Of a stretch of DNA of 64,000 nt, positions 1 to 64,000 are shown piece after piece. The translations under genes and the position numbers were made by a program. Where the stretch lies: positions 108,482 to 172,481 of the forward strand of contig JBNKCO010000060.1 in the NCBI GenBank assembly GCA_050287785.1. Direction: 5' to 3'. This DNA comes from Bacteroidales bacterium (GTDB lineage: Bacteria > Bacteroidota > Bacteroidia > Bacteroidales > UBA10428). Numbering within the stretch: position 1 is the stretch's first letter; every line of letters begins with the position of its first letter. Below the pieces are notes generated by a model, which made no database searches, had not been told where the DNA came from, and was given only the letters and a program-made list of their open reading frames with translations.

Positions 1-1084
1 TTCCACCCATAAATAAAGTAGGTGCAAAGATTCCTCCAACTCCACCTGATCCTGTTGTTAGGGCTGTAGCGACAACTTTAAAGATTAGAACGAGGAATAG
101 AAATAATCCCATCAGCCAGAAGTTGTTGGAGACATTGGAAAAAATGTTTCCAAAGGTTATTTCATTAGCCCTACCGCTTAAAAGTGCATCTAAGGTGTTA
201 TAGCCTTCGCCATAAAGTGGTGGAAGAATAAAGATTACTCCACCTAGAAGTGACCCACCAACAATCCATTTTACATAAGGGTTCTTAAAATGTTTAAACA
301 GCCCTTCAATCCACATTGTTCCTCTTGTAAAATAGAAGGAAATTAATCCGGTAATTATGCCTAGCAGAATATAATAAGGGATATTTCTTAGTATGAATTC
401 ACCACTACCGGTAAAGCTAAATACCACATCTTTATTCCCAAAAATATACGAGATAGTTAATCCTGTTACAGCAGATATAAGTAAAGGCACGAGTGACCAC
501 ATTGTTAAGTCAAGCATTAATACTTCTAATGCAAAAATAACTGCAGCAATAGGAGCGTTAAAAATGCTTGCAAGCGCTCCGGCAGCACCGCAACCTATTA
601 ATATTGTTTTAGTTTTATAGTTTAGTTTAAAAAGTTGTCCTAACGACGAGCCTAATGAAGAACCTGTTAATACTATTGGAGCCTCAAGTCCAACAGACCC
701 ACCAAATCCTACAGTTAGTGTGCTGGCAATTAATGAAGTGTAATTATTATGTGTTTTAAGTTTTCCTCCCTTTTTTGATATTGCAAATAATATTCGACTA
801 ATTCCATGTCCAATATTGTCTTTAACAAAATATTTTACGTATAAAAAAGTTAGCAAAATCCCGATAAAAGGGAATAGAAGATATATAAAGTGAATATCGT
901 GAAATACTTTACTGTGAGTTAGAAAATGATGAATATAACGGACAACAGTTTTAAGTAAAACTGCTGCTGAGCCGCTAATTAAACCAACAAAAAATGCCAG
1001 AATGTAAACAAACTGTCTGTGAGTAAGATTTTTTTCTTTCCAAATGATAAACTTTTCCAGAAATTTGAGTCCAATGGCTTTCAT
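1..1084 (-). CDS. ClC-family chloride channel, N-terminal ~361 codons (3' end runs off the left edge)
   Basis: Absent from the ORF track because it is open to the window edge. My reverse-strand translation from the ATG at 1084-1082 gives MKAIGLKFLEKFIIWKEKNLTHRQF...TVGFGGSVGLEAP...GCGAAGALASIFNAPIAAVIFALEVLMLDLT. This is colinear with, and paralogous to, the ORF at 1158..2921. Confidence 0.85.
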   Translation of the reverse strand, partial: MKAIGLKFLEKFIIWKEKNLTHRQFVYILAFFVGLISGSAAVLLKTVVRYIHHFLTHSKVFHDIHFIYLLFPFIGILLTFLYVKYFVKDNIGHGISRILFAISKKGGKLKTHNNYTSLIASTLTVGFGGSVGLEAPIVLTGSSLGSSLGQLFKLNYKTKTILIGCGAAGALASIFNAPIAAVIFALEVLMLDLTMWSLVPLLISAVTGLTISYIFGNKDVVFSFTGSGEFILRNIPYYILLGIITGLISFYFTRGTMWIEGLFKHFKNPYVKWIVGGSLLGGVIFILPPLYGEGYNTLDALLSGRANEITFGNIFSNVSNNFWLMGLFLFLVLIFKVVATALTTGSGGVGGIFAPTLFMGG

Positions 1085-1157
1085 AAATTATTATATCACT
1101 GTTGTATTATTGTTAGTAGAAATATGTGTTGCCTTTTTTTGCAAAAATCAAACTTGT

Positions 1158-2921
1158 TTAGTGTTCAGAGAAATGTTTAAGTAAATCCCTGTAGGCGGAG
1201 AATAATTTTGCTCTTGAAATAAATCCAAGATATTTACCATGTTCCATTACCACAATATTATATGCTCCACTTTCCTGGAATTTCATAGCAACTTCTTCAA
1301 CAGAATCAGAAGTGAAAATTACATCTTTAGGTGTAAACATTATATCTCTGATTAATACTTCATACAGATCGTTATTAAACATCACATGCCTGATATCGTC
1401 TAGCTTTATCATACCACGAAAGGTTCCATCTTCTTCAACAACCGGAAAAATATTTCGATGTGCAAATTTAATTACATCAATTAAATCCGCAAAAATCTGA
1501 GTAGGCCTAATAATATTGAAATCAGTTTCAATTAATTCTCCAATGTTCATTAAAGTTAGTACAGCCTTGTCTTTATGGTGGGTAATCAGTTCACCGCGCT
1601 TTGCGAGCTGTATGGTATAAACAGAGTTCGTTACAAAAATCTTTGTTGTAGCATAAGCAATTGTCGAGACTATCATTAAAGGAACAAACAATTCATATCC
1701 TTTAGTAATTTCAGCAATTAAGAAAATTGATGTTAAAGGGGCATGAATAACAGCAGCAATCATTCCAGCCATTCCAGCTAAAGCAAAATTACTTGCTGAT
1801 AACTCAATGCCGAATTCTTTTGCTACAGTTGTAAATAATAAACCAGCAATTGCTCCAGAGAATAGCGAAGGAGCAAAGATTCCCCCAACACCTCCAGCAC
1901 CAAAGGTTAACGATGTAGCAACTACTTTAAATAAAAGTACAATTAAAAACAATCCTAAAGTGACTAATATATTGCCCTCGAGGTTAGAGTAAATTGTACC
2001 TTCAAACAGGAAAGAATATTGGCCACGTAAACTGGAGTTTATTTCTTCGTATCCTTCACCATATAGAGATGGAATAAAGAAAATAATTAGTCCAAGTAGG
2101 ATTCCTCCTACAATGAGTCGGATAAATATATCTTTTATTTTCTCAAATTTTTCTGTAATAAACAAGTATACTTTAGTGAAATAAAAAGCTACAAGCCCCA
2201 TGAATATTCCAAAAATGACAAAGTATACTACTTGATTTAGTTCAAAATCGGCATGCTGACTAAATACATATAAATGGTTTGGACCAAGAAATAAGAATGA
2301 AACTAAAACAGCAGTAACAGAACTTAATAAAAGGGGCACTATTGCTGCCATTGTTAGGTCAAGCATAATAACTTCTAAAGCAAAAACAACCGCAGCAATT
2401 GGAGCTTTAAAAATTGCTGCCATTGCACCAGCACATGCACACCCTAATAATAGAGTTACTTGTTTATAATTCAGATTTAGTGTTCGTCCAATATTTGAAC
2501 CAATGGCAGCACCTGTAGCAACAGTTGGCCCCTCCAGTCCGACAGAACCACCAAAACCAACAGTAAGTGCACTTGTTAGTATAGAAGAATATAAATTGTG
2601 AGGTTTAATCTTTCCCCAATTTTTTGAAATAGCGAATAATACTCCAGGAATACCATGTCTGACAGGATGCTTATTTACATATCGAATAAAAACTATTACG
2701 ATTAAAATACCAATTGTTGGGGAAATAATGTAAAAATATCTGCCTGAATCAACAATGCTTTTAATGTTGGACTCTATTAAATGAACTAAATTTTTTATAG
2801 TTACTGCTGCCAGACCAACAGCTAAACCAATCACTATAGAAAGTATAAGAATAAGTTGTCTGTCTGTAATATATTTGCTTCTCCAGGCTAATATTCTGTT
2901 TGCGAGTGATGGTTTTTTCAT
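1158..2921 (-). CDS. ClC-family chloride channel with C-terminal CBS-domain pair
   Basis: 587-aa ORF. It is multi-TM with ClC motifs GGSVGLEGP and GAMAAIFKAPIAAVVFALEV. The soluble C-terminal ~140 aa are typical of a CBS pair. Confidence 0.92.
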   Translation of the reverse strand: MKKPSLANRILAWRSKYITDRQLILILSIVIGLAVGLAAVTIKNLVHLIESNIKSIVDSGRYFYIISPTIGILIVIVFIRYVNKHPVRHGIPGVLFAISKNWGKIKPHNLYSSILTSALTVGFGGSVGLEGPTVATGAAIGSNIGRTLNLNYKQVTLLLGCACAGAMAAIFKAPIAAVVFALEVIMLDLTMAAIVPLLLSSVTAVLVSFLFLGPNHLYVFSQHADFELNQVVYFVIFGIFMGLVAFYFTKVYLFITEKFEKIKDIFIRLIVGGILLGLIIFFIPSLYGEGYEEINSSLRGQYSFLFEGTIYSNLEGNILVTLGLFLIVLLFKVVATSLTFGAGGVGGIFAPSLFSGAIAGLLFTTVAKEFGIELSASNFALAGMAGMIAAVIHAPLTSIFLIAEITKGYELFVPLMIVSTIAYATTKIFVTNSVYTIQLAKRGELITHHKDKAVLTLMNIGELIETDFNIIRPTQIFADLIDVIKFAHRNIFPVVEEDGTFRGMIKLDDIRHVMFNNDLYEVLIRDIMFTPKDVIFTSDSVEEVAMKFQESGAYNIVVMEHGKYLGFISRAKLFSAYRDLLKHFSEH

Positions 2922-3084
2922 AGAATGCCAAATATACCATATAAGGTAATGAATAAAAATAAAAAAATGCGATTTTTGTAATCATGAAACGCTCATGATT
3001 TATGAAAAACTATTGTAATCTCAAGGAGTTGTTAGGAAATTACAGTAAGTTTCATTATATCAATTAAATACAAGTCATACTTGC

Positions 3085-4035
3085 ATGAAAAGCTTTGAAG
3101 AAAATAGAATTTGTCAGTTGTTTAATATTGAATATCCAATAATTCAAGGTGGCATGGTTTGGTGTAGTGGATACAAATTGGCTGCAGCGGTAAGTAATGC
3201 CGGAGGACTTGGATTAATAGGTGCTGGATCTATGACTCCTGAAATACTCGATGAACATATTGTAAAATGTAAACAAGCAACCAATAAGCCATTCGGTGTT
3301 AATTTGCCACTGATTCACAGAAATGCAGCAGGACTTATTGAAGTTATTCTAAAGCATAAAGTAAAAATCCTTTTTACATCTGCAGGTAATCCGGCAAAAT
3401 GGACACAAGTATTGAAAGCTCAGGGTTGTACCGTAGTTCATGTAATAGCGAATACTAAGTTTGCAAAGAAAGCTGTAGAAGCCGGAGTAGATGCTATTGT
3501 TGCCGAAGGTTTCGAAGCAGGAGGCCATAATGGTAGAGAGGAGACAACCACACTGGCTTTACTTCCCATGATTCGTAGGGTATCAGAGGTTCCAATTATA
3601 GCTGCCGGTGGAATTTATGACGGCAGTTCAATGTTAGCTACCTTTGCTCTTGGAGCCGAAGGTGTGCAAATTGGAAGCCGATTTGCAGTATGTGAAGAAT
3701 CATCGGCACACGAAAACTTTAAAAACTACGTTTTAGAATCGGAAGAAGGCTCAACAAGGCTATTAATGAAAAGGCTTATTCCTGTTCGGCTAATGCTTAA
3801 TGAGTTCGCAAATAAAGTTGTTGATGCTGAAGCAAGTGGGGCAACAATTAACGAATTGGCAGAGCTTTTGGGCAGTGGAAGATGTAAACGAGGAGTATTT
3901 GAAGGAGATTTGTTAGAGGGTGAGCTTGAGATAGGTCAGGTGGCAGCCTTATTAATTAAGAAAGAATCAGCTGAAGAAATTGTCCAAAATATTATACATG
4001 GGTATCAAAAAGAGCTTATTAGGCTTACAAGTTAA
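3085..4035 (+). CDS. Nitronate monooxygenase / FabK-like FMN enoyl-ACP reductase family protein
   Basis: 316 aa. The N-terminal YPIIQGGMVWCSGYKLAAAVSNAGGLGLIGAGS and AEGFEAGGHNG motifs are typical of the NMO/2-nitropropane dioxygenase (FabK) TIM-barrel family. Confidence 0.85.
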   Translation: MKSFEENRICQLFNIEYPIIQGGMVWCSGYKLAAAVSNAGGLGLIGAGSMTPEILDEHIVKCKQATNKPFGVNLPLIHRNAAGLIEVILKHKVKILFTSAGNPAKWTQVLKAQGCTVVHVIANTKFAKKAVEAGVDAIVAEGFEAGGHNGREETTTLALLPMIRRVSEVPIIAAGGIYDGSSMLATFALGAEGVQIGSRFAVCEESSAHENFKNYVLESEEGSTRLLMKRLIPVRLMLNEFANKVVDAEASGATINELAELLGSGRCKRGVFEGDLLEGELEIGQVAALLIKKESAEEIVQNIIHGYQKELIRLTS

Positions 4036-5560
4036 AAACGCACACTTATTCTGCATTTTAGTATTATTGTTTTTACTAAATCTCACCTTGAAAAGTCAGG
4101 TAACAATAGATATACCTAAAATCAGGACTTTGCAATTAGATTCAACCATGGTCAAAATTGTATGGGAAAAATCAAAGCACCCTGGTGTTTTAGGCTACGA
4201 AATTAATGCTATAGGTTTTACTGGAAATAATCCAGAGCCCACTTTGGTTAGAGTTGATAGTGTTGGATCAGCACAAAGCTCATATGTGTCTGATGCAAAT
4301 ACTCTACCAGAATATGTCACTTCTCCATATAAAGAACCTTTAGCATTCGCAGTTTTGGCTGAGGATAATAAGGGCAATGAAAGCAAACTTGATGGACTAC
4401 CATGGGATAGCACTATTTTTCTTCAGGCTAGCTTTGATACTTGTCTGGCTAAGGTAAACCTGAATTGGACCCCTTACGATTTTAACATGTGGACTTACGG
4501 TACAAAGCATTATGTTATAATGATTCAGGAAAATAACGGACCTTTTACTGTTTATGATAGAGTGAATCAATCAATAACAAATTACCAGATAAATGATTTG
4601 TTGGCAAATAATATTTATAATTTTTATATTGGAGCAGTGGCTGACACAACCCGACCCGATACTTCAACTTCAAATATAGTTGAGATAAATACAGGAATGG
4701 CCAGGTTACCAGAATATATTCATGCTGATTACGCAACATATTCAGGCGGAAATGCCAAAGTTTCATTTTCAATTGATCCCATGAGCGAAATCAACACTTT
4801 TGAATTGTTACGGAGCACTTCCTTTACAGGTCAATATTCTGAAATAATGCAGCTTCAATCTCAAGGCAATAAAGTTGTACATTCAGATGCAATTAATTAT
4901 AATGATGGTCCCTATTTTTATAAGCTTGATGCAATTAATTTTTGCGATGAAAATATAAGAACCTCAGAAAATACTGCATCAACCATACTGCTTGAAGTAG
5001 GAGGGGAACCAATGGCTCCAGAGCTTAATTGGAGTGAGTATCAAAATTGGATTAATGGAGTTTCTTATTACCAGATTGACAGGAGGGTTGGAGATGAGGA
5101 ATATTCTATGCTTACTACATTAAATGAGACACTATTTACTGATAATACAATTGAGCAAAGAGTTGAGACAGGAATGGCTGCAAGAGTTTGTTATAAGGTA
5201 AGTGCTTTTGAGAATAATAATCCATATGGAACCAATGCCGTTAGTGATGCAAATGAAGTATGTATTGAGCTTCCTGTTAATATGAGATTTGAATACGACG
5301 CCTTTATGCCAGGGCATCCTGCAGGTAATAATACATTTGGACCAGCAATGGATTTTCTTCCAGATGAAATTGATTTTAGCATTGTGGACAGGAGCGGACA
5401 AGTGGTTTTTAATTCTACCGATCCTGATAATTTATTTTGGGACGGAACTTATAATGGAAACTATGTAACACAGGGTGCATACATGTATGTTGTTAAATAT
5501 CGGGTTGGACACGGCAAAAGAAAAACCTTGCGAGGTGGATTAGTAGTTGCTTACCCATAA
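3998..5560 (+). CDS. Secreted repeat protein with T9SS type B (gliding-motility CHU_C) C-terminal sorting domain
   Basis: The C-terminus FMPGHPAGNNTFGP...IVDRSGQVVFNS...WDGTYNG..VTQGAYMYVVKY...RGGLVVAYP matches the type B T9SS CTD pattern. The track start at 3980 is TTG. The ATG at 3998 gives the signal-like peptide MGIKKSLLGLQVKNAHLFCILVLLFLLN. The exact start is uncertain because it overlaps the upstream gene. Confidence 0.75.
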   Translation: MGIKKSLLGLQVKNAHLFCILVLLFLLNLTLKSQVTIDIPKIRTLQLDSTMVKIVWEKSKHPGVLGYEINAIGFTGNNPEPTLVRVDSVGSAQSSYVSDANTLPEYVTSPYKEPLAFAVLAEDNKGNESKLDGLPWDSTIFLQASFDTCLAKVNLNWTPYDFNMWTYGTKHYVIMIQENNGPFTVYDRVNQSITNYQINDLLANNIYNFYIGAVADTTRPDTSTSNIVEINTGMARLPEYIHADYATYSGGNAKVSFSIDPMSEINTFELLRSTSFTGQYSEIMQLQSQGNKVVHSDAINYNDGPYFYKLDAINFCDENIRTSENTASTILLEVGGEPMAPELNWSEYQNWINGVSYYQIDRRVGDEEYSMLTTLNETLFTDNTIEQRVETGMAARVCYKVSAFENNNPYGTNAVSDANEVCIELPVNMRFEYDAFMPGHPAGNNTFGPAMDFLPDEIDFSIVDRSGQVVFNSTDPDNLFWDGTYNGNYVTQGAYMYVVKYRVGHGKRKTLRGGLVVAYP

Positions 5561-5675
5561 ATAAAATCGCTAAATTTTATTTAAACTTAACTCAGTTGAA
5601 ATATTACATACATCTTTGAGCAAAGTTTTTCTATTTTTGTATTCTTCGTGCAAAGGTGCGGTATAAATTCGCTGT

Positions 5676-7913
5676 ATGGTTGATATTCAGGAAAAAGAAG
5701 AAAAGCAAATAAAGAATGACTTTAAAAGAATGCTTCAAGATTGCACGCGGTGTTCTCCTGAAGGGAAGAAGCTTATAGAAAAAGCTTTTAAAGTTGCTTT
5801 CGAGGCGCATAAAGGAATGCGGAGAAAGTCAGGGGAACCATATATAATTCACCCACTGGCAGTTGCTCGAATTGTCAATCAGGAAATTGGTTTGGGAGCA
5901 AAGGCTGTTTCTTGTGCTCTTTTGCATGATGTTGTAGAAGATACTCATTATTCTCTTGATGATATTGAACGAATGTTCGGCGAAAAAATATCATCCATTA
6001 TCGATGGTTTAACGAAAATATCAGGGGTTTTTGATAACGAAAGTTCGCTTCAGGCTGAGAATTTTCGTAAGATGCTTTTAACATTGTCTGATGATGTGCG
6101 GGTTATTCTTATTAAAATTGCTGATAGGTTGCATAATATGCGCACGCTAAGTAGTCTGCCTGCGCATAAGCAAATAAAAATTGCAAGTGAAACAATTTAT
6201 CTGTATGCTCCTCTTGCACACCGTCTGGGTTTATATTCAATAAAGACCGAACTTGAAGATTTAAGTTTAAAACACAGATTTCCAAAAATTTATGATGAGC
6301 TTTTCGAAAAACTTCAGAAGAATGAGGCGGAAAGATTGGCATTTCTTGAAGAATTTAAGCAACCTATTGAATCCAGACTTTCGTCATACGGATTAAATTA
6401 TGAAATTTCCGGGCGGCATAAATCAGTATATTCCATATGGCAGAAAATGCAAAATAAGAATGTGCCATTTGAAGAGGTATTCGATTTAATGGCTATTCGA
6501 GTTGTTTTTGATCCCGATGATAAGTTGCCAGAGAAAACTCAATGCTGGAATATTTATTCTCTAATTACCGATATCTATATGCCAAAACCCGAACGTATAC
6601 GCGATTGGGTAAGTACTCCAAAGGCAAATGGTTACGAGGCGCTCCATGCAACAGTTATGGGTCCTAAGGGAAACTGGGTTGAAGTACAGATACGCTCAAG
6701 GCGAATGGATGACATAGCGGAACGTGGATTTGCTGCTCATTGGAAATATAAACAAGAGACTGATCAAGAGTCGGAAATTGATAAATGGATTAAACAAATT
6801 AGAACTCTTCTTGAAGATCCAAATTCTGATGCCTTAGAATTTCTCGATGACTTTAAACTTAACCTGTTTGCTTCAGAAATATTTATTTTCACCCCTAAGG
6901 GAGAAATTAAAACCTTACCTGTTGGAGTAAATGCCCTGGATTTTGCATATGACATTCACACACAAATCGGACATAAGGCAATAGGAGCTAAAGTAAATCA
7001 TAAGCTTGTTGCCCTTCATCACTTATTAAGAAGTGGCGATCAAGTGGAAATAATTACTTCTGATATGCCACAATCAAGAATAGAGTGGATATCTAAAGTA
7101 AATACTGCAAAAGCTAAATCTTCAATTAAAGCATTTTTAAAGGCTGAGACAAAAAACCGAATTTCAAAAGGAAAGAAAATTCTGGAAGAAAAACTTGAAG
7201 AACTTAAACTGAAACCAAACCACCGAATATTCCGAAAGCTACTTCCTAATTACAATGTAACTTCAAAAGACGAACTGTATTCTAAAATATCAGTAGGCCT
7301 GATTAACCTTAAAGACCTTAAAAAGGTTCTGAAAAAGAATACTAAAAATAAATGGATAAGGTATTGGGGATTACAGTTTGGGGCAAAATCTGAAGGAGAG
7401 AAAGAAGAAACTCTCGTTCCTGAGTCACAACTATCCAGATCAAAAAAAGAGCCTGTTTATTTGCGTGAAACATCCGCAGTGGGAGATTTAAATTATGCAA
7501 TTGCTAAATGTTGTAACCCTATTCCAGGAGATACGGTTGTGGGTTTTGCCGATGAACATAACAAAATTGTAATTCATAAAAGTAGTTGTCCTAATGCAGT
7601 TAAAACATCAGCAAGCTTCGGGAATCGAATAGCAAATGTTAAATGGACAACACATAAACTTTACTCATTTCTTGTCAAAATTTCACTTGCAGGAGCAGAC
7701 CGATTTGGTATCTATAACGATATTACTCATGTAATTACAAAGCAGTTAAATGTTAACATGCGTAATGTAAATCTGCATAGTCACGACGGTATCTGGGAAG
7801 GTACAATAGAATTGTATGTTCATGATATTAAAGATTTAAATAACCTGATGATGAATTTAGGTAAAATCAAGGGACTTGATACTGTTAAACGTGTCGAGAA
7901 GCTTAAAGAATAG
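5676..7913 (+). CDS. spoT: Bifunctional (p)ppGpp synthetase/hydrolase (RelA/SpoT homologue)
   Basis: 745 aa. It has an HD hydrolase motif (HPLAVA..LLHDVVEDT), a synthetase core (RDWVSTPKANGYEALH), and TGS and ACT-like C-terminal regions. Confidence 0.95.
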   Translation: MVDIQEKEEKQIKNDFKRMLQDCTRCSPEGKKLIEKAFKVAFEAHKGMRRKSGEPYIIHPLAVARIVNQEIGLGAKAVSCALLHDVVEDTHYSLDDIERMFGEKISSIIDGLTKISGVFDNESSLQAENFRKMLLTLSDDVRVILIKIADRLHNMRTLSSLPAHKQIKIASETIYLYAPLAHRLGLYSIKTELEDLSLKHRFPKIYDELFEKLQKNEAERLAFLEEFKQPIESRLSSYGLNYEISGRHKSVYSIWQKMQNKNVPFEEVFDLMAIRVVFDPDDKLPEKTQCWNIYSLITDIYMPKPERIRDWVSTPKANGYEALHATVMGPKGNWVEVQIRSRRMDDIAERGFAAHWKYKQETDQESEIDKWIKQIRTLLEDPNSDALEFLDDFKLNLFASEIFIFTPKGEIKTLPVGVNALDFAYDIHTQIGHKAIGAKVNHKLVALHHLLRSGDQVEIITSDMPQSRIEWISKVNTAKAKSSIKAFLKAETKNRISKGKKILEEKLEELKLKPNHRIFRKLLPNYNVTSKDELYSKISVGLINLKDLKKVLKKNTKNKWIRYWGLQFGAKSEGEKEETLVPESQLSRSKKEPVYLRETSAVGDLNYAIAKCCNPIPGDTVVGFADEHNKIVIHKSSCPNAVKTSASFGNRIANVKWTTHKLYSFLVKISLAGADRFGIYNDITHVITKQLNVNMRNVNLHSHDGIWEGTIELYVHDIKDLNNLMMNLGKIKGLDTVKRVEKLKE

Positions 7914-8082
7914 AGTTTATTTAGAATATCTTATTATTTGCTTTGAAGTCTTACTATTTCTTAACTAGTACATACAGGCTCGGTAGCTTTGTTATTTACA
8001 ATGAATGAAATTATTGAATTTTCCTGCAAGCACTAACTAAAATTATATTATCTTAGCACCTTATTTTTAATTAGTCTTAATT

Positions 8083-8532
8083 ATGATATCAACGGAGACT
8101 AAAGAAACCGTAAAAAAGATTTTTACCGACTATCTTGAAAAAAAGGGACATCGCAAAACACCAGAGCGATACGCAATTTTAGATGAAATATACTCTCGAG
8201 AGGGGCATTTTGATATTGAGACCCTTTACATTTTCATGAAAAACAAAAATTATAGGGTTAGTAGAGCAACTTTATATAACACAATTGAGTTGTTGCTCGA
8301 TTGCAACTTGGTTGTAAAGCATCAATTTGGGAAAAATATTGCTCAATTCGAAAAAGCTTACCAATGTATTCAACACGATCACCTGATCGATGTCAACTCT
8401 GGAGAAGTTATAGAATTTTGTGATCCAAGAATGCAGGAAATCATTAGAACTGCCTGCGAATTAAATGGTTTCGATTTGTCTCACCATTCACTTTATATTT
8501 ACGGAAAGAAGAAAAAAGCCAACCAGGCTTAG
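8083..8532 (+). CDS. fur: Fur-family metalloregulator
   Basis: 149 aa. It has a winged-helix N-terminus ([21 protein letters not shown]) and a metal-site-like QHDHLID...C..P segment. Confidence 0.8.
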
Positions 8533-8682
8533 TGAAAATTTTATTTTTCCACAGCTCATTAACAAACCGAATTATTTGCTGAAAAATGTTGTACCTTGCT
8601 ATGGTTTTTTTGAAAAAAAGAACTAAGCCTTTTAATAGGTATTGTCAATCAATTAATTAATCAAAACTTGAAGATTTAACGG

Positions 8683-9948
8683 ATGAAAGTTGATGTATTA
8701 CTAGGCCTTCAATGGGGAGACGAAGGTAAAGGAAAAATTGTGGATGTTCTTACTCCTAAATATGATGTTATTGCAAGATTTCAGGGAGGGCCAAATGCAG
8801 GTCATACACTAGAATTTAATAATATAAAGCATGTTTTGCATACTATTCCCTCAGGTATTTTCCGCGATGATCAAATTAATATTATTGGTAATGGTGTTGT
8901 TATTGATCCAATAGTCTTTAAGAAGGAAATTGAAAATTTGAGCAAGATTGAAATCAACATCTCTAAACAACTTGTAATTTCAAAAAAGGCACATTTAATT
9001 CTTCCATCACATCGTATTCTCGATGCTGCCTCAGAAGCAGCAAAAGGAAAAACTAAAATTGGCTCTACATTGAAAGGTATTGGTCCTACATATATGGATA
9101 AAACAGGTCGAAATGGACTACGAATAGGAGATATACTTTCGTCAGATTTCGAGGAAAAATATAATGTTCTTCTAAATAAACACAAAGAATTGTTAAAGCT
9201 GTATGAATTTGAATATAATTTAAGCGAGTTTGAAGAGGGGTGGTTTGAAGGAATTGAAGAACTTAAAAAGTTCAAACTTATCGATAGCGAACATTATATT
9301 AATAATCTGATTAAAGAAAACAAGACTGTTTTAGCTGAAGGCGCTCAAGGTACACTGCTAGATATTGATTTTGGATCGTATCCATTTGTTACATCGTCGA
9401 ATACAATATGTGCAGGAGCATGTACTGGACTTGGAGTTGCACCAAACAGAATAGGAGAGGTGTTTGGAATTTTTAAAGCCTACTGCACCAGAGTTGGTAG
9501 TGGTCCTTTTCCAACCGAACTTGAAGATGAGACAGGAGAATTGCTTCGTAAACAAGGTAATGAATTTGGTTCAACAACAGGACGTCCCCGTCGTTGTGGG
9601 TGGTTGGATTTGCCTGCGCTAAATTATTCAATTCAACTAAATGGAGTAACACAGCTTATTATGATGAAAGCAGATGTGCTCTCTGGATTTGACAAAATAA
9701 AAGTTGCAGTTGGTTATAAAACACCAGAAGGAACAATTGATTATTTCCCTTACGATGTTGAAACAGTAACAGGAATTGAATATGAAGAACTTGAAGGTTG
9801 GACAGAAGCCGATCTTGAAGGTGTGAAAACAAAAGAGACACTACCTGCATCATTGAAAAAATATATAGAGTATATTGAAGAAAAAACAGGTGTACCTATC
9901 ACAATAACTTCATTAGGTCCGGATAGAGATCAGACCATACTAATGTAA
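8683..9948 (+). CDS. purA: Adenylosuccinate synthase
   Basis: 421 aa with the diagnostic N-terminus LGLQWGDEGKGKIVD and the GIGPTY and TTGRPRRCGWLD motifs. Confidence 0.97.
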   Translation: MKVDVLLGLQWGDEGKGKIVDVLTPKYDVIARFQGGPNAGHTLEFNNIKHVLHTIPSGIFRDDQINIIGNGVVIDPIVFKKEIENLSKIEINISKQLVISKKAHLILPSHRILDAASEAAKGKTKIGSTLKGIGPTYMDKTGRNGLRIGDILSSDFEEKYNVLLNKHKELLKLYEFEYNLSEFEEGWFEGIEELKKFKLIDSEHYINNLIKENKTVLAEGAQGTLLDIDFGSYPFVTSSNTICAGACTGLGVAPNRIGEVFGIFKAYCTRVGSGPFPTELEDETGELLRKQGNEFGSTTGRPRRCGWLDLPALNYSIQLNGVTQLIMMKADVLSGFDKIKVAVGYKTPEGTIDYFPYDVETVTGIEYEELEGWTEADLEGVKTKETLPASLKKYIEYIEEKTGVPITITSLGPDRDQTILM

Positions 9949-9980
9949 GTTTGGTTCTTCTTGTCATTGCGAATGAAATG

Positions 9981-10019
9981 AAGCAATCTGTTCGATATGA
10001 GCAGGTTGCTTTTTCTTTG
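9981..10019 (+). terminator. Rho-independent terminator after purA
   Basis: The stem AAGCAATCTG (9981-9990) pairs with CAGGTTGCTT (10002-10011) with one mismatch, followed by TTTTCTTT. Confidence 0.6.
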
Positions 10020-10055
10020 TATAACATGCTACACCTGAAGAGAGTAGAAAAAATC

Positions 10056-10556
10056 TTACTGAACTTTTTTCTTTAAAGACATTATCCCTTCCTTCATCGA
10101 TCTAAAGGCAAATTCCTCAGGATTTAATTCATCAAGCGTCTTCCAAACAAATCCAGCAATTTCTGATTCTTCAATTCTGAAATTTATAGTATTAATTCTT
10201 GCGGTGTAAAATATATCACATGTATTATATTCTATGCCTTTGAATTGATATATATTTGGTGCCGTACATAAATACTCAAGTGCTGTAATATTAATGTCTA
10301 GCTCTTCCTTAATCTCTCTTCTAAGCGCATCTTCCGCAGATTCCATAGGATCCACAAAACCACCTGGAAAATCAAGCATACCTTTACTTGGTTCTCGGTT
10401 TCTGATAACAGCCAGATATTTTCCTTTATATTCCAATATGCCAGCTACAGCTGCTGCTGTATTCTGGTAGAATTCCCAGTGACATTTTGGGCAAAAATAT
10501 TTTTTAACGCTATCAAACTGCAGTTCATCTGATTTGCATTTAGGACAACAATCCAT
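10056..10556 (-). CDS. NUDIX hydrolase with N-terminal zinc-ribbon
   Basis: 166 aa with a CPKC...CPKC ribbon and the Nudix box GGFVDPMESAEDALRREIKEELD. Confidence 0.9.
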   Translation of the reverse strand: MDCCPKCKSDELQFDSVKKYFCPKCHWEFYQNTAAAVAGILEYKGKYLAVIRNREPSKGMLDFPGGFVDPMESAEDALRREIKEELDINITALEYLCTAPNIYQFKGIEYNTCDIFYTARINTINFRIEESEIAGFVWKTLDELNPEEFAFRSMKEGIMSLKKKVQ

Positions 10557-10566
10557 TTATAATCAA

Positions 10567-11844
10567 TTAGTTTAGCTGTTTTGAAGGTTTTTCTAATCCA
10601 TGAGTTTTAGGACCGGTTTCAGTTATACGCAGCCAAACAGAAAAGATTAGTGCAAGAATGCCCAAAATGCTCAAAGTCCATATCATAGGGATATATCCCT
10701 GCGGATGCCCTGAAGAAGCATTAAAAATATCATTCAATTTACCAATACCTTCGTTCATGCCTCCTACTCCTATTTGTTGGATTAGTGTCATTAATGCATA
10801 AGCACTCCCCAATCTTTTAACATCAACAACATATGCAACAGATGGCCACATTATAGCTGGTATAAGGGAAAAAGCAATTCCCAACATAGAAATGGGGACA
10901 ACCAGGGAAATATTAGTATATGCTATTATAAAGAAAACGGGCATAAGTAATAGTGATCCAAGTACCATAAATGAGGACCTTTTACCTACAAAATCAACAA
11001 GTAATCCGATTAATGGAGTAGCAAACATTGATGCCATAGGTAAAAAGCTTAATAAATCCCCTGCCTCACTTCTTTCTATGCCATTAAATTGTTGAAAAAA
11101 CTTAATAGCAAACGAACGGAAAGGGAATACAGCTGAATAGAAAGTAACACATAACAGAACAATCAGCCAGAACGACCTCGAATAGCTTAATAAACCTTTG
11201 AGACTGAGTTTGTCTGTTTCTTCAGCTTTGGTAAGCTTAAATTTTTTATTTGCATATCCTTCAATGAAAAAGTAGGTTATCCCGGCTAATACACATAATA
11301 GTCCAATTATTGCAGCAATCTGGAGAGGTGGTTTCCAAGATGTGTAAAATTCCTCGAAAAAATTGGGCGATTTATCAGCAAACCAAGAACCTCCCCGGGC
11401 AATAAACAGATTTATCCCCATTGCAAAGCCCAAAGCTTTACCTTTAAACCATTTAGCAATTGAAACAGTTATTGCCACAATTAACAATTCAGCTCCAAGT
11501 CCTAATATAGTTCTTCCAATGAGCATGATAACCAGGTTGCTGTCCAGCATAGTTAATATGCCTGCCAGAGAGCAAATTGCACCAAATATCAGAACAGATA
11601 TCCGTGTGCCAAATTTATCAATAAAAACTCCGCCGAATATTAATGCAGCAATGGATGCCCAACTATAAAATGAATATAAACGACCTATACTATTATCAGA
11701 AAAACCTAGCTCAGAAGATAAAATATCTGCTATTGGTGCAATGCTATCATAAAGGTAATAGTTACCAAACATTGCCAAACTAGAAACTATTAATGCTGCC
11801 CACCTAAGCCAAGCTGGAATTTTAATATCTTTCATTGTAATCAT
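10567..11844 (-). CDS. MFS transporter
   Basis: 425 aa with ~12 predicted hydrophobic helices arranged as two 6-TM halves. The substrate is not inferable. Confidence 0.8.
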   Translation of the reverse strand: MITMKDIKIPAWLRWAALIVSSLAMFGNYYLYDSIAPIADILSSELGFSDNSIGRLYSFYSWASIAALIFGGVFIDKFGTRISVLIFGAICSLAGILTMLDSNLVIMLIGRTILGLGAELLIVAITVSIAKWFKGKALGFAMGINLFIARGGSWFADKSPNFFEEFYTSWKPPLQIAAIIGLLCVLAGITYFFIEGYANKKFKLTKAEETDKLSLKGLLSYSRSFWLIVLLCVTFYSAVFPFRSFAIKFFQQFNGIERSEAGDLLSFLPMASMFATPLIGLLVDFVGKRSSFMVLGSLLLMPVFFIIAYTNISLVVPISMLGIAFSLIPAIMWPSVAYVVDVKRLGSAYALMTLIQQIGVGGMNEGIGKLNDIFNASSGHPQGYIPMIWTLSILGILALIFSVWLRITETGPKTHGLEKPSKQLN

Positions 11845-12039
11845 ATTTTAAAAGCCTAAAGATATATCGAAAAAAATTGAATTTATATGACAAGAATTAC
11901 AAATAATGCAAAACACCACAATTTATTGTGAATTAAATAACAATTAGCCCTGTTTTTTTTAATATTCCAAAATATATTGCCAAATTTGCAGGCTCAAAGT
12001 AAAAATTGATAAATATCATATAATTAAATTAATGTAACT

Positions 12040-13686
12040 ATGATAAAAAGTGCATTACAACTTGCCAGGGAAAAATATAAGCCAAAATTACCTGGATCTT
12101 TAAACAGTACAGTAAAAATCGTTGAGGGCGAAAAGACAAAGTCGGTTGCTGATGAAAAAGAAGTAGAGAAACTATTTCCGAATACATATGGTATGCCTCT
12201 TCTTACTCTAGAGAAAGGCGAATCAAAGTCTTTTAAACCAGTAAAAGTAGGGGTAATCTTATCTGGTGGACAAGCGCCAGGGGGGCACAATGTTATTGCT
12301 GGTATTTTTGATGGTCTGAAAGCATTAAATGCTGATAGTCAACTATTCGGTTTCTTAGGAGGACCTTCAGGACTGGTTGATAATAAATACATTGAATTAA
12401 CCAGTGAAATAATTGATCACTACAGAAATACCGGAGGTTTCGATATTATAGGCTCAGGTCGCACGAAACTTGAAAAAACAGAACAATACGATCAGGGTCT
12501 TAAGAATTGTATTGCTCTTGGTATTAATGCCATAGTTATTATTGGTGGCGATGATTCTAATACAAATGCATGTGTGTTAGCCGAATATTATAAGCAAATA
12601 GATGCAGGTGTTCAGGTTATTGGTTGTCCAAAAACAATTGATGGTGACCTGAAAAACGAAATGATTGAAACCTCTTTTGGATTCGATACAGCTTGTAAAG
12701 TATACAGCGAACTAATTGGTAATATACAGCGCGATGCAAACTCTGCCAAAAAGTACTGGCACTTCATTAAACTAATGGGACGTTCTGCTTCTCATATCGG
12801 TTTAGAATGTGCGTTGCAAACTCAACCAAATATTACAATAATTTCTGAAGAAGTTGAGGAGAAGCAACAAACACTTGAAGATGTTGTAAAATATATTTCT
12901 GATGTTATCGCTAAACGCTCAGCAAAAGGGGAAGATTTTGGTACAGTACTAATACCAGAGGGTCTGATAGAGTTTATTCCTGAAATGAAAATACTTATTA
13001 GCGAATTAAACGATATCATGGCTGATAAAGAGGCTGAATTTAATTGTATCGAATCAAAACTTGAGAAGAGGGAGTTCATAGCAGAAGAATTATCTCATAA
13101 ATCAACAAAAGTTTTTGATAGCCTTCCAAACGATATTGCTGACCAGTTAATTATGGATCGCGATCCACATGGAAACGTTCAGGTTTCAAGAATTGAGACC
13201 GAAAAGCTACTCATTGAAATGGTAGAGACCAGACTTAAAAAGTTAAGAAAGAAAAAGAAGTTCCACGGAAAGTTTGCTGCACAGAATCATTTCTTTGGAT
13301 ATGAAGGCAGATGTGCTGCTCCATCAAATTTCGATGCTGATTATACTTATTCTTTAGGCTATACTGCAGCAATACTTATTTATGAAGGTAAAACTGGTTA
13401 TATGTCTTCAGTTAGAAATACCACAGCTCCTGCAAATGAGTGGATTGCTGGTGGTGTACCTGTTACTATGATGATGAATATGGAACGTCGTCACGGAGAA
13501 ATGAAACCAGTTATTCAAAAAGCTCTTGTTGAACTTGATGGTGCTCCTTTCAAGGCGTTTTCTAAGGAAAGAGAAGACTGGGAGATAAATACAAAATATG
13601 TTTATCCAGGACCGATTCAGTATTTTGGTCCAGCTGAAGTATGCGATGCTCCAACAAAAACTCTAACTTTAGAACAAGAAAAATAG
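12040..13686 (+). CDS. pfp: Diphosphate--fructose-6-phosphate 1-phosphotransferase (long PPi-PFK type)
   Basis: 548 aa. The motifs [27 protein letters not shown] and MGR match family A PFK with the Asp/Lys signature of PPi-dependent enzymes. Confidence 0.9.
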
Positions 13687-13710
13687 AACTAATTTGTCAA
13701 TTATATTTTA

Positions 13711-13742
13711 AGCCATCTATTAATTCAGATGGCTTTTTTTGT
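13711..13742 (+). terminator. Rho-independent terminator after pfp
   Basis: The stem AGCCATCT (13711-13718) pairs with AGATGGCT (13727-13734), followed by TTTTTTTT. Confidence 0.8.
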
Positions 13743-13821
13743 TTCTATATATTTCTTACTTTGGAGTTTGTCAAAACTTTTGTTATTTTACTTGCTAACT
13801 GAAATAAGAAAAACACTATAT

Positions 13822-15027
13822 ATGACTGACAAAAAGAAAAAAGGAACAATTGCTATTCTAACAGGAGGTGGTGATGTTCCTGGTTTGAACCCAGCAATTA
13901 GGGCGATAACAATAAGAGCCATACACGAAGGCTATCAAGTAATTGGTTTGCGCAGAGGTTGGGCCGGTATACTTGATTTTGTACGGGATAAAAAGGCAGA
14001 TAACAGTGATAGATATCTTGTGTTAACTGAAGAAATAGTTAATAAGGCCGGAAGATCTGGTGGTACATTCTTGCATACTTCCAGAACTCGTCCAAGTCAT
14101 GTTGCTAAGGATTCAGTTCCCGAGCAATATAAGGATAAATACACCGATGAGGTGAATGATCTTACTCCTGAAATTATAAAGAACCTTGAATACCTGGGAG
14201 TTGATTATTTAATTCCTATTGGTGGAGATGATACACTTAGCTACGCAGTTAGATTGTATGCTGAAGGTGTAAAGGTGGTTGCTATTCCAAAAACAATGGA
14301 TAACGACGTTCCGGGAACTGATTATTGTATTGGATTCAGTACTTGTGTTACTCGTACCATTCAAATGTGTAATACACTTCGAACATCTGCTGGTTCACAT
14401 GAAAGAATACTTGTATTAGAAGTATTTGGACGCTATGCAGGATTTACAGCTATGATTCCTACAATGGCAGGAGCTGCTAATAGGTGTGTGATCCCAGAAT
14501 ACAAATTCAATGTTGATAAGCTTACTCATTTATTGGTTGATGATAGAAATAAAAATCCTAGTAAGTATTCTGTTGTAATTGTTTCAGAAGGAGCAATGTT
14601 GTCTGGAGATTCTGAAATGATGTATCGTTCATTGGAAAAAGATGCTTATGGTCATGCTAAGCTGGGTGGAGTAGGAGATTTAGTCTCAATGAAAATAAAG
14701 GAGCTCTCGCCTCAATATAATAATGGCAAAAGTATTAATGTAATTAATCAGCAATTAGGTTATTTAGTGCGTGGAGGAGATCCTGATGCTATTGATTCAA
14801 TTGTACCAATGGCTTATGGTAATCTTGCGCTGGATTTAATACTCAAAGGAATTCATGGACGCTTAGTTGTTTTGCGTAATGGAAGATACGATAATGCTCC
14901 TATTGATGTAGTTACAAGTACAAATAAAAAGATTGATATTAAAAGACATTATAATTCTGATAGGATGCGTCCTCATTACAAAAGTTTCGAATTTCAGCCA
15001 CTATTTATTATGACTGGTGGAGCATAG
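13822..15027 (+). CDS. 6-phosphofructokinase, family A (shorter type; phosphoryl donor uncertain)
   Basis: Motifs are TGGGDVPGLNPAIR, IGGDDTLSYA, PKTMDNDV and GRYAG. The track ORF starts at 13729 inside the upstream terminator. The ATG at 13822 (MTDKKKKGTIAILTGGG) is the plausible start. Confidence 0.88.
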   Translation: MTDKKKKGTIAILTGGGDVPGLNPAIRAITIRAIHEGYQVIGLRRGWAGILDFVRDKKADNSDRYLVLTEEIVNKAGRSGGTFLHTSRTRPSHVAKDSVPEQYKDKYTDEVNDLTPEIIKNLEYLGVDYLIPIGGDDTLSYAVRLYAEGVKVVAIPKTMDNDVPGTDYCIGFSTCVTRTIQMCNTLRTSAGSHERILVLEVFGRYAGFTAMIPTMAGAANRCVIPEYKFNVDKLTHLLVDDRNKNPSKYSVVIVSEGAMLSGDSEMMYRSLEKDAYGHAKLGGVGDLVSMKIKELSPQYNNGKSINVINQQLGYLVRGGDPDAIDSIVPMAYGNLALDLILKGIHGRLVVLRNGRYDNAPIDVVTSTNKKIDIKRHYNSDRMRPHYKSFEFQPLFIMTGGA

Positions 15028-15053
15028 ACCAAAAGACTTAATTATAAATAATA

Positions 15054-15089
15054 AAGGCTGTTCTATAATCCAGAACAGCCTTGTTTTTT
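15054..15089. terminator. Bidirectional terminator between the PFK gene and the SPOR gene
   Basis: The stem AAGGCTGTTCT pairs with AGAACAGCCTT. It is flanked by an A-run upstream and GTTTTTT downstream, and sits between convergent genes. Confidence 0.8.
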
Positions 15090-15118
15090 ATTCTAATCTA
15101 GCCCAAAAAGAATAAATA

Positions 15119-15586
15119 CTATTTCTTTACATGTACCCACGCTCGTGGTGTTACATTGTTTCTGAAATTTGGAATATCGTTTATTGCCATTGTGTAATTA
15201 TCATACGATTGTGCCGATACTCTGAAAAATCCCAGTGAATTTGAATAGATAACTTGTGGCTGATAACCCAAATCCTGCATTTTCTTAGCGTATTTTTGGG
15301 CAAGCTGCTCACTTAAGAAGCTGCCAACAACCATATAGAATCTATTGTTGCCATAACCTGTTGTAGGAGCATTAGACTCTACTGGAGCTGTTATTGGTTC
15401 AGTTTCCTGTACAATTGTTTCTATTTCAGTTGAGTCTGTGTTTGTGTCTGTGATAAAATCCTCTGTTATTGTAATTAATGTATCAATTGAATTGTCAATC
15501 ATCTTGTCAGATTTGTTGATGAACTTACAAGAAGAGAAAACAATTAATATTAAAAATACATTTAAAAAGAGCTTTAATATTTTCAT
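15119..15586 (-). CDS. SPOR-domain lipoprotein
   Basis: 155 aa with a lipobox (VFSSC). The C-terminal segment RFYMVVGSF..EQLAQKYAKKMQDLGY...FRVSA is typical of SPOR peptidoglycan-binding domains. Confidence 0.8.
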   Translation of the reverse strand: MKILKLFLNVFLILIVFSSCKFINKSDKMIDNSIDTLITITEDFITDTNTDSTEIETIVQETEPITAPVESNAPTTGYGNNRFYMVVGSFLSEQLAQKYAKKMQDLGYQPQVIYSNSLGFFRVSAQSYDNYTMAINDIPNFRNNVTPRAWVHVKK

Positions 15587-15733
15587 TTTTTAAGCATTTA
15601 ATTAACTACCTATTCTACATTAGCTATACTACTATCATATCCTAAAGCAATTTAAGCTATGGTATTCTAAATTACTAAATTATTTATTAACCATTTCCTT
15701 AAAATAGGAATAATGTGTGCTTAATTATTAGAT

Positions 15734-16315
15734 TTATATCAGATCGCATGCATCTGCAGGAAGCCAATGTTTATCTTTTCCCTCCCATTTTATATTACAA
15801 CCAATCGGATTGGTTTTGTTTTTAGTTAGAACCTTTTCATTTGCCAATTCAGTTAGTACTATTTCAAGATCATTAACTGTTGCTTTTGATGCGTCACGCG
15901 GATTGTCAACTGCTCTACCAGTATAAACAAGTTTTCTGGTTTTATCAAAGACATAAAAATGAGGGGTACGCAATGCTCCGTATTTAAGGGCAATCTCCTG
16001 GGTTTCGTCATACAAATATACCCATGGAAATTTGTGCTTTTCCATCCTGGCAACCATATGAGGGAAATCATCTTCCTGATATGTGTTAGGACTATTTGAG
16101 TTAATAGCAACAAACTTCACACCCTTAGAGGCGAATTTGTTTGCGGTTTTACGAGTAACTTCATCTGAGCCAATTACATATGGGCAATGGTTGCAGGTGA
16201 AAAATATTACTAAAAATGTAGAGTCTGAAAAACTATCAATAGTGAAATATTCTCCATTTGTAGCCTTTAAGTTAAAGTCTATTGCATGTTGACCAATATC
16301 AAGTGTAAATGCCAT
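15734..16315 (-). CDS. Thioredoxin-fold (AhpC/TSA/redoxin-like) protein
   Basis: 193 aa with a CxxC-type motif (FFTCNHCPY) in the redoxin context. Confidence 0.8.
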
Positions 16316-16623
16316 TGTTCTGTAGGTTGTTTTTATACTAACAAATTAATATAGTTAAAGTTCATCACAAGCATAGCTATAGAAGGCTATTACTCATACA
16401 GCTTCTGTATATTTAGTATGTTTTTCCTGGTGGTTTTTAAACTTGAGAAAAAGTAGTTCTTGGAGTAAGTAGTATAAATGAGCTTATTTTATTTTTTTTC
16501 TTCATGGTTTTTAATCATTAGATATTTTATTTTTATAGAAGTTAATTAGTAGTTCATCAATAAAAACGGACTTTTACTAATAAACACCGTAAACAAGTAT
16601 TGAACTAAACCTACTCCCCATTC

Positions 16624-17052
16624 ATGAAATATGATTGGAATAAATATACTATTCTTGTAGCAGAGGACGACCCTATCAATTTTAAATATCTTCAATTATT
16701 GTTGGAAAAGCGCACGGGTGCTCAAATTGTTTGGGCCAAAACCGGTGTTGAAGCATATGAGAAAATAATTAACTTTTCTGCAATTGATTTGGTGCTATTA
16801 GACCTACAACTACCTGAACTTAACGGACTAGATGTTTTAATTCAATCGAAAAAAGTAAAACCAGAAATGCCAGTTATAATGCAAACTGCAAACACATGGA
16901 ATAATGAAGATGACTTGTGTATTGAAGCAGGATGTGATGGGTTCTATGCAAAACCATTAAATATCGATTTATTATTCGAACACATTGATAATTGTTTGAA
17001 AAGTGTAGACGAAAGTAGGTTGGCACAACAAAACTTATTAAATAAACTTTAG
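16624..17052 (+). CDS. Stand-alone response-regulator receiver protein
   Basis: 142 aa with ILVAEDD, LVLLDLQLPELNG and a conserved K (YAKPL). Confidence 0.85.
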   Translation: MKYDWNKYTILVAEDDPINFKYLQLLLEKRTGAQIVWAKTGVEAYEKIINFSAIDLVLLDLQLPELNGLDVLIQSKKVKPEMPVIMQTANTWNNEDDLCIEAGCDGFYAKPLNIDLLFEHIDNCLKSVDESRLAQQNLLNKL

Positions 17053-17060
17053 CGTTATTT

Positions 17061-17087
17061 AATCTTGCATATTGCAGGATTTTTTTG
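17061..17087 (+). terminator. Rho-independent terminator
   Basis: The stem AATCTTGCA pairs with TGCAGGATT (one mismatch), followed by TTTTTTTG. Confidence 0.6.
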
Positions 17088-17250
17088 TCTAAATTTTTGT
17101 GGTATTAAATACTATATGAATGTGTTAATAGTAATAACTTAATTACAACTTGGAACATATGAGTTGTAGTCACTACCTTATGTGCAGACTTTGTACGTGA
17201 ATGTTTCATATATTCTTTTTATATTTGAGTTGAACCATTTTAAATACTTC

Positions 17251-19155
17251 ATGAGAACTTTAGTAAACCTTATGGAGGAAAGTGCAAAGACTTTCCAGAA
17301 TAATCCCTATGTATATCAAAAAGAAAAAGGAGTTTATAAACCATACACTTATGTTGAAGTGCGTAAAAGAGTTCACAGATTTGGTGCAGGCTTAATGCAT
17401 TTAGGATTAAATGATGGTGATAGAGTTTCTTTATTAGCTGAAGGTAGACTTGATTGGATAGCGGCTGAATTGGGAGTGTTGTACAATAAAGCGATAAATG
17501 TACCTCTTTCTATTAAGCTTTCTGCCGAAGAAGTATTATTCAGGTTAAATCACAGTGGTTCAAAGTTTGTCGTTACAACAAGTCGTCAAATTGAAAAAGT
17601 ATTAGAGGTAAAAGCAGAGCTTAAAACAATAGAAAAAATAATACTACTTGATAACCCTCAAAAGGAAGATGAATTTATTATTGGAATAGATGAATTATTG
17701 GCCAGGGGAGATGAGCAATTAAAGAAATCCAGAAGCGATTTTGAGAAAAGATATACTAGTGTTGGAGAAGATGATTATGCAAATATTTGTTACACATCGG
17801 GTACAACTGCTGATCCCAAAGGCATTATTTTATCTCATAGAAATTATACGGCAAATGTAGAACAGTCTAATTCTGTTATGCCGATACCAGAATGGTATTC
17901 TACCTTGTTAATACTTCCATGGGATCATGCTTTTGCTCATACATGCGGAATCTATACTTTAATGGCTAATGGAGCAAGTCTGTCTTGTGTCGATTTAGGT
18001 AAAACACCCATGGATACTTTAAAAAATATTCCTATAAATATTAAAGAGTCTAAGCCAGTTTTCCTTCTTAGCGTTCCTGCGCTTGCCAAAAATTTCAGAA
18101 AGAACATTGAAAATGGTATCCGGGCAAAAGGTCCAAAAGTTGAGAAACTTTTTAACCGAGCCTTAGCAACTGCATACGATTATAATGGGATAGGATGGGA
18201 TAAAGGAAAAGGATTAAAGTTTTTGTTGTGGCCATTAGTAAAACTATACGATAAGCTCCTTTTTAGTAAAATTAGGGAAGGTTTTGGTGGAAAACTTGAA
18301 TTCTTTGTTGGTGGTGGCGCTTTATTAGACATAGAACTTCAACGATTCTTTTATGCAATTGGAATTCCTATGTATCAAGGTTATGGACTTAGTGAGGCAG
18401 CCCCGGTTATTTCAAGCAATTCTCAAAAAAAGGTTAAAATGGGATCTTCAGGTGCAATTGTAGATTTCTTAGAAGTGAAAATTTGCGATGATGAAGGTCT
18501 TGAACTACCAATTGGAGAAAAGGGCGAAATTGTAGTTAAGGGTGAGAACGTAATGAAAGGTTACTGGGCAAATGAAGAGGCAACCAAAGAAACTATTAAA
18601 AACGGCTGGCTTTATACTGGCGATTTGGGGTATGTAGATAAAGATAACTTCCTTTATGTTCTTGGACGATTTAAAAGTCTTTTAATTGCTGATGATGGAG
18701 AGAAATTTAGCCCCGAAGGGATTGAGGAAGCAATGACAGACCAGTCTCCACTGATTGAGCAGTGTATGCTTCATAATAATCAAATGCCATATACTATTTG
18801 TCTGCTTGTACCTAATGCCGAAGCTGTAAAAAGACAAGCTAAAGATAAAAATATCAATATTGAAACCGAAGAAGGACTTCGGAAAATGCTGGAAATTATT
18901 GGAAAGGAAGTTAATGAATATCGTACCGGCGGAAAGTATGACGAGATGTTTCCTCAGCGCTGGCTTCCATCATCAATAGCAGTTTTAAGCGAAGGATTTA
19001 CAGAGGATAACAACCTCTTAAATAGCACTCTTAAAATGGTTCGGCCTAAAATTAACGAACGATATGCCGATTTGTTAGACTATCTCTATACACCTGATGC
19101 AAAAGACATAACAAATAAGCAAAACATAGAAAGCCTTAAAAGCATACTTAATTAA
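17251..19155 (+). CDS. Long-chain fatty acid--CoA ligase (AMP-binding family)
   Basis: It has the AMP-binding motif YTSGTTADPKG plus GYGLSE and TGDLGY. The track start at 17182 is GTG. The ATG at 17251 (MRTLVNLMEE) is more plausible. Confidence 0.9.
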   Translation: MRTLVNLMEESAKTFQNNPYVYQKEKGVYKPYTYVEVRKRVHRFGAGLMHLGLNDGDRVSLLAEGRLDWIAAELGVLYNKAINVPLSIKLSAEEVLFRLNHSGSKFVVTTSRQIEKVLEVKAELKTIEKIILLDNPQKEDEFIIGIDELLARGDEQLKKSRSDFEKRYTSVGEDDYANICYTSGTTADPKGIILSHRNYTANVEQSNSVMPIPEWYSTLLILPWDHAFAHTCGIYTLMANGASLSCVDLGKTPMDTLKNIPINIKESKPVFLLSVPALAKNFRKNIENGIRAKGPKVEKLFNRALATAYDYNGIGWDKGKGLKFLLWPLVKLYDKLLFSKIREGFGGKLEFFVGGGALLDIELQRFFYAIGIPMYQGYGLSEAAPVISSNSQKKVKMGSSGAIVDFLEVKICDDEGLELPIGEKGEIVVKGENVMKGYWANEEATKETIKNGWLYTGDLGYVDKDNFLYVLGRFKSLLIADDGEKFSPEGIEEAMTDQSPLIEQCMLHNNQMPYTICLLVPNAEAVKRQAKDKNINIETEEGLRKMLEIIGKEVNEYRTGGKYDEMFPQRWLPSSIAVLSEGFTEDNNLLNSTLKMVRPKINERYADLLDYLYTPDAKDITNKQNIESLKSILN

Positions 19156-19233
19156 ACATTCCGAACTTATAAGATTTAATAGAAAAGCTTAACTTTGTGA
19201 TGATTCAAATGTTGTACCTTTCGAGTAGTGTTT

Positions 19234-19352
19234 GAATTATAAAGAATGAGGGGAGAGATTAGGCTCACAGAACCTCTGGCAACCTGTCAGACCATTGCGC
19301 AAGGTGCCAAAACCTAATCCCATATTGGTAAATGCATGGGAGATTATAAAAG
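19234..19352 (+). promoter_or_regulatory. SAM-I (S-box) riboswitch aptamer in the metH leader
   Basis: It shows P1 UUAUAA...UUAUAA, the kink-turn-like GAGGGGAGAGA, GGCAACC, AAGGUGCCAAAACCUAA, a P4 hairpin CCCAU..AUGGG and a closing GAGAUUAUAA. This follows the SAM-I consensus order. No B12 box (GCCACUG) is present. Confidence 0.78.
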
Positions 19353-19414
19353 AACACATATAAACACATAATTTATTAACATTCCCTTTTATGTAAAGGG
19401 AATTATAGTTTAAG

Positions 19415-22400
19415 ATGAATAGAAAAGAGATAATACAAGAGCTACTACAAAAAAAAGTTCTCCTGCTAGATGGAGCAATGGGTAGCCTTATTCAGGATTA
19501 TAAATTAGCTGAAGAAGATTATCGTGGAAACCGTTTTTTGGATTCAAAGATTGATTTGAAAGGAAACAATGATTTGCTTTCTATTACTCAACCCCAAATA
19601 ATAGAAGAAATTCATGAACGATATCTTGAAGCAGGTTCAGATTTAATAGAGACGAATACTTTTAATGCAAATCGGGTTTCACAGGCAGATTATGCTTTGG
19701 AAGAATTATGTTACGAAATGAATTTTGAATCAGCAAAAATAGCTCGTAAAGCCGCTGATAAATATACCAAACTTACACCTGACAAGCCTAGGTTTGTTGT
19801 AGGTTCGATCGGGCCAACAAACAAAACAGCATCAATGTCACCAGATGTTAATGACCCAGGTTTTCGTGCAATACATTTCGAAGAACTAGTTGAGGCTTAT
19901 GCTGAAGAAGTGAGAGGATTAATGGATGGTGGTGCCGATGTTTTAATGGTAGAAACAATATTTGATACCCTAAATGCGAAGGCTGCATTATTTGCAATAA
20001 AAAAGGTATATAAGGAACAAAATTCTGAATTGCCCGTGATGGTTTCCGGAACTATTACAGACGCTAGTGGAAGAACTTTGTCAGGCCAAACAGTTGAGGC
20101 ATTTTTAAATTCATTGTCACATGTAAATCTTTTAAGCATAGGGCTAAATTGTGCTTTAGGAGCAAAAGAAATGCTTCCACATATTGAAGAACTTAGTGCT
20201 AAAGCACCATTTCATATTAGTGCCCATCCAAATGCCGGATTACCTAATCAGTTTGGTGGTTACGATGAATCTCCGGAACATATGGCAGCTCAATTAGAAG
20301 AGTATTTAGCCGAAGGAAGTGTTAACATTATTGGCGGTTGCTGCGGAACTACTCCAGAGCATATTGCAGCTTTTTCTAAAATTATTGAAAAGCATAATAA
20401 TAGAAAACTGCCAGAAATTGAAAAACAAACAAAACTTAGTGGACTAGAACCCCTTACCATTACACGAGAAAGTAACTTCATAAATATCGGTGAGCGAACA
20501 AATGTTTCCGGCTCGAAAAAGTTTGCCCGCTTAATCAGAGAAGAAGAATTCGATAAGGCCCTTTCGGTGGCTCGCGATCAGGTAGAAGGTGGAGCACAGA
20601 TAATCGATATTTGTATGGATGATGCCATGCTGGATGCTGAGGCAAGTATGGTGAAATTCTTGAATTTGGTAATGGCGGAGCCAGAGATTGCCCGCGTACC
20701 AATTATGATTGATTCTTCTAAGTGGTCAGTAATTGAATCTGGATTGAAATATGTACAAGGAAAATGTATTGTAAATTCAATTTCGCTAAAAGAAGGAGAA
20801 GATCAATTTAAAGAACAGGCTCAGAAGATTCTTAGCTACGGTGCGGCAGTAGTTGTAATGGCCTTTGATGAAAAAGGACAAGCCGATAGTTTTGAGCGTA
20901 AGAAGGAAATCTGTAAGCGAGCTTATGATATTCTTACTGAAGAAGTAGGTTTCCCAGCAGAGAATATAATTTTTGATCCAAATATTTTGGCAATTGCTAC
21001 AGGTATTGAGGAACACAATAATTATGGAGTTGATTTTATCAATGCTACTCGTTGGATAAAGGAAAACCTTCCGTATGCCAAGGTAAGTGGAGGAGTAAGT
21101 AATCTCTCATTCTCATTCAGGGGAAATAACACAGTTCGTGAGGCTATGCATTCAGCATTTCTATATCATGCAACGAAAGCGGGCATGGATATGGGTATTG
21201 TAAATCCATCGATGTTGGAAGTTTATGATAATATTCCAAAAGATTTGTTGGAGCTTGTTGAGGATGTTATTCTAAATAAACGTGATGATGCAACTGAACG
21301 TTTAATTGATTTTGCTGAAACTGTTAAGCAAACCGATAAAAAAGAGAAGAAAACCGACGAATGGCGTATGAAACCTGTTAATGAGCGATTAAGCTATGCT
21401 CTTGTAAAAGGTATTGCTGATTTTGTTGAAGCAGATGTTTTAGAAGCCAAAGAAAGTTTCCCAAGAACAATTAATGTTATAGAAGGACCATTAATGGATG
21501 GAATGGGAGTTGTTGGTGATTTATTTGGGGAGGGTAAAATGTTTTTGCCTCAGGTTGTGAAAAGTGCCAGAGTGATGAAGAAAGCTGTAGCAACATTGTT
21601 ACCTTTTATTGAAGAAGAAAATGCTGGAGAAGGAGGAGTGGATGTTAGTATTGGTAAGATTCTTCTGGCAACGGTTAAAGGTGATGTACATGATATTGGT
21701 AAAAATATTGTTGGTGTTGTTCTGGCTTGCAACAATTATGAAATTATTGACCTTGGAGTAATGGTTCCCACAGAAAAAATTATTGAGGTTGCCAAAGAGC
21801 GGAATGTTGATATTATTGGTCTTAGTGGTCTTATTACACCTTCCTTGGAAATTATGAGCGATTTCGCACGGGAAATGGAAAAACAAGGTATTATTAAGCC
21901 CTTAATGATTGGAGGAGCAACAACATCAAAAATTCATACAGCTATTAAAATTATGCCACATACCGGAGCACCTGTAATACATGTAAAAGATGCTTCAAAG
22001 AGTGTTGGTGTAGTAAACAGTTTATTATCTAACGAATTGCGTGATTCGTACATCGAAAAGGTTAAAAGTGAATATACCCAGCTTCGTGATAATTATGCCG
22101 GTTCAAGTTCTAAGGTAAAATACAAATCGCTGGAAGAGGCCAGGCATAATAAGTTTGAAATTGATTGGGAAAACACCAATATTGTGCGTCCTGAGTTTAT
22201 CGGCACAAAAGTTTTTTCTAATTACCCATTATCAGAAATTCGCGAATATATGAATTGGGTTTTCTTCTTTGTTGTATGGCAACTGAGAGGTAAATTTCCT
22301 GAAATTCTTGACGACCCAAAAATTGGAGAGGAAGCACGTAAATTATATGATGATGCTAATCGGATGCTTGATAAAATAGTTGAAGAAAACCTAATTACAG

Positions 22401-23098
22401 CAAATGGGGTTGTTGGCTTTTATCCTGCAAATTCGGTAGGCGATGATATTGAAATTTACAAAGATGAAAGTCGTTCTGAAATTCTAACTGTTTTTAGAAA
22501 TTTAAGAAATCAGGTTGAGAAAGAAGAAGGATTACCTAATTTATGCCTTTCCGACTTTATTGCTCCGAAAGAAAGTGGAAAAATTGATTACCTGGGAGCT
22601 TTTGCAGTAACAACAGGTATAGGAGTAGATAAATTAGTGAAACAATTTGAAGCCGATCACGACGATTATAATAGTATTCTTGTTAAAGCATTGGCTGATA
22701 GACTTGCTGAAGCCTTTACTGAACTTATACATTTGAAGATTAGGAAAGAGCTTTGGGGGTATGCCAAGGAAGAAGATCTTTCATTGAACGATTTGTTGTT
22801 AGAGAACTATCAGGGTATTAGGCCAGCTCATGGATATCCGGCATGTCCTGAGCATTCAGAGAAAGAAACCTTATTTGATTTGCTTAGAGCATCTGATGAC
22901 GCCGGAATTACCTTAACTGAGTCTTTCTCAATGGTACCTGCAGCATCTGTAAGTGGATTGGTATTTTCGCATCCACAATCGAAATATTTTTTTATTGGCA
23001 AAATAGGAAAAGATCAAGTGATTGATTATGCGAGCAGAAAAGGTGTTTCGCCTGAGATTGTTGAAAAATGGCTTGCATCTGAACTAAATTACATGTAG
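19415..23098 (+). CDS. metH: Cobalamin-dependent methionine synthase
   Basis: 1227 aa with all modules: Hcy-binding, pterin-binding, B12-binding ([10 protein letters not shown], the DxHxxG motif) and an AdoMet reactivation domain. Confidence 0.97.
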
Positions 23099-23131
23099 AA
23101 TTGCGAATTATATCAAAACTGTTGCTTTTAT

Positions 23132-23989
23132 ATGAAAATCACCGAATTATTTCTATCGCAAGAACGTACTTTTTCATTTGAGTTTTTTCCACCAAAAGAT
23201 GAAATCTCATCGGTTGACTTTGGGATAAATGTTGGACAACTAATGCGACTTTCACCCTCGTTTGTTACAGTAACATATGGAGCTGGTGGGTCTAATCAGG
23301 CCCGAACATTTGATTTAGTAGATTACCTACAAAACAAAATTGGATTAACAACAGTAGCACATTATACCTGCGTAAATTCATCAAGAGACCAGATAAAAAA
23401 AGATTTAGAATTTCTTCAATCAATAAACATTGAGAACTTAATGTTGCTTAGGGGAGACCCTCCAAAAGGTGAAAAAGTTTTCAATACTGTTGACAGAGGA
23501 TTTCAATATGCTAGTGAATTAATCTCGTTTGTTGATGAAAATTATGACTTTGCGAAAGCAGGTGCCTGTTATGTCGAGAAACATCCGGAAGCCTCTTCAA
23601 TTGAAGAAGATATTGCGAATCTGGCAACGAAAGTGAAATCAGGAGCAGACTTTTTAATTACTCAGTTATTTTTTGATAATGCACGCTATTTTAGTTTTGT
23701 AGAAAAGGTTCGCGAGGCAGGGATAACCTGTCGGATTATACCTGGAATTATACCAATAACTGCTTATCGTCAAATTGAAAGGTTTACAAACATGTCTGGC
23801 GCTGAGATACCTGAAGAGTTAAGGCTGAGGTTATTAGAAAATAAGAATAACCCTAAAAAAACATATCAAATAGGAGTAGAATATACAATTAAACAATGTC
23901 AGGAATTGCTTGCAGGAGGAGCCCCTGGAATTCATTTCTACACTTTGAATAAATCAAGAGCAGCAATTGAGATTTTTGAATCGCTATAG
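23132..23989 (+). CDS. metF: Methylenetetrahydrofolate reductase
   Basis: 285 aa with the FSFEFFPPK N-terminus and the MTHFR TIM-barrel pattern. It lies 33 nt after metH. Confidence 0.93.
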   Translation: MKITELFLSQERTFSFEFFPPKDEISSVDFGINVGQLMRLSPSFVTVTYGAGGSNQARTFDLVDYLQNKIGLTTVAHYTCVNSSRDQIKKDLEFLQSINIENLMLLRGDPPKGEKVFNTVDRGFQYASELISFVDENYDFAKAGACYVEKHPEASSIEEDIANLATKVKSGADFLITQLFFDNARYFSFVEKVREAGITCRIIPGIIPITAYRQIERFTNMSGAEIPEELRLRLLENKNNPKKTYQIGVEYTIKQCQELLAGGAPGIHFYTLNKSRAAIEIFESL

Positions 23990-24010
23990 AAAAATTAAAG
24001 AGATAAAAAG

Positions 24011-24050
24011 AAGGGGCTTGTTTTTCAACATAAAGAACAGCCCCTTTTTA
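24011..24050. terminator. Terminator between the convergent metF and DUF4190 genes
   Basis: The stem GGGGCTTGTT pairs with AACAGCCCC (one bulge), followed by TTTTTA. Confidence 0.7.
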
Positions 24051-24055
24051 TTATT

Positions 24056-24415
24056 TTAAAAATTAAAGTCACTCCAGATATCTGACATAGAAAGCACTGA
24101 GCCGACGAAAATTAGATATATAATAATGATTATCACCCATAATGCTGATATCGATAGACCTATAATGGCACATACTCTACCTGCTTTTAAGTTTCCCCAG
24201 CCATCATAAGCTTCAGGATTTTCATTGTACATTTTTACGGATTTTCCTGAAATAGCTAATGCTATTATAGCAAGTATTAACCCACCTCCATAACAACAGG
24301 CACCCGCGATAGAAATTATTCCTAGAACTAGCGTTGCAGTAGCATTTGGCAGCATAGATCTCCTTGGTGGGTGATTTTGGTTACTAATATTCTGATTAAC
24401 AACATTTTCTTCCAT
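24056..24415 (-). CDS. Small CCC-motif / DUF4190-like membrane protein
   Basis: 119 aa with two long hydrophobic segments and GIISIAGACCYGGG. Confidence 0.7.
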   Translation of the reverse strand: MEENVVNQNISNQNHPPRRSMLPNATATLVLGIISIAGACCYGGGLILAIIALAISGKSVKMYNENPEAYDGWGNLKAGRVCAIIGLSISALWVIIIIIYLIFVGSVLSMSDIWSDFNF

Positions 24416-24431
24416 AGTATAAATTTTTTAA

Positions 24432-24743
24432 TTAAATAAGAAGTTTAATTATATAACTAGTCAAAATAATTATCGCATTAAAAACAAACATATACAAGAG
24501 TACTTTATGTCCTTGCTTAAATTTAAATATAACATGAAAAACCAGAAAAACCAACATTATAATTAAAGGAATTAATGCCGGAAACATTTTTAATGATTCA
24601 ATAAATTCGCCTCTGATTAAGTAATAGAATGCTCGCTGCATGCCACAACCCGGACATTCAATTCCCAAGTATTTTTTGTACACGCATGATAGCATGTTGT
24701 CTTCAAGCTTGTCAATTACATCGATTGATAAAAAAAGGCTCAT
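24432..24743 (-). CDS. DUF2752-family membrane protein
   Basis: 103 aa with the CPGCGMQRAF motif followed by TM helices. Confidence 0.75.
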   Translation of the reverse strand: MSLFLSIDVIDKLEDNMLSCVYKKYLGIECPGCGMQRAFYYLIRGEFIESLKMFPALIPLIIMLVFLVFHVIFKFKQGHKVLLYMFVFNAIIILTSYIIKLLI

Positions 24744-24845
24744 ATAGTTGCTTATATTCTTTTGTCCAAAATTAAAATTTATTATGTACGCAGTGTTAGT
24801 ATAATTGGTTATAAACTTTAATGAGTATTAATTCTTTTATTTTTT

Positions 24846-26813
24846 CTATGAATCGAGCTTTTTCAAAACAATTTTCTCATTCAGCTTTTTTACTATTTGG
24901 TTGAAATACTGTTTGAGTAAGCTGTATTCATTCGCTTCGTAAACAGCTTTTGTAAATTCATATTCAGCCTGAATTTGAATAATGTTATCATTTACAACAA
25001 TTCTATAGCTTAAATTAAAGTTAGGCTCATGTATCTCTTTTCCCTCCGGCAGAAAATCAGTTGTATATCCTTCAGGTATTGTAATATAGGAATTAAATAT
25101 TCGTTTATTGGCATATGTGAAGTCAATGGGATATTTTCTTTCCGGTTGTTTAAAGGGATTTTCTTCGGGAGGTATCTTAGCAAAGGGAGAAATGTAAATT
25201 TTGTCAAAAACATTTTCTACGGGAGTAGAGCTTCTAAAGGCTAAGGTAAATGGTAAATTCTTACGATCAAAATTTAAGCTTTTTGCTTTAGACTTTAAGT
25301 AAATATCTTTTTTTGTAAAATATTTTTTCTGAGCAGTGTAATTATCATGTAACTTATTTCTATGAAAGAAAGCAATATACCCATCAGAAATTATGGAGTT
25401 TTCTCCATCCAGAGAGTCAAGATTTTCGTTAAGTTTCATAATTAAGTTGTACTTAATGCTTGAAGGATACTCACTTATTAAGCTAGCCCATTGTTCTTGG
25501 TCTTTTCTTAAGACTAAACCATCGTCATTAATACATCGGGTTGGTAAAATATGATAGGGAAGATTTCTTTCAGTGGCATCTAGTAATAGGCTTTTCCCAT
25601 TCGAAAAATCCGCTAACACTGCCAGATAATTAAAAGTTTCGAGGTAGGGATAGTCAATCTTTATTTTGCCATTAGAACGTGTGCTAATTAAAACCGGATA
25701 GGCAGTGATACCTGCTTCATTTAATAGCCCCGTGAGTAATAAATTTATTTCTGAGCAATTTCCAGATTTTGTAGAAAGAAATTCTTTTGCAGTTTGGATA
25801 GGAATATAGCCATATCTGCCATTCCATTCATAGTTAGATTTTATGTATTCAGAAATTATTTCTGTAATCTTCAATTCATCGGTCTCTGTTAAATTAATTT
25901 CCTCTAACATCTTATTGGCCTTTCTTTCTACCGAATTCTTGAACCCACCTAAATCCTGTTTTGATAACATATTTTTCGCTAGTTTTGGCCAAGTAGATAG
26001 TACTTGAATTTTCGCCCCATTTGGATGATTTATCTCAGCCAGTTGGAAGTTTATTTTCATAATATAATCATTGCGGGAAGTTATATAGCCTTCATCGTAA
26101 AAGGCAGGAATATCAATCATTCCAAATTCATATACTTTATGTTTATACTCGATTCCTGCATAATATTGAGGTAACCCTTCCTCAACATAATCTCTAAAAG
26201 TGTTGAACTTTGTTGCTCCTTGTAAATACCACGCAAAGGAATAAAATGGATTCATCAGGGCTTCATATTTACTGTACTTTACCGGAATGTCTTGCTGAAA
26301 TTCCCAGTCTTGATAATCAGTAATATGCGGAGTTATAAATTTATATTTATATTCAATGATTGAGCCATCTTTTACTTTTGGAAATGCAAACTTTTTTACT
26401 CGCCACCTGTCATTTATAGCTTCTTCATATATTTTTGAAGGTTCCAGAGGTGTCCTTATTACGCCTGTTTCTGTTTGATTATAAGTATAAGCTTCAATGT
26501 CAACAACTTGTTCTTTTTTATAGTTTTTAACATAAAATGGTAGCTCTATTTCAGCATATTCATAGCCAGCTTGGTTAAATATTTTAATTTTTCGGCGATG
26601 TTCAAACTGTAATTCTAAACCACCATCATGGTTTTCAATAATTGATGTTTTGCCAATGTCATAAAGTATTAATGCTGGGGCATCTTTATCCTTTTCATAA
26701 CTTTTAAGGTTAACTTCGTTTGACGTAATTTTCTTAAATTCATAAGAATAGTCTTGTGCAATTGCTGCTAAAGATGTTGCCAATAAGAGGATGTAAAAGA
26801 AAACTGATTTCAT
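24846..26813 (-). CDS. DUF3857 + transglutaminase-like domain protein
   Basis: 655 aa with a signal peptide and a transglutaminase-core-like SGNCSEINLLLTGLLNEAGI. It is a paralogue of the next gene. Confidence 0.75.
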   Translation of the reverse strand: MKSVFFYILLLATSLAAIAQDYSYEFKKITSNEVNLKSYEKDKDAPALILYDIGKTSIIENHDGGLELQFEHRRKIKIFNQAGYEYAEIELPFYVKNYKKEQVVDIEAYTYNQTETGVIRTPLEPSKIYEEAINDRWRVKKFAFPKVKDGSIIEYKYKFITPHITDYQDWEFQQDIPVKYSKYEALMNPFYSFAWYLQGATKFNTFRDYVEEGLPQYYAGIEYKHKVYEFGMIDIPAFYDEGYITSRNDYIMKINFQLAEINHPNGAKIQVLSTWPKLAKNMLSKQDLGGFKNSVERKANKMLEEINLTETDELKITEIISEYIKSNYEWNGRYGYIPIQTAKEFLSTKSGNCSEINLLLTGLLNEAGITAYPVLISTRSNGKIKIDYPYLETFNYLAVLADFSNGKSLLLDATERNLPYHILPTRCINDDGLVLRKDQEQWASLISEYPSSIKYNLIMKLNENLDSLDGENSIISDGYIAFFHRNKLHDNYTAQKKYFTKKDIYLKSKAKSLNFDRKNLPFTLAFRSSTPVENVFDKIYISPFAKIPPEENPFKQPERKYPIDFTYANKRIFNSYITIPEGYTTDFLPEGKEIHEPNFNLSYRIVVNDNIIQIQAEYEFTKAVYEANEYSLLKQYFNQIVKKLNEKIVLKKLDS

Positions 26814-26818
26814 ATTTT

Positions 26819-28672
26819 TTAGTTTAATAGGATAACATTTTTTTTGTCGGCATTTTTTACCTCAGAAATAAATTTATAGAACTCAGAGTATTCTTCCAAG
26901 TTGTATTTGCCAGGGTTTAAGATAAATTTTCTGATGGCTGTAATTTTGTTTTGTTCAACTATGTATTTAATTGAATATTCTCCAAACTTGGTCTTAAACT
27001 CTTGGTTTTCTGAATTCTTGGATACTTTTAAACGTTGGGGGAGATTATAAACCACAGTATCCAGATTTGATAATGGATAATGAATCCAAACCGGATGTCT
27101 TCTCTCTGCTGGTTTTGTGAATTTAGGTATATTAGCAGGAAAGACTTTTAAAAAGTAATCGCTACCATACTGTTTTAATAAATTACTGGAGCTAGCATTA
27201 ATTATAGTTGTTATTGAAGCTGAGTTTTTGTTTTCTTCTTCTATCTCCCAATTGTTAAGAGTATATTGTGGTATGGGTAGGAAATATCTAAAGAAATCAT
27301 CCTGATCTTTTTTGTTATATTCTCTTAGAATAGAATTTATTGTTTCATAATCATCGCCCTTAGCCTTTGTTTTACATGTAACTTTTGATTCGCCAACTTC
27401 AGTAACCTCAAAGTTATAACTAGAAGAGGTTTGAACATCAGCCCATGTTAGTTTTGGAGTTTTGATGAAATGTGATTTTTCTCCGTTAATTACTAAAGCG
27501 TTTCTGTTTTGAGTAAATGTTCCCAGATAACCAAGTGGATTATTCTTGCTTGTGCATTCAATCCATATAGTATCTTGTTCTAATGGGGTCATTAGGAATA
27601 CATGATTAAACTGCTGACAGGGGAAACTAGTATCAATTTCACTAATATTCTCACCTGCATGAATTATAGTGTAGTACGACTCAATTCCTGCATAGCTAAG
27701 AATTGAAAGCATATAATTTGTGAGAGCTTTACAATCGCCATATTTTGTTTTTGCAACATATGATGCCGAATATGGTTGAAGCCCACCTATGCCAAGTCCA
27801 ACATATATATATCTGGTGTTTTCTTGCAAAAATTTATATAGAGCTTCAATTTTTGAATAGGGATCAGAATGATTTTTAATAATTCTCGAGATTATAATCT
27901 TTTCACTTTCAGGAAGGGTTTGAAGTCCATCCATTAAATGCTGTTGCCATTCTCCAAATTCCTGCCAGGAGTTTTGCATTCCTTTAATTCCGTAATTAAA
28001 AATTTTGGGCACAATTTGCACCTGGGGTTGTATTGCTTCAATAGGTGGTGAGAAAGGTTCCTTGTGGTATTGCTCTATGTACTCAGATTTCCAAATATAA
28101 GTTATACTGGAGTTTGATTCTGTTACCTCTTTTTTATCAACGCCTTTTTCTTTAATATTGATTTGATAATCTTTAGGTACAGTAAGGCTTAAAGAAGCTT
28201 TGGATGTAGGAAAGTCTTTTCTGTAAACAGCATTCCAATTAGCAATAAATAAAAAGTCTGTATATAATAATTCATATTCGCACTTAATTGTATATGGGTA
28301 CTCATTGTGTCGCAAAACAAAATATTTAATGAAATCATCTTCATATAAAGAAAAATCTGCCACAGCACTGTGAGTTTCGATTTCTTTTTTGTTTAAACTT
28401 CTGATTTTGTATCCATTTGTATCTTCAATCCATGCGTTAACACTAACTAATCGATTGTTTCCTGAATAAGGAATGTAAAAATGCGTTAAATTTTCGCCAT
28501 CCCTATTGAGTATTGTAATAGATAGCTTTACTTTCTTGGTAAGCTTCTCGTTGTTTACGAAATAATCAGTTTGAAAATTATTTACGATACCATTACTGAT
28601 TTGGGCATAAGAGGGATTTAAAAGAATTATTACCCCGATAATTATATAGAGGTGACGATATCGAGATTTCAT
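26819..28672 (-). CDS. DUF3857 + transglutaminase-like domain protein
   Basis: 617 aa with a signal peptide and YGDCKALTNYMLSILSYAGI. There is only a 5-nt gap to its paralogue. Confidence 0.75.
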   Translation of the reverse strand: MKSRYRHLYIIIGVIILLNPSYAQISNGIVNNFQTDYFVNNEKLTKKVKLSITILNRDGENLTHFYIPYSGNNRLVSVNAWIEDTNGYKIRSLNKKEIETHSAVADFSLYEDDFIKYFVLRHNEYPYTIKCEYELLYTDFLFIANWNAVYRKDFPTSKASLSLTVPKDYQINIKEKGVDKKEVTESNSSITYIWKSEYIEQYHKEPFSPPIEAIQPQVQIVPKIFNYGIKGMQNSWQEFGEWQQHLMDGLQTLPESEKIIISRIIKNHSDPYSKIEALYKFLQENTRYIYVGLGIGGLQPYSASYVAKTKYGDCKALTNYMLSILSYAGIESYYTIIHAGENISEIDTSFPCQQFNHVFLMTPLEQDTIWIECTSKNNPLGYLGTFTQNRNALVINGEKSHFIKTPKLTWADVQTSSSYNFEVTEVGESKVTCKTKAKGDDYETINSILREYNKKDQDDFFRYFLPIPQYTLNNWEIEEENKNSASITTIINASSSNLLKQYGSDYFLKVFPANIPKFTKPAERRHPVWIHYPLSNLDTVVYNLPQRLKVSKNSENQEFKTKFGEYSIKYIVEQNKITAIRKFILNPGKYNLEEYSEFYKFISEVKNADKKNVILLN

Positions 28673-28886
28673 AGGATGTTTAAACTATTTATACTTAACA
28701 AATTGGTTAATTAATTATCATTCAGTCAAGTATTTGAATGAAGCTGTAACGTGTCTAAGATTTTTTTTGCAAGTAAGCAAACAGAATTGAGAATTCAAAG
28801 TTTTTATGTAGATGAATAACTATTTATATGTTTTTGAATTAAGGTCAAGAACCGTGATTGAATTATGATTAGGAATTTTACTAATT

Positions 28887-28902
28887 TGGCAGCCAAATTG
28901 AA
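28887..28902 (+). promoter_or_regulatory. Candidate sigma54 (-24/-12) promoter
   Basis: TGGCAG-ccaaa-TTGAA compared with the consensus TGGCAC-N5-TTGCW. It lies 15 nt upstream of the kinase ATG. The -12 GC is replaced by GA, so the match is weak. Confidence 0.25.
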
Positions 28903-28916
28903 TCCTTTTCAACTTC

Positions 28917-31478
28917 ATGAGGAAGTATGCTGTAGAGATAAAGATTATTGTACTGATTACTTTTGCTGTTATAGCTGTTTTTGCTGCAGGGTATTTAGCA
29001 TACAATAGCATAAACTTCATTCTTTCTACAATAAAGAAAGGAGCCCAGCCAAATTATTCCCTGTTAATTCTTAAAGAAATAAACAGTAGTTTACAAAGAG
29101 GGGAAAGTCAGGTTGAGTATTACAATCTTACTAATGATGAGAAATATCTTCAATCTTACAATGAAGTAATATCTATTGTTGAAAACAGAATAGATAGTCT
29201 TGTGGTTTATAGCAGAGGAAATAGTCTGAGAGAGGCACAGATCGATACTATTAGTACTTTACTTAATCAAAAATTCAGAATATGGCAAGTAATGATAAAG
29301 CAGTCTAATGATGATAGATTGGAGGATGCTTTAACAAAACTATCGAATGTTTTTGAGGTTGTCCCGGATTCTATGACTCTGCAGGTTCCTAAGAGTGTTA
29401 CTGTAGAAGTACCTGACACAACAAATATACAGTTAGAGGTTGAGTCTCAAGATGAAAAGGAAGGCTTTTTTTCGCGATTATTTAAGAAGAAACCCGAACC
29501 TATACCTATAGAATCTCCCCAAGAAATTGATAGTATTATTGTTGAGGAAATTATTGAATCAAAAGACACATTAATTGCGGTTGGGGTAGATAAAACAATA
29601 ATTCAAAGTGAGATTGGTAGGCTGAAAGAGCAAGTAGGAGAGCAAATGAGAGAATCTACAGCCTTTGAGATTACTCTTAAACATAAAAATAGTCAGGTAA
29701 CAAATCAATTGGCAAATCTGATTTCAAGAATTGAAAGTGATGAATTAGAATCTATTATGAAAAAGGCTCAGGAAGCCAATAGATTGGTTCGTATTACAAA
29801 TAGATGGTCAACGGTTTTTTTGATAATGTTTTTTATCCTTTTAATTGGTGTAGTATATGTGATTCAACGATATGTCAGAAAAACCAGTGCTACTCAAATT
29901 GCCTTAACAAACGCAAAAGATGCGGCTTTAAAGCTTAGTCAGACCAAACAACAGTTTTTGGCGAATATGAGTCATGAAATTAGAACTCCAATGAATGCAA
30001 TTGTTGGATTTACTGAGCAAATTCTTCAGATGCCAATAGAGGGGCAATCGAGAGAACAATTAGAAATTGTAAAAAGCTCAGCCGATCATCTGTTAAACCT
30101 GATTAATGATATTTTAGATTTTTCTAAGCTTGAGGCAGGAAAAGTCATGTTAGATTATTATCCATTCAATGTAAAAGAATTATTTTATCAGGCATATCAA
30201 CTTTATAAACCTTCAGCAGATTTAAAGAATGTCAGATTTAAGGTCGATCTCAATAAGAATGTTCCAAATGTTCTTGTTGGAGATTCTTTCCGACTTAGAC
30301 AGATTGTTTTTAATTTACTGAGTAATGCAATAAAATTTACCGATAAGGGGCAGGTTATAGTCTATGCAAAGTCTAAGAAGCTTAAACAAAATAATGTTAA
30401 ACTTATTATTGAAGTAAAAGATTCTGGAATTGGAATTCCTGTAGAGAAGTTGAAATCTATTTTTGAAGAATTTACACAGGCAGATATTTCAATTTCCAGG
30501 AGTTATGGAGGAACGGGTTTAGGTCTGTCAATAGTAAGAAAACTTGTAAATCTTCATGAAGGAAAGATTAGTGTCGAGAATGTTAAGGAGGGTGGAGCTT
30601 GCTTCATAGTCGAAATTCAATATGCAATTGGAGATGAAAAGGATATTGTAAAGGAAGAAAAGATGCAGTCGCCTAATTCAATAGATTTGTCTGAATTTCA
30701 TTTTATTATTGCTGATGACGATGAGTATAACAGAAAGTTAATACAGCATATTTTAGAGAAATGGAAACTAAATTTCACTATTGTCCAAAATGGAGCGGAA
30801 GTGCTTAAGGCTATAGAAAAGAAGGAATACCATTTGTTATTACTTGATATACATATGCCAGGAATGAATGGATTTGAGGTGGCAAAAAAGATTAGGTCTT
30901 CTAAGAATTCTAAAATACGAAAATTACCAATTGTGGCATTAACAGCAACGGTTGAAAAAGAAGAGCAAAAAAAATCTAGAGAAGTAGGGATAAACGATTT
31001 GCTAGCAAAACCTTATACAGAGGCTGATTTATATAGTAAACTGGTTGAAATTCTAAAAATTGACAAGGTTAGAGGGAAGAAAAATATTAAGGTTTTAAAA
31101 CCACAATTAAGAACTACAGAAAAAGAAGAAACAATGTCGGAGTTTGAAGACTTATACTCTCTATCTAATAATGATAAAGCATTTGTTGAAGATATGTTAC
31201 AAATGTTTGTTACCAATACAAAGAAAGACTTAATTAATATTAAGAGTGCATTCACAAAGAAGAACTGGAAAGAGCTGGCAGAATTGGCTCATAAAATAAA
31301 AGCGCCATGCAAACATCTTGATGCTAAAGAACTTTCTGTATTGTTGAAACAATTAGAGCTAACAGCCAGGGAAGGAACGAATGAAGCTTTAATAACTGAA
31401 TTACACGAAAAATCCTTAAATGGTGTAGATTTGCTGATTGAAAAGGTTAACAATCATTTAAAAAATAACTTTGCCTGA
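28917..31478 (+). CDS. Hybrid sensor histidine kinase (HisKA-HATPase-REC-HPt)
   Basis: 853 aa with the H-box FLANMSHEIRTPMNAI, the G-box GGTGLGLSIV, a receiver (IIADDDE..LLLLDIHMPGMNG) and a C-terminal HPt (AHKIKAPCKHL). Confidence 0.93.
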   Translation: MRKYAVEIKIIVLITFAVIAVFAAGYLAYNSINFILSTIKKGAQPNYSLLILKEINSSLQRGESQVEYYNLTNDEKYLQSYNEVISIVENRIDSLVVYSRGNSLREAQIDTISTLLNQKFRIWQVMIKQSNDDRLEDALTKLSNVFEVVPDSMTLQVPKSVTVEVPDTTNIQLEVESQDEKEGFFSRLFKKKPEPIPIESPQEIDSIIVEEIIESKDTLIAVGVDKTIIQSEIGRLKEQVGEQMRESTAFEITLKHKNSQVTNQLANLISRIESDELESIMKKAQEANRLVRITNRWSTVFLIMFFILLIGVVYVIQRYVRKTSATQIALTNAKDAALKLSQTKQQFLANMSHEIRTPMNAIVGFTEQILQMPIEGQSREQLEIVKSSADHLLNLINDILDFSKLEAGKVMLDYYPFNVKELFYQAYQLYKPSADLKNVRFKVDLNKNVPNVLVGDSFRLRQIVFNLLSNAIKFTDKGQVIVYAKSKKLKQNNVKLIIEVKDSGIGIPVEKLKSIFEEFTQADISISRSYGGTGLGLSIVRKLVNLHEGKISVENVKEGGACFIVEIQYAIGDEKDIVKEEKMQSPNSIDLSEFHFIIADDDEYNRKLIQHILEKWKLNFTIVQNGAEVLKAIEKKEYHLLLLDIHMPGMNGFEVAKKIRSSKNSKIRKLPIVALTATVEKEEQKKSREVGINDLLAKPYTEADLYSKLVEILKIDKVRGKKNIKVLKPQLRTTEKEETMSEFEDLYSLSNNDKAFVEDMLQMFVTNTKKDLINIKSAFTKKNWKELAELAHKIKAPCKHLDAKELSVLLKQLELTAREGTNEALITELHEKSLNGVDLLIEKVNNHLKNNFA

Positions 31479-31525
31479 TAATTTTTCTAAATTATTTCAG
31501 GAATAATAACAATCTAATCAAATTA

Positions 31526-32866
31526 ATGAATAAAAAAGCATTTAAAATATTTGTTGTAGAGGATAATGAATGGTACAATAAACTACTGGTTCATAATCTT
31601 GAGCTAAATCCTGATTATGAAGTTGTTAGTTTTCTAAATGGGGCCGATTGTTTAAATAACCTCAACGATCAGCCAGATGTAATTACATTAGATTATAGAC
31701 TACCTGATATGACAGGTAGTGAAGTCTTGAACAGAGTAAAAAAAGAAAACAAGGATATTGAAGTAATACTAATATCTGAGCAGGATGACATAGAAGTAGT
31801 TGTTGATTTATTAAAACAAGGAGCTTATGATTACATTGTTAAATCAAACGATATTCGAGAACGACTGCTAAATACAATTGCAAATATTCAGGAAAGTGCA
31901 TCACTAAAGAGTGAACTCAATACATTAAGGCAAGAAGTTCAGCAGAAGTACGATTTTCAAAATACAATTATTGGAAATAGTAAGGCAATTAAGGACGTAT
32001 ATAGTCTTATTGAGAAGGCAGCTAGAACAAATATAACTGTAACTATAACAGGAAATACTGGTACAGGAAAAGAATTAGTAGCTAAAGCAGTACATTATAA
32101 TTCGGCTAGAAAAGACAGGCCGTTTGTGCCTATAAACGTAGCAGCTGTTCCGTCAGAGCTTATTGAGAGTGAGTTATTCGGGCATGAAAAGGGATCTTTT
32201 ACCGGAGCAAGCTTTAAACGAATTGGAAAATTTGAGGAAGCACATAGTGGAACTTTGTTTTTAGATGAAGTAACAGAAATGGATGCTCCATTCCAAACTA
32301 AATTACTGCGCGCTTTGCAAGAAAGGGAAATAATCAGAGTTGGAAGTAATAAACCAATAAAGTTTGATTGCCGGATTATAGTTGCCAGCAATAAGAAATT
32401 GCAGGATGAGGTTAAAAATGGAAATTTTAGAGAAGATTTGTATTATCGTTTGATGGGCTTGCCTATTCATTTACCTCCATTAAACGAAAGAGATAATGAT
32501 GTTATTATTCTCTCGAAATTCTTTATTGATGAGTTTTGCAGGGAGAACGACATAAAACCAAAGCATTTAGATTCAACAGCACAAAAGAAGCTGCTATATT
32601 ATAACTTTCCAGGAAATATTCGCGAGCTAAAATCAGTAATTGATTTAGCTGTGACAATGTCTGTATCAAATGAAATTACTGCAGACGATATTATATTACA
32701 TGCTGCAGATGCTGCAACTAATGTTTTGAACGAGGAACTTACTTTAAAGGAGTATGAGCGTAAAATTGTAGATGCATACCTCAAGAAGTATGATAATAAC
32801 ATAAAGCTTGTAGCCGAAAAACTTGAAATAGGCCAGTCTACAATTTACAGAATGCTTAAAGAATAA
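31526..32866 (+). CDS. Sigma54-dependent response regulator (NtrC family)
   Basis: 446 aa with a REC domain, AAA+ Walker A GNTGTGKE, the sigma54-contact loop GSFTGA and a C-terminal Fis-type HTH. Confidence 0.93.
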   Translation: MNKKAFKIFVVEDNEWYNKLLVHNLELNPDYEVVSFLNGADCLNNLNDQPDVITLDYRLPDMTGSEVLNRVKKENKDIEVILISEQDDIEVVVDLLKQGAYDYIVKSNDIRERLLNTIANIQESASLKSELNTLRQEVQQKYDFQNTIIGNSKAIKDVYSLIEKAARTNITVTITGNTGTGKELVAKAVHYNSARKDRPFVPINVAAVPSELIESELFGHEKGSFTGASFKRIGKFEEAHSGTLFLDEVTEMDAPFQTKLLRALQEREIIRVGSNKPIKFDCRIIVASNKKLQDEVKNGNFREDLYYRLMGLPIHLPPLNERDNDVIILSKFFIDEFCRENDIKPKHLDSTAQKKLLYYNFPGNIRELKSVIDLAVTMSVSNEITADDIILHAADAATNVLNEELTLKEYERKIVDAYLKKYDNNIKLVAEKLEIGQSTIYRMLKE

Positions 32867-33275
32867 GAGGCCTCGAATATTTAGTAGTTTTTCATTATAA
32901 GTGAAACTTTCTTGTATAATTTTTCTCATTTTGAGAAAATTCCTCCCAAAATGACAATGTTTCTTGTCGGTTCAAAAATGTAAATGCCACAATAATAAGG
33001 AGTTAGGGTGTTGTTTTATTTGCGGCACGTTATTAGTAATTGTTGTAACCAATATGATAATAGAACAATTAAATAAAAAACATCTTACAAGTAGAATAAA
33101 GAAAGATATGATTAGGGTTGCATTTAGGTATTTCTCTTGTAAGCTATCATTAACAATGTAATACAACCAAACCAAATTATATTTGTATTAAAAAAGCAGA
33201 TTAGGTTAAAGAAACTACAAAACTGTAATGACTACATCGCAAACATTATGCAAAAACTACTAACTAAACCTATAG

Positions 33276-33320
33276 GGGCTATCAACCGGGCAAGTTGATA
33301 CCCCCTACTGCTTTTTTTTA
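33276..33320 (+). terminator. Strong intrinsic terminator-like hairpin immediately upstream of the 33337 CDS
   Basis: The stem GGGGCTATCAAC pairs with GTTGATACCCCC (12 bp, one mismatch) around the loop CGGGCAA. It is followed by TACTGCTTTTTTTT and ends 17 nt before the ATG. Confidence 0.7.
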
Positions 33321-33336
33321 AAGAAAAACACAAAAC

Positions 33337-34230
33337 ATGAAATACTCACTAAACCAACTAGCGGCAATATTTGCAGTTCTTTTAATTACAGCGCTTAGTT
33401 TTTCTTGTAATCAATCGAATGGCTCTTCAGAGGTAAGCGATTTGAAAAGTGAGAATGATTCGCTGGGAAAAATTATTGAGCAACGTGACTCATTGATGAA
33501 TGAGGTAATGGAAGCTTTTTACCAAATTGAGAAAGATCTTTCATTCATAAAAGAAAAGAGGAACATTATTTCTGTAAAAACAGATAATCCGGAAATTGAG
33601 AAGAGCAGGAAAGATCAAATTGTACAAGATGTAAAAGATCTTGCAAATCTTCTTCAGGAGAATAAAAAAGAGATATCAGCACTAAACAAAAAATTAAAGA
33701 AATCAGGGCTAAATATAAAAAGTCTTGAAGCCAGAATTACAGAGTTGAGTGAATCTGCAGAGAATAGGAATAGTGAAATAATTAGTCTTAAAAACGAATT
33801 AGAGAAAAAGGATTACGAGGTAACAATTCTTAACGAGCAAGTGGCTGTTCTGGAAACAGAAAAAGAAAAGAATGAAGTGCTAATAGCAGATCAGAAAGTA
33901 AAAATTGATAATTACAATAAAGCATATTACACGCTTGGAACAGAAAAGGAATTGGAGCAAAAAGGTGTAATTAAGAGAGAGGGAGGATTTTTAGGACTTG
34001 GAAAAACAAAATTGCTTAGTCCGGAAATTAAGCTTGACTACTTTTCTGAATACGATATTCGAAGCACTAAATCAATTGAGGTTAGAGCAAACAATGCGGA
34101 ATTAATTTCGGAACATCCGGAAGGTTCATATGAGTTTGTTACCGAAGAAGATAAAATTACCTATCTGGCAATAAACAACATAAACGAGTTTTACAAGTTC
34201 TCAAAATATGTTGTGCTGGAAGTAAAATAA
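33337..34230 (+). CDS. Coiled-coil lipoprotein of unknown function
   Basis: 297 aa with a lipobox (LSFSC). The long heptad-rich E/K/L region gives no recognisable catalytic motif. Confidence 0.6.
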   Translation: MKYSLNQLAAIFAVLLITALSFSCNQSNGSSEVSDLKSENDSLGKIIEQRDSLMNEVMEAFYQIEKDLSFIKEKRNIISVKTDNPEIEKSRKDQIVQDVKDLANLLQENKKEISALNKKLKKSGLNIKSLEARITELSESAENRNSEIISLKNELEKKDYEVTILNEQVAVLETEKEKNEVLIADQKVKIDNYNKAYYTLGTEKELEQKGVIKREGGFLGLGKTKLLSPEIKLDYFSEYDIRSTKSIEVRANNAELISEHPEGSYEFVTEEDKITYLAINNINEFYKFSKYVVLEVK

Positions 34231-34300
34231 AATTGAAATGAGATTTCTAATATCTCATTCATAAAGACACTGGTTACTTGGTATATATTGATAGTTAAAG

Positions 34301-34332
34301 AGGGTTGAACCTGGCAGGTCAGCCCTTTTTTT
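34301..34332 (+). terminator. Rho-independent terminator
   Basis: The stem AGGGTTGA pairs with TCAGCCCT (one mismatch), followed by TTTTTTT. Confidence 0.65.
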
Positions 34333-34676
34333 ATTTACTTTTTCCCTTCATAATCTACGTTTGCAATCGAGAAACGAATTTGGATTGAAGTATCCCATTA
34401 TTCAAAAGATTATTAAGCCACAATAACGTGCATGCAAAAACCATTTGAATCCAAAGCGCTAATAGTTCCCCTGATTCAAGTTTTATTAAGTAGATGGAAT
34501 ATTAATCTAATGCATAAAACGAGCAATATCATTTAGCTAAGCCAATTTAAGTTTAAAGATATATTGTTCTCAATACCTCCAAATAACATTCAATACGAAC
34601 TGATACTAGGGTTACTTCGAGTGAAGTTTAGTAGATATTCCTTAACTAAAATATAATGCAGGCTTTTTTGAATGGA

Positions 34677-34712
34677 ATAAAAAATACCCTGAGCTTTACT
34701 CAGGGCATTTTT
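34677..34712. terminator. Bidirectional terminator downstream of the endonuclease gene
   Basis: The stem CCCTGAG pairs with CTCAGGG, flanked by AAAAAATA and ATTTTT. Confidence 0.65.
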
Positions 34713-34792
34713 AAATTATTTCTAAAGAAATCGTCTTTACCATCTGCAAAATTGAGGAGGATAGATTACTCAATCAACTATTTTTAAGGAAG

Positions 34793-36532
34793 TTATTTTA
34801 TTAATATGTGTTCAGTCTGAAAATAAGCATTGGCTTTGTCTGTAATTCTCACAAAATACACTCCAGAAGACCAAGTTGAAGTTTCTTGATTAATAATTCC
34901 TTGAGAATTAGCAAACGAGGCAATCTCCTGACCAAGTTGATTGAAAATCTTTACAATCAATCCTTTTGAGTCTTTCAAATCAATATAGATATTATCAGTC
35001 GCCGGCTGTGGATAGATACTTACTCTTTTATTAAGCAATGAAGCATTAGAAGTGCTGTTTTGTCCATCATAAAAGCAGTCTGCATCCCAATATTTATAAG
35101 CGCTTTTGTTTAGTTGATTATGACAAACCAATAATCTTCCCATGTTGTAGGTTGTTGGGTGTGCAGTTGATAGAATGTAGTATCCGGGTAGTACTGGCCA
35201 TAATAGACCTTTTAAACTTCCTATTCCTTCAATCCAGGTTGCTGATCCTTCAGTCGATTCAACAACCATTCGCTTTCTGTAACCTAAATCCGGTAATTCA
35301 ACAGAGTCAACTTCAATTACTTTATACTCACTAATCCTTAAATCTTCTTTTAAGAAATCAGAGTAAATAGTTTCCCCAATTTTTTTGGAAAAATCATAAA
35401 GCAAAAATTCACTCTTATTTTTCGGTACAAAGTATGTCGAACTGCAGGTGTCTGTTCGAATAGCTCCAATATATTGGGCCAGACTAACATTATCGTTTGG
35501 ATTATCAAAAAGTAAGACCTTAGAATATGATTTGTTTTGTATTATAGTGTCACCAATTAAACGGTAGACCTGAAATTCATGACTTGAATAGCTTGTTGTA
35601 TCATTACTTGAGAATTCAACTTCGTACCATATCGGATTATCTGCTGAAGTTGGGAAAAACGATTTGGCGCATGTTTCGCCTGTTGGAGGATCAACAGGAG
35701 GTGGGGTAGGGCCACCTTTTGGAAACCAAATAGAATCTACATACTCAGGGTGGTCAACAAAAGGATTTCTGTTACCTTGATATGTGTAAGCTTTATTATT
35801 TCTATCAATCTCTTTCTGACTGACCGGATCGTTTTTGTGCCATGTGTATAGAAGATTCAAAGCCCACTCTTCAAATACAGTTGAGTCAGTTCCATCTAGG
35901 ACATCTGATGACCATCCTTTAATAACATTTTCATATCTTGTGGCCATATAAAAGTGAGCTCTGGCAAAATCGCCCTTAAACTCATCTATTGGCTCAAACA
36001 CGGTTCCTGAATATCCTAAATCACTTTTTGCCGATCCAACCTTACTTCCATTTTGTGAGGTTGTTGTAGCAGTACCCACATTTCCATAAGGGTAATTTCC
36101 ACGCAAGGAATTTACTTTTCCATCAGTTGGAAAAATGTGATGTACATCATTTTTCATTGGGCTAACATCTCCAAACCAACTTTTTGGAAAAGAATGTTCC
36201 CTATTATAACAACTGCCTTCTCCACTATAACTACCGCATTGATCAGAGCTGGGTGTAAAGTTGTAAGGGTCAGCTCCTGTTGGATTTTCAGAATACATGT
36301 CTAAAATGGTTCCATCCTTTTCGTAATAGGTATCTGTTTCATTCGAAATGTAAAAGCTCCAAAGAGCATCGTATCCCCTGTCGGTATGGCCCTTAATTAT
36401 ATTATAGAGAGATGTTTTTAGGACAAAGCCATTTAAATTTTCTGCATCATCGTAGTATCCTGTAGGAATTTGTGCCTTAAGAATTAGTGTTGCACAAAGG
36501 AAAATGTAAAATAAACTTATTCTTTTTTTCAT
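34793..36532 (-). CDS. Secreted endonuclease I family nuclease with T9SS type A C-terminal sorting domain
   Basis: It has endonuclease I motifs NREHSFPKSWF and DVHHIFPTDGKVNSLRGNYPYG. The C-terminal segment VSIYPQPATDNIYIDL...GVYFVRI is a Por_Secre_tail. The likely start is the ATG at 36532 (MKKRISLFYIF); the track start at 36550 is TTG. Confidence 0.88.
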   Translation of the reverse strand: MKKRISLFYIFLCATLILKAQIPTGYYDDAENLNGFVLKTSLYNIIKGHTDRGYDALWSFYISNETDTYYEKDGTILDMYSENPTGADPYNFTPSSDQCGSYSGEGSCYNREHSFPKSWFGDVSPMKNDVHHIFPTDGKVNSLRGNYPYGNVGTATTTSQNGSKVGSAKSDLGYSGTVFEPIDEFKGDFARAHFYMATRYENVIKGWSSDVLDGTDSTVFEEWALNLLYTWHKNDPVSQKEIDRNNKAYTYQGNRNPFVDHPEYVDSIWFPKGGPTPPPVDPPTGETCAKSFFPTSADNPIWYEVEFSSNDTTSYSSHEFQVYRLIGDTIIQNKSYSKVLLFDNPNDNVSLAQYIGAIRTDTCSSTYFVPKNKSEFLLYDFSKKIGETIYSDFLKEDLRISEYKVIEVDSVELPDLGYRKRMVVESTEGSATWIEGIGSLKGLLWPVLPGYYILSTAHPTTYNMGRLLVCHNQLNKSAYKYWDADCFYDGQNSTSNASLLNKRVSIYPQPATDNIYIDLKDSKGLIVKIFNQLGQEIASFANSQGIINQETSTWSSGVYFVRITDKANAYFQTEHILIK

Positions 36533-36630
36533 AACTGAAGATTTACACAAAAATAAAGCGAAAGAGCTTTAGTGATACTAATAATAGTATTCAATTATAG
36601 CGAAAAAGTAAGATATATAAGCTTGGTTAA

Positions 36631-38637
36631 TTATTTTTTCTTTTTTAGGATTAAAATAAGGAATGCGAAAGAAATAACAATCAGCATGGCAAGAAGTATT
36701 GATGTTTGTCTTTTCTTTCTTACAATTTCCTCGTTGCATTCAGAAAGCTGATCCTTTAGTTCATCGATTTCCTGTTCAAAATTGGCCAAGCTTTTTTCAC
36801 GTTTTTCAATTTCGTTTCTAAGTTGTATTTCAAAAAACTGTTGGTTGCTGGCTTCTATTGTTAAGGAATCTTTAATGGATTGATATTCTTTTAAATAGAT
36901 TATTGCTTGTTTGTAATTCCCTGATTTTTCATTTAATTCATGCAAATTAGCTAGTGCATTTTTAACAAGAGTGCGATGATTTAACTCCCGACCAATTTCC
37001 AGGGAGCGGGTAAAATATGTTTTAGCTTGGTTAGTATTTTTTTCTAAAATGTATATCTCTCCAATTTTTCTGGCGCAAAGTGCTTCACCAAATTTGTTTT
37101 GAACCTTCTGGTTTAGTTCGTAGGCTTTTTTATATGTATTTAAAGCTTTTGTGTAGTTTTTTTTGTAGTTGTAAATATTCCCTAGATTATTGAGCTGGGC
37201 TGCTTTTCTCCAGTCGTCGCCAAGTTCTTCTCCAATTTTTAGTGCTTGAGTGTAATTTGATTCTGCTTTTTCTAAATCTTTTAATTGATAAAAAACGTTG
37301 CCAATTTTGTTTAATGTAATAGCAATATCTTTTTTGTTACCAACATTTTGCTTTAGGCTAAGACTCTTATTATAATATTCTAAAGCTGTTGAGTATTCAT
37401 TCTGTTTAAGGAACATGCCGCCAACTAATTCATAAGTGTAGGCCATTTTCTTGGTATCGCCAATTTCTTTTTCAATCTCAATTGCTTTGTTGTATATGAT
37501 AAGGGCTTTTTCATATAGGCCGGCAGAGCTATATATGTTCGCAATATTTTTATAAGAAGTAGAAAATACAATCGAGCTACCTACTTGTTGTTCAAGTGCA
37601 ATGGCTTCGTTATAAAATTGGAAAGCTTTTAAGTCTTCTCCGGCGCCTAAGAATAAATTACCTAGTTTATTGTAGGTTGTTGCCATTCTTTCTGTGTAAT
37701 CAAGCTTTTTGTAGATTTCCAAAGTGCTCTGATAATAAATTTGGGCGCTGTCTATTAAACCTAAGTTCTTATACGCATTTCCTATATTTTCCGATGATTC
37801 GGCTATTTCTTCAGAATTACCAAATGTTTTTCTTAATTCATGAGCTTCCTTATAGTATTCAAGAGCTTTTTCGTATCTACTATTTTGCCAATATATGCTG
37901 CCTAATAAATTTAATGAATTTCCTATTTCTATAGTATCCTTATTCTCCTTATATATTTCTATAGCTGAAAATAAATACTCTCGGGCTTTTTCATAATTGG
38001 CTATATCTCTATATACTAATGCTATGTTTTTCTTAGATTTGGCTACATCGTTCCAGTCAGCATATTGTTTTCTTAGTTCTAAAGCTTCCAGATAATAAGT
38101 AAGTGCTTGTTGGTAATTTACTTTTTGCCATTCAATGCTTCCTAAGTAGTGCAAAGATTCTGCAATTCCTTTTTTATCGTTTTTACTTTCGTAAATAATT
38201 TTTGCTTCGTTTATTAGTTCTTCTGCCTCTTCGAATTTATTCTGGTTTTTATATACGAGAGCTTTTAGGTTTTTTACATAGGCTTGTTTAAGTCTTAGAT
38301 CTAGTTTTTCGTAGATATTAAGTGCTTGACTATAGGTCATGGCCGCTTCTTCATATTCATGAATGTGAGTTAATGCAATTCCCTGGTTTGTATATCCAAA
38401 GGCTAATATCTCATCGTTAGATTTTTCTTGGCCTACTGAAACTATCTTTTTAGCATACTCAATACTTTTTATAGGCGTTTTGTAGAGGTTTGAATTAAAT
38501 TCAGCATAATAGTTTTTTATAGAGTCTTTGTCAGTCTTATTTAGGCCCGACAAATTAGGAAGCTCGTTGTTGTTCGCAGTTAAACTGTTGCTTCCTAAGA
38601 TTATAAATGACAAAATAGCTAGCAATATCTTTTTCAT
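36631..38637 (-). CDS. TPR-repeat protein with C-terminal coiled coil and membrane anchor
   Basis: 668 aa with a signal peptide and more than 10 tandem TPR-like units (A..Y..AL.I....). It also has a coiled coil and a terminal TM segment ILLAMLIVISFAFLILIL. Confidence 0.8.
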   Translation of the reverse strand: MKKILLAILSFIILGSNSLTANNNELPNLSGLNKTDKDSIKNYYAEFNSNLYKTPIKSIEYAKKIVSVGQEKSNDEILAFGYTNQGIALTHIHEYEEAAMTYSQALNIYEKLDLRLKQAYVKNLKALVYKNQNKFEEAEELINEAKIIYESKNDKKGIAESLHYLGSIEWQKVNYQQALTYYLEALELRKQYADWNDVAKSKKNIALVYRDIANYEKAREYLFSAIEIYKENKDTIEIGNSLNLLGSIYWQNSRYEKALEYYKEAHELRKTFGNSEEIAESSENIGNAYKNLGLIDSAQIYYQSTLEIYKKLDYTERMATTYNKLGNLFLGAGEDLKAFQFYNEAIALEQQVGSSIVFSTSYKNIANIYSSAGLYEKALIIYNKAIEIEKEIGDTKKMAYTYELVGGMFLKQNEYSTALEYYNKSLSLKQNVGNKKDIAITLNKIGNVFYQLKDLEKAESNYTQALKIGEELGDDWRKAAQLNNLGNIYNYKKNYTKALNTYKKAYELNQKVQNKFGEALCARKIGEIYILEKNTNQAKTYFTRSLEIGRELNHRTLVKNALANLHELNEKSGNYKQAIIYLKEYQSIKDSLTIEASNQQFFEIQLRNEIEKREKSLANFEQEIDELKDQLSECNEEIVRKKRQTSILLAMLIVISFAFLILILKKKK

Positions 38638-38765
38638 GGTGTGATTATTTTCTAGTCAGGTACAATTACATCAATATACGTTCTAGCTTAGATTAAGTAA
38701 AGAGAAGTTGTTAACATTCTTATGAATTTAAATAGGCGTTTCAATCTATGAGAATGGAAGTGGTC

Positions 38766-40871
38766 TTAAGAAATTACACTCCAGTCTGTATGTGATTTTT
38801 TTTGTCGATTCAGTTCTTTCATAAGCACAGTATTCTCAGTGCTTTCAAGACTAGGATCGTTATCAAGTATTTCTTCAGCTACATTTCTGGCGAATTGTAA
38901 AAGCTGGCCGTCGCGTGCAATGTTGGCCATTTTTAGATCGAATGGAATACCACTTTGTTGAGTACCTTCAAGGTCTCCCGGCCCTCTAAGCTTTAGGTCA
39001 GCTTCAGCAATTTCAAAGCCATCGTTTGTTGCCACCATAGCTTCAAGCCTTTTACGGGCTTCAGTTGTAAGTTTATCTGAAGTCATTAGTATGCAGTAGC
39101 TTTGGTCGCCTCCGCGCCCTACTCTGCCTCTTAACTGATGCAGTTGGGTAAGTCCAAATCGTTCGGCGCTTTCAATAACCATTATTGTTGCATTAGGAAC
39201 ATCAACACCTACTTCAATTACTGTTGTTGCCATTAATATGTGGGCTTTGCCATCTTTAAATGTTTTCATGGCATTATCTTTCTCGGCAGGCTTAAGTTTA
39301 CCGTGTATGCAAATAACATTGTAGTTAGGAGGAGAAAACACTTGCACCATTCCATCAAATCCCACCTCCAGATTTTTAAAATCGAGTTTTTCTGATTCCT
39401 TAATTAATGGATAAACAATATAAGCTTGTTGCCCCCTGTCGATTTGTTTACGAAGGAATCCAGTCATAGCCAGCCTTTTATTTTCACGGAAGTGATATGT
39501 CTGGATAGGTTTTCTGCCAGGTGGTAGTTCGTCGATAATGGAAACATCCAAATCGCCATATAGAGTCATTGCCAGTGTTCTTGGAATTGGGGTAGCAGTC
39601 ATAACTAAGACATGGGGAGGTTGGTTGTTTTTTTTCCAAAGCTTTGCTCTTTGTGCTACACCAAACCGGTGTTGCTCGTCGATAATTACCATCCCCAGAT
39701 TAGAAAAAACTACAGGATCTTCAATTAGTGCATGAGTTCCTACCAGAATGTCTAACCGTCCGGATCTTAGTTCCGAAAAAATTTCTTCGCGATCCTTTTT
39801 TTTAGTTGAACCAGTTAATACTTTAACATTGACATCAAGATTATCGAGCATTTTAATTAATGTCTGATAATGCTGTTGAGCTAAAATCTCAGTAGGTGCC
39901 ATCATACTCGATTGGAAGCCATTATCTTTTGCCAATAACATAATCATTAATGCTACCAGAGTTTTACCGCTACCGACATCACCTTGTAGTAATCGATTCA
40001 TTTGTTTGCCAGACCCAGTATCATGCCTGATTTCTTTTATTACCCTTTTTTGAGCGTTTGTTAGTTCAAAGGGGAGGTTTTGCTTGTAAAAATTATTGAA
40101 ACTGTCGCCAACTTTACTAAAAACAAAACCTCTAATTTTTTTTTGCCTGCCAGTTTTAAGTTTAAGTAGATTAAGTTGAATAAAGAATAATTCTTCGAAC
40201 TTTATTCTGGATTCAGCTTTTTGTATTTCAGCCGAGTTGTTTGGAAAATGAATTATTTTTAGTGCATCGGATAATCCTACCAGTTTTAGCTTGCTAATTA
40301 ATTGTGGGGGGAGTGTTTCATCAATGTTGAAGTTTGGCGAATTAAAAATGTTTCTAATAAGCCCATGTATCGCTTTTGAATTCAGGTAACTTGATTTTAG
40401 TTTCTCTGTTGTATTGTATTGAGGAACAAAAGCAGATTTTTCACCTTCTGTATATTTACCAACAGGTTCAATTTCCGGATGTGCAATGCTTAATCGCTTG
40501 TTAAATATAGATGGTTTTCCAAAAACAACATATTCAGCTCCAACCTGGTAGTTTTTTAGAGCCCAATTAGCCCCCTGAAACCAGACTAGTTCAATTTCGC
40601 CAGAAGTATCAACAAATCGGGCAATGAGTCTTTTGCGGTATTTTGATCCTTCACTCCGAAAAGCAGAAATTTTGCCCTTAATCTGAATGTGAGCATTTAC
40701 TGAATTTATCTCAGCAATTTTGTAGAAACGGGATCGATCAATATATTTAAACGGAAAATGATATAACAAATCCTTAAAAGTAAAAGCGCCTAATTCCTTT
40801 TTTAGTAATTCGGCTTTTTTCGGGCCAACTCCTTTTAAAAACTTGATATCTGTATCTAAAAAATTCTCCAT
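38766..40871 (-). CDS. recG: ATP-dependent DNA helicase RecG
   Basis: 701 aa with a wedge domain, Walker A GDVGSGKT, DEQHRFG and the QLHQLRGRVGRG motif. Confidence 0.96.
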   Translation of the reverse strand: MENFLDTDIKFLKGVGPKKAELLKKELGAFTFKDLLYHFPFKYIDRSRFYKIAEINSVNAHIQIKGKISAFRSEGSKYRKRLIARFVDTSGEIELVWFQGANWALKNYQVGAEYVVFGKPSIFNKRLSIAHPEIEPVGKYTEGEKSAFVPQYNTTEKLKSSYLNSKAIHGLIRNIFNSPNFNIDETLPPQLISKLKLVGLSDALKIIHFPNNSAEIQKAESRIKFEELFFIQLNLLKLKTGRQKKIRGFVFSKVGDSFNNFYKQNLPFELTNAQKRVIKEIRHDTGSGKQMNRLLQGDVGSGKTLVALMIMLLAKDNGFQSSMMAPTEILAQQHYQTLIKMLDNLDVNVKVLTGSTKKKDREEIFSELRSGRLDILVGTHALIEDPVVFSNLGMVIIDEQHRFGVAQRAKLWKKNNQPPHVLVMTATPIPRTLAMTLYGDLDVSIIDELPPGRKPIQTYHFRENKRLAMTGFLRKQIDRGQQAYIVYPLIKESEKLDFKNLEVGFDGMVQVFSPPNYNVICIHGKLKPAEKDNAMKTFKDGKAHILMATTVIEVGVDVPNATIMVIESAERFGLTQLHQLRGRVGRGGDQSYCILMTSDKLTTEARKRLEAMVATNDGFEIAEADLKLRGPGDLEGTQQSGIPFDLKMANIARDGQLLQFARNVAEEILDNDPSLESTENTVLMKELNRQKKSHTDWSVIS

Positions 40872-40941
40872 TCAACTTTATTGAGAAAAATCGTTCAAAT
40901 ATCGAAATTCTAAGGCAAATTGAAAAGATTATCTTTGAACC

Positions 40942-41733
40942 ATGGTTAATTCTGATAAACTGAATACAATTTTTCAGTATTTAAAATATGTATTTTTAGC
41001 AAAGCACAGAAAGGGGCATGGTGTTCATTCACCCTACATTTACGATTTTGTTACAAATGTTTTATTTAACAAGAACCATTTTGAGGAATATGAAAGAATA
41101 AATCAATGCTTAAGTAAACTAAGGAAATCGAAACAAATAGTTACTGTTGATGAGATGGGAGGGGGCTCAAAGGCGTTTTGTAATGCTGAACGAGAAATAT
41201 CTGGCTTAGTTAAAATTAGTTCTGTTAACAAAAAGTACGGACGTTTACTTTTTCGAATTGCACATTATTATCAACCAAATAGTATTCTTGAAATAGGAAC
41301 ATCAATAGGAGTAAGCAGTATGTATTTGAGCTGTGGAAGTCCCAAATCTATGTTATACACTGTAGAAGGAAATAAAACACTAATTGATGTTGCTAAAGAA
41401 AATATAAAGGCATTAGGAAATCAGAATGTGAATTTTAATTGCGGGTTATTCGATGATATACTTGAAGAATTATTGCCCAAAATAGAAAAACCTGAACTAG
41501 TATTTATTGATGGTAACCATACCTATGAAGCAACAATGCGGTATTATCAGTTAATCAGACCTTTTATTAGTAGAGGAATAATTATTCTGGACGATATATA
41601 TTGGTCGAAAGAAATGCAGAAGGCATGGCAGGAAATATGCCTAAAAGAAACTGTAAGCATTGACCTATTCCAGTTTGGTATTATAATATTGGAAGAGCAA
41701 TTAACGCCTGGGCAATATAGAATTAGATTTTAG
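40942..41733 (+). CDS. Class I SAM-dependent (O-)methyltransferase
   Basis: 263 aa with motif I ILEIGTSIGVSSMYL and the downstream FIDGNH typical of family 3 O-methyltransferases. Confidence 0.75.
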   Translation: MVNSDKLNTIFQYLKYVFLAKHRKGHGVHSPYIYDFVTNVLFNKNHFEEYERINQCLSKLRKSKQIVTVDEMGGGSKAFCNAEREISGLVKISSVNKKYGRLLFRIAHYYQPNSILEIGTSIGVSSMYLSCGSPKSMLYTVEGNKTLIDVAKENIKALGNQNVNFNCGLFDDILEELLPKIEKPELVFIDGNHTYEATMRYYQLIRPFISRGIIILDDIYWSKEMQKAWQEICLKETVSIDLFQFGIIILEEQLTPGQYRIRF

Positions 41734-41811
41734 AATACGGTTGAAGCAGTTTGTAATGCTTCGCAAATCACAGGAAACCTTATTAACTATACCGCGAGTT
41801 AGCTTTAGTAA

Positions 41812-42948
41812 TTATTCGACAATCTTAATAATATCTTTATCATATGGCATCATATTATTAATCCTCTTTGGATTGTCTATTACAAATGGTTCTGAATAAA
41901 TCTCGGTCATTCCTTCATAATCCATTATTTTTCCTGACATTACTTCATATCTTACGTAATTATCAAACACATAGGATATTCCCTCAGAGACGATAAACAT
42001 TCCAATTATATCATCTTTATTAACCAAATTAAAATCGGGTTTTGATAAATGAAAGTGAAGATGCGGCATGGTTGAATTTCCTGAACTTCCTATTTTGCCA
42101 ATCAAATCACCTTTTTTAAGAGTATCTCCAACACTTACCTTAATATTCAAAGCCAATAAATGTGCATAAGAAGCCATTATTCCGTTTCCTATATCTTGTA
42201 GTATTAAATTACCTGTAAAATCAGTAGGATTTTCAAATTCTTCAACTAGCGGAGGATTTGGCATATCTGGCAATGAGTCAACAATACCAATAACAATTCC
42301 ATCCGCTACTGCATATACATTTTCTTTATAGCAAAAATGATCAATGTTTTTATTGCCATTATTCTTATACAATAGACCATTCTCACCGACTTTTTCGAAA
42401 TCAATCGCAAATCTTTGATTACTATATCCCAGCTTGTATCCATCTTGTAATGAATCGTAACGGGCTTTTAAAGCAGTAGTATGGTTTCTGTGGCTGTTTT
42501 GTGGACTTGGTCCATCACACATGTACCAGAGTCCGCCTTTTACCGGTAAACCAATTGAAACACTGGATTCCTTGTTTACATCAATAGCTTTTGTAAAATT
42601 GTATATTCTATCCCCAATCTTGTATTTAATAGTATGATTCAAGGTTTTAGGTATAGTTTCTACATTTATCCAGATATATTTAATATACCTATTAATATTC
42701 TTTTTTTTAGGAAGGTTGGTATATTCAGAATCATGCAATAAAATGTTTTTGCCAGAATTAATTGAAAAATCAATAAAAACTACTGGTCTCTTAAGACTAT
42801 CCATCATGTGCAGTTCATAAACTAAACTTGTAATTCCATCTCCTCTGTAAATTTGTACAGGTTGAGGAATTGCCATTTTCATTTGTCCAAAAACATTATT
42901 TGACAATCCAATTGCTAGTAAAACCAGAATCTGAATAATTTTTTTCAT
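41812..42948 (-). CDS. M23-family metallopeptidase
   Basis: 378 aa with a signal peptide and a C-terminal LytM-type motif (GDLIGKIGSSGNSTMPHLHFHL). Confidence 0.85.
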   Translation of the reverse strand: MKKIIQILVLLAIGLSNNVFGQMKMAIPQPVQIYRGDGITSLVYELHMMDSLKRPVVFIDFSINSGKNILLHDSEYTNLPKKKNINRYIKYIWINVETIPKTLNHTIKYKIGDRIYNFTKAIDVNKESSVSIGLPVKGGLWYMCDGPSPQNSHRNHTTALKARYDSLQDGYKLGYSNQRFAIDFEKVGENGLLYKNNGNKNIDHFCYKENVYAVADGIVIGIVDSLPDMPNPPLVEEFENPTDFTGNLILQDIGNGIMASYAHLLALNIKVSVGDTLKKGDLIGKIGSSGNSTMPHLHFHLSKPDFNLVNKDDIIGMFIVSEGISYVFDNYVRYEVMSGKIMDYEGMTEIYSEPFVIDNPKRINNMMPYDKDIIKIVE

Positions 42949-43303
42949 GTTCGTGTTTCTAAATTACTAAAGCTAGCGGTTTGCGTATTAGAGTAGTGCG
43001 GAATTTTGGGGCACTTGCCTATCTACATACACCCTTACTGATTAAAAGTTTTAGCCTTAAATATAGTACTTTCCCCAGATAACTACTATAAGTTGTTAGC
43101 GGCTTTTAGTCCTAAATTATAGGCACCACTATTCATAATATGCTTCGTTACCTCTCTCTATATATATATTCAATTTTGGTGGTCATCATATCTACTTTTC
43201 CGACCCGCTTCAATTAAATTAATAGCTTTATCATATTCAAACACATCAATAAACTTCAGTTTATCATCGGATATCATAATAGTTTACTGATAATATTTTC
43301 TTA

Positions 43304-45658
43304 CTAAAATTCTATTTTATAGCTTACGCTTGGAAATATAATTCTCAATTTTTCTTCAATTACTTCTCCTTTTTTGTAATCATATAAATATCCGTAATGC
43401 TCTTCTCTTCCTAGTAAGTTTAAAACCTGTATTGACCAAATACTTGCATGTTTTCTTTTATTAATGCGATAATTTATAGTAGTATTAACACGGTAAACAT
43501 TCGGAGATTGAACAGTAAAAGGTTGAGAGTAATCATACAAAACTTCATCTCCTTTTTGATACGGATAATCGTTGATTACAGGAGCTTCCCACCGGCCTCC
43601 ATACAAATTAAGCCTACCGCTGACACTTAATATTTTATTTTTATTTGCACCAAGTATCCATTCTTTACCAAATAAAAGATTAAATACAAAATGATTATTA
43701 TACCTGGTATTACGTTCGATATTATCACCACCTACATATTTTGATTCAAACAATGAAGTGGTAAATAAATAATAATATCCATTCTCCAGGAAACGTTCCA
43801 ATGTTATATCAATACCATAATTTGTTCCTGTACCTTTATTTGTTAATTTCTCGGTAAAAAACCAGTCAGTTTCAAGATTTATGGTTGAATAACTACTATC
43901 CGGGATTACCGGCACATCACATAAATACTGATAATAAGGTTCAATTTTTAATCTTAAATAAGGATTAAAACTAATATCGTATGAAAATACAATATGATGT
44001 GCTTTTGTTGTTCTTAATTCCTTATTTGGATTTGTAACTTCATTGTTTTCCAAAACTTCCGAGAAATAAATATATAAGGGTTCAAGGCGGCTATGCTTAC
44101 CGTAAGCAACGCTTACCGATTGTTTATTGGAGATATTGTATGTTAGTCCCATTCTTGGTTCAAAAACAAACTCTTTATTAAAATCCAGGTACAGACTATG
44201 GAAGCCCATATTTAAAGTAAAGCTTTGATTCAGGTTAAAGTGTGATTGTGAAAAAAAGTTATAGTTCATCGTAGATACTTTCTTATCCACCACTGTTTGA
44301 AGTTCGTCTCCTATTTGAGAGGTATATTTCAGACATAAGTCGTTATTCAGATTATTAACGATGAAGCCTGTCCGGTTTGAATGTTTTGCATTGAATTTAT
44401 GATTAAGTACCGACGTGAAGGTTACTTTATAATTCGTATTATCAATATGATGAATTTTATATGGGGTCAAATTATAATCCACATAACTTTTGTCCCAGCG
44501 TATATAATCACTTGTTATTGCAGCCGAAGAATGAAGATATGTTTTTTTTCCAACTACATACTTGTGGTTTAAACCAGCCGCACCTATCCGGAATACTGCA
44601 TTTGATAGTTCCTGGTCGACTGCATTACTCCATTCTATAGTGTCATTGTCAACATTAAAATCCAATTTATCATCAGAGGCCAGTCCCCAAAAAGAAAAAA
44701 TACCTGCCTTTTTTGTAGGGATATTAATTTTCATATTAAGATCCTGATATATTGGAATTTCATAATCGGGCAACACGTGTTGTACAAGGGCAAAGGTTGA
44801 ATAGCGGTAATTGAAAAGATAAGAAGCCCCTGAATTCTTTTTTAATGGTCCTTCGGACGAAAAATCAATACCCAGTGTCCCAATCTGAAAGGCATGTTCA
44901 TAATTTTCATTGTTGCCGGTTCGAAGCTTTAGGTCAAATACACCAGACATGGCATTTCCATATTCAGCAGGGTATGCTCCAGTGAAAAAATCGGAATTTG
45001 ACAACATCAAGTTGCTAATGGCACATATTGAACCACCTCCTGCAGCAATAAACCCGGCAAAATGATTAGGATTTGAAATTTCTATGCCCTCTAACCTCCA
45101 AAGCAGGCCTTTTGGGGCATTACCCCTGATAACTATTCCGTTGTCATTTAAATCACCAGTAGTAATTCCTGCAAAAGAAGAAGCTAAACGTGAAGGGTCG
45201 TCTAATCCCCCGGCATACCGTTGAGTTTCTTCAACTGAAAAGGTGCGGGCGCTTAGGGTCGACATATTGTTTATTGGTTTATCTTTTTTTGTAAAAGCTT
45301 TCACAACAACTTCTTCCATTTTAGAAATTTTTTCTTTCATCTTAATTGTTAATACTGTCTCTTTACCAGTTGAAACCATGAGTTCAGGTATTATAACAGT
45401 TTCATAACCTAAAAATGAAACTTGAATATTGTGCCTGCCAACAGGTATTTGTTCTAATCTAAAATTACCTTCTGTATCTGACATTGTTCCTATCATTGGT
45501 TCGGATGTAATATCCGCAATAGTAGCATAAGCGATTGGAGTCTGAGTTTCAGCATCAACAACTTTCCCACGAACTACTTGTGTCAATTCTTGTGCATTTG
45601 AAATAATATTTACCGTAAAAAATACTAATATGACTAAAAATATTTTTTGTATTTTCAT
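43304..45658 (-). CDS. TonB-dependent receptor-like outer-membrane protein (CarboxypepD_reg + plug + barrel)
   Basis: 784 aa with a signal peptide, the CarboxypepD_reg segment VRGKVVDAETQTPIAYATI, the plug segment FSVEETQRYAGGLDDPSRLASSFAG..IRGN and the terminal SYKIEF. It is a clear paralogue of residues 285-1067 of the 48558 ORF. Confidence 0.88.
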   Translation of the reverse strand: MKIQKIFLVILVFFTVNIISNAQELTQVVRGKVVDAETQTPIAYATIADITSEPMIGTMSDTEGNFRLEQIPVGRHNIQVSFLGYETVIIPELMVSTGKETVLTIKMKEKISKMEEVVVKAFTKKDKPINNMSTLSARTFSVEETQRYAGGLDDPSRLASSFAGITTGDLNDNGIVIRGNAPKGLLWRLEGIEISNPNHFAGFIAAGGGSICAISNLMLSNSDFFTGAYPAEYGNAMSGVFDLKLRTGNNENYEHAFQIGTLGIDFSSEGPLKKNSGASYLFNYRYSTFALVQHVLPDYEIPIYQDLNMKINIPTKKAGIFSFWGLASDDKLDFNVDNDTIEWSNAVDQELSNAVFRIGAAGLNHKYVVGKKTYLHSSAAITSDYIRWDKSYVDYNLTPYKIHHIDNTNYKVTFTSVLNHKFNAKHSNRTGFIVNNLNNDLCLKYTSQIGDELQTVVDKKVSTMNYNFFSQSHFNLNQSFTLNMGFHSLYLDFNKEFVFEPRMGLTYNISNKQSVSVAYGKHSRLEPLYIYFSEVLENNEVTNPNKELRTTKAHHIVFSYDISFNPYLRLKIEPYYQYLCDVPVIPDSSYSTINLETDWFFTEKLTNKGTGTNYGIDITLERFLENGYYYLFTTSLFESKYVGGDNIERNTRYNNHFVFNLLFGKEWILGANKNKILSVSGRLNLYGGRWEAPVINDYPYQKGDEVLYDYSQPFTVQSPNVYRVNTTINYRINKRKHASIWSIQVLNLLGREEHYGYLYDYKKGEVIEEKLRIIFPSVSYKIEF

Positions 45659-46066
45659 TTCTCTCTATTTAAGTTTTTCATAAAGACAAAAGAAAAAAAC
45701 AGGGGTTGCAATCTAACTGATTAATTAACAAATGTTTGTTTGAATTTTATGTGTCTGAAATTACTTAAATAATTATTAATATGACTATTGAAGATATATG
45801 GTAAGCTTTTTAATTATAATCTAATTAGTAAAACATAGGTAAAGAATGTAAATATATGAAGATGAATGGTATAGTAGGGGTTGAAACACTCTTGCTTTCC
45901 GTTGTCAATCATCTTATTTGTCTTTTTATCGGTTAAGTTTCATTGTTGAACGATCGCTCTTTTGTTTATGTCTAACGGCTTGCGTGTCAAGCGTTGGGTA
46001 TTTCAAAGCACTTCATTTTCAAATCGTTGTAGAAACTAATTATACAGGACCAGAGGATTTGGAGAC

Positions 46067-46163
46067 AGTAAACGAGGGTTTATTGAGACATTTTAAAGTA
46101 CTGTTTATATACTTAGGTATGTGAAAAAACAGTACTTTTAATACACATATAAACAAGTTAGGT
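46067..46163 (+). repeat. attC-like imperfect palindrome (97 nt)
   Basis: It begins AGTAAAC and ends GTTAGGT, a perfect GTTRRRY. The arms GGGTTTATTGAGACATTTTAAAGTACTGTTT and AAACAGTACTTTTAATACACATATAAACAA are largely complementary. It ends 34 nt before the next ORF. Confidence 0.5.
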
Positions 46164-46197
46164 GTCAGCTAAATGTCCTACAAACAAACAGACGTGA

Positions 46198-46884
46198 ATG
46201 TTAAAAAAAAGGAAAATAAAAGAAGAAAGACTTAACAAATTCGTAGCAAATCTTAATGCTCAGATTGGACAAAATTATAATGTGATAAAAGATATATTCA
46301 ATAATGAATATGGTTATCCAGAGCTTGACCCGATAAGAGATGAAATTTGTAAATGTATAATTTGTGGACTTGCACAAGCAGCAATGACTTTGACAAATCA
46401 CTTACTTGAATCTTCCTTGAAAAAGTGTTTAGCAATGAGATTCTCGATAGAAAACAAAAAAGACACAACTGAATTGACTGATGTTTTTAAAAATGGAATT
46501 GACTTTTATGATGATAAATTTTTAGATGAAACAATAAATCGGGCATGTTCACAAGGACTAATTACAAAAGAACAAAAAAAGACTTTTAAAAAATTTAAAG
46601 ACGATTTTAGAAATCCTTATTTGCATGCATCTACAAATAAAATATTCAAAGATAAAAAAGTAAAAGGTGCTGTTGTTTCAATGACAGAAAGGGAGAAAGA
46701 AAATCCAGAGAAATTTATTAAAAGACTTTTTCAAATTGAGACTAAAGAATTGCCAATTAAAGCAATTCTTCCCGTACACGGAATGGCTCAAGTTGACATT
46801 GCGAGAGAGAATCTTTTACCATATTTCTCAGAAGTAGATAAAACGATTAGAGAAATGCTAAAACAATTAAAACCGAACAGCTAA
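46198..46884 (+). CDS. Hypothetical all-alpha protein with an Rx4H (HEPN-like) motif
   Basis: 228 aa with no signal peptide. It has a single RNPYLH motif (46609-46626) in a predicted helical context. The stop codon lies inside the AGCTAAC box of the downstream palindrome. Confidence 0.7.
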   Translation: MLKKRKIKEERLNKFVANLNAQIGQNYNVIKDIFNNEYGYPELDPIRDEICKCIICGLAQAAMTLTNHLLESSLKKCLAMRFSIENKKDTTELTDVFKNGIDFYDDKFLDETINRACSQGLITKEQKKTFKKFKDDFRNPYLHASTNKIFKDKKVKGAVVSMTEREKENPEKFIKRLFQIETKELPIKAILPVHGMAQVDIARENLLPYFSEVDKTIREMLKQLKPNS

Positions 46885-47010
46885 CACTTTGTAAATTGCA
46901 TTGCGGTGTCGGTGCAGGTTGTCGCTTAGAATTCCCGCATAATTGTTTTCGTCCTGTGGACGGACAATCACCCGAAATTCGCAACGACAATTTACAATTT
47001 ACCGTTGTGT
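46879..47010 (+). repeat. attC-like imperfect palindrome (132 nt)
   Basis: It starts AGCTAAC (overlapping the stop codon) and ends GTTGTGT. The box TGTAAATTG pairs with CAATTTACA, TTGTCG with CGACAA, and GAATT with AATTC. There is a central hairpin CGTCC-TGT-GGACG. Confidence 0.45.
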
Positions 47011-47253
47011 GGCATGCAAATTCGCAACTAACAATAACTTATGGACTTTAAAGACACAAAAAATCATATTGACCATGTAATGAACCTGCAGAACAATCAC
47101 AATTTGCGATGAATGTATTAGAATATTATAAAACTGATAAACAGAATTAACCGATATGTTAATAGAATTAAGAATTCCAATTATTAGTATCTTTAGAAAG
47201 AGATTTTAAAGCATATTAAATTAATAAACCCGATTACAAGCAGATAATTAGAT

Positions 47254-48369
47254 ATGATTTTTGTATTAAATATTGGTATAGTACTATCTTTCTTTTTAGG
47301 TATCCTTTTATTTTCTAAAAAGGACAAAGTCCTCACCGATAATATTTTATCGGTTTGGTTGGTTACTATTGGTATTCATTTAACAGGCTATTTTTTAAAT
47401 TACAAAGGGTATTGGGAAATTTATCCGCACCTAATTGGAATAACTGCACCTATTCCATTTTTATACGGCCCATTTTTGTACCTCTATGTTTTGTATTCGA
47501 TAAAAAATAAAACCCACTTGCTGAAAACAGATTATTTGCACTTTGCACCTGCATTGATCTCTTATTTGTACATGATACCATTTTATTTTTTTTATTCAGC
47601 TGATGAAAAAGTCCAGGTTGACAAAGGTTTGAGTAATGATTATAGTGTTTTTTCTGTTATTATGCTCATTGGCTTTATGTTGTCGGGAATAAGCTACTCG
47701 GTTTTGGCTTACCGAAAACTTGTACTACGTGAAAAAGTGGTGGAAGAAAATTTCTCAAACAGTAACCGCATTAATATGCGTTGGCTACGTTATGCCATTC
47801 TTGGCATTGCCTCCGTTTTTATTACTGCTGCTGTAGTTACTGTTTTGCGCGAAGTGCTTGATTTTCAGTTTCCATTTAATGCCGATATTTTGTTTTATTC
47901 TCTAATTGTAAGCTTTGTGGTTTATGTTGGTTATTCGGGTATACGACAACAGGATTTGTTTTCGAATGCAGACATAAGCGATGAGGAATTGGTGAAAACA
48001 GAAAGTGAGTATAAAAAATCGAGTTTGAAATTGGATAGGGCCACAAAGAAACACAATGAATTGGTAGCGTTGATGGAAAAGGAAAAACCTTATTTAAATC
48101 CCAGGTTAACATTGATTGAATTGGCCAAAAGCCTAAGCCTATCGCCCAATCATTTGTCACAAATAATTAATCAATACGAGCAGGTTAACTTTCACGACTT
48201 TGTAAATAAATACCGGGTAGAGGAATTTATTCAGCGGGTGCAAAGCAATAAAGACTTCAGTTTATTGGCCCATGCCTTTGACTCCGGATTTAATTCGAAA
48301 ACGACCTTTAACAGCGTTTTTAAAAAAATCAAATCAGTAACCCCTTCTCAATATTTTGCTGGTTTATAG
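47254..48369 (+). CDS. Membrane-embedded AraC-family transcriptional regulator
   Basis: 371 aa. The N-terminal ~230 aa form 6-7 hydrophobic helices. The C-terminal region is an AraC-type double HTH (LTLIELAKSLSLSPNHLSQIIN...GFNSKTTFNSVFKK). Confidence 0.88.
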   Translation: MIFVLNIGIVLSFFLGILLFSKKDKVLTDNILSVWLVTIGIHLTGYFLNYKGYWEIYPHLIGITAPIPFLYGPFLYLYVLYSIKNKTHLLKTDYLHFAPALISYLYMIPFYFFYSADEKVQVDKGLSNDYSVFSVIMLIGFMLSGISYSVLAYRKLVLREKVVEENFSNSNRINMRWLRYAILGIASVFITAAVVTVLREVLDFQFPFNADILFYSLIVSFVVYVGYSGIRQQDLFSNADISDEELVKTESEYKKSSLKLDRATKKHNELVALMEKEKPYLNPRLTLIELAKSLSLSPNHLSQIINQYEQVNFHDFVNKYRVEEFIQRVQSNKDFSLLAHAFDSGFNSKTTFNSVFKKIKSVTPSQYFAGL

Positions 48370-48494
48370 GTATGGATTTCTATTTACTTCAGAAAAGTTA
48401 AAAAATACCTACAAACATCAACTATCTAATATTTAAGTCTTTGAAAGTACGTTCCTACACGTTCGTACATTAAAAAAGTTCAGTCTTTCACGTT

Positions 48495-48516
48495 AGGGCG
48501 ATGCGCCCTTGTTTTT
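48495..48516 (+). terminator. Compact intrinsic terminator between the AraC gene and the CPBP ORF
   Basis: The stem AGGGCG pairs with CGCCCT around the loop ATG, followed by TGTTTTTG. It ends 42 nt upstream of the 48558 ATG. Confidence 0.55.
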
Positions 48517-48557
48517 GATGAATATTTGCATCGGAAACAATTAATAAACGAGAAAGA

Positions 48558-51500
48558 ATGAACATCAACATTTACAAAAAAACAGGATTGTTCTATGGTT
48601 TAGCAACGCTTATACCATGGACATTATGGTTTATTGCGGGTTACATCAGCCACATTGAAACCGAAAGTTCAATACCACAATTGTGGGCTAGTGTTATAGC
48701 ATTTTTGGGCTTACTGGCCCCGGTCCTTATCACCGTTTTTCTAGCCAGGGGCAATAAGATGTTAACTCATGATTTTAAAAGTCGAATCTTTAATTTTAAA
48801 GGGGTTGATTCAACTTATTTTCTACTAACATTTGTTCTAATGCCATTTAGTATTTTAACGGCGCAAGCAGTATCCCTTTTGTTTGGCTACAGTATGGATC
48901 AATTTCAATTGGCTGAATCTTTTTCTTTTACATCGGGTGTTTTTCCAGTATGGTTTATGCTAATTATTGCTCCTTTATTGGAAGAGTTGGCATGGCATTC
49001 TTATGGCACCGATTCTTTACGTTCGCGATACAATCTGTTCACAACCTCAATGCTTTTTGCCTTATACTGGGGTATTTGGCATATTCCCTTGTCCGGCATC
49101 AATAATTATTACCATAGCAATTTAGTTGAAGAGGGTTGGATATATTCTCTGAATTTCATACTAAGCCTTTTCCCTTTTGTAATTATCATGAACTGGATTT
49201 ATTACAAAGCCAACCGCAATATTATATTACCTATTGTTTTTCACATTGCCGCAGGTTATTTCAATGAAATATTTGCCACACATCCTATGAGTAAAGTGAT
49301 ACAAACCGGCTTATTAATAGTGTTTTCACTTTATATTATTCTAAACGATAAAGAGTTCTTTTTTTCAAAAGAACTAAAAAATGAAAGTAGAAAAAACAAA
49401 TCTGTTAGGATGAGTAAAAGCCTCAACTTCGGAGTTCTGTTTTTATTTCTAAGTATTTTTTTATTCGGATCTTCAAACGAATTATCGGCTCAGGAAGTTA
49501 CCCAAACTATTAAGGGAAAAGTCTTTGACGAAATGACCAATGAAACCTTACCCTTTGCTACAATTGTAGTAAAAGATAGCGATCCATTAATTGGAGTTGT
49601 TTCTGATTTAGATGGAAATTTTGTTTTGCAAAATATAAAAGTAGGACGCCAAAGCCTCTCAATTTCTGTAATGGGTTACTCTACGTATGAAGTTAAAGAA
49701 TTGTTGGTTAGCTCAGGGCAGATCATAGATCTGAATATAGGAATGCAGCAAAGCAGTTCTGAACTAGCCGAAGTAGTAGTTCGCGTAAGCAAAACTTCAC
49801 CACTCAACAGCATGGCCATGCTAAGCAGCCGTCAATTTACGGTTGAGGAAACACAGCGTTATGCTGGTGGTATGGACGATCCTGCACGATTGGTTTCATC
49901 ATTTGCAGGGGTAGCAAATCCCTCAATCAGCGATAACGGCATTTCTGTTCGGGGAAATAACCCTGACGGACTTTTATGGCGCATCGATGGTGTTGAAGTG
50001 CCTAATCCAAACCACTTTGCCAATTTAACCATTGCCGGTGGAGGTTTAATGTCTGCCATTAGTAGCCAAATGATGGGTAATAGTGACTTTTATACCGGTG
50101 CTTTTCCGGCAGAATTCGGAAATGCTTCATCGGGAGTATTCGATATAAAACTACGTGAAGGCAACAATGATAAGCGACAATACGCTTTTGAAGCAGGTAT
50201 ATTAGGTGTAGGTGCCATGGCGCAAGGTCCTTTTAGCAAAAAAACGGATGCTTCATATATTATCAATTACCGCAATTCAACCATGGCGCTTATTGCACCT
50301 CTACTTCCTGATGATGCTGGCGTTTTGAGGTATCAAGACCTCTCGTTTAAAACAAACTTGCCAACAAAAAACATGGGAACATTCACCCTTTGGGGAATTG
50401 GAACATTTGACGGCGTAAACATGAATGCAATTGACAGTATTGATTGGAAATCGAATTTTGACCGTGATAATTCCAAAACTTCCATGTATATGTTTGCAAC
50501 TGCGTTATCACATAAACTCATTTTACCGGGTAATGCTTTTCTAAAAACGACGGTTTCCAGCACAGGCAGTGGATTAAAATTTAAAGAAGAACGTTTGGAC
50601 TATACCTTGCAAGCGCATCCACAATCGAAAGCAGAAAATAACACAAGCCGAATTACAATTCAAAGCGAAGTTACCAAACGCTTTAACGAAAAGCACAGCA
50701 ATAAAACGGGTGTTCGTTATAGCTATCTTGCCTTCGATGTTGATGTTGAACAAGCACTAGCAGAGGGAGCATCTCCTCAACAAATTGCCAGTCAAACGGG
50801 CCAAACCGGATTTGTTCAGTTTTATTCGCAATCGAAAATTGAATTGATGCCTCAACTTTCACTAAATGCAGGCATCAATACCCAATACCTATTGTTGAAT
50901 GATAATTTTTCGATTGAACCTCGTGTTGCATTAAAATACAACATCAACAATAAGCAAAGTATAGCGTTGGCCTATGGTATTCATAGCCGAATAGAGCAAT
51001 TGCCTGTATATTTTGTTTCTGGCAATGGTAGCACACCAAACAGAAGCCTTGATTTCATGAAATCGTCGCACTATGTGCTTTCGTATAGTGCAAAACTTGC
51101 CGACAACTTGCATTTGAGTGTTGAACCTTATTATCAACAATTAAAAGATGTTCCGGTAGGCCTTGATAGCTATATTTCAACCTTGAACAATAACAACACT
51201 CTTTTCTTCAACGAAGTGCTTGTGAGTGAAGGTTCTGGACGAAATATAGGTATTGACCTTACGCTGGAAAAATTTCTGAGCCGAGGCTATTATTATATGG
51301 CAACCGCTTCAGTTTTCGACTCAAAATATACAGCTGCTGATGGTATAGCGCGAAATACCCGATTTAATAAAAACTATGTTTTCAATTTAATGCTGGGAAA
51401 AGAATGGCAAACAATTAAAGATAACATTATTAGCGCCAACATAAAGCTAAACTATTTGGGTGGTAGCCGCATTGAACCTATTGATGATGAAGCTTCAACG

Positions 51501-51761
51501 CAACAAGCTAGTATTGTTTATGGTGAAACTAATGGTGAGTTGGCGTTCAGCAAAAGTCATGATGCAATACCCGTGGTATCGTTTACACTATCCTATCGAA
51601 AAAACAAACCAAAATATTCTTCCGTATGGTCGCTTCAAGTGCTAAATGCCACAGGAAGCAAAGAATACTCAAACGATTTTTACAATATAAAAACAAACAA
51701 AATTGATTCTAAATATGATGGACTGATGATTCCAAATATCAGTTATAAAATTGAATTTTAA
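48558..51761 (+). CDS. Continuous ORF: CPBP (CAAX/Abi) intramembrane protease (aa 1-284) in frame with a TonB-dependent receptor-like protein (aa 285-1067)
   Basis: The N-terminal part carries the CPBP motifs PLLEELAWHSYG, YWGIWHIP and FHIAAGYFNE. The internal ATG at 49410 opens a full signal peptide (MSKSLNFGVLFLFLSIFLFGSSNELSAQE). This is followed by CarboxypepD_reg, plug and barrel, ending in SYKIEF. No stop codon separates the two parts. Confidence 0.8.
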   Translation: MNINIYKKTGLFYGLATLIPWTLWFIAGYISHIETESSIPQLWASVIAFLGLLAPVLITVFLARGNKMLTHDFKSRIFNFKGVDSTYFLLTFVLMPFSILTAQAVSLLFGYSMDQFQLAESFSFTSGVFPVWFMLIIAPLLEELAWHSYGTDSLRSRYNLFTTSMLFALYWGIWHIPLSGINNYYHSNLVEEGWIYSLNFILSLFPFVIIMNWIYYKANRNIILPIVFHIAAGYFNEIFATHPMSKVIQTGLLIVFSLYIILNDKEFFFSKELKNESRKNKSVRMSKSLNFGVLFLFLSIFLFGSSNELSAQEVTQTIKGKVFDEMTNETLPFATIVVKDSDPLIGVVSDLDGNFVLQNIKVGRQSLSISVMGYSTYEVKELLVSSGQIIDLNIGMQQSSSELAEVVVRVSKTSPLNSMAMLSSRQFTVEETQRYAGGMDDPARLVSSFAGVANPSISDNGISVRGNNPDGLLWRIDGVEVPNPNHFANLTIAGGGLMSAISSQMMGNSDFYTGAFPAEFGNASSGVFDIKLREGNNDKRQYAFEAGILGVGAMAQGPFSKKTDASYIINYRNSTMALIAPLLPDDAGVLRYQDLSFKTNLPTKNMGTFTLWGIGTFDGVNMNAIDSIDWKSNFDRDNSKTSMYMFATALSHKLILPGNAFLKTTVSSTGSGLKFKEERLDYTLQAHPQSKAENNTSRITIQSEVTKRFNEKHSNKTGVRYSYLAFDVDVEQALAEGASPQQIASQTGQTGFVQFYSQSKIELMPQLSLNAGINTQYLLLNDNFSIEPRVALKYNINNKQSIALAYGIHSRIEQLPVYFVSGNGSTPNRSLDFMKSSHYVLSYSAKLADNLHLSVEPYYQQLKDVPVGLDSYISTLNNNNTLFFNEVLVSEGSGRNIGIDLTLEKFLSRGYYYMATASVFDSKYTAADGIARNTRFNKNYVFNLMLGKEWQTIKDNIISANIKLNYLGGSRIEPIDDEASTQQASIVYGETNGELAFSKSHDAIPVVSFTLSYRKNKPKYSSVWSLQVLNATGSKEYSNDFYNIKTNKIDSKYDGLMIPNISYKIEF

Positions 51762-51800
51762 TTCACCCCCTTTTCAATCTTGTTGTTTTAGTATCAAATC
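51762..51800 (+). promoter_or_regulatory. Conserved intergenic motif, copy A
   Basis: TTCACCCCCTTTTCAATCTTGTTGTTTTAGTATCAAATC lies directly after the receptor stop codon and 32 nt before the 51832 ATG. It aligns with the copies at 56664 and 59232. Confidence 0.5.
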
Positions 51801-51831
51801 AATTAGATTAATAATTTATAAATAATACAAT

Positions 51832-52650
51832 ATGAAACGAATGTACATTTTCCTGTCAATCCTAATGATGAGTACTAGTCTAATCAAGGCACAGGAAGTA
51901 AAATCAAATTCCTTTGGAATAAACCTGGGAATGGGAAACCTGAAAAAGCAGGATCTTATTTTTAGTCCTTTTATAATAAGGGACTGGTCTCCATTGAATA
52001 TTCTCCTGGATTATGAACATACCGGGAAAGTTGATCAAAAAGTAAGCCTACGCTTTGGACAATCTTCCTATTATGTGGGTGAACCCTATTCCTATTTTCA
52101 CAGGGGTGAAAAGACCGAGAAATGGCCGCACAGCACCAGTAACATCGATCTGAATTATTCGCTAACAAAAAGCATTCTGCAGAACAATAATTGGAAGTTA
52201 TCCGCAGGAGGAAGATACAGGAACCGCTTTCAGCTTACAAACTATGATTTTGGAAATGCCGGACAATTTTCTTATAATCTTTCCTATGGCTTAGATGCCT
52301 TACTAAATATTGAATATAAGTCGGGCAAACATAGCTTTGATTCAGAATTTGCTCTTCCGATTTTCTCTGCCCTGGCAAGGTCTCCCTATACTAGTCAGGA
52401 CGACGCATACATGGAGCGGATAATGGTACATGGAGATTTGAAAATTTTTGTTGAACATTTGAAATCTGCTACTTACGAATCATGGGGTAAATCTCAAATG
52501 GTAGATTTTGATGTAAGCTATAAATACGCACTCAGCGAAAAATGGGATATAGGAATGACTTACCTATTTGTAATGAATCTTCACAATACTCCAGTTCAAT
52601 ATACAAGTATCGAAAATGTAATTTATTTAGGAACAACTATTAAATTTTAA
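51832..52650 (+). CDS. Putative outer-membrane beta-barrel protein (unknown family)
   Basis: 272 aa with a signal peptide (..LIKAQE), an alternating beta-strand pattern and a C-terminal aromatic residue (TTIKF). Confidence 0.6.
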   Translation: MKRMYIFLSILMMSTSLIKAQEVKSNSFGINLGMGNLKKQDLIFSPFIIRDWSPLNILLDYEHTGKVDQKVSLRFGQSSYYVGEPYSYFHRGEKTEKWPHSTSNIDLNYSLTKSILQNNNWKLSAGGRYRNRFQLTNYDFGNAGQFSYNLSYGLDALLNIEYKSGKHSFDSEFALPIFSALARSPYTSQDDAYMERIMVHGDLKIFVEHLKSATYESWGKSQMVDFDVSYKYALSEKWDIGMTYLFVMNLHNTPVQYTSIENVIYLGTTIKF

Positions 52651-52654
52651 AACG

Positions 52655-53677
52655 ATGAAAACATTATATATAATAATAAGCTTATCCATAGTAATGATGC
52701 TTACAAGCTGCGAAAAAACATATTTCGAAGCTGAACCAGAGAATAATCCTGAAGCACTGTTTGAAAACTTTTGGAACACATTTAACGACGACTATGCAAG
52801 TTTCCAAGTAAAAGGAATTAACTGGCAGCAAGTGTATAACGAATACAGACCTCAGGTAAGTTCTGAAACCACCGATGAAGAACTTACCGAGATATTATAT
52901 CAGTTAATCAGAGTATTAGATGATGGTCATGTCTCTCTGACCGTTCCAGGAAAAGAAATTTACTATTCGAACAGGATTTATGGTGAAGAGATTGGTAGTG
53001 AACTTTTCGATCTTGAACTGATAAAAACCAAGTACATGAATAACGAATATACGGAGAGTGGACATACCTTTAATAACTATGGTTGGATAGGGAATATGGG
53101 CTACCTCCATATTGAGGCATTTGCTGATAATATATTGGAAATGAATGATATACTAGACTATTTTAAATCAGCAGAAGGCTTAGTTTTCGACCTTAGAGCC
53201 AATATTGGTGGAGACTTCACCTATGCAATGACAGAGTTTACCAGGCTAACTAATGAGGAACGACTCATTTTCAGTTCACGCACCAAAACAGGCAAGGGTG
53301 TTGAGGATTACACCGATTGGTATGACTGGAAACTAAAGCCTGCTGGACCGTACTTTGATAAACCCATTGTACTGCTAACAGATCGCCTTACGATAAGTGC
53401 CGGTGAACGGGCCACAATGATTCTGAAAGCATTGCCTAATGTTACCCACATGGGAGATACAACCAACGGTGCTGCTGCTACTAAAATTGGTAAAGAACTG
53501 GCCAACGGATGGGATTATTCACTCGTTTCACAACAACTTAAATTTCGTGACGGGATTGACTATGAAGGCACGGGATTGCCACCTGATATCTATATAAAAA
53601 ATACAGAAGAAGAGATTGCGAATGGTCAGGATAAAGTACTAGAGGCTGCACTGGACATATTAACGCAAAATCCTTAA
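52655..53677 (+). CDS. S41-family serine peptidase lipoprotein
   Basis: 340 aa with a lipobox (MLTSC). The segments DLRANIGG and LTDRLTISAGERATMILK are typical of the S41 (tail-specific/IRBP-like) catalytic core. Confidence 0.8.
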   Translation: MKTLYIIISLSIVMMLTSCEKTYFEAEPENNPEALFENFWNTFNDDYASFQVKGINWQQVYNEYRPQVSSETTDEELTEILYQLIRVLDDGHVSLTVPGKEIYYSNRIYGEEIGSELFDLELIKTKYMNNEYTESGHTFNNYGWIGNMGYLHIEAFADNILEMNDILDYFKSAEGLVFDLRANIGGDFTYAMTEFTRLTNEERLIFSSRTKTGKGVEDYTDWYDWKLKPAGPYFDKPIVLLTDRLTISAGERATMILKALPNVTHMGDTTNGAAATKIGKELANGWDYSLVSQQLKFRDGIDYEGTGLPPDIYIKNTEEEIANGQDKVLEAALDILTQNP

Positions 53678-53717
53678 GAATATTAATTCAATTTTCACAT
53701 CAAATAAATAATTTACG

Positions 53718-54272
53718 ATGAAAAAATACATATTAATAATAATAGCAATAGTCGGATTTGCAGCCGTAACCAATGCCCAAACGCACCTCAAGGCAGGTCT
53801 TGGCTATTATGGAGAATCAATCGTAAACCCAGGCGTAGTCCTGGAGTTTGAATACGAAAAAATGCAAAGTGAAGATTTTTCACTTCCCTTAAGGGTGGAT
53901 ATAGGTTTTCATTCCACTTCGGATTTTAATGCCATGACCTTTGATGTTAACAAAGGATTTCGGAAATTTTTTAACTCAGGACTTTTCCTGGAGCAATCTT
54001 TGGGTCTAGGAATCATTTCAAAAAAATATAAAACTGAGGGTATCTGGTATAACGATAAATACTCTGTATACGTTAGTCATAGCCATCAAATGGTCAGTGG
54101 AATTATGCCCTCAGTGACTGTTGGTGCCGGTTATCGTTTTTCTAAGAACAATACTGGAAGCAGTCTTATCTGGATTAGGCCCAAGGTCTATTGGGATTTA
54201 GGATTCCGTGGCTTGCACCTTCCCTACTATGCAATGCAAATTGGCTATACATACACTTTAAAAACAAAATAA
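53718..54272 (+). CDS. Small putative outer-membrane barrel protein, paralogue 1
   Basis: 184 aa with a signal peptide (..VTNAQ) and a beta-rich sequence. It is alignable along its whole length with the 55318 ORF (shared GLGYYG/GAGYFG, SLP.RV..GF, GLF.EQS.G.GI, PSVT.G.GY and LIWIRPK motifs). Confidence 0.6.
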   Translation: MKKYILIIIAIVGFAAVTNAQTHLKAGLGYYGESIVNPGVVLEFEYEKMQSEDFSLPLRVDIGFHSTSDFNAMTFDVNKGFRKFFNSGLFLEQSLGLGIISKKYKTEGIWYNDKYSVYVSHSHQMVSGIMPSVTVGAGYRFSKNNTGSSLIWIRPKVYWDLGFRGLHLPYYAMQIGYTYTLKTK

Positions 54273-54274
54273 TC

Positions 54275-55312
54275 ATGAAAAGAATATATATAATTTTAGT
54301 CGCAACCTTACTAGTGGTATCGGCTTGCGAAAAATCTGAATTTTTAACAGAAGGTGACTTTTTTCATCTTTAGTATAAAGATGCAAACCTACCCGTTTGG
54401 GTGCAAGGGAATTTTGATTCCGAAATAATGATTGTAACTGTTCATGGCGGGCCGGGAGATTCCGGAATGGAACAGCACATTGCCGAGGGATTTAAATTTT
54501 TAGAAAAAGATTATTTAATGGTCTACTGGGATCAGCGATATTCAGGAATGACTCAAGGGCATTACGATAAGGAAACACATACGCCCGATCAAATGATTGA
54601 GGATACTGAAAAGATTGTTGAACTAATAAAAAGTAAATACCCCGGCAAAAAACTTTTCATGTTAGGACATAGTTGGGGAGGGCAACTATCTGCCGGATAT
54701 CTTGGCAGGGATAATCACGCCAATGATTTTAAAGGATGGATAGATCTGGACGGTTCAATATATGGAGATTTGGAATCGCAAATGATGAAAGAATGGATTC
54801 TGGAGCGCGTTCCGGCAGAAATGGCAAAACCCGATGCTGATATTGAATACTGGCAATATATTATTGATTTCTATGAGGAAAATCCTTTGCCAGGAAACTA
54901 TTCAGTGGGTACGCCTTATCTTTATGTTTCATCGTTAAAGGGTGATGCTTACAATTGGGATATTGTGGCGCAACGTAATCCAACTCCGTATAAGCAACTT
55001 ATTTTTAAATCCATGTTTGCCATGTCCTTTTATGTGGATGCATTCTACGATGAAGAGACCATGAAACTATGGGATGATATAAATTATACGCCTGAACTTA
55101 ATAATATAACAATTCCTGCTCTTATGCTTTGGGGAGCCGATGACGGAATAGTTCCAGCAGGTGTTGCAGATTATGTGTATGAACAATTAGCAACAGACCA
55201 ATCAATGAAAGAAGTAGTAAAGATTCCTGAATGCGCACATGGTCCGCAACACGAAAATCCTGAACGGTTTTACGATGAAATTAGTCGCTTTGTAGAAACA
55301 TATAAAAATTAG
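54275..55312 (+). pseudogene. S33-type alpha/beta hydrolase (proline iminopeptidase-like) lipoprotein gene interrupted by one in-frame TAG
   Basis: The ATG at 54275 gives the lipoprotein signal MKRIYIILVATLLVVSAC. The same frame hits TAG at 54371-54373, then continues YKDANLPVWVQGNF..VHGGPGDSG..LGHSWGG to 55312. The track shows this as two ORFs in the same frame (54191..54373 and 54401..55312). Confidence 0.75.
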
Positions 55313-55317
55313 TAATC

Positions 55318-55875
55318 ATGAAAAATATAGTACTTATTATCATAGTAATTTTCGTCTTTGGCATAAAGATGAACGCACAGACAAATATAAATTTAGGAGC
55401 CGGTTATTTCGGTCATACCATAAGTTATCCGGGATTTGTAGTAGAAGGCGAGTTGGAAAAAATATATTCAGAAAAAGCCTCGCTCCCCATTCGTGTAAGC
55501 CTCGGATTCTATAATCACCAGCGTTATCATACAGGTTTGTTTACCGATGTAAGTACCGGTTACAGAAAATATCTAAAATCAGGTCTGTTTTTTGAGCAAA
55601 GCGTTGGAATCGGCATCTTACAGCCCTTTCTAAATTCTGATGATGTTTTTGTTGTTGATGAAAATAACGATATCTCTGAAGGGAAAAGACGCATGCCTTT
55701 AGACTTCACTCCCTCTGTAACAATTGGTGTGGGCTATAATCTTAGTCGGGATTCAGAACAACAAAACCTGATTTGGATAAGGCCGAAAATATTTTGGCAA
55801 CTTCCTCATAAAACATTGGCTACCTACAATTTTGCGCTTCAAATTGGGTTCACACATACTATTCGTTCAAAATAA
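55318..55875 (+). CDS. Small putative outer-membrane barrel protein, paralogue 2
   Basis: 185 aa with a signal peptide (..KMNAQ). It is a paralogue of the ORF at 53718..54272. Confidence 0.6.
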   Translation: MKNIVLIIIVIFVFGIKMNAQTNINLGAGYFGHTISYPGFVVEGELEKIYSEKASLPIRVSLGFYNHQRYHTGLFTDVSTGYRKYLKSGLFFEQSVGIGILQPFLNSDDVFVVDENNDISEGKRRMPLDFTPSVTIGVGYNLSRDSEQQNLIWIRPKIFWQLPHKTLATYNFALQIGFTHTIRSK

Positions 55876-55905
55876 TTTAATCGTAATTAATAAATACTTA
55901 TAATC

Positions 55906-56514
55906 ATGAAAAATATTAAATTACCATTCGTCGCAATACTAATCGCAAGCGTATTACTTTCAAGTTGCTCTGACAATTATGACCGCATTTCAGGTGAAGG
56001 CCCTATTGTATCAAAAACTCTTCAGATCAATCCCTTCACCAAAATTAGCATGCAGGGAGTTGATGATGTTTACATCACATACGGAACAGAGCAATCCGTT
56101 AGGGTAGAGGGACAAGCAAATATCATTTCAAGAATCAAAACCAGAGTAGTTAACGGCACTTGGTATATTGAATTAGAGGATGGCAATTACCGTGATTATG
56201 ACTTGACATACTATCTGCAAGTTCCAGTTATTGAAGGTGTTCAAAGCGATGGTACTGGAGATGTAATCATATCAGATCCATTGCAGGCGGATGATATTTC
56301 CATCAGGTTGGTTGGTACAGGTAGTTTCTTAGGATTCCTTTTATCAGCTGATGAATGCAACATTGATATCATCGGTGCCGGTATTTGTGAAATAACAGTA
56401 AACAATGCCTTAGATGTAAAAATTGAAGGAACAGGAAGTGTCTATTACAAAGGATCTCCACAGGTTAACACAGATATTGAAGGAACAGGTAAAGTAACTT
56501 CTGTAAAGGATTAA
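55906..56514 (+). CDS. DUF2807 / GIN-domain (adhesin-head-like) lipoprotein
   Basis: 202 aa with a lipobox (LLSSC). The repeated G(T/A)G(D/S)V/I beta-helix-like units are typical of DUF2807. Confidence 0.65.
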   Translation: MKNIKLPFVAILIASVLLSSCSDNYDRISGEGPIVSKTLQINPFTKISMQGVDDVYITYGTEQSVRVEGQANIISRIKTRVVNGTWYIELEDGNYRDYDLTYYLQVPVIEGVQSDGTGDVIISDPLQADDISIRLVGTGSFLGFLLSADECNIDIIGAGICEITVNNALDVKIEGTGSVYYKGSPQVNTDIEGTGKVTSVKD

Positions 56515-56663
56515 GATCTTATAATACAGTTATGTATTGTCTTCTTTATGTCTTTTTTGTGCAATAGCTATTACACGAAAAAGCATAAAGACAGGGACGA
56601 TTATTCAATGTAAAACGAAGACAGAGGTTCTTTAACCCAACTCGCCTTCTTCTTTAATTTTTC

Positions 56664-56698
56664 TTTACCCGAAAATCAATCTTGTTTTAGGATTGAAA
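56664..56698 (+). promoter_or_regulatory. Conserved intergenic motif, copy B
   Basis: TTTACCCGAAAATCAATCTTGTTTTAGGATTGAAA ends 26 nt before the 56724 ATG. Confidence 0.5.
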
Positions 56699-56723
56699 AA
56701 TATTTATTCAAAAGACTAAAAAT

Positions 56724-59210
56724 ATGAAAACAGAGAAAACAATCAGACCTACTGAAAACACTTTCAGAAAAACAGGAACACATTTTTTCAAATTGTTTCT
56801 ACTGTCTTCGCTCTTAGCAATTTTTTCTACCAATACAATGAGAGCTGAGAATACGGAGATCCAAAAAGGAAGCATTGCCGGGAAAATAACAGATAAGGCT
56901 TCGAATACGGCATTGCAATATGCTACAGTAGCCTTATACTCTTCCGATGATTCATCTCTTATAGATGGAACCATTACAGATGAGGAAGGCCTTTTCAGCC
57001 TTGAAAATATTCCTTCCGGCAATTATTATCTGGTGGCGGAATACCTTGGGTATGAAAGGCAGGTCCGGGATGATATACAGATCAGTGACGATCAATATTA
57101 CGTTGAAATCAATGATATTCAACTGACAGAAGGAAGTACAGATTTGGATGAACTTACTGTTGTTGGGCAAAGAAGGACCCAGATAATTAAGGCAGACAGA
57201 AAGGTTATAAACGTAGATAAGAATCTATCAGCACAGGGAGGAACAGCTATCGATGCGCTGAAAATATCTCCTTCAATTACAGTTAACCAAGATGGTGATG
57301 TATTACTCAGAGGAAGCTCAAGTTTTAAAGTACTTGTTGATGGTAAGCCAACAGCTTTAAAACCCAATGAGGTGCTCAAGCAAATGCCTGCGGGCCGAAT
57401 TGAGAGCATTGAGATTATTACCAACCCATCGGCCAAATACGATGCCGAAGGAACCGCAGGAATAATAAACATTATTACAAAAAAAGGATTGGGTGCCGGA
57501 CTTAATGGCCTTATCAATGCATCGGCCGGAACAGGTGACAAGTACAATGCCGACTTGAATGTGAATTATACCAACGACAAATTAAATGTTACCCTTGGTG
57601 CAAAATGGAAAGACGAGAATCAGTTCTATAATATGGATGAGTTGATACAAACAACTTTAGATGGCAAGAAACGAACCAATGACATCCTTTTCTACCGGAA
57701 TCAAGGCAATAATGATTTGGGTGCTAACATTACCCTTGATTATAATTTCAACGCAAAAAACACTATTTCTTATTCAGCGGATGCCGGTTATACTCATTTT
57801 TATGTTGACGCAAATTTTAAATACGATGAAACTATTGAAAGTCAAGCTGGACATAACTACGTTTATGAAGATTTAAGTACGGCTATTTTGGCTGACTATT
57901 TTACCAATAACTTGTCGCATACCTATAATTTTAATGAAAGCAGTTCTTGGACAAATTCCATTTTCTATTCGAAGATAAATTATTTATTTGATGTTGAGCA
58001 AGACAGGTATAACACAGGTTCTGATTTCAATAACAGTGGAGTTACACCATACTATTCCATGCAATTTGAAAATAGCAATTTTAGTGAAGAGATTCGGGCT
58101 AAATCGGATTACACGAAATCATTTGAAAACGGAACAAAATTAGAGTTAGGTGGTCAGTATCACAATTATCACAGATATTTGGACCTGCAAGCAGAAAATT
58201 TCAACTACAATGCGAATAACTGGGAAGTTGACACCGTATTTACTAATGAATTTGATTTTAATGAACGTATTTATTCGTCATATGCGAATCTAAGTGGAGA
58301 AAAGTTAGGCATTACCTACAGTGTTGGGTTGCGACTTGAATACAATAACCGCTTGATTGAAAGCTTTACCATTAATGAAAAATATGAATACCAAAAACTA
58401 AATTATTTCCCAACACTTTCCTTATCAAAAGAACTTGGAGAAACGAAGCAACTTGCCTTTAATTATTCACGACGCATTGATCGACCTGACGAATATTTCC
58501 TTAATCCTTTTCCAGATGTAAGCAATGAATTTCAAGAAGCATATGGGAATCCACTCTTGCGTCCAAATTTAACTGACTCTTATGAACTAGGTTTCCAAAA
58601 GCACTTTACAAAAGGTATGTTTAGCTCCCAGACATTTATGCGCAACACAAATGATGCTTATACACAGGTTATCGGGAGCAATGAGGACGGTATTATGATA
58701 CTAACTTTCGACAATATATCGGATGATAAGGAATTTGGTGTTGAAAATATGGTAAACCTGCAAGCCCTTAAGTGGTGGAGCTTAAATTCCAGTCTCACTG
58801 TTATGGGACAAAATTCAAAAGGAATTATGAATGACGAAGCTTATGACAGAAGTGCAATTACTTTCAACACTCGATTAATCAACTCATTTACATTAGGTAA
58901 AAACACAAGCGCCCAAGTAATGGCATTCTATTTCCATGATCAATTAGGAAATTCAATTGGAAATGTAGAACGTTTTTACTGGTTTGATGCTTCAGTAGAG
59001 CACAATTTCTTCAATGAGCATTTATCGGTAGGATTAACTGTAAAAGACATTTTCAATACCAACCAACTAAAATTTGATATAAATAGAAGTGATTATCGCT
59101 TTTATGTTCATCAGAAACCAGAATACCCAACAATACTGCTTAATGTAAGTTATAAGTTCAATAATTACAAAAACAATAGTAACACTGTAAAAACAAACCT
59201 AAAGATATAA
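56724..59210 (+). CDS. TonB-dependent receptor-like outer-membrane barrel (CarboxypepD_reg + OMP_b-brl_3 type)
   Basis: 828 aa with a signal peptide, the CarboxypepD_reg segment GSIAGKITDKASNTALQYATVALY, the plug-like GGTAIDALKISPSITVNQDGDVLLRGSS and a long barrel. Confidence 0.85.
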   Translation: MKTEKTIRPTENTFRKTGTHFFKLFLLSSLLAIFSTNTMRAENTEIQKGSIAGKITDKASNTALQYATVALYSSDDSSLIDGTITDEEGLFSLENIPSGNYYLVAEYLGYERQVRDDIQISDDQYYVEINDIQLTEGSTDLDELTVVGQRRTQIIKADRKVINVDKNLSAQGGTAIDALKISPSITVNQDGDVLLRGSSSFKVLVDGKPTALKPNEVLKQMPAGRIESIEIITNPSAKYDAEGTAGIINIITKKGLGAGLNGLINASAGTGDKYNADLNVNYTNDKLNVTLGAKWKDENQFYNMDELIQTTLDGKKRTNDILFYRNQGNNDLGANITLDYNFNAKNTISYSADAGYTHFYVDANFKYDETIESQAGHNYVYEDLSTAILADYFTNNLSHTYNFNESSSWTNSIFYSKINYLFDVEQDRYNTGSDFNNSGVTPYYSMQFENSNFSEEIRAKSDYTKSFENGTKLELGGQYHNYHRYLDLQAENFNYNANNWEVDTVFTNEFDFNERIYSSYANLSGEKLGITYSVGLRLEYNNRLIESFTINEKYEYQKLNYFPTLSLSKELGETKQLAFNYSRRIDRPDEYFLNPFPDVSNEFQEAYGNPLLRPNLTDSYELGFQKHFTKGMFSSQTFMRNTNDAYTQVIGSNEDGIMILTFDNISDDKEFGVENMVNLQALKWWSLNSSLTVMGQNSKGIMNDEAYDRSAITFNTRLINSFTLGKNTSAQVMAFYFHDQLGNSIGNVERFYWFDASVEHNFFNEHLSVGLTVKDIFNTNQLKFDINRSDYRFYVHQKPEYPTILLNVSYKFNNYKNNSNTVKTNLKI

Positions 59211-59231
59211 CATAATATAGAGCACAATTTC

Positions 59232-59268
59232 TTCACCCGAAAATCAATCTTGTTGTTTTAGTATTGAA
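59232..59268 (+). promoter_or_regulatory. Conserved intergenic motif, copy C
   Basis: TTCACCCGAAAATCAATCTTGTTGTTTTAGTATTGAA starts 22 nt after the 56724 gene stop. It runs into the TTG start used by the ORF track for the next gene. Confidence 0.5.
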
Positions 59269-59272
59269 GAAG

Positions 59273-60493
59273 ATGAAAAAAACTAAAATTATGAAAAAAG
59301 CAATTTTATACATAATAATTCTAAGCGGCTTATCTCTGAATATATATGCTCAGAATAACGAAGATTCGACATTTCACAGGCATTATGAAATTGGAATAGC
59401 CCCTTTCCATGATCTTAATAATGTATCAAGAAATGGTTTAACAACATATAAGCTCATACAGGATGCTTATTCATATGGAATTCGGCCCAAATTGCCTGAG
59501 AAGTTAGGGGATATTTTGGGTGGAGTATGGTCATTTTCATTTTCGTATTTAGCCATGATCTGGCCTCATGAATTTGGTCATTCAATGAGAGCCCATCAGG
59601 TAGGCGGGCATTTTAATATAAACGATATAGCTCTTCCCATACCAGGCACAACGATGACGCTACCGGATGACATTTCATTTCTGAACCGGGCGCTTTCTGT
59701 TACAGGTGGATTCGAGATAAACTACCTGACTTCCAGACGCATTCAGGATGATTTTTATGAGTACAATGGGCTTTATAATGATGAATTGGGAATGGCTTTC
59801 ATACATAAAATGATGTATCCGATCTATGTCTCACTTGTAATACCTCAGGACCCTAAGGAACGGGATACCTGGGATTTGGAAGGCGGAGATCCTGTGAATA
59901 TTATCAAGCCTGTATGGCAAAACTATTCAAACGATGAAATTTTTCTTAGCGATGGATCTGTAAATCCCGGACTAGTTGATTTTTATAACCAATCCGCCTT
60001 ATTTGCAACTTTTTTCAACTTGCTCGACCCTGCTTTTTACAAGCAAGCATCTGCCGCGTTCGGAAAAGTTAATGAAGGGAAAAGACCAAGGTACCTTATC
60101 GGAAATAATCAAAATGGGTGGTCGTATGGAACCATGTTTAATACGTCAATATTAGGCTACGAAGTTTTCCTGAATAACTACTTTAAATTAAATAGTCGCT
60201 TGTATACGGTCAGACTAAAAACCGGAAGACCTTACAAAAACAATTCGATTACTATTTCTTCTCCTAATTTTTATAAAACTTCAACTATTAAACTTGGTGC
60301 TTTATTGGAAGTTTGGGATCAGGATATTTTTGGAAAAGGTTTTATGATTCAATCAGATATAAGTTACTCCATGAACAAAAAAATTGATTTTAATCTTCAA
60401 TTAGGATATAAAACTAAAGGGTATACAATTGGCAGATCAGTTCAGGATAACTTTATCGGTTGGGTAGGATTGAAATACAATATAAATAATTAA
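59273..60493 (+). CDS. Secreted HExxH protein (M50B-like zinc-peptidase motif) with beta-rich C-terminal half
   Basis: The motif is WPHEFGHSMRAHQVGGHF. The signal peptide is ..MKKAILYIIILSGLSLNIYAQ. The track start at 59264 is TTG. ATG candidates are at 59273 and 59291, so the start is uncertain. Confidence 0.65.
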   Translation: MKKTKIMKKAILYIIILSGLSLNIYAQNNEDSTFHRHYEIGIAPFHDLNNVSRNGLTTYKLIQDAYSYGIRPKLPEKLGDILGGVWSFSFSYLAMIWPHEFGHSMRAHQVGGHFNINDIALPIPGTTMTLPDDISFLNRALSVTGGFEINYLTSRRIQDDFYEYNGLYNDELGMAFIHKMMYPIYVSLVIPQDPKERDTWDLEGGDPVNIIKPVWQNYSNDEIFLSDGSVNPGLVDFYNQSALFATFFNLLDPAFYKQASAAFGKVNEGKRPRYLIGNNQNGWSYGTMFNTSILGYEVFLNNYFKLNSRLYTVRLKTGRPYKNNSITISSPNFYKTSTIKLGALLEVWDQDIFGKGFMIQSDISYSMNKKIDFNLQLGYKTKGYTIGRSVQDNFIGWVGLKYNINN

Positions 60494-60627
60494 AGTTTGA
60501 ATACTATGCATTATTGCGTCAAATAAATTCAACGTTTCCGGTAATTAATTAAGAGAAGTATATGTTAAATATTAAGATGTTAAAGCCTGTGGTTACAAAA
60601 ATTCGTCTTCGAACAAAGTGAGAATAG

Positions 60628-61026
60628 TCTAAGATATCTAAGCTTCTACTTGAAAATATTGAGATTGTTGTTTCACTTATAATAAGATTATTTGAGACTG
60701 GAGCAAATAACGTTGTGATGACAAATCTTCAAAGTGATAAGTTAGAGGAAACTAAACTGGAGGCTATGTAAATCGCACTTGACAAAGCAATGAAAAAGGC
60801 TGAAATAATTGCTTCACATTTAAATTTCTCTATTGGACAGATTATTGAAATTTCTGAATTTAGACCTCAGATTCAGATAATGACGGATAAAGGAGAGTAT
60901 GCTTTCCAATCTAGGAACCTAACTGCATATGGTGTAAATTGACTGTATTATTATGAAGGAGAGGATAGTGGCAATAGAAAAATTAGGGTTGGATATATCG
61001 TAGATATAAATTACGTACTAAAATAA
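60628..61026 (+). pseudogene. Decayed C-terminal fragment of a SIMPL/DUF541-family gene
   Basis: A single reading frame gives ..LFETGANNVVMTNLQSDKLEETKLEAM*IALDKAMKKAEIIASHLNFSIGQIIEISE...AYGVN*LYYYEGEDSGNRKIRVGYIVDINYVLK*. It has in-frame stops at 60625, 60769 and 60940. The N-terminal half of the family is missing. Confidence 0.5.
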
Positions 61027-61035
61027 TGCACGACC

Positions 61036-61165
61036 ACACAACACTAGGTATAAGTAATGCCAGGCTTTTCAGTATTCGAGCCAGTGTTTTTCAAAAATGC
61101 TTATCTTGTAACCTGATAGGTTTGAGCTATGCACGCTGGCACTACTCATACCATTACCGTTAGCA
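61036..61165 (+). repeat. attC-like imperfect palindrome (130 nt)
   Basis: It starts ACACAAC and ends GTTAGCA. The 17-nt arms GGTATAAGTAATGCCAG (61047-61063) and CTGGCACTACTCATACC (61136-61152) are complementary at 15 of 17 positions. It ends 12 nt before the next ATG. Confidence 0.55.
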
Positions 61166-61177
61166 TTACTTAAGCCC

Positions 61178-61897
61178 ATGAAGCAAGAAATAAATAGACT
61201 AGAATTATTTTTAGATTATTCGAATAAAGTCATTAAAGAATTTGAAGGTAAAGGGACTGAAAATGTCTCGCTTGATTATTTAATTGAGAATAGCCTGAGA
61301 AGCTATGATATTCTTTTATCAGTTAGTATTCTCCTAAAAAGCAACCTGGGTTTGTCAGAATTGGAACATCCTCTTGGAATATTATTTAGATCAGGACTGT
61401 ACGACTTTATTTATCTACAATATGTTATGAATAAATCGCTCAAAAATAATATTCTGGATTCTGAATCATTAGATTCTGAAATTAGGGAATATATTAATGG
61501 GCATTTTAATAAAGTAGGAAAAGACTTTGAATTGATTGATTCCCTTAAAGGAAAAGATAGATTCAAGGACTTTAAAAGTAAAGATAGATTTAAGGAATTA
61601 GGGGTGTTAAAAGAAGGTAGAAGTTTTGCTGAGAGCAAAAAACTACCGCACCTAAAACTCGCAATTGACTGTTGGGAATGGTATTCAAAATACGAACATT
61701 ATGGTGTTTTTACGAATCTAATGTATAATGACATCGAAGGAAATAGAATAAGGGTTCAAAGGTCTATTGAATTGCTATCATATAATATTTGCTTCTCATT
61801 ACACTTGTTGCTAGAACTAGGATATGACAAGATTAAACTTGAGGATATTAAGAAGCTTGAAGATATAAGTCTTGACTCTATAAATAACTATTGCTAA
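61178..61897 (+). CDS. Hypothetical all-alpha cytoplasmic protein
   Basis: 239 aa with no signal peptide or TM segment. It has an internal near-repeat KGKDRFKDF / KSKDRFKEL and a conserved-looking WEWYSKYEHYG segment. Confidence 0.6.
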   Translation: MKQEINRLELFLDYSNKVIKEFEGKGTENVSLDYLIENSLRSYDILLSVSILLKSNLGLSELEHPLGILFRSGLYDFIYLQYVMNKSLKNNILDSESLDSEIREYINGHFNKVGKDFELIDSLKGKDRFKDFKSKDRFKELGVLKEGRSFAESKKLPHLKLAIDCWEWYSKYEHYGVFTNLMYNDIEGNRIRVQRSIELLSYNICFSLHLLLELGYDKIKLEDIKKLEDISLDSINNYC

Positions 61898-61985
61898 TAA
61901 TAAATAAAGGGCATGGGCTTTCAGCATAAATTTTGGAGTTTGGTTTTTCAAAGTAGCCCACGGCCCCTTTTTCGGAACGTTGTAG
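61892..61985 (+). repeat. attC-like imperfect palindrome (94 nt)
   Basis: It starts TGCTAAT (overlapping the stop codon) and ends GTTGTAG. The arms are AAAGGGCATGGGCT and AGCCCACGGCCCCTTT. It shares GGCTTT(T)CAGYAT and GTTTTTCAAA with the 61036 element, and AACGTT(GT)AGCACC with the 63780 element. Confidence 0.5.
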
Positions 61986-62144
61986 CACCGAAAATTGGCG
62001 CTAACAAGGGCACTTTATTATAACCTCTCAAAAAAAACCGTACAAATTGTGCTACAAAATGATGAAGTCAAAATAACAAGAATCATTGATATTCAAGAGA
62101 GATTTTATAACAAATTAAACTTAACCTCAAGCAGATATTAGGAT

Positions 62145-62633
62145 ATGGACTTTATAATTAGAATACTGGGATTTTTAGTTTTTATAGCTGGAATAATTCT
62201 ATTTATACTTGGGATTATTTCAAAACATAAAACATTAAAAATAATTGGAATAATTACATTTATAACTCCTTTGGCTTTAACTGTATTGCTAATTGTTTTT
62301 ACTAATATATTGGGTTTCTTGAAGGTTTCCCCTTCGAAGTCTGATTTTTATGGGAAATATGTGCTTGATGAAAAATCATATGATTATGTTAAGAGTATTG
62401 GTAGTTTGGATACTTTAAGTACAATTGAAATTTACAAAAATGATTCTATTTATATTGAACCTGTTGATTTCTTAAATGTAACAGGACATGGTGTTTTCGA
62501 ATATGAGTCTTGGAACGATAATGGAATGAATTTTCACATTAAAAATGGATATCATATAGTTCATTTGGATAGAGATATTAAAAACTGGAGATTAGAATAT
62601 TCTGGATTCTATTATAAAAAGATTAATGATTAA
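62145..62633 (+). CDS. Hypothetical membrane-anchored protein (two N-terminal TM helices + ~100-aa soluble domain)
   Basis: 162 aa with hydrophobic segments at residues 5-25 and 33-55. I recognise no motif. Confidence 0.55.
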   Translation: MDFIIRILGFLVFIAGIILFILGIISKHKTLKIIGIITFITPLALTVLLIVFTNILGFLKVSPSKSDFYGKYVLDEKSYDYVKSIGSLDTLSTIEIYKNDSIYIEPVDFLNVTGHGVFEYESWNDNGMNFHIKNGYHIVHLDRDIKNWRLEYSGFYYKKIND

Positions 62634-62842
62634 TAACATGCTACAACAAAATGTAAAAAACATTACCTTCGGTGAACTCGCAAGCTCGATTGTGCAGAGA
62701 TGCTAAAACTGAGAAGTAATAACACTTAATAAACATATAGCGGTCGGATAAGTTGGGAGCTTTGAAATGTCAACCAACCCATATTCTCAACATTACCATG
62801 CATTTAAAAGAGATATTGTACAAGTAAAAAACATTGGATAGA

Positions 62843-63295
62843 ATGAATATTCAAATAAGACCGATTGGATTCGTTGTAAATGAAAGGATAGAAAAATCTG
62901 ATACTAATTGGAGTTCTATAGAATCAAGAATTGAATTGACTTCTGAGTTTGATTCTGATTCTCTTGAAGGAATAGAACTATTCTCCCACCTTGAGATATT
63001 ATTTTATTTTGATAAATCGGAGAAAGAATTTAAAGGGTCTGAACATCCAAGAGGAAATACAAAATATCCAAAAGTTGGAATATTTGCCCAAAGGAAAAAA
63101 GACAGACCAAACCATATAGGTGCAACAATTGTAAACTTGATTAAAAAAGAAAGAAATGCCTTGATAGTTTCAAATTTAGATGCTATTCATGGAACCCCAA
63201 TACTTGATATTAAACCAGTATTCAATGAATATCTACCTAAAGGAGAATTGTCACAGCCAAGTTGGACAAATGAATTAATGAAAAATTATTGGTAA
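62843..63295 (+). CDS. TsaA/TrmO (YaeB)-like domain protein, short form
   Basis: LEGIELFSHLEILFYF, GIFAQRKKDRPNHIGATIVNL and LDAIHGTPILDIKP align with the conserved blocks of E. coli TrmO/YaeB. The track start at 62834 is TTG; I use the ATG at 62843. Confidence 0.8.
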   Translation: MNIQIRPIGFVVNERIEKSDTNWSSIESRIELTSEFDSDSLEGIELFSHLEILFYFDKSEKEFKGSEHPRGNTKYPKVGIFAQRKKDRPNHIGATIVNLIKKERNALIVSNLDAIHGTPILDIKPVFNEYLPKGELSQPSWTNELMKNYW

Positions 63296-63296
63296 A

Positions 63297-63782
63297 ATGA
63301 TAGAATTTAGCATAAAACAGGGACAAATAGAGGATTTGGATTTAGTGAAACCTCTATGGGAAAAACTAAATGATTTACATGAAAGTTTGTCTCCTAATTT
63401 TAAGGAAAGATTCCAAAGAATGAATTGGGACAAAAGAAAAAGCAATCTGATAAGTAAGGCAGGAAAATTTTTATTAGAATATGTTATTGAAAACAAAAAC
63501 AATAAAATTGTAGCATACTGCATTTCAACAATTGAGAAGGAAAATGAAAAAGTGGGAGAAATCGATTCAATATTCGTTGAGAAAGAACTAAGAAAATCAG
63601 GAATTGGAAAGCAACTTATGGATAATGCTATAAATTGGTTGATTTCGCAAAATACCGAGACACAAAGGCTATTAGTTGGAGTTGGTAATGAAAAGGTGAT
63701 TGATTATTATCATCAATTTGATTTTCATCCTCTTCACATTGTATTACAGAGAAAGGATACTGATAAAAACGCAAGGAAATAA
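63297..63782 (+). CDS. GNAT-family N-acetyltransferase
   Basis: 161 aa with the acetyl-CoA motif VEKELRKSGIGKQLMDNAINW. It starts 1 nt after the upstream stop codon. Confidence 0.85.
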   Translation: MIEFSIKQGQIEDLDLVKPLWEKLNDLHESLSPNFKERFQRMNWDKRKSNLISKAGKFLLEYVIENKNNKIVAYCISTIEKENEKVGEIDSIFVEKELRKSGIGKQLMDNAINWLISQNTETQRLLVGVGNEKVIDYYHQFDFHPLHIVLQRKDTDKNARK

Positions 63783-63901
63783 TAATATATATAATAGGCG
63801 TGATAGCAGTAAATTCAATGGTTATAGCCGCTTCAAAATTGTTGCAGTTTGATAGAGATGAAGCCCGCAATCGTCTACTTTGCGCATACTTAACGTTAGC
63901 A
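63780..63901 (+). repeat. attC-like imperfect palindrome (~120 nt)
   Basis: It starts at the stop codon (TAATAAT) and ends AACGTTAGCA. The arm TAGCCGCTTCA pairs with TGAAGCCCGCAAT, and TAGGCGTGATAGCAG pairs with CGTCTACTTTGCGCATA. It ends 31 nt before the next ATG. Confidence 0.45.
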
Positions 63902-63932
63902 CCAATATTACAAAACACAAAAAGTAAGAGTT

Positions 63933-64000
63933 ATGAAATCAAATATTTTAAAAAGTGGAATCTTTGTGTTACTCTTTAACATGAGTATGATTTGCTTTGC
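63933..64000 (+). CDS. Start of a further small ORF with a signal-peptide-like N-terminus (runs off the right edge)
   Basis: My translation is MKSNILKSGIFVLLFNMSMICF... Only 22 codons are visible. Confidence 0.35.
   Translation, partial: MKSNILKSGIFVLLFNMSMICF

Follow-up and report, generated by a model that had tools for sequence, protein, structure and literature searches.

One open reading frame encodes a CPBP protease and a TonB-dependent transporter

A single open reading frame in the 64,000 nucleotides of Bacteroidales DNA that we analysed (the window) joins an intramembrane protease to an outer-membrane receptor. The ORF (48558..51761, plus strand) encodes 1067 aa and comprises, in this order, a complete 8-TM MmRce1-type CPBP module, a Sec-type signal segment and a full TonB-dependent transporter (TBDT), with no stop codon between the CPBP and receptor parts. 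We consider it probable (about 70%) that the ORF is a conserved natural polyprotein, created by one stop-codon loss and cut by signal peptidase I into two proteins. The fusion had been proposed in an earlier, sequence-only reading, and both the uninterrupted ORF and its conservation in relatives confirm it; the placement of an ATG (49410) at codon 285, ahead of a signal-like core, likewise agrees with the ORF translation. The gene is laid out like a bacterial polyprotein, with one ORF that encodes a polytopic membrane protein and, beyond a predicted cytoplasmic loop and an internal signal sequence, a second protein for export. Current annotations read either 'carboxypeptidase-like regulatory domain-containing protein' or 'CPBP family intramembrane metalloprotease', and each name conceals the other half. 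The relevant features of the window are:

43304..45658, minus strand: receptor paralogue, 784 aa, with its own start codon and a Pfam CarbopepD_reg domain
47254..48369, plus strand: membrane-anchored AraC-family regulator, 371 aa, with an N-terminal polytopic region and a C-terminal HTH
48495..48557, plus strand: conserved leader or promoter region of the fused gene (alignment A4)
48558..49373, plus strand: MmRce1-type CPBP module, residues 1-272, 8 TM helices
49374..49418, plus strand: basic linker forming the n-region of the internal signal segment, residues 273-287, KELKNESRKNKSVRMSK, predicted cytoplasmic
49419..49490, plus strand: hydrophobic core and c-region of the internal signal segment, residues 288-311, SLNFGVLFLFLSIFLFGSSNELSA
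49491..51761, plus strand: predicted mature TonB-dependent transporter, Q312-F1067, and stop codon

The CPBP half has an Rce1-type fold

The N-terminal half fits the Rce1-type multi-TM fold and is homologous over its full length to MmRce1, the glutamic intramembrane CAAX protease of Methanococcus maripaludis (PDB 4CAD), with which it shares eight TM helices. The phmmer match to 4CAD (E=2.6e-50) covered chain residues 3-269 of 271 (267 residues), the AF2 model contained 8 helices with a pLDDT of about 80-93, and Foldseek returned TM-scores of 0.89-0.91 against the MmRce1 fold. Pfam Rce1-like PF02517 matched residues 128-232, and NCBIfam CPBP_MmRce1 aligned residues 6-272 with profile positions 6-270 of 271, at a score (199 bits) below the equivalog cut-off of 425 bits.

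Two of the three CPBP motifs named in the sequence-only reading were recovered, EExxxH at residues 142-147 and WxxWH at 171-175. E142 and E143 (motif 1, putative catalytic Glu, TM4) and H175 (equivalent to the MmRce1 catalytic H173, TM5) were invariant in 81/81 sequences, and His147 took the place of the MmRce1 Arg (R145) in 80 of the 81, hence EExxxH instead of EExxxR. The third, a canonical HxxxN, was not: on TM7, which carries the HxxxN/D motif, MmRce1 Asn231 aligns with Gly233 (Gly or Val in the family) and the invariant Asn follows three residues later, giving H229-x6-N236 with both residues invariant. The equivalents of the MmRce1 Glu-Glu, His173 and His227 are kept, whereas Arg145 and Asn231 are replaced. 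The catalytic residues were intact in 53/54 fused proteins. Unlike MmRce1, this CPBP module is fused to a receptor.

The receptor half resembles stand-alone TonB-dependent transporters

The receptor half begins with a beta-sandwich (Pfam CarbopepD_reg, residues 318-408), followed by a putative plug at about 420-535 and a beta-barrel at 541-1067. The Pfam Plug match was weak (E=0.0022; 18.9 bits, below the 23.9-bit cut-off), and residues 402-531 had a pLDDT <50 in the AF2 model, yet they form the most conserved stretch of the sequence. The barrel was modelled over residues 541-1066 with about 22-24 strands at a pLDDT of 75-92 and ends in an aromatic residue, the invariant C-terminal F1067. Neither Pfam barrel models nor a sequence comparison with solved structures produced a match to this half, whereas the fold search with Foldseek matched FptA, BtuB, Fiu, BauA and B. 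thetaiotaomicron BtuB (E 1e-13 to 1e-9). Residues 403-410 carry a TonB-box-like L(D/E)EVVV(R/K)V, conserved across 87 sequences, which we take to be the Bacteroidota TonB-box type.

The fused receptor had been described as colinear with the independent 784-aa paralogue, and BLASTP bore this out with 43% identity over 783 aa, the paralogue lying on the minus strand. Both share the same predicted mature N-terminus, QE.TQ preceded by Ala. More broadly, SusC-like and related Bacteroidota TBDTs with an N-terminal carboxypeptidase-regulatory-like domain have in common with the fused receptor a signal peptide with Gln at +1, the N-terminal beta-sandwich, a DEVVV-type TonB box, the putative plug and a 22-strand-type barrel. 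In contrast to these TBDTs, the fused receptor has no adjacent SusD-like partner and is the C-terminal portion of an inner-membrane protein.

The fusion is conserved and derives from a two-gene operon

We found the same fusion in about 66 full-length protein clusters among those listed (57-100% identity) and in the genomes of 11 species, which belong to several Bacteroidota lineages and to Ignavibacteriota. Isolate genomes, metagenome assemblies and complete chromosomes are all among the carriers, and the closest relatives come from Prolixibacteraceae and Draconibacterium. Draconibacterium sediminis, D. mangrovi, Maribellus sediminis and Pontibacter korlensis are carriers that can be cultivated. 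With a mean column identity of 70% and the catalytic residues almost always intact, both halves are under strong purifying selection.

About 26 more distant relatives carry the same two genes side by side (L002, L009, L010, L012, L013, L018-L020, L023-L028 and others), in Flavobacteriaceae, some Saprospiraceae, Calditrichota, Marinimicrobia and KSB1. In these operons, an orthologous CPBP gene (57-83% identity) precedes the gene for an orthologous receptor (41-66%) on one strand, usually with the same membrane AraC gene ahead, and the receptor signal peptide ends in Ser or Ala before Gln, as in the fused clade. There, the CPBP gene has a stop codon and the receptor its own ATG (MKK...), mostly -4 to +38 nt from the CPBP stop, whereas the window's clade lacks the stop and has mostly lost the start. 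The search for a stop between the two parts in orthologues, put forward in the sequence-only reading, thus gave a divided answer, with a stop-free fused clade that speaks for a real fusion and farther relatives with two adjacent genes.

The fused proteins form one clade in the receptor tree, with one representative at 50% clustering. This shows a single origin, probably by loss of the stop codon between tightly packed operon genes (CPBP, then TBDT), in line with the nearly abutting frames of the two-gene relatives. The L055 locus, where a single TAA separates the CPBP and receptor frames, is one codon short of fusion. Among the best 150 of 16,498 representative matches in the receptor family, we found no independent fusion; matches of 850-890 aa were rejected as further fusions, having a normal signal peptide and an STN-like domain. 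Four candidate reversions to two genes were also rejected, as P0073/L082 ends at a contig edge and P0068, P0072 and P0076 are in-frame deletions.

The junction maintains its frame and a signal peptidase site

All 12 fused loci had a junction without in-frame stops, whereas stops interrupted the +1 frame in every one of them and the +2 frame in 8. Shuffled junctions were stop-free just 2-10% of the time, and the open frame is not due to chance. The junction was 117 nt long in 10 of the 12 loci despite a nucleotide identity of 35-45%. An Rfam scan of leader and junction revealed no known RNA element, with matches at chance level only.

Across 54 fused proteins, the linker or n-region had an average net charge of +3.5, and the uncharged core plus c-region averaged about 15.6 residues, which is too short for a stable TM anchor. 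Position -1 was A, S or G in 53/54 and position -3 aliphatic or small (L/V/I/T/S/A/M) in all 54, while Gln at +1 (Q312) was present in 53/54 fused proteins and 33/33 stand-alone receptors. The segment therefore combines the n-h-c architecture of a signal peptide with Gln +1, as a signal peptidase I substrate would, and the predicted cut falls after Ala311, between nt 49490 and 49491. Gln at +1 after signal peptidase I cleavage is known as the Q-rule of Bacteroidota (PMC5837995, PMC10653852). The residue was also invariant in relatives from phyla without a general Q-rule and may partly reflect a family-specific constraint.

Topology and natural deletion variants

In the AF2 model, the 8 TM helices are followed by a helix at 285-305. 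Where orthologues had all nine segments resolved, alternate loops contained 18-21 versus 0-2 K+R. Judged by this positive-inside pattern and by the deletion variants described below, from which we inferred the orientation, a topology with both CPBP termini in the cytoplasm and a ninth segment crossing in-to-out would fit the data. The fusion had been called topologically awkward; that objection falls away, since eight TM helices with cytoplasmic termini present the signal-like segment in the correct in-to-out orientation. One review draws MmRce1 the opposite way, with both termini non-cytosolic, which applied here would leave the receptor on the wrong side. As the fusion requires a cytoplasmic CPBP C-terminus, the active site would be placed towards the periplasm, and helix register in the model likewise assigns the putative catalytic residues to the membrane's periplasmic half.

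Four natural variants further inform the organization of the gene:

P0072: TM1-TM2 running straight into the signal core after loss of 6 TM helices
P0076: whole CPBP body deleted, ATG-AAy start and leader kept
P0068: residues about 100-196 deleted, catalytic motifs included
P0066: catalytic residues lost (dead by sequence), full scaffold remaining

All four retain the fused frame and an intact signal site. In the three in-frame deletions (P0072, P0076 and P0068), the CPBP start is preserved and TM helices are lost or merged in even numbers; two of the three stem from metagenome contigs of low coverage. The conserved leader is retained at the deletion loci L083 and L084. The receptor frame therefore depends on the CPBP start.

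How the two halves may be produced

The sequence-only reading had offered three options without choosing between them: separate synthesis with internal initiation at 49410, cleavage at the internal signal peptide, or an artefact. Cleavage is the best supported by the conserved site, the frame constraint and the deletion variants. Translation would start at the CPBP ATG (48558), and the eight CPBP helices would enter the membrane in such a way that the N-terminus and the basic linker at the C-terminus stay cytoplasmic. Segment 288-306 would then cross in-to-out like a signal peptide, so that the roughly 755-residue receptor is exported through Sec, and signal peptidase I would cut after Ala311 and expose Gln312, in keeping with the Q-rule, under which the residue would cyclize to pyroglutamate. 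The freed receptor would proceed to the outer membrane, leaving the CPBP in the inner membrane with its ninth helix. Since its catalytic residues are predicted in the periplasmic half, the enzyme could act on imported periplasmic material, and we speculate that this might be something the transporter brings in.

Internal initiation would instead yield two separate proteins, with the receptor made from its own start (ATG 49410 here) and the read-through fusion a minor or irrelevant by-product. Two-gene ancestors used such a receptor start, and the window's ATG, which lies within the basic linker, has an A-rich context and is followed by SK, the hydrophobic core and SAQ, so it could serve as an additional route in this strain. 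A linker Met occurs in 14 of the 54 fused proteins, in-frame ATGs are present in the L011 and L016 junctions, and in L003-L006 a TTG lies at the margin of the hydrophobic core. However, the other 40 proteins, that of D. sediminis (L004) among them, have no linker Met, and Met285 is absent even from the window's closest relatives (88% and 81% identical). In five of the 12 junction DNAs (L001, L007, L014, L015, L017), no ATG, GTG or TTG precedes the core, and the L014 junction is free of them over its whole length. With Met285 not conserved and these junctions lacking a usable start, internal initiation is not the general mechanism; the maintained frame and 117-nt length, as well as deletion variants that run from the CPBP start in frame into the receptor, also speak against separate synthesis, which we regard as unlikely. 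An artefact, or a recent strain-specific stop loss in an incipient pseudogene, has a negligible probability given the identical architecture in dozens of independent genomes and assemblies, down to 57% identity, and the strong purifying selection on both halves.

Two further scenarios accept the fusion and differ in the fate of the junction. The polypeptide might stay uncleaved, the ninth helix anchoring the N-terminus of a receptor whose barrel sits in the outer membrane, so that one chain spans the envelope. In the model, the beta-sandwich together with some 30 residues of TonB-box linker might reach across part of the periplasm, but the segment and the folded sandwich domain are only about 6 residues apart, the TonB box is retained in the family, and the short core, small-x-small site and Gln +1 are those of the paralogue and of the stand-alone orthologues, which are necessarily cleaved; we therefore consider such a tether very improbable. 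Equally small is the chance we give to the CPBP protease cutting the junction in cis in place of signal peptidase I. The putative catalytic residues would lie near where the junction emerges, and bacterial CPBPs such as myxosortase can cut beside TM segments (PMC11980579). Against this, the variant without catalytic residues (P0066) and those without the catalytic region (P0068, P0072, P0076) keep the frame and signal site, the site obeys signal peptidase I rules, and two-gene relatives share it without a covalent CPBP link.

A membrane AraC-type regulator accompanies the pair

The AraC-family regulator upstream of the fused gene has at least five hydrophobic segments and a Pfam HTH_18 domain at residues 290-368. 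In 10/11 fused, 24/26 two-gene and 18/43 CPBP-only loci, the gene immediately upstream, with the same orientation, encodes a full-length homologue, and the membrane AraC-type regulator is a conserved third partner of the CPBP/receptor pair. The conserved adjacency of CPBP and receptor in the two-gene relatives supports the functional tie between protease and receptor that had been suggested earlier. Upstream of the fused gene's ATG, two leader elements (GGGCGATGCGCC at about 61 nt, AATATTTGCATC at about 36 nt) keep constant positions in 8 of 11 fused and 11 of 26 two-gene loci. Scans for sigma-70 promoters and terminators were uninformative (15 found versus 13.2 expected), that promoter type not being the one of Bacteroidota. 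The downstream 272-aa ORF and S41 peptidase were rejected as members of the system, having no homologue in any of 80 loci.

Relation to known systems and significance

As a rule, an outer-membrane barrel starts out as a precursor of its own, with a signal peptide at the N-terminus. The fused clade as a whole departs from this by building its barrel into the C-terminal portion of a polytopic inner-membrane protein. Such an arrangement implies targeting to the membrane during translation and then an internal cut by signal peptidase, and the fusion offers a natural test case for the flexibility of outer-membrane protein biogenesis. Our literature search found no description of a CPBP/TBDT/AraC module, of inner-/outer-membrane polyproteins or of this probable route to an outer-membrane barrel. 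The nearest parallel is FbcH, the cytochrome b-c1 polyprotein of Bradyrhizobium japonicum that Thony-Meyer et al. reportedly described in Cell in 1989 and PNAS in 1991 and that is said to be cleaved by signal peptidase. As in the fused gene, a polytopic inner-membrane protein precedes an internal signal sequence in one gene, and signal peptidase releases two mature proteins, which by analogy we propose here. The part released from FbcH is the periplasm-facing, membrane-anchored cytochrome c1, which stays in the same complex, whereas the fused gene would release an outer-membrane beta-barrel that crosses the periplasm and is inserted by BAM.

For the protease half, the myxosortase MrtX, a CPBP of Myxococcus xanthus, removes the C-terminal MYXO-CTERM tag from many substrates (PMC11980579). 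It is a bacterial Rce1-like CPBP with a periplasm-facing action on envelope proteins, as we predict for the CPBP half, and is linked with outer-membrane and cell-surface sorting (PMC11980579); unlike the CPBP half, it has no TBDT fusion or operon link, and the MYXO-CTERM tag plays no part in the fused protein. The roles of prokaryotic Rce1/CPBP proteases have been described as largely unexplored (PMC11980579), and the fusion with its conserved three-gene neighbourhood provides a concrete functional lead. As a tentative and rather doubtful idea, the three genes could form an undescribed envelope-spanning module in which the TBDT imports a hydrophobic or lipidated peptide-like compound, the Rce1-type protease processes it and the membrane AraC-type sensor-regulator senses substrate or product. 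If so, the polyprotein would enforce 1:1 synthesis of the inner- and outer-membrane parts, the protease active site would face the periplasm, opposite to eukaryotic Rce1, and the fusion would serve as a natural topology reporter for bacterial Rce1-like enzymes.

The fused gene and its two halves

As the sequence-only reading had it, a single 1067-aa ORF at 48558..51761 (+) runs without a stop codon through both parts, and codon 285 is the ATG at 49410. The following domain matches were obtained for the encoded protein:

Residues 6-272, CPBP half: NCBIfam MmRce1-family model, positions 6-270 of 271
Residues 128-232, CPBP half: Pfam Rce1-like domain PF02517
Residues 318-408, receptor half: Pfam CarbopepD_reg domain

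The NCBIfam score of the CPBP half was 199 bits, below the 425-bit equivalog cut-off, and the solved structure of Methanococcus maripaludis Rce1 (MmRce1, PDB 4CAD) aligned with residues 4-271 (E = 2.6e-50). In this alignment, His147 takes the place of MmRce1 Arg145, and the third motif, earlier given as HxxxN, is H-x6-N: MmRce1 Asn231 aligns with Gly233, and the invariant asparagine is N236. The receptor half gave a sub-threshold Pfam match to the Plug domain and carries a conserved TonB-box-like motif, L(D/E)EVVV(R/K)V, at residues 403-410. An AlphaFold2 model (87 sequences in the alignment, mean pLDDT 74) comprised eight helices (9-263), a separate helix (285-305), a beta-sandwich (315-396) and a large barrel (541-1066). 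Using Foldseek, its N-terminal part matched Rce1 (TM-score 0.9) and its C-terminal part TonB-dependent transporters, including FptA, BtuB, Fiu and BauA (E 1e-13 to 1e-9). The stand-alone 784-aa receptor paralogue at 43304..45658 exists and is colinear with the fused receptor (43% identity), but it lies on the minus strand.

Spread and origin of the fusion

Among the matches listed from a search of 5.8 billion proteins, we found ∼66 distinct clusters of fused proteins (1060-1093 aa, 57-100% identity, 100% query coverage), which came from isolates (Draconibacterium sediminis, Sunxiuqinia, Saccharicrinis carchari, Pontibacter korlensis) and many metagenomes. Their database names reflect one half only. 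When species-representative genomes were scanned with a profile of the CPBP part alone, 473 contained a relative, and the best 80 loci were classed as follows:

Fused in frame: 11 loci (Prolixibacteraceae, Maribellus, Draconibacterium, Saprospiraceae, Bacteroidales, Ignavibacteriales, Melioribacter)
Two adjacent same-strand genes, the CPBP gene ending in a stop codon: 26 loci
CPBP without a nearby receptor: 43 loci, at least 32 of them with at least 2.9 kb of downstream sequence

The orthologue comparison that the sequence-only reading had called for separated 11 loci that are stop-free between the two parts from 26 with a CPBP stop, and recurrence of the in-frame fusion in ∼66 protein clusters and 11 species-representative loci shows that it is neither an artefact nor a one-off mutation. 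All fused proteins fell into a single clade when a neighbour-joining tree was built from the receptor parts. We also searched 1.84 billion representatives (50% identity clusters) exhaustively: among the 150 best matches, this clade corresponded to one representative and the other 149 were all receptor-only, the longer sequences among them carrying an STN-like signalling domain without a membrane enzyme. This distribution shows a single origin of the fusion, which has been retained since. Two-gene relatives mostly place the receptor ATG anywhere from a 4 nt overlap with the CPBP stop (ATGA) to 38 nt downstream of it, and their receptor begins with MKK, followed by a hydrophobic core and (S/A)↓Q. 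The two genes share a frame with a single TAA between them in locus L055 and are separated by two in-frame stops in L024 and L043; one or two point mutations would be enough to reach the fused form.

CPBP orthologues (57-62% identity) were also present, with the receptor absent, on 12 contigs (L021, L032, L035, L042, L044, L049, L053, L058, L061, L073, L074, L080) binned as Gammaproteobacteria, Rhodobacteraceae, Bacillota, Syntrophales, an anammox bacterium and Campylobacterales, which could reflect wide horizontal spread or mis-binning.

Genomic neighbourhood

The following features surround the fused gene:

47254..48369 (+): membrane-anchored AraC-family regulator, 371 aa, at least five hydrophobic segments followed by an HTH
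48495..48532 (+): conserved leader preceding the CPBP ATG, with GGGCGATGCGCC at ∼−61 and AATATTTGCATC at ∼−36, at fixed positions in many loci
51832..53677 (+): 272-aa signal-peptide protein (no family match) and S41/Tricorn_C1 peptidase lipoprotein, after the fused gene
55906..56514 (+): DUF2807 (GIN-domain) protein, with homologues at L002:10388-11026, L003:10238-10891 and L084:1373-2098
56724..59210 (+): third receptor, 828 aa, CarbopepD_reg, Plug and OMP_b-brl_3, of a family other than that of the fused receptor

An AraC-type regulator directly precedes the CPBP gene in 52 of the 80 loci (10/11 fused, 24/26 two-gene and 18/43 CPBP-only). Eighteen of these loci lack the receptor, so the module may have the AraC/CPBP pair as its core. 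Several gammaproteobacterial loci have a weaker AraC homologue, placed downstream of CPBP and not upstream. The leader, which had no Rfam match, may combine a Bacteroidota-type promoter with an operator; its GGGCGATGCGCC element additionally scored as a terminator-like hairpin (48495..48509). The DUF2807 protein, whose homologues sit immediately after the receptor in eight loci and immediately before it in L084, may be a fourth, loosely linked partner. We rejected the 272-aa protein and the S41 peptidase as members, as no homologue of either turned up across the 80 related loci; they are probably bystanders. In L002 (uncultured Algibacter, 5698-10170), AraC and CPBP are 77% and 83% identical to those of the window and the separately encoded receptor only 53%, which points to replacement of the receptor or recombination within the module. 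A scheme of import, processing and sensing is the most economical guess at the module's function, and only a guess.

Translation from the CPBP start

Internal initiation at ATG 49410, one of the options in the sequence-only reading, does not generalize to the clade. Met285 is not conserved, being Ile in the window's closest relatives (88% and 81% identical), and a Met occurs between the CPBP end and the hydrophobic core of the internal signal segment in only 14 of 54 fused proteins, leaving 40 without one. Among 12 junction DNAs, five (L001, L007, L014, L015, L017) have no ATG, GTG or TTG ahead of the core, L014 has none in the whole junction, and in L003-L006 the sole candidate start is a TTG bordering the core. 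The junction is free of in-frame stops in 12/12 loci, with stops in the +1 frame in all 12 and in the +2 frame in eight; only 2-10% of shuffled junctions were stop-free. Its length is exactly 117 nt in 10 of the 12 loci despite a nucleotide identity of only 35-45%. Given the few linker Mets, the start-less junctions and the in-frame junction kept open, most members of the fused clade at least must translate the receptor from the CPBP start. In the window, an out-of-frame ATG within AAAAATGAAAG (49385..49415, +) starts a mini-ORF of 10 codons that ends in a TGA overlapping the in-frame ATG 49410 (GGATGA), probably by chance in an A-rich stretch.

Natural variants in which the CPBP part decays

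Four members of the fused clade have lost parts or catalytic residues of the CPBP half:

P0072 (L084, 2235-4826), 863 aa: CPBP N-terminus (TM1, TM2, basic cytoplasmic loop), then an in-frame jump to the signal core, ...VKA↓QNITQ; six TM helices gone
P0076 (L083, 1415-3808), 797 aa: preceded by the AraC gene at the usual ∼181-nt spacing, with the conserved leader and CPBP ATG-AAy kept and then joined to the linker, signal core and receptor; none of the eight TM helices left
P0068 (L081, 4001-6916, Pontibacter sp. 13R65), 971 aa: residues ∼100-196 missing with the frame kept, which takes out TM4 and TM5, part of both TM3 and TM6, and the catalytic Glu-Glu and His; Met-free ahead of the hydrophobic core
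P0066, 1062 aa, full length: catalytic residues lost (EE to YG, H147Y, H229Y)

In all four, the CPBP part is decaying while the receptor is intact and the reading frame from the CPBP start is preserved. TM helices were removed or merged in even numbers (two in L081, eight in L083, six in L084), so that the linker stays on the cytoplasmic side. The possibility that the CPBP protease cuts the junction itself is argued against by these catalytically lost or deleted variants, which still keep the fused frame; judging from them, protease activity in cis is not needed. L084 has a different 287-aa Rce1-like gene (4844-5707) after its receptor.

Topology and predicted cleavage

In orthologues with all nine hydrophobic segments resolved by a simple hydropathy scan, K+R were split 18-21 versus 0-2 between alternate loops, the basic side comprising the N-terminus, loops 2-3, 4-5 and 6-7, and the linker. 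Since basic loops are cytoplasmic by the positive-inside rule, the ninth segment would cross from inside to outside, the direction required of a signal peptide. Across 54 fused proteins, the stretch before this segment has a mean net charge of +3.5, and the uncharged core plus c-region averages ∼15.6 residues; the core itself, at ∼10-13 residues, is too short for a stable TM anchor. Position −1 is A/S/G in 53/54, position −3 aliphatic or small in 54/54 and position +1 Gln in 53/54, and a matching site is present in 33/33 stand-alone orthologues and in the window's own paralogue. All of these are features of a cleavable signal peptide. In Bacteroidota, the Q-rule describes signal peptidase I substrates with a +1 Gln that is later cyclised to pyroglutamate (PMC5837995, PMC10653852). 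From the basic n-stretch, short core, −1/−3 residues and +1 Gln, signal peptidase I is predicted to cut after Ala311 (between nt 49490 and 49491), which would yield a 311-residue, 9-TM CPBP protein and a 756-residue mature transporter. The sequence data strongly support a conserved fusion that is translated, and we infer its cleavage and biological role.

The closest known mechanistic precedent, the Bradyrhizobium cytochrome b-c1 polyprotein FbcH, is reportedly split at an internal signal sequence, as predicted here; its released part stays at the inner membrane, whereas that of the fused protein would be an outer-membrane barrel. Our literature search found no paper on a CPBP-TBDT fusion (TBDT, TonB-dependent transporter) or on any inner-membrane/outer-membrane polyprotein.

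The positive-inside rule and the fusion itself require the fused bacterial family to be oriented opposite to MmRce1 as drawn in a review, which is a caveat on this orientation. In that drawing, both termini face the ER lumen and the cavity opens to the cytosol (PMC12067869). With the opposite orientation, the helix register would place E142, H175, H229 and N236 in the periplasmic half of the membrane. This predicted location fits myxosortase, the sole Rce1-like enzyme of bacteria whose role is defined: its substrates are exposed to the periplasm (PMC11980579). How prokaryotic Rce1 homologues are natively oriented may deserve another look.

Follow-up and report, generated by a model that had tools for sequence, protein, structure and literature searches.

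A putative CALIN-like cassette array with non-canonical attC-like sites at a variable locus of a Bacteroidales bacterium

Results

Gene content and setting of the array

The right end of the 64-kb window (the whole stretch of Bacteroidales DNA analysed here) was found to consist, from 60.6 kb to the edge, of small, unrelated ORFs of one orientation alternating with hairpin-forming elements; all genes and elements given below with window coordinates lie on the plus strand. The first cassette holds a SIMPL (DUF541) remnant (60628..61026; Pfam PF04402, E=2e-8), adjoining a conserved 409-aa gene. The Pfam match covers only profile positions 93-161 of 205, which indicates a 5'-truncation, and in-frame stops are present, in line with the decayed SIMPL gene of the initial annotation. 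ORF calls placed a 239-aa orphan ORF in cassette 2 (61178..61897), the family of which recurs in other Bacteroidota contigs, and, in cassette 3 (62145..62633), a 162-aa ORF whose N-terminal half is hydrophobic and for which no Pfam or PADLOC match was obtained. Cassette 4 contains two genes, a TrmO/TsaA-like ORF (62834..63295; Pfam TrmO_N, E=5e-26) and a GNAT acetyltransferase ORF (63297..63782; Pfam Acetyltransf_1, E=1.6e-14). Cassette 5 begins with a 427-aa alpha/beta-hydrolase ORF (63933..64000), the rest of which was read in the Logan contig L001. This contig extends the array about 3.5 kb past the window edge, to about six units: the 427-aa hydrolase is followed by a 56-aa ORF, a 320-aa hydrolase, a long element (3747-3944), 75-aa and 151-aa ORFs, an attC-like element (4739-4873) and a GH2 mannosidase gene, at which the array ends. 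The order of genes and palindromes within the window was exactly that described initially, and the ORF calls and Pfam results bore out the description of unrelated, mostly orphan ORFs in one orientation.

The conserved 409-aa gene and a TonB-type receptor lie upstream of the array. The GC content of the array is 0.29-0.33 compared with 0.35-0.39 in the flanks, and in relatives whose flanking gene is 80% identical, none of the genes that follow it at the matching locus are those of the array. Both features point to acquired DNA, and the array is best explained as occupying a variable site on a Bacteroidota chromosome of low GC. A gene order fixed across relatives, which had been named beforehand as evidence against cassettes, was thus not observed.

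The attC-like elements

The elements of the array start at a stop codon with an ..AAC box and end with (A/C)C|GTT.. ahead of the next ORF. Element E1 (61034..61167) has the R'' box CCACACAAC, a 17-bp L stem and the end ATTACC|GTTAGCATT. Its arms form 15 Watson-Crick pairs and two A:C mismatches (G:T on the bottom strand), reproducing the 15 of 17 complementary positions first noticed, and are homologous to the arms of the L001 element 4739-4873. In E2 (61890..61987) the R'' box is TGCTAAT, with the stop codon inside, and the end is GGAAC|GTTGTAGCA; the stem AAAGGGCATGGGC/GCCCACGGCCCCTTT (AAAGGG../..CCCTTT) is real but bulged. The internal blocks which E1 and E2 had been said to share were found to be collinear and at near-equal offsets, 51 and 52 for GTTTTTCAAA, 28 and 25 for GGCTTT(T)CAG. 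Element E4 (63777..63903) is degenerate: only its 3' half (CTTAACGTTAGCA) is attC-like, with CATACTTAAC|GTTAGCACC resembling the 3' end of the dfrA17 attC, and the 5' half has neither an AAC box nor arm pairing.

The 166-nt long element (62639..62804), attC-like or ORF-less, has an R'' box, a conserved core, a small hairpin (AATGT-AAAAA-ACATT) and a degenerate 3' end, CATTACC|ATGCATT. A second copy, 73% identical, is situated 3.7 kb downstream, at L001 3747-3944. Two Logan contigs end within the long element, at 62654-62673. It gave no Rfam match, and exact-pattern scans with two of its conserved blocks detected no copy in the genome or metagenome collection. The long element, its L001 copy and E4 are poor end-to-end palindromes with unremarkable fold z-scores. 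At least two or three site classes are present in the array, of about 97-136 nt and about 166-198 nt.

The related 3' cores ACCGTTAGCA, AACGTTGTAGCACC and AACGTTAGCACC reported before were confirmed. Counted over both strands, the 64 kb contain eight occurrences of the motif A[AC]CGTT[AG][GT], four of which are on the plus strand within the last 3.5 kb, i.e. 5% of the window (binomial P about 4e-5). Three of these four end array elements, and the remaining one, at 60709, falls within the SIMPL reading frame and marks no boundary. A fifth occurrence ends a lone unit of the array type found 14 kb upstream, at 46157-47012. This lone cassette has the 5' boundary GTTAGGTGT (46157..46165), which fits GTTRRRY, an orphan 228-aa ORF (46198..46884) with no Pfam or PADLOC match, and an attC-like element (46877..47012), the R'' box of which, ACAGCTAAC, overlaps the stop codon and which ends with TTTACC|GTTGTGTGG. 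The element has 10-bp and 5-bp stems and is the lowest-energy AAC...CGTT-bounded fold of the window (bottom strand -23.7, top strand -20.3 kcal/mol).

Complementarity of cassette ends

The ..AAC box that closes a unit was found to be reverse-complementary to the bases following GTT at the start of the same unit, at up to 9 of 9 positions. The match was exact in cassette 3, between GTTGTAGCA (61979) and TGCTACAAC (62639), and amounted to 8/9 in the lone cassette (GTTAGGTGT at 46157, ACAGCTAAC at 46877) and 7/9 in cassette 2 (GTTAGCATT at 61159, ATTGCTAAT at 61890). The spacer 62634-62842, initially regarded as the less convincing one, came out better than that: it opens with the exactly matching TGCTACAAC and has the 73%-identical copy in L001. 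In L001, the 3' end of the long copy, ATTAGCTAC (3936), matched the next R'' box, GTAGCTAAC (4739), at 8/9 positions. In two related contigs the values were 10/10 (L009; GTTAGCATTA at 9976, TAATGCTAAC at 10715) and a match with a 2-nt indel (L014; GTTAGGCAA at 10097, TTGCCTAA(AA)C at 11299). When eight cassettes, failures included, were analysed together, 32 matches were counted in the correct pairing against a permuted mean of 20.8 (permutation P=0.01). Five of the eight matched at 5-6 of the 6 variable positions, while three failed or weakly passed. A G|TT boundary with a 5' end complementary to the cassette's own R'' box, as is expected of attC sites, was thus found in the majority of the cassettes. 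When circular-form sites were reconstructed by joining the two ends of one cassette, the R stem closed with 6-11 bp.

Folding and site geometry

The bottom strand was favoured by 3.3-6.7 kcal/mol in all five well-structured elements (46877, 61034, L014 9177, L014 10024 and L026 13134), as the A:C mismatches of the top strand become G:T on the bottom one; for E1 the energies were -17.1 and -13.8 kcal/mol, respectively. The preference was marginal in E2 and absent in E4 and the long elements, so that, in the bottom-strand folds proposed as a check in the initial annotation, the preference holds for the well-structured elements only. The z-scores of the isolated hairpins were -1.6 for 61034-61167, the sole one standing out, +0.1 for 61885-61990 and +1.2 for 63775-63905. 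The earlier description of palindromic elements accordingly stands for 61034-61167 and for the bulged stem of E2, and was not borne out for 63775-63905, which has no end-to-end pairing.

The AAC and GTT triplets follow each other on the coding strand at 46877-47012, 61034-61167 and L001 4739-4873 and in the contigs L009, L014, L026 and L029. The exceptions are E2, with AAT, the long elements, with ATG or ATT for GTT, and E4, in which the AAC box is missing. Compared with the R-box consensus RYYYAAC/GTTRRRY, GTTAGGT (46157) and GTTAGGC (L009, L014) fit, and GTTAGCA, GTTGTAG, GTTGTGT, GTTAATT and GTTGGCA are R' boxes off the consensus. On the R'' side the spacers of the examined elements measure 3-7 nt, on the R' side 6-9 nt, and a single-base L'' bulge is lacking; in the 13 class-1 attC sites compared, the spacers are 5 and 5-6 nt and L'' is 3+1+4. 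In the rebuilt circular sites the R stem is nearly continuous with the L stem, and bulges of 1-4 nt occur mostly on the R'-L' side. The unpaired spacer of about 5 x 5-6 nt and the extrahelical R''/L'' bases of attC sites were consequently not seen.

Covariance-model and integrase searches

A surrogate attC covariance model, R1, was built from the 13 class-1 attC sites. The training sites scored 32-59 bits, and the unseen attCs of dfrA12 and gcuF 33 and 37 bits. With R1, no match (E<=10 within 3.6 kb) to any array-type element was obtained in the window, L001, L014, L009, L026 or L029. The lack of covariance-model matches, proposed earlier as evidence against the attC reading, was thus observed with this surrogate of 13 class-1 sites, and the elements are not shown to be members of the canonical attC family.

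No integrase or transposase was found in the 64-kb window, as had been stated initially for integrases, or in any related locus. In the window, the search covered Pfam scans of the ORFs of at least 180 aa, apart from a 202-aa DUF2807 gene, and every stop-to-stop reading frame of at least 150 aa was compared with IntI1 by phmmer. An IntI-like protein was absent from the approximately 290 kb of the window and related loci; the lack of intI throughout a genome and its relatives, likewise proposed as counter-evidence, therefore applies to these loci.

Related loci

Homologues of the 239-aa ORF with 43-56% identity were found in other Bacteroidota contigs, with like ends and different neighbours. 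In L009 and L026 the homologue is situated in array-like contexts, and in L029/L030 it is a lone insertion between core genes of the opposite strand. The window and L009 share exactly the same 5' boundary, GTTAGCATTA, and the DNA upstream of the boundary differs. The contig L014 carries a co-oriented array with GmrSD_N/HEPN, Schlafen-AlbA_2, AAA_14-DUF4143 and PIN_12 genes.

Discussion

The locus is probably the left part of an approximately 7-kb array of about six integron-type cassettes with non-canonical sites and no adjacent integrase, accompanied by a lone cassette upstream. A cassette array is the best explanation of the anatomy, and the data support the view that the locus works like an integron cassette array. 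Of the initial attC interpretation, the anatomy, the end complementarity, the bottom-strand folds and the recurrence were retained, and recognition by the R1 model was not. We therefore describe the locus as a CALIN-like array with non-canonical attC-like sites, CALIN-like because no integrase is present. As for the definition of a CALIN, two or more attC sites close together and no intI, the spacing and the lack of intI were observed, and R1 matched none of the sites.

Each cassette comprises a single ORF or a pair of ORFs, seemingly promoterless, and an attC-like site behind them. Read on the coding strand, this site begins with the ..AAC box (R''), which lies at the stop codon or overlaps it, and continues through an imperfect palindrome to (A/C)C|GTT.. 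(R'). In the proposed mechanism, by analogy with integrons, the site would fold as single-stranded bottom-strand DNA and be cut by a tyrosine recombinase between G and TT. After such a cut the 5' end of the cassette would read TTxxxx and its 3' site would hold xxxxAA(C), the complement, and the cassette could be excised as a circle and re-inserted. An integron integrase may have made the array, either one whose gene lies in another part of the genome or one since lost, the first cassette being truncated, and the array may still be mobile. The sites are a non-canonical variant: the R stem is followed almost at once by the L stem, where classical sites have a bubble and the L'' extrahelical base.

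More tentatively, a lineage-specific integron-like system may exist in environmental Bacteroidota, which has kept the AAC/GTT crossover logic with a different R-L geometry and is served by a divergent IntI or another enzyme encoded away from the arrays. If so, standard attC models would miss its sites, which would help to explain why the phylum appears nearly integron-free in surveys. It seems rather unlikely that the enzyme is not a classical IntI at all, i.e. that integron-like cassettes with hairpin sites, AAC/GTT crossover and circular intermediates are served by a divergent or unrelated Bacteroidota-specific recombinase. Such an enzyme would explain both the geometry and the absence of IntI: the classical model failed completely despite the cassette-like architecture, all well-folded elements examined depart from the classical R-L spacing, the surroundings of four independent arrays yielded no IntI, and integrons are almost unreported in Bacteroidota (PMC9024848; bioRxiv 10.1101/2024.07.02.601686). 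However, the argument rests on absence, as no candidate enzyme was seen in the loci examined. The contigs are short, arrays can sit far from intI, and ordinary integrons commonly give CALINs without IntI. Moreover, IntI itself uses just such conserved AAC/GTT triplets, such an orientation and such a preference for bottom-strand folds.

Two readings dispense with cassettes. An ordinary variable islet of acquired small genes, in which the palindromes are terminators or chance repeats and the AAC/GTT ends coincidental, is unlikely. It would agree with the insignificant fold z-scores of most elements, the many background matches of a simple AAC-stem-GTT scan across the window, the negative classical covariance model and the lack of a recombinase in the window and related loci. 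But terminators leave elements of 95-135 nt with 60-nt loops unexplained, and they account neither for the packing of the 3' core motif into so small a part of the window, nor for the complementarity of ends across each ORF, nor for the finding that homologous genes in two unrelated settings have the boundary GTTAGCATTA in common. Dispersed palindromic repeats (REP/BIME-like or MITE-like) colonising intergenic DNA irrespective of the flanking genes are very unlikely. The sequence blocks common among the elements are of that kind, and the assembly breaks inside the long element suggest further copies in the genome; yet the exact-pattern scans with two of its blocks were empty for the genome and metagenome collections, and the window contains no other copy. 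In the 64 kb the elements are confined to the array and the lone cassette, instead of being scattered in many copies of both orientations; they always start at the stop codon of the upstream ORF, in fixed orientation. No RAYT- or IS200-type gene was seen, nor were there terminal inverted repeats accompanied by target duplications, and dispersed repeats do not predict that the 3' flank of one element is complementary to the 5' box of the next.

Integrons are the best-understood system of gene capture and shuffling, and surveys place them almost entirely in Proteobacteria and hardly in Bacteroidota. Should the loci described here be true cassette arrays whose sites deviate from the consensus, then integron-like elements are being under-counted by current detection models in a major phylum of environmental and gut bacteria. 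An unannotated mobility route would then be available to orphan and defence-type genes of Bacteroidota, such as the GmrSD/HEPN, Schlafen-AlbA_2, PIN and AAA-DUF4143 genes of L014. It would also become possible to build a new model of the sites and to look for the recombinase that acts on them. Should the standard tool already call the sites, however, the array is simply one more CALIN in a metagenome-assembled genome.

Comparison with known systems

In a complete integron, intI, attI and Pc lie upstream of the first cassette, whereas here that position is occupied by the conserved 409-aa gene and the TonB-type receptor, and the first cassette lacks its 5' part. Hardly any complete integrons are known from Bacteroidota genomes (PMC9024848), and almost no integrons have been reported in the phylum (PMC9024848; bioRxiv 10.1101/2024.07.02.601686). 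The array resembles CALINs (2016, PMC4889954; Neron et al. 2022, PMC9024848) in its co-oriented, unrelated, mostly orphan ORFs with AAC...GTT palindromic sites, in the complementary cassette ends, in having no integrase within reach and in its decayed first cassette, consistent with what is left of a larger integron. It differs from them in that its sites are unrecognised by the classical attC model, with R-L spacers and several R boxes off consensus, and in its host phylum, with almost no reported integrons in complete genomes. The lone units 46157-47012 and L029/L030 are similar to SALINs and genomic GTT insertions (bioRxiv 10.1101/2022.09.11.507474), since they likewise start at GTT and each ends with one attC-like site; they may have been put in place by an integrase.

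The chromosomal location, the sequence-related sites and the defence-type genes of L014 are reminiscent of sedentary chromosomal integrons such as the Vibrio cholerae superintegron with its VCR sites, the cassettes of which are reported to carry genes of that type (bioRxiv 10.1101/2024.07.02.601686). Unlike these, the array has only about six cassettes, at least two or three site classes instead of one uniform repeat, and no visible intI/attI platform. REP/BIME and MITE palindromes are comparable in being imperfect, intergenic and present in several related copies per genome, but the array elements are longer, are tied in fixed orientation to the 3' end of an ORF, and are confined to cassette-like units with gene-specific complementary end boxes. 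The pdif (XerC/XerD) modules of Acinetobacter plasmids are also small gene modules with short recombination sites and no adjacent dedicated recombinase, but nothing resembling dif was seen at the present locus. Their sites are 28-bp duplexes, XerC-spacer-XerD, of alternating orientation, in contrast to the 100-nt hairpin sites with AAC/GTT ends described here.

Setting and flanks of the array

The studied window is part of a 179,862-nt NCBI contig; the sole other assembly of the organism, Logan SRR36185847, had an identical sequence. The window is chromosomal, with a GC content of 34% and the housekeeping genes purA, metH, relA/spoT and recG, metH (the B12-dependent methionine synthase gene, 19415-23098) being preceded by a SAM riboswitch at 19234-19352 (Rfam RF00162, 51.7 bits). 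This riboswitch was the only Rfam match in the window, and no family was obtained for any array element. The Por_Secre_tail/CHU_C type IX secretion domains and the TonB-type receptors with CarboxypepD_reg domains are hallmarks of Bacteroidota. No tRNA gene was found in the window.

The closest named relatives of the flanking gene were from "Bacteroidota bacterium" and "Bacteroidales bacterium" metagenome-assembled genomes, and in the nearest relatives this gene was just ~80% identical. Two relatives with the 80%-identical gene carried wholly different genes downstream of it, and array-type elements were absent there. The variable region of one relative, downstream of the orthologous gene, contained repeat units of ~170 nt (L005 11215-11780 and 17370-18100; ..taacagcccaaagaaaagccctgtagcac..gccccctttagggggtttgggggcaaaaa..), which are a repeat family distinct from the array elements of the window. 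At 60496-60536, right after the stop codon of the conserved 409-aa gene, a hairpin GTT[T]GAAT...ATTCAAC was observed, followed at once by GTT; it shows the 3+1+4 geometry known from the L box of classical attC sites, but the R boxes are missing.

Anatomy of the array and the putative lone cassette

The region from 60628 onwards has the anatomy of an integrase-less integron cassette array, and that of one lone cassette was found at 46 kb. The GC content of the array was 0.29-0.33, compared with 0.35-0.39 in the flanks. The initial annotation had listed a decayed SIMPL gene, a 239-aa ORF, a 162-aa ORF, a spacer, a TsaA-like and GNAT pair and a new ORF, with three palindromes in between, and this order was correct. 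The SIMPL remnant (60628-61026) matched the Pfam profile only at positions 93-161 and contained in-frame stops, therefore it is a 5'-truncated pseudogene. The sequence AACGTTGTG at 60709 was discarded as a cassette boundary, as it lies inside the SIMPL reading frame (GANNVV). Within the 239-aa ORF, a 27-nt tandem duplication (61545-61596) results in the repeated peptide ..KDRFK(D/E)...

Of the three proposed palindromes, E1 (61034-61167), with a 17-bp arm pair, was the sole convincing hairpin taken alone; the stem of E2 (61890-61987) was bulged and shorter, and E4 (63777-63903) did not pair end to end. The attC likeness of E4 was confined to its 3' half, CATACTTAAC followed by GTTAGCACC, which is almost identical to the corresponding end of the dfrA17 attC. 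The blocks described as common to E1 and E2 were found, at matching offsets. Counting both strands, the 64 kb contained 8 copies of the 3' core motif A[AC]CGTT[AG][GT], with half of these on the + strand within the final 3.5 kb (P about 4e-5); the discarded sequence at 60709 belongs to this half.

As proposed, the array runs off the right edge: its continuation was seen in L001, a Logan contig of the same organism (L001 position = window position - 62653). It comprises two alpha/beta hydrolases (427 and 320 aa), the long element once more (L001 3747-3944), two ORFs (75 and 151 aa) and an attC-like element (L001 4739-4873) with arms homologous to those of E1, after which a GH2 mannosidase gene follows. 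The array is thus ~7 kb long, with about six units. Between the hydrolase genes, at L001 2555-2782 (window-equivalent 65208-65435), an R''-like box AAGCTTAAC overlaps the stop codon of the 427-aa gene and the GTT end is not recognisable; this may be a decayed site by which two cassettes were fused.

The long element of the window (62639-62804) shares 73% identity with the L001 copy. In neither copy do the two ends pair with one another. The end boxes resemble attC ends in their behaviour: the left box of the window copy matches at 9/9 positions and the right box of the L001 copy at 8/9. Both copies start with a mini-hairpin AATGT-AAAAA-ACATT, then ACC as at the E1 3' end, and a conserved 40-nt core; the core hairpin of the window copy is intact on the bottom strand only. 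The long elements may be a collapsed attC fused with an ORF-less cassette. Exact-pattern scans with two of their conserved blocks gave zero matches in the genome or metagenome collections, and this genome is therefore absent from both. The end of L002, another Logan contig of the same sample, and the start of L001 overlap by 20 nt within the long element (62654-62673), and the location of these contig ends suggests further copies elsewhere in the genome.

At 46 kb, a 5' boundary GTTAGGTGT (46157) lies ahead of an orphan 228-aa ORF (46198-46884). The AAC box of the following 136-nt element (46877-47012) overlaps the stop codon, and the element ends with TTTACC followed by GTTGTGTGG. Among the AAC...CGTT-bounded folds of the window, this element had the lowest energy; the ORF and the element together look like one inserted cassette. 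The sequence GTTGTGTGG (47004-47012), right after the site, is an exact 9/9 reverse complement of the E1 R'' box CCACACAAC (61034-61042). The match spans 14 kb, and the gene ahead of E1 is the 5'-truncated SIMPL remnant; an old adjacency broken by rearrangement, site-by-site exchange or chance could account for it.

Complementarity of the putative cassette ends

In integrons, the crossover occurs between G and TT of the R' (GTT..) box; therefore, a cassette starts with TTxxxx and its own attC with the complementary xxxxAAC of the R'' box at the stop codon. The 5' boundary and own R'' of the 162-aa ORF matched at 9/9 positions (61979 GTTGTAGCA; 62639 TGCTACAAC), those of the lone 228-aa ORF at 8/9 (46157; 46877 ACAGCTAAC) and those of the 239-aa ORF at 7/9 (61159 GTTAGCATT; 61890 ATTGCTAAT). 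The L001 cassette of the 75- and 151-aa ORFs gave 8/9 (3936 ATTAGCTAC; 4739 GTAGCTAAC). In related loci, the values were 10/10 for a homologue of the 239-aa protein in L009 (9976 GTTAGCATTA; 10715 TAATGCTAAC) and a match with a 2-nt indel for the Schlafen gene of L014 (10097 GTTAGGCAA; 11299 TTGCCTAA(AA)C). With eight cassettes, including three failing or barely passing, the true pairing resulted in 32 matches against a permutation mean of 20.8 (P=0.01). Circular-form sites reconstructed from the cassettes' own ends had R stems of 6-11 bp.

The 239-aa unit in other contigs

The 239-aa ORF had 17 homologues with 40-56% identity. In L014, the homologue is part of a co-oriented array of 18 kb that also carries GmrSD_N/HEPN, Schlafen-AlbA_2, AAA_14-DUF4143 and PIN_12 genes, where several elements end with ACC before GTTAATTGA or GTTAGGC, or with AAC before GTTGTGCG or GTTAGCA. 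In L009 and L026, it is found amid other small orphan ORFs, and in L029/L030 it is the lone + strand gene with core genes on the - strand at either side. The homologues in L006 and L017 had no attC-like site. The 5' boundary GTTAGCATTA is the same in the window and L009 and the DNA upstream differs; gene and site thus behave as a unit with varying neighbours. No relative of the family was found in viral contigs, and PADLOC gave no defence match for the cassette proteins of the window. The unrelated arrays of L014 (13860-14899) and L026 (14395-15570) have a common long conserved non-coding stretch, ..cccacattggaaaaatcacttgggacccacatgg..gaaccct.agcttgtcgaagggaagttttt.., possibly another mobile or structured element within arrays.

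Folding, attC model and integrase search

Integron integrases recombine the bottom strand of attC. The folding check proposed in the initial annotation favoured this strand in all five well-structured elements, by 3.3-6.7 kcal/mol, because the A:C mismatches of the top strand turn into G:T. Two scanners, one hand-written for the pattern AAC-spacer-stem-GTT and one using constrained folding, gave dozens of background matches and were too permissive to discriminate, with the elements at 46877 and 61034 among about the top three in the window. Copies of related elements from different samples were identical in sequence and hence offered no covariation, and the spacer lengths of the Bacteroidota elements were too variable for MAFFT to align the arms in register.

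The covariance model R1 was trained on the attC sites (13) of plasmid-borne class-1 integrons, with real R-spacer-L arms and a randomised variable loop, since MAFFT split the L' box in an N-masked alignment. It scored the training sites at 32-59 bits and two unseen attCs on the correct strand, dfrA12 with 33 bits and gcuF with 37 bits, against a background below about 9 bits. No element of the window, L001, L014, L009, L026 or L029 was hit by R1, even at E<=10 with a search space of just 3.6 kb. This is due to the integrated sites being hybrids of dissimilar R boxes, to their spacers (R''-L'' 3-7 nt; L'-R' 6-9 nt, ending with (A/T)ACC or AAC; in class 1, 5 and 5-6 nt) and to an L'' box without the single extrahelical base. 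As R1 is narrower than the 96-site model of IntegronFinder, the result amounts to "not classical" and stops short of "not attC".

The absence of an integrase in the window was confirmed among the ORFs, as was that of a transposase or other recombinase. A phmmer search with IntI1 in stop-to-stop frames of at least 150 aa, covering the window and every fetched Bacteroidota locus, gave nothing at E<=10. In a set of 5.8 billion proteins, class-1-like integrases dominated the IntI1 matches and no Bacteroidota lead was obtained.

Discussion

The attC-like sites of the array are a non-canonical variant. We consider it probable that the units are cassettes of the classical mechanism with divergent sites, in line with the end complementarity and the bottom-strand preference. 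Explanations without cassettes, with which the blank R1 search would agree, are unlikely next to the permutation result and the 239-aa unit with its varying neighbours. That a different recombinase serves the cassettes appears slightly less likely still: the IntI1 searches are compatible with it, and the cassette ends match as the G/TT crossover predicts.

Complete integrons in Bacteroidetes have been reported for Salinibacter ruber only (PMC9024848), and a 2024 preprint (10.1101/2024.07.02.601686) regards Bacteroidota as a clade in which integrons had not been found before. Should it be real, the element family, observed here in several environmental Bacteroidota contigs, is under-annotated.
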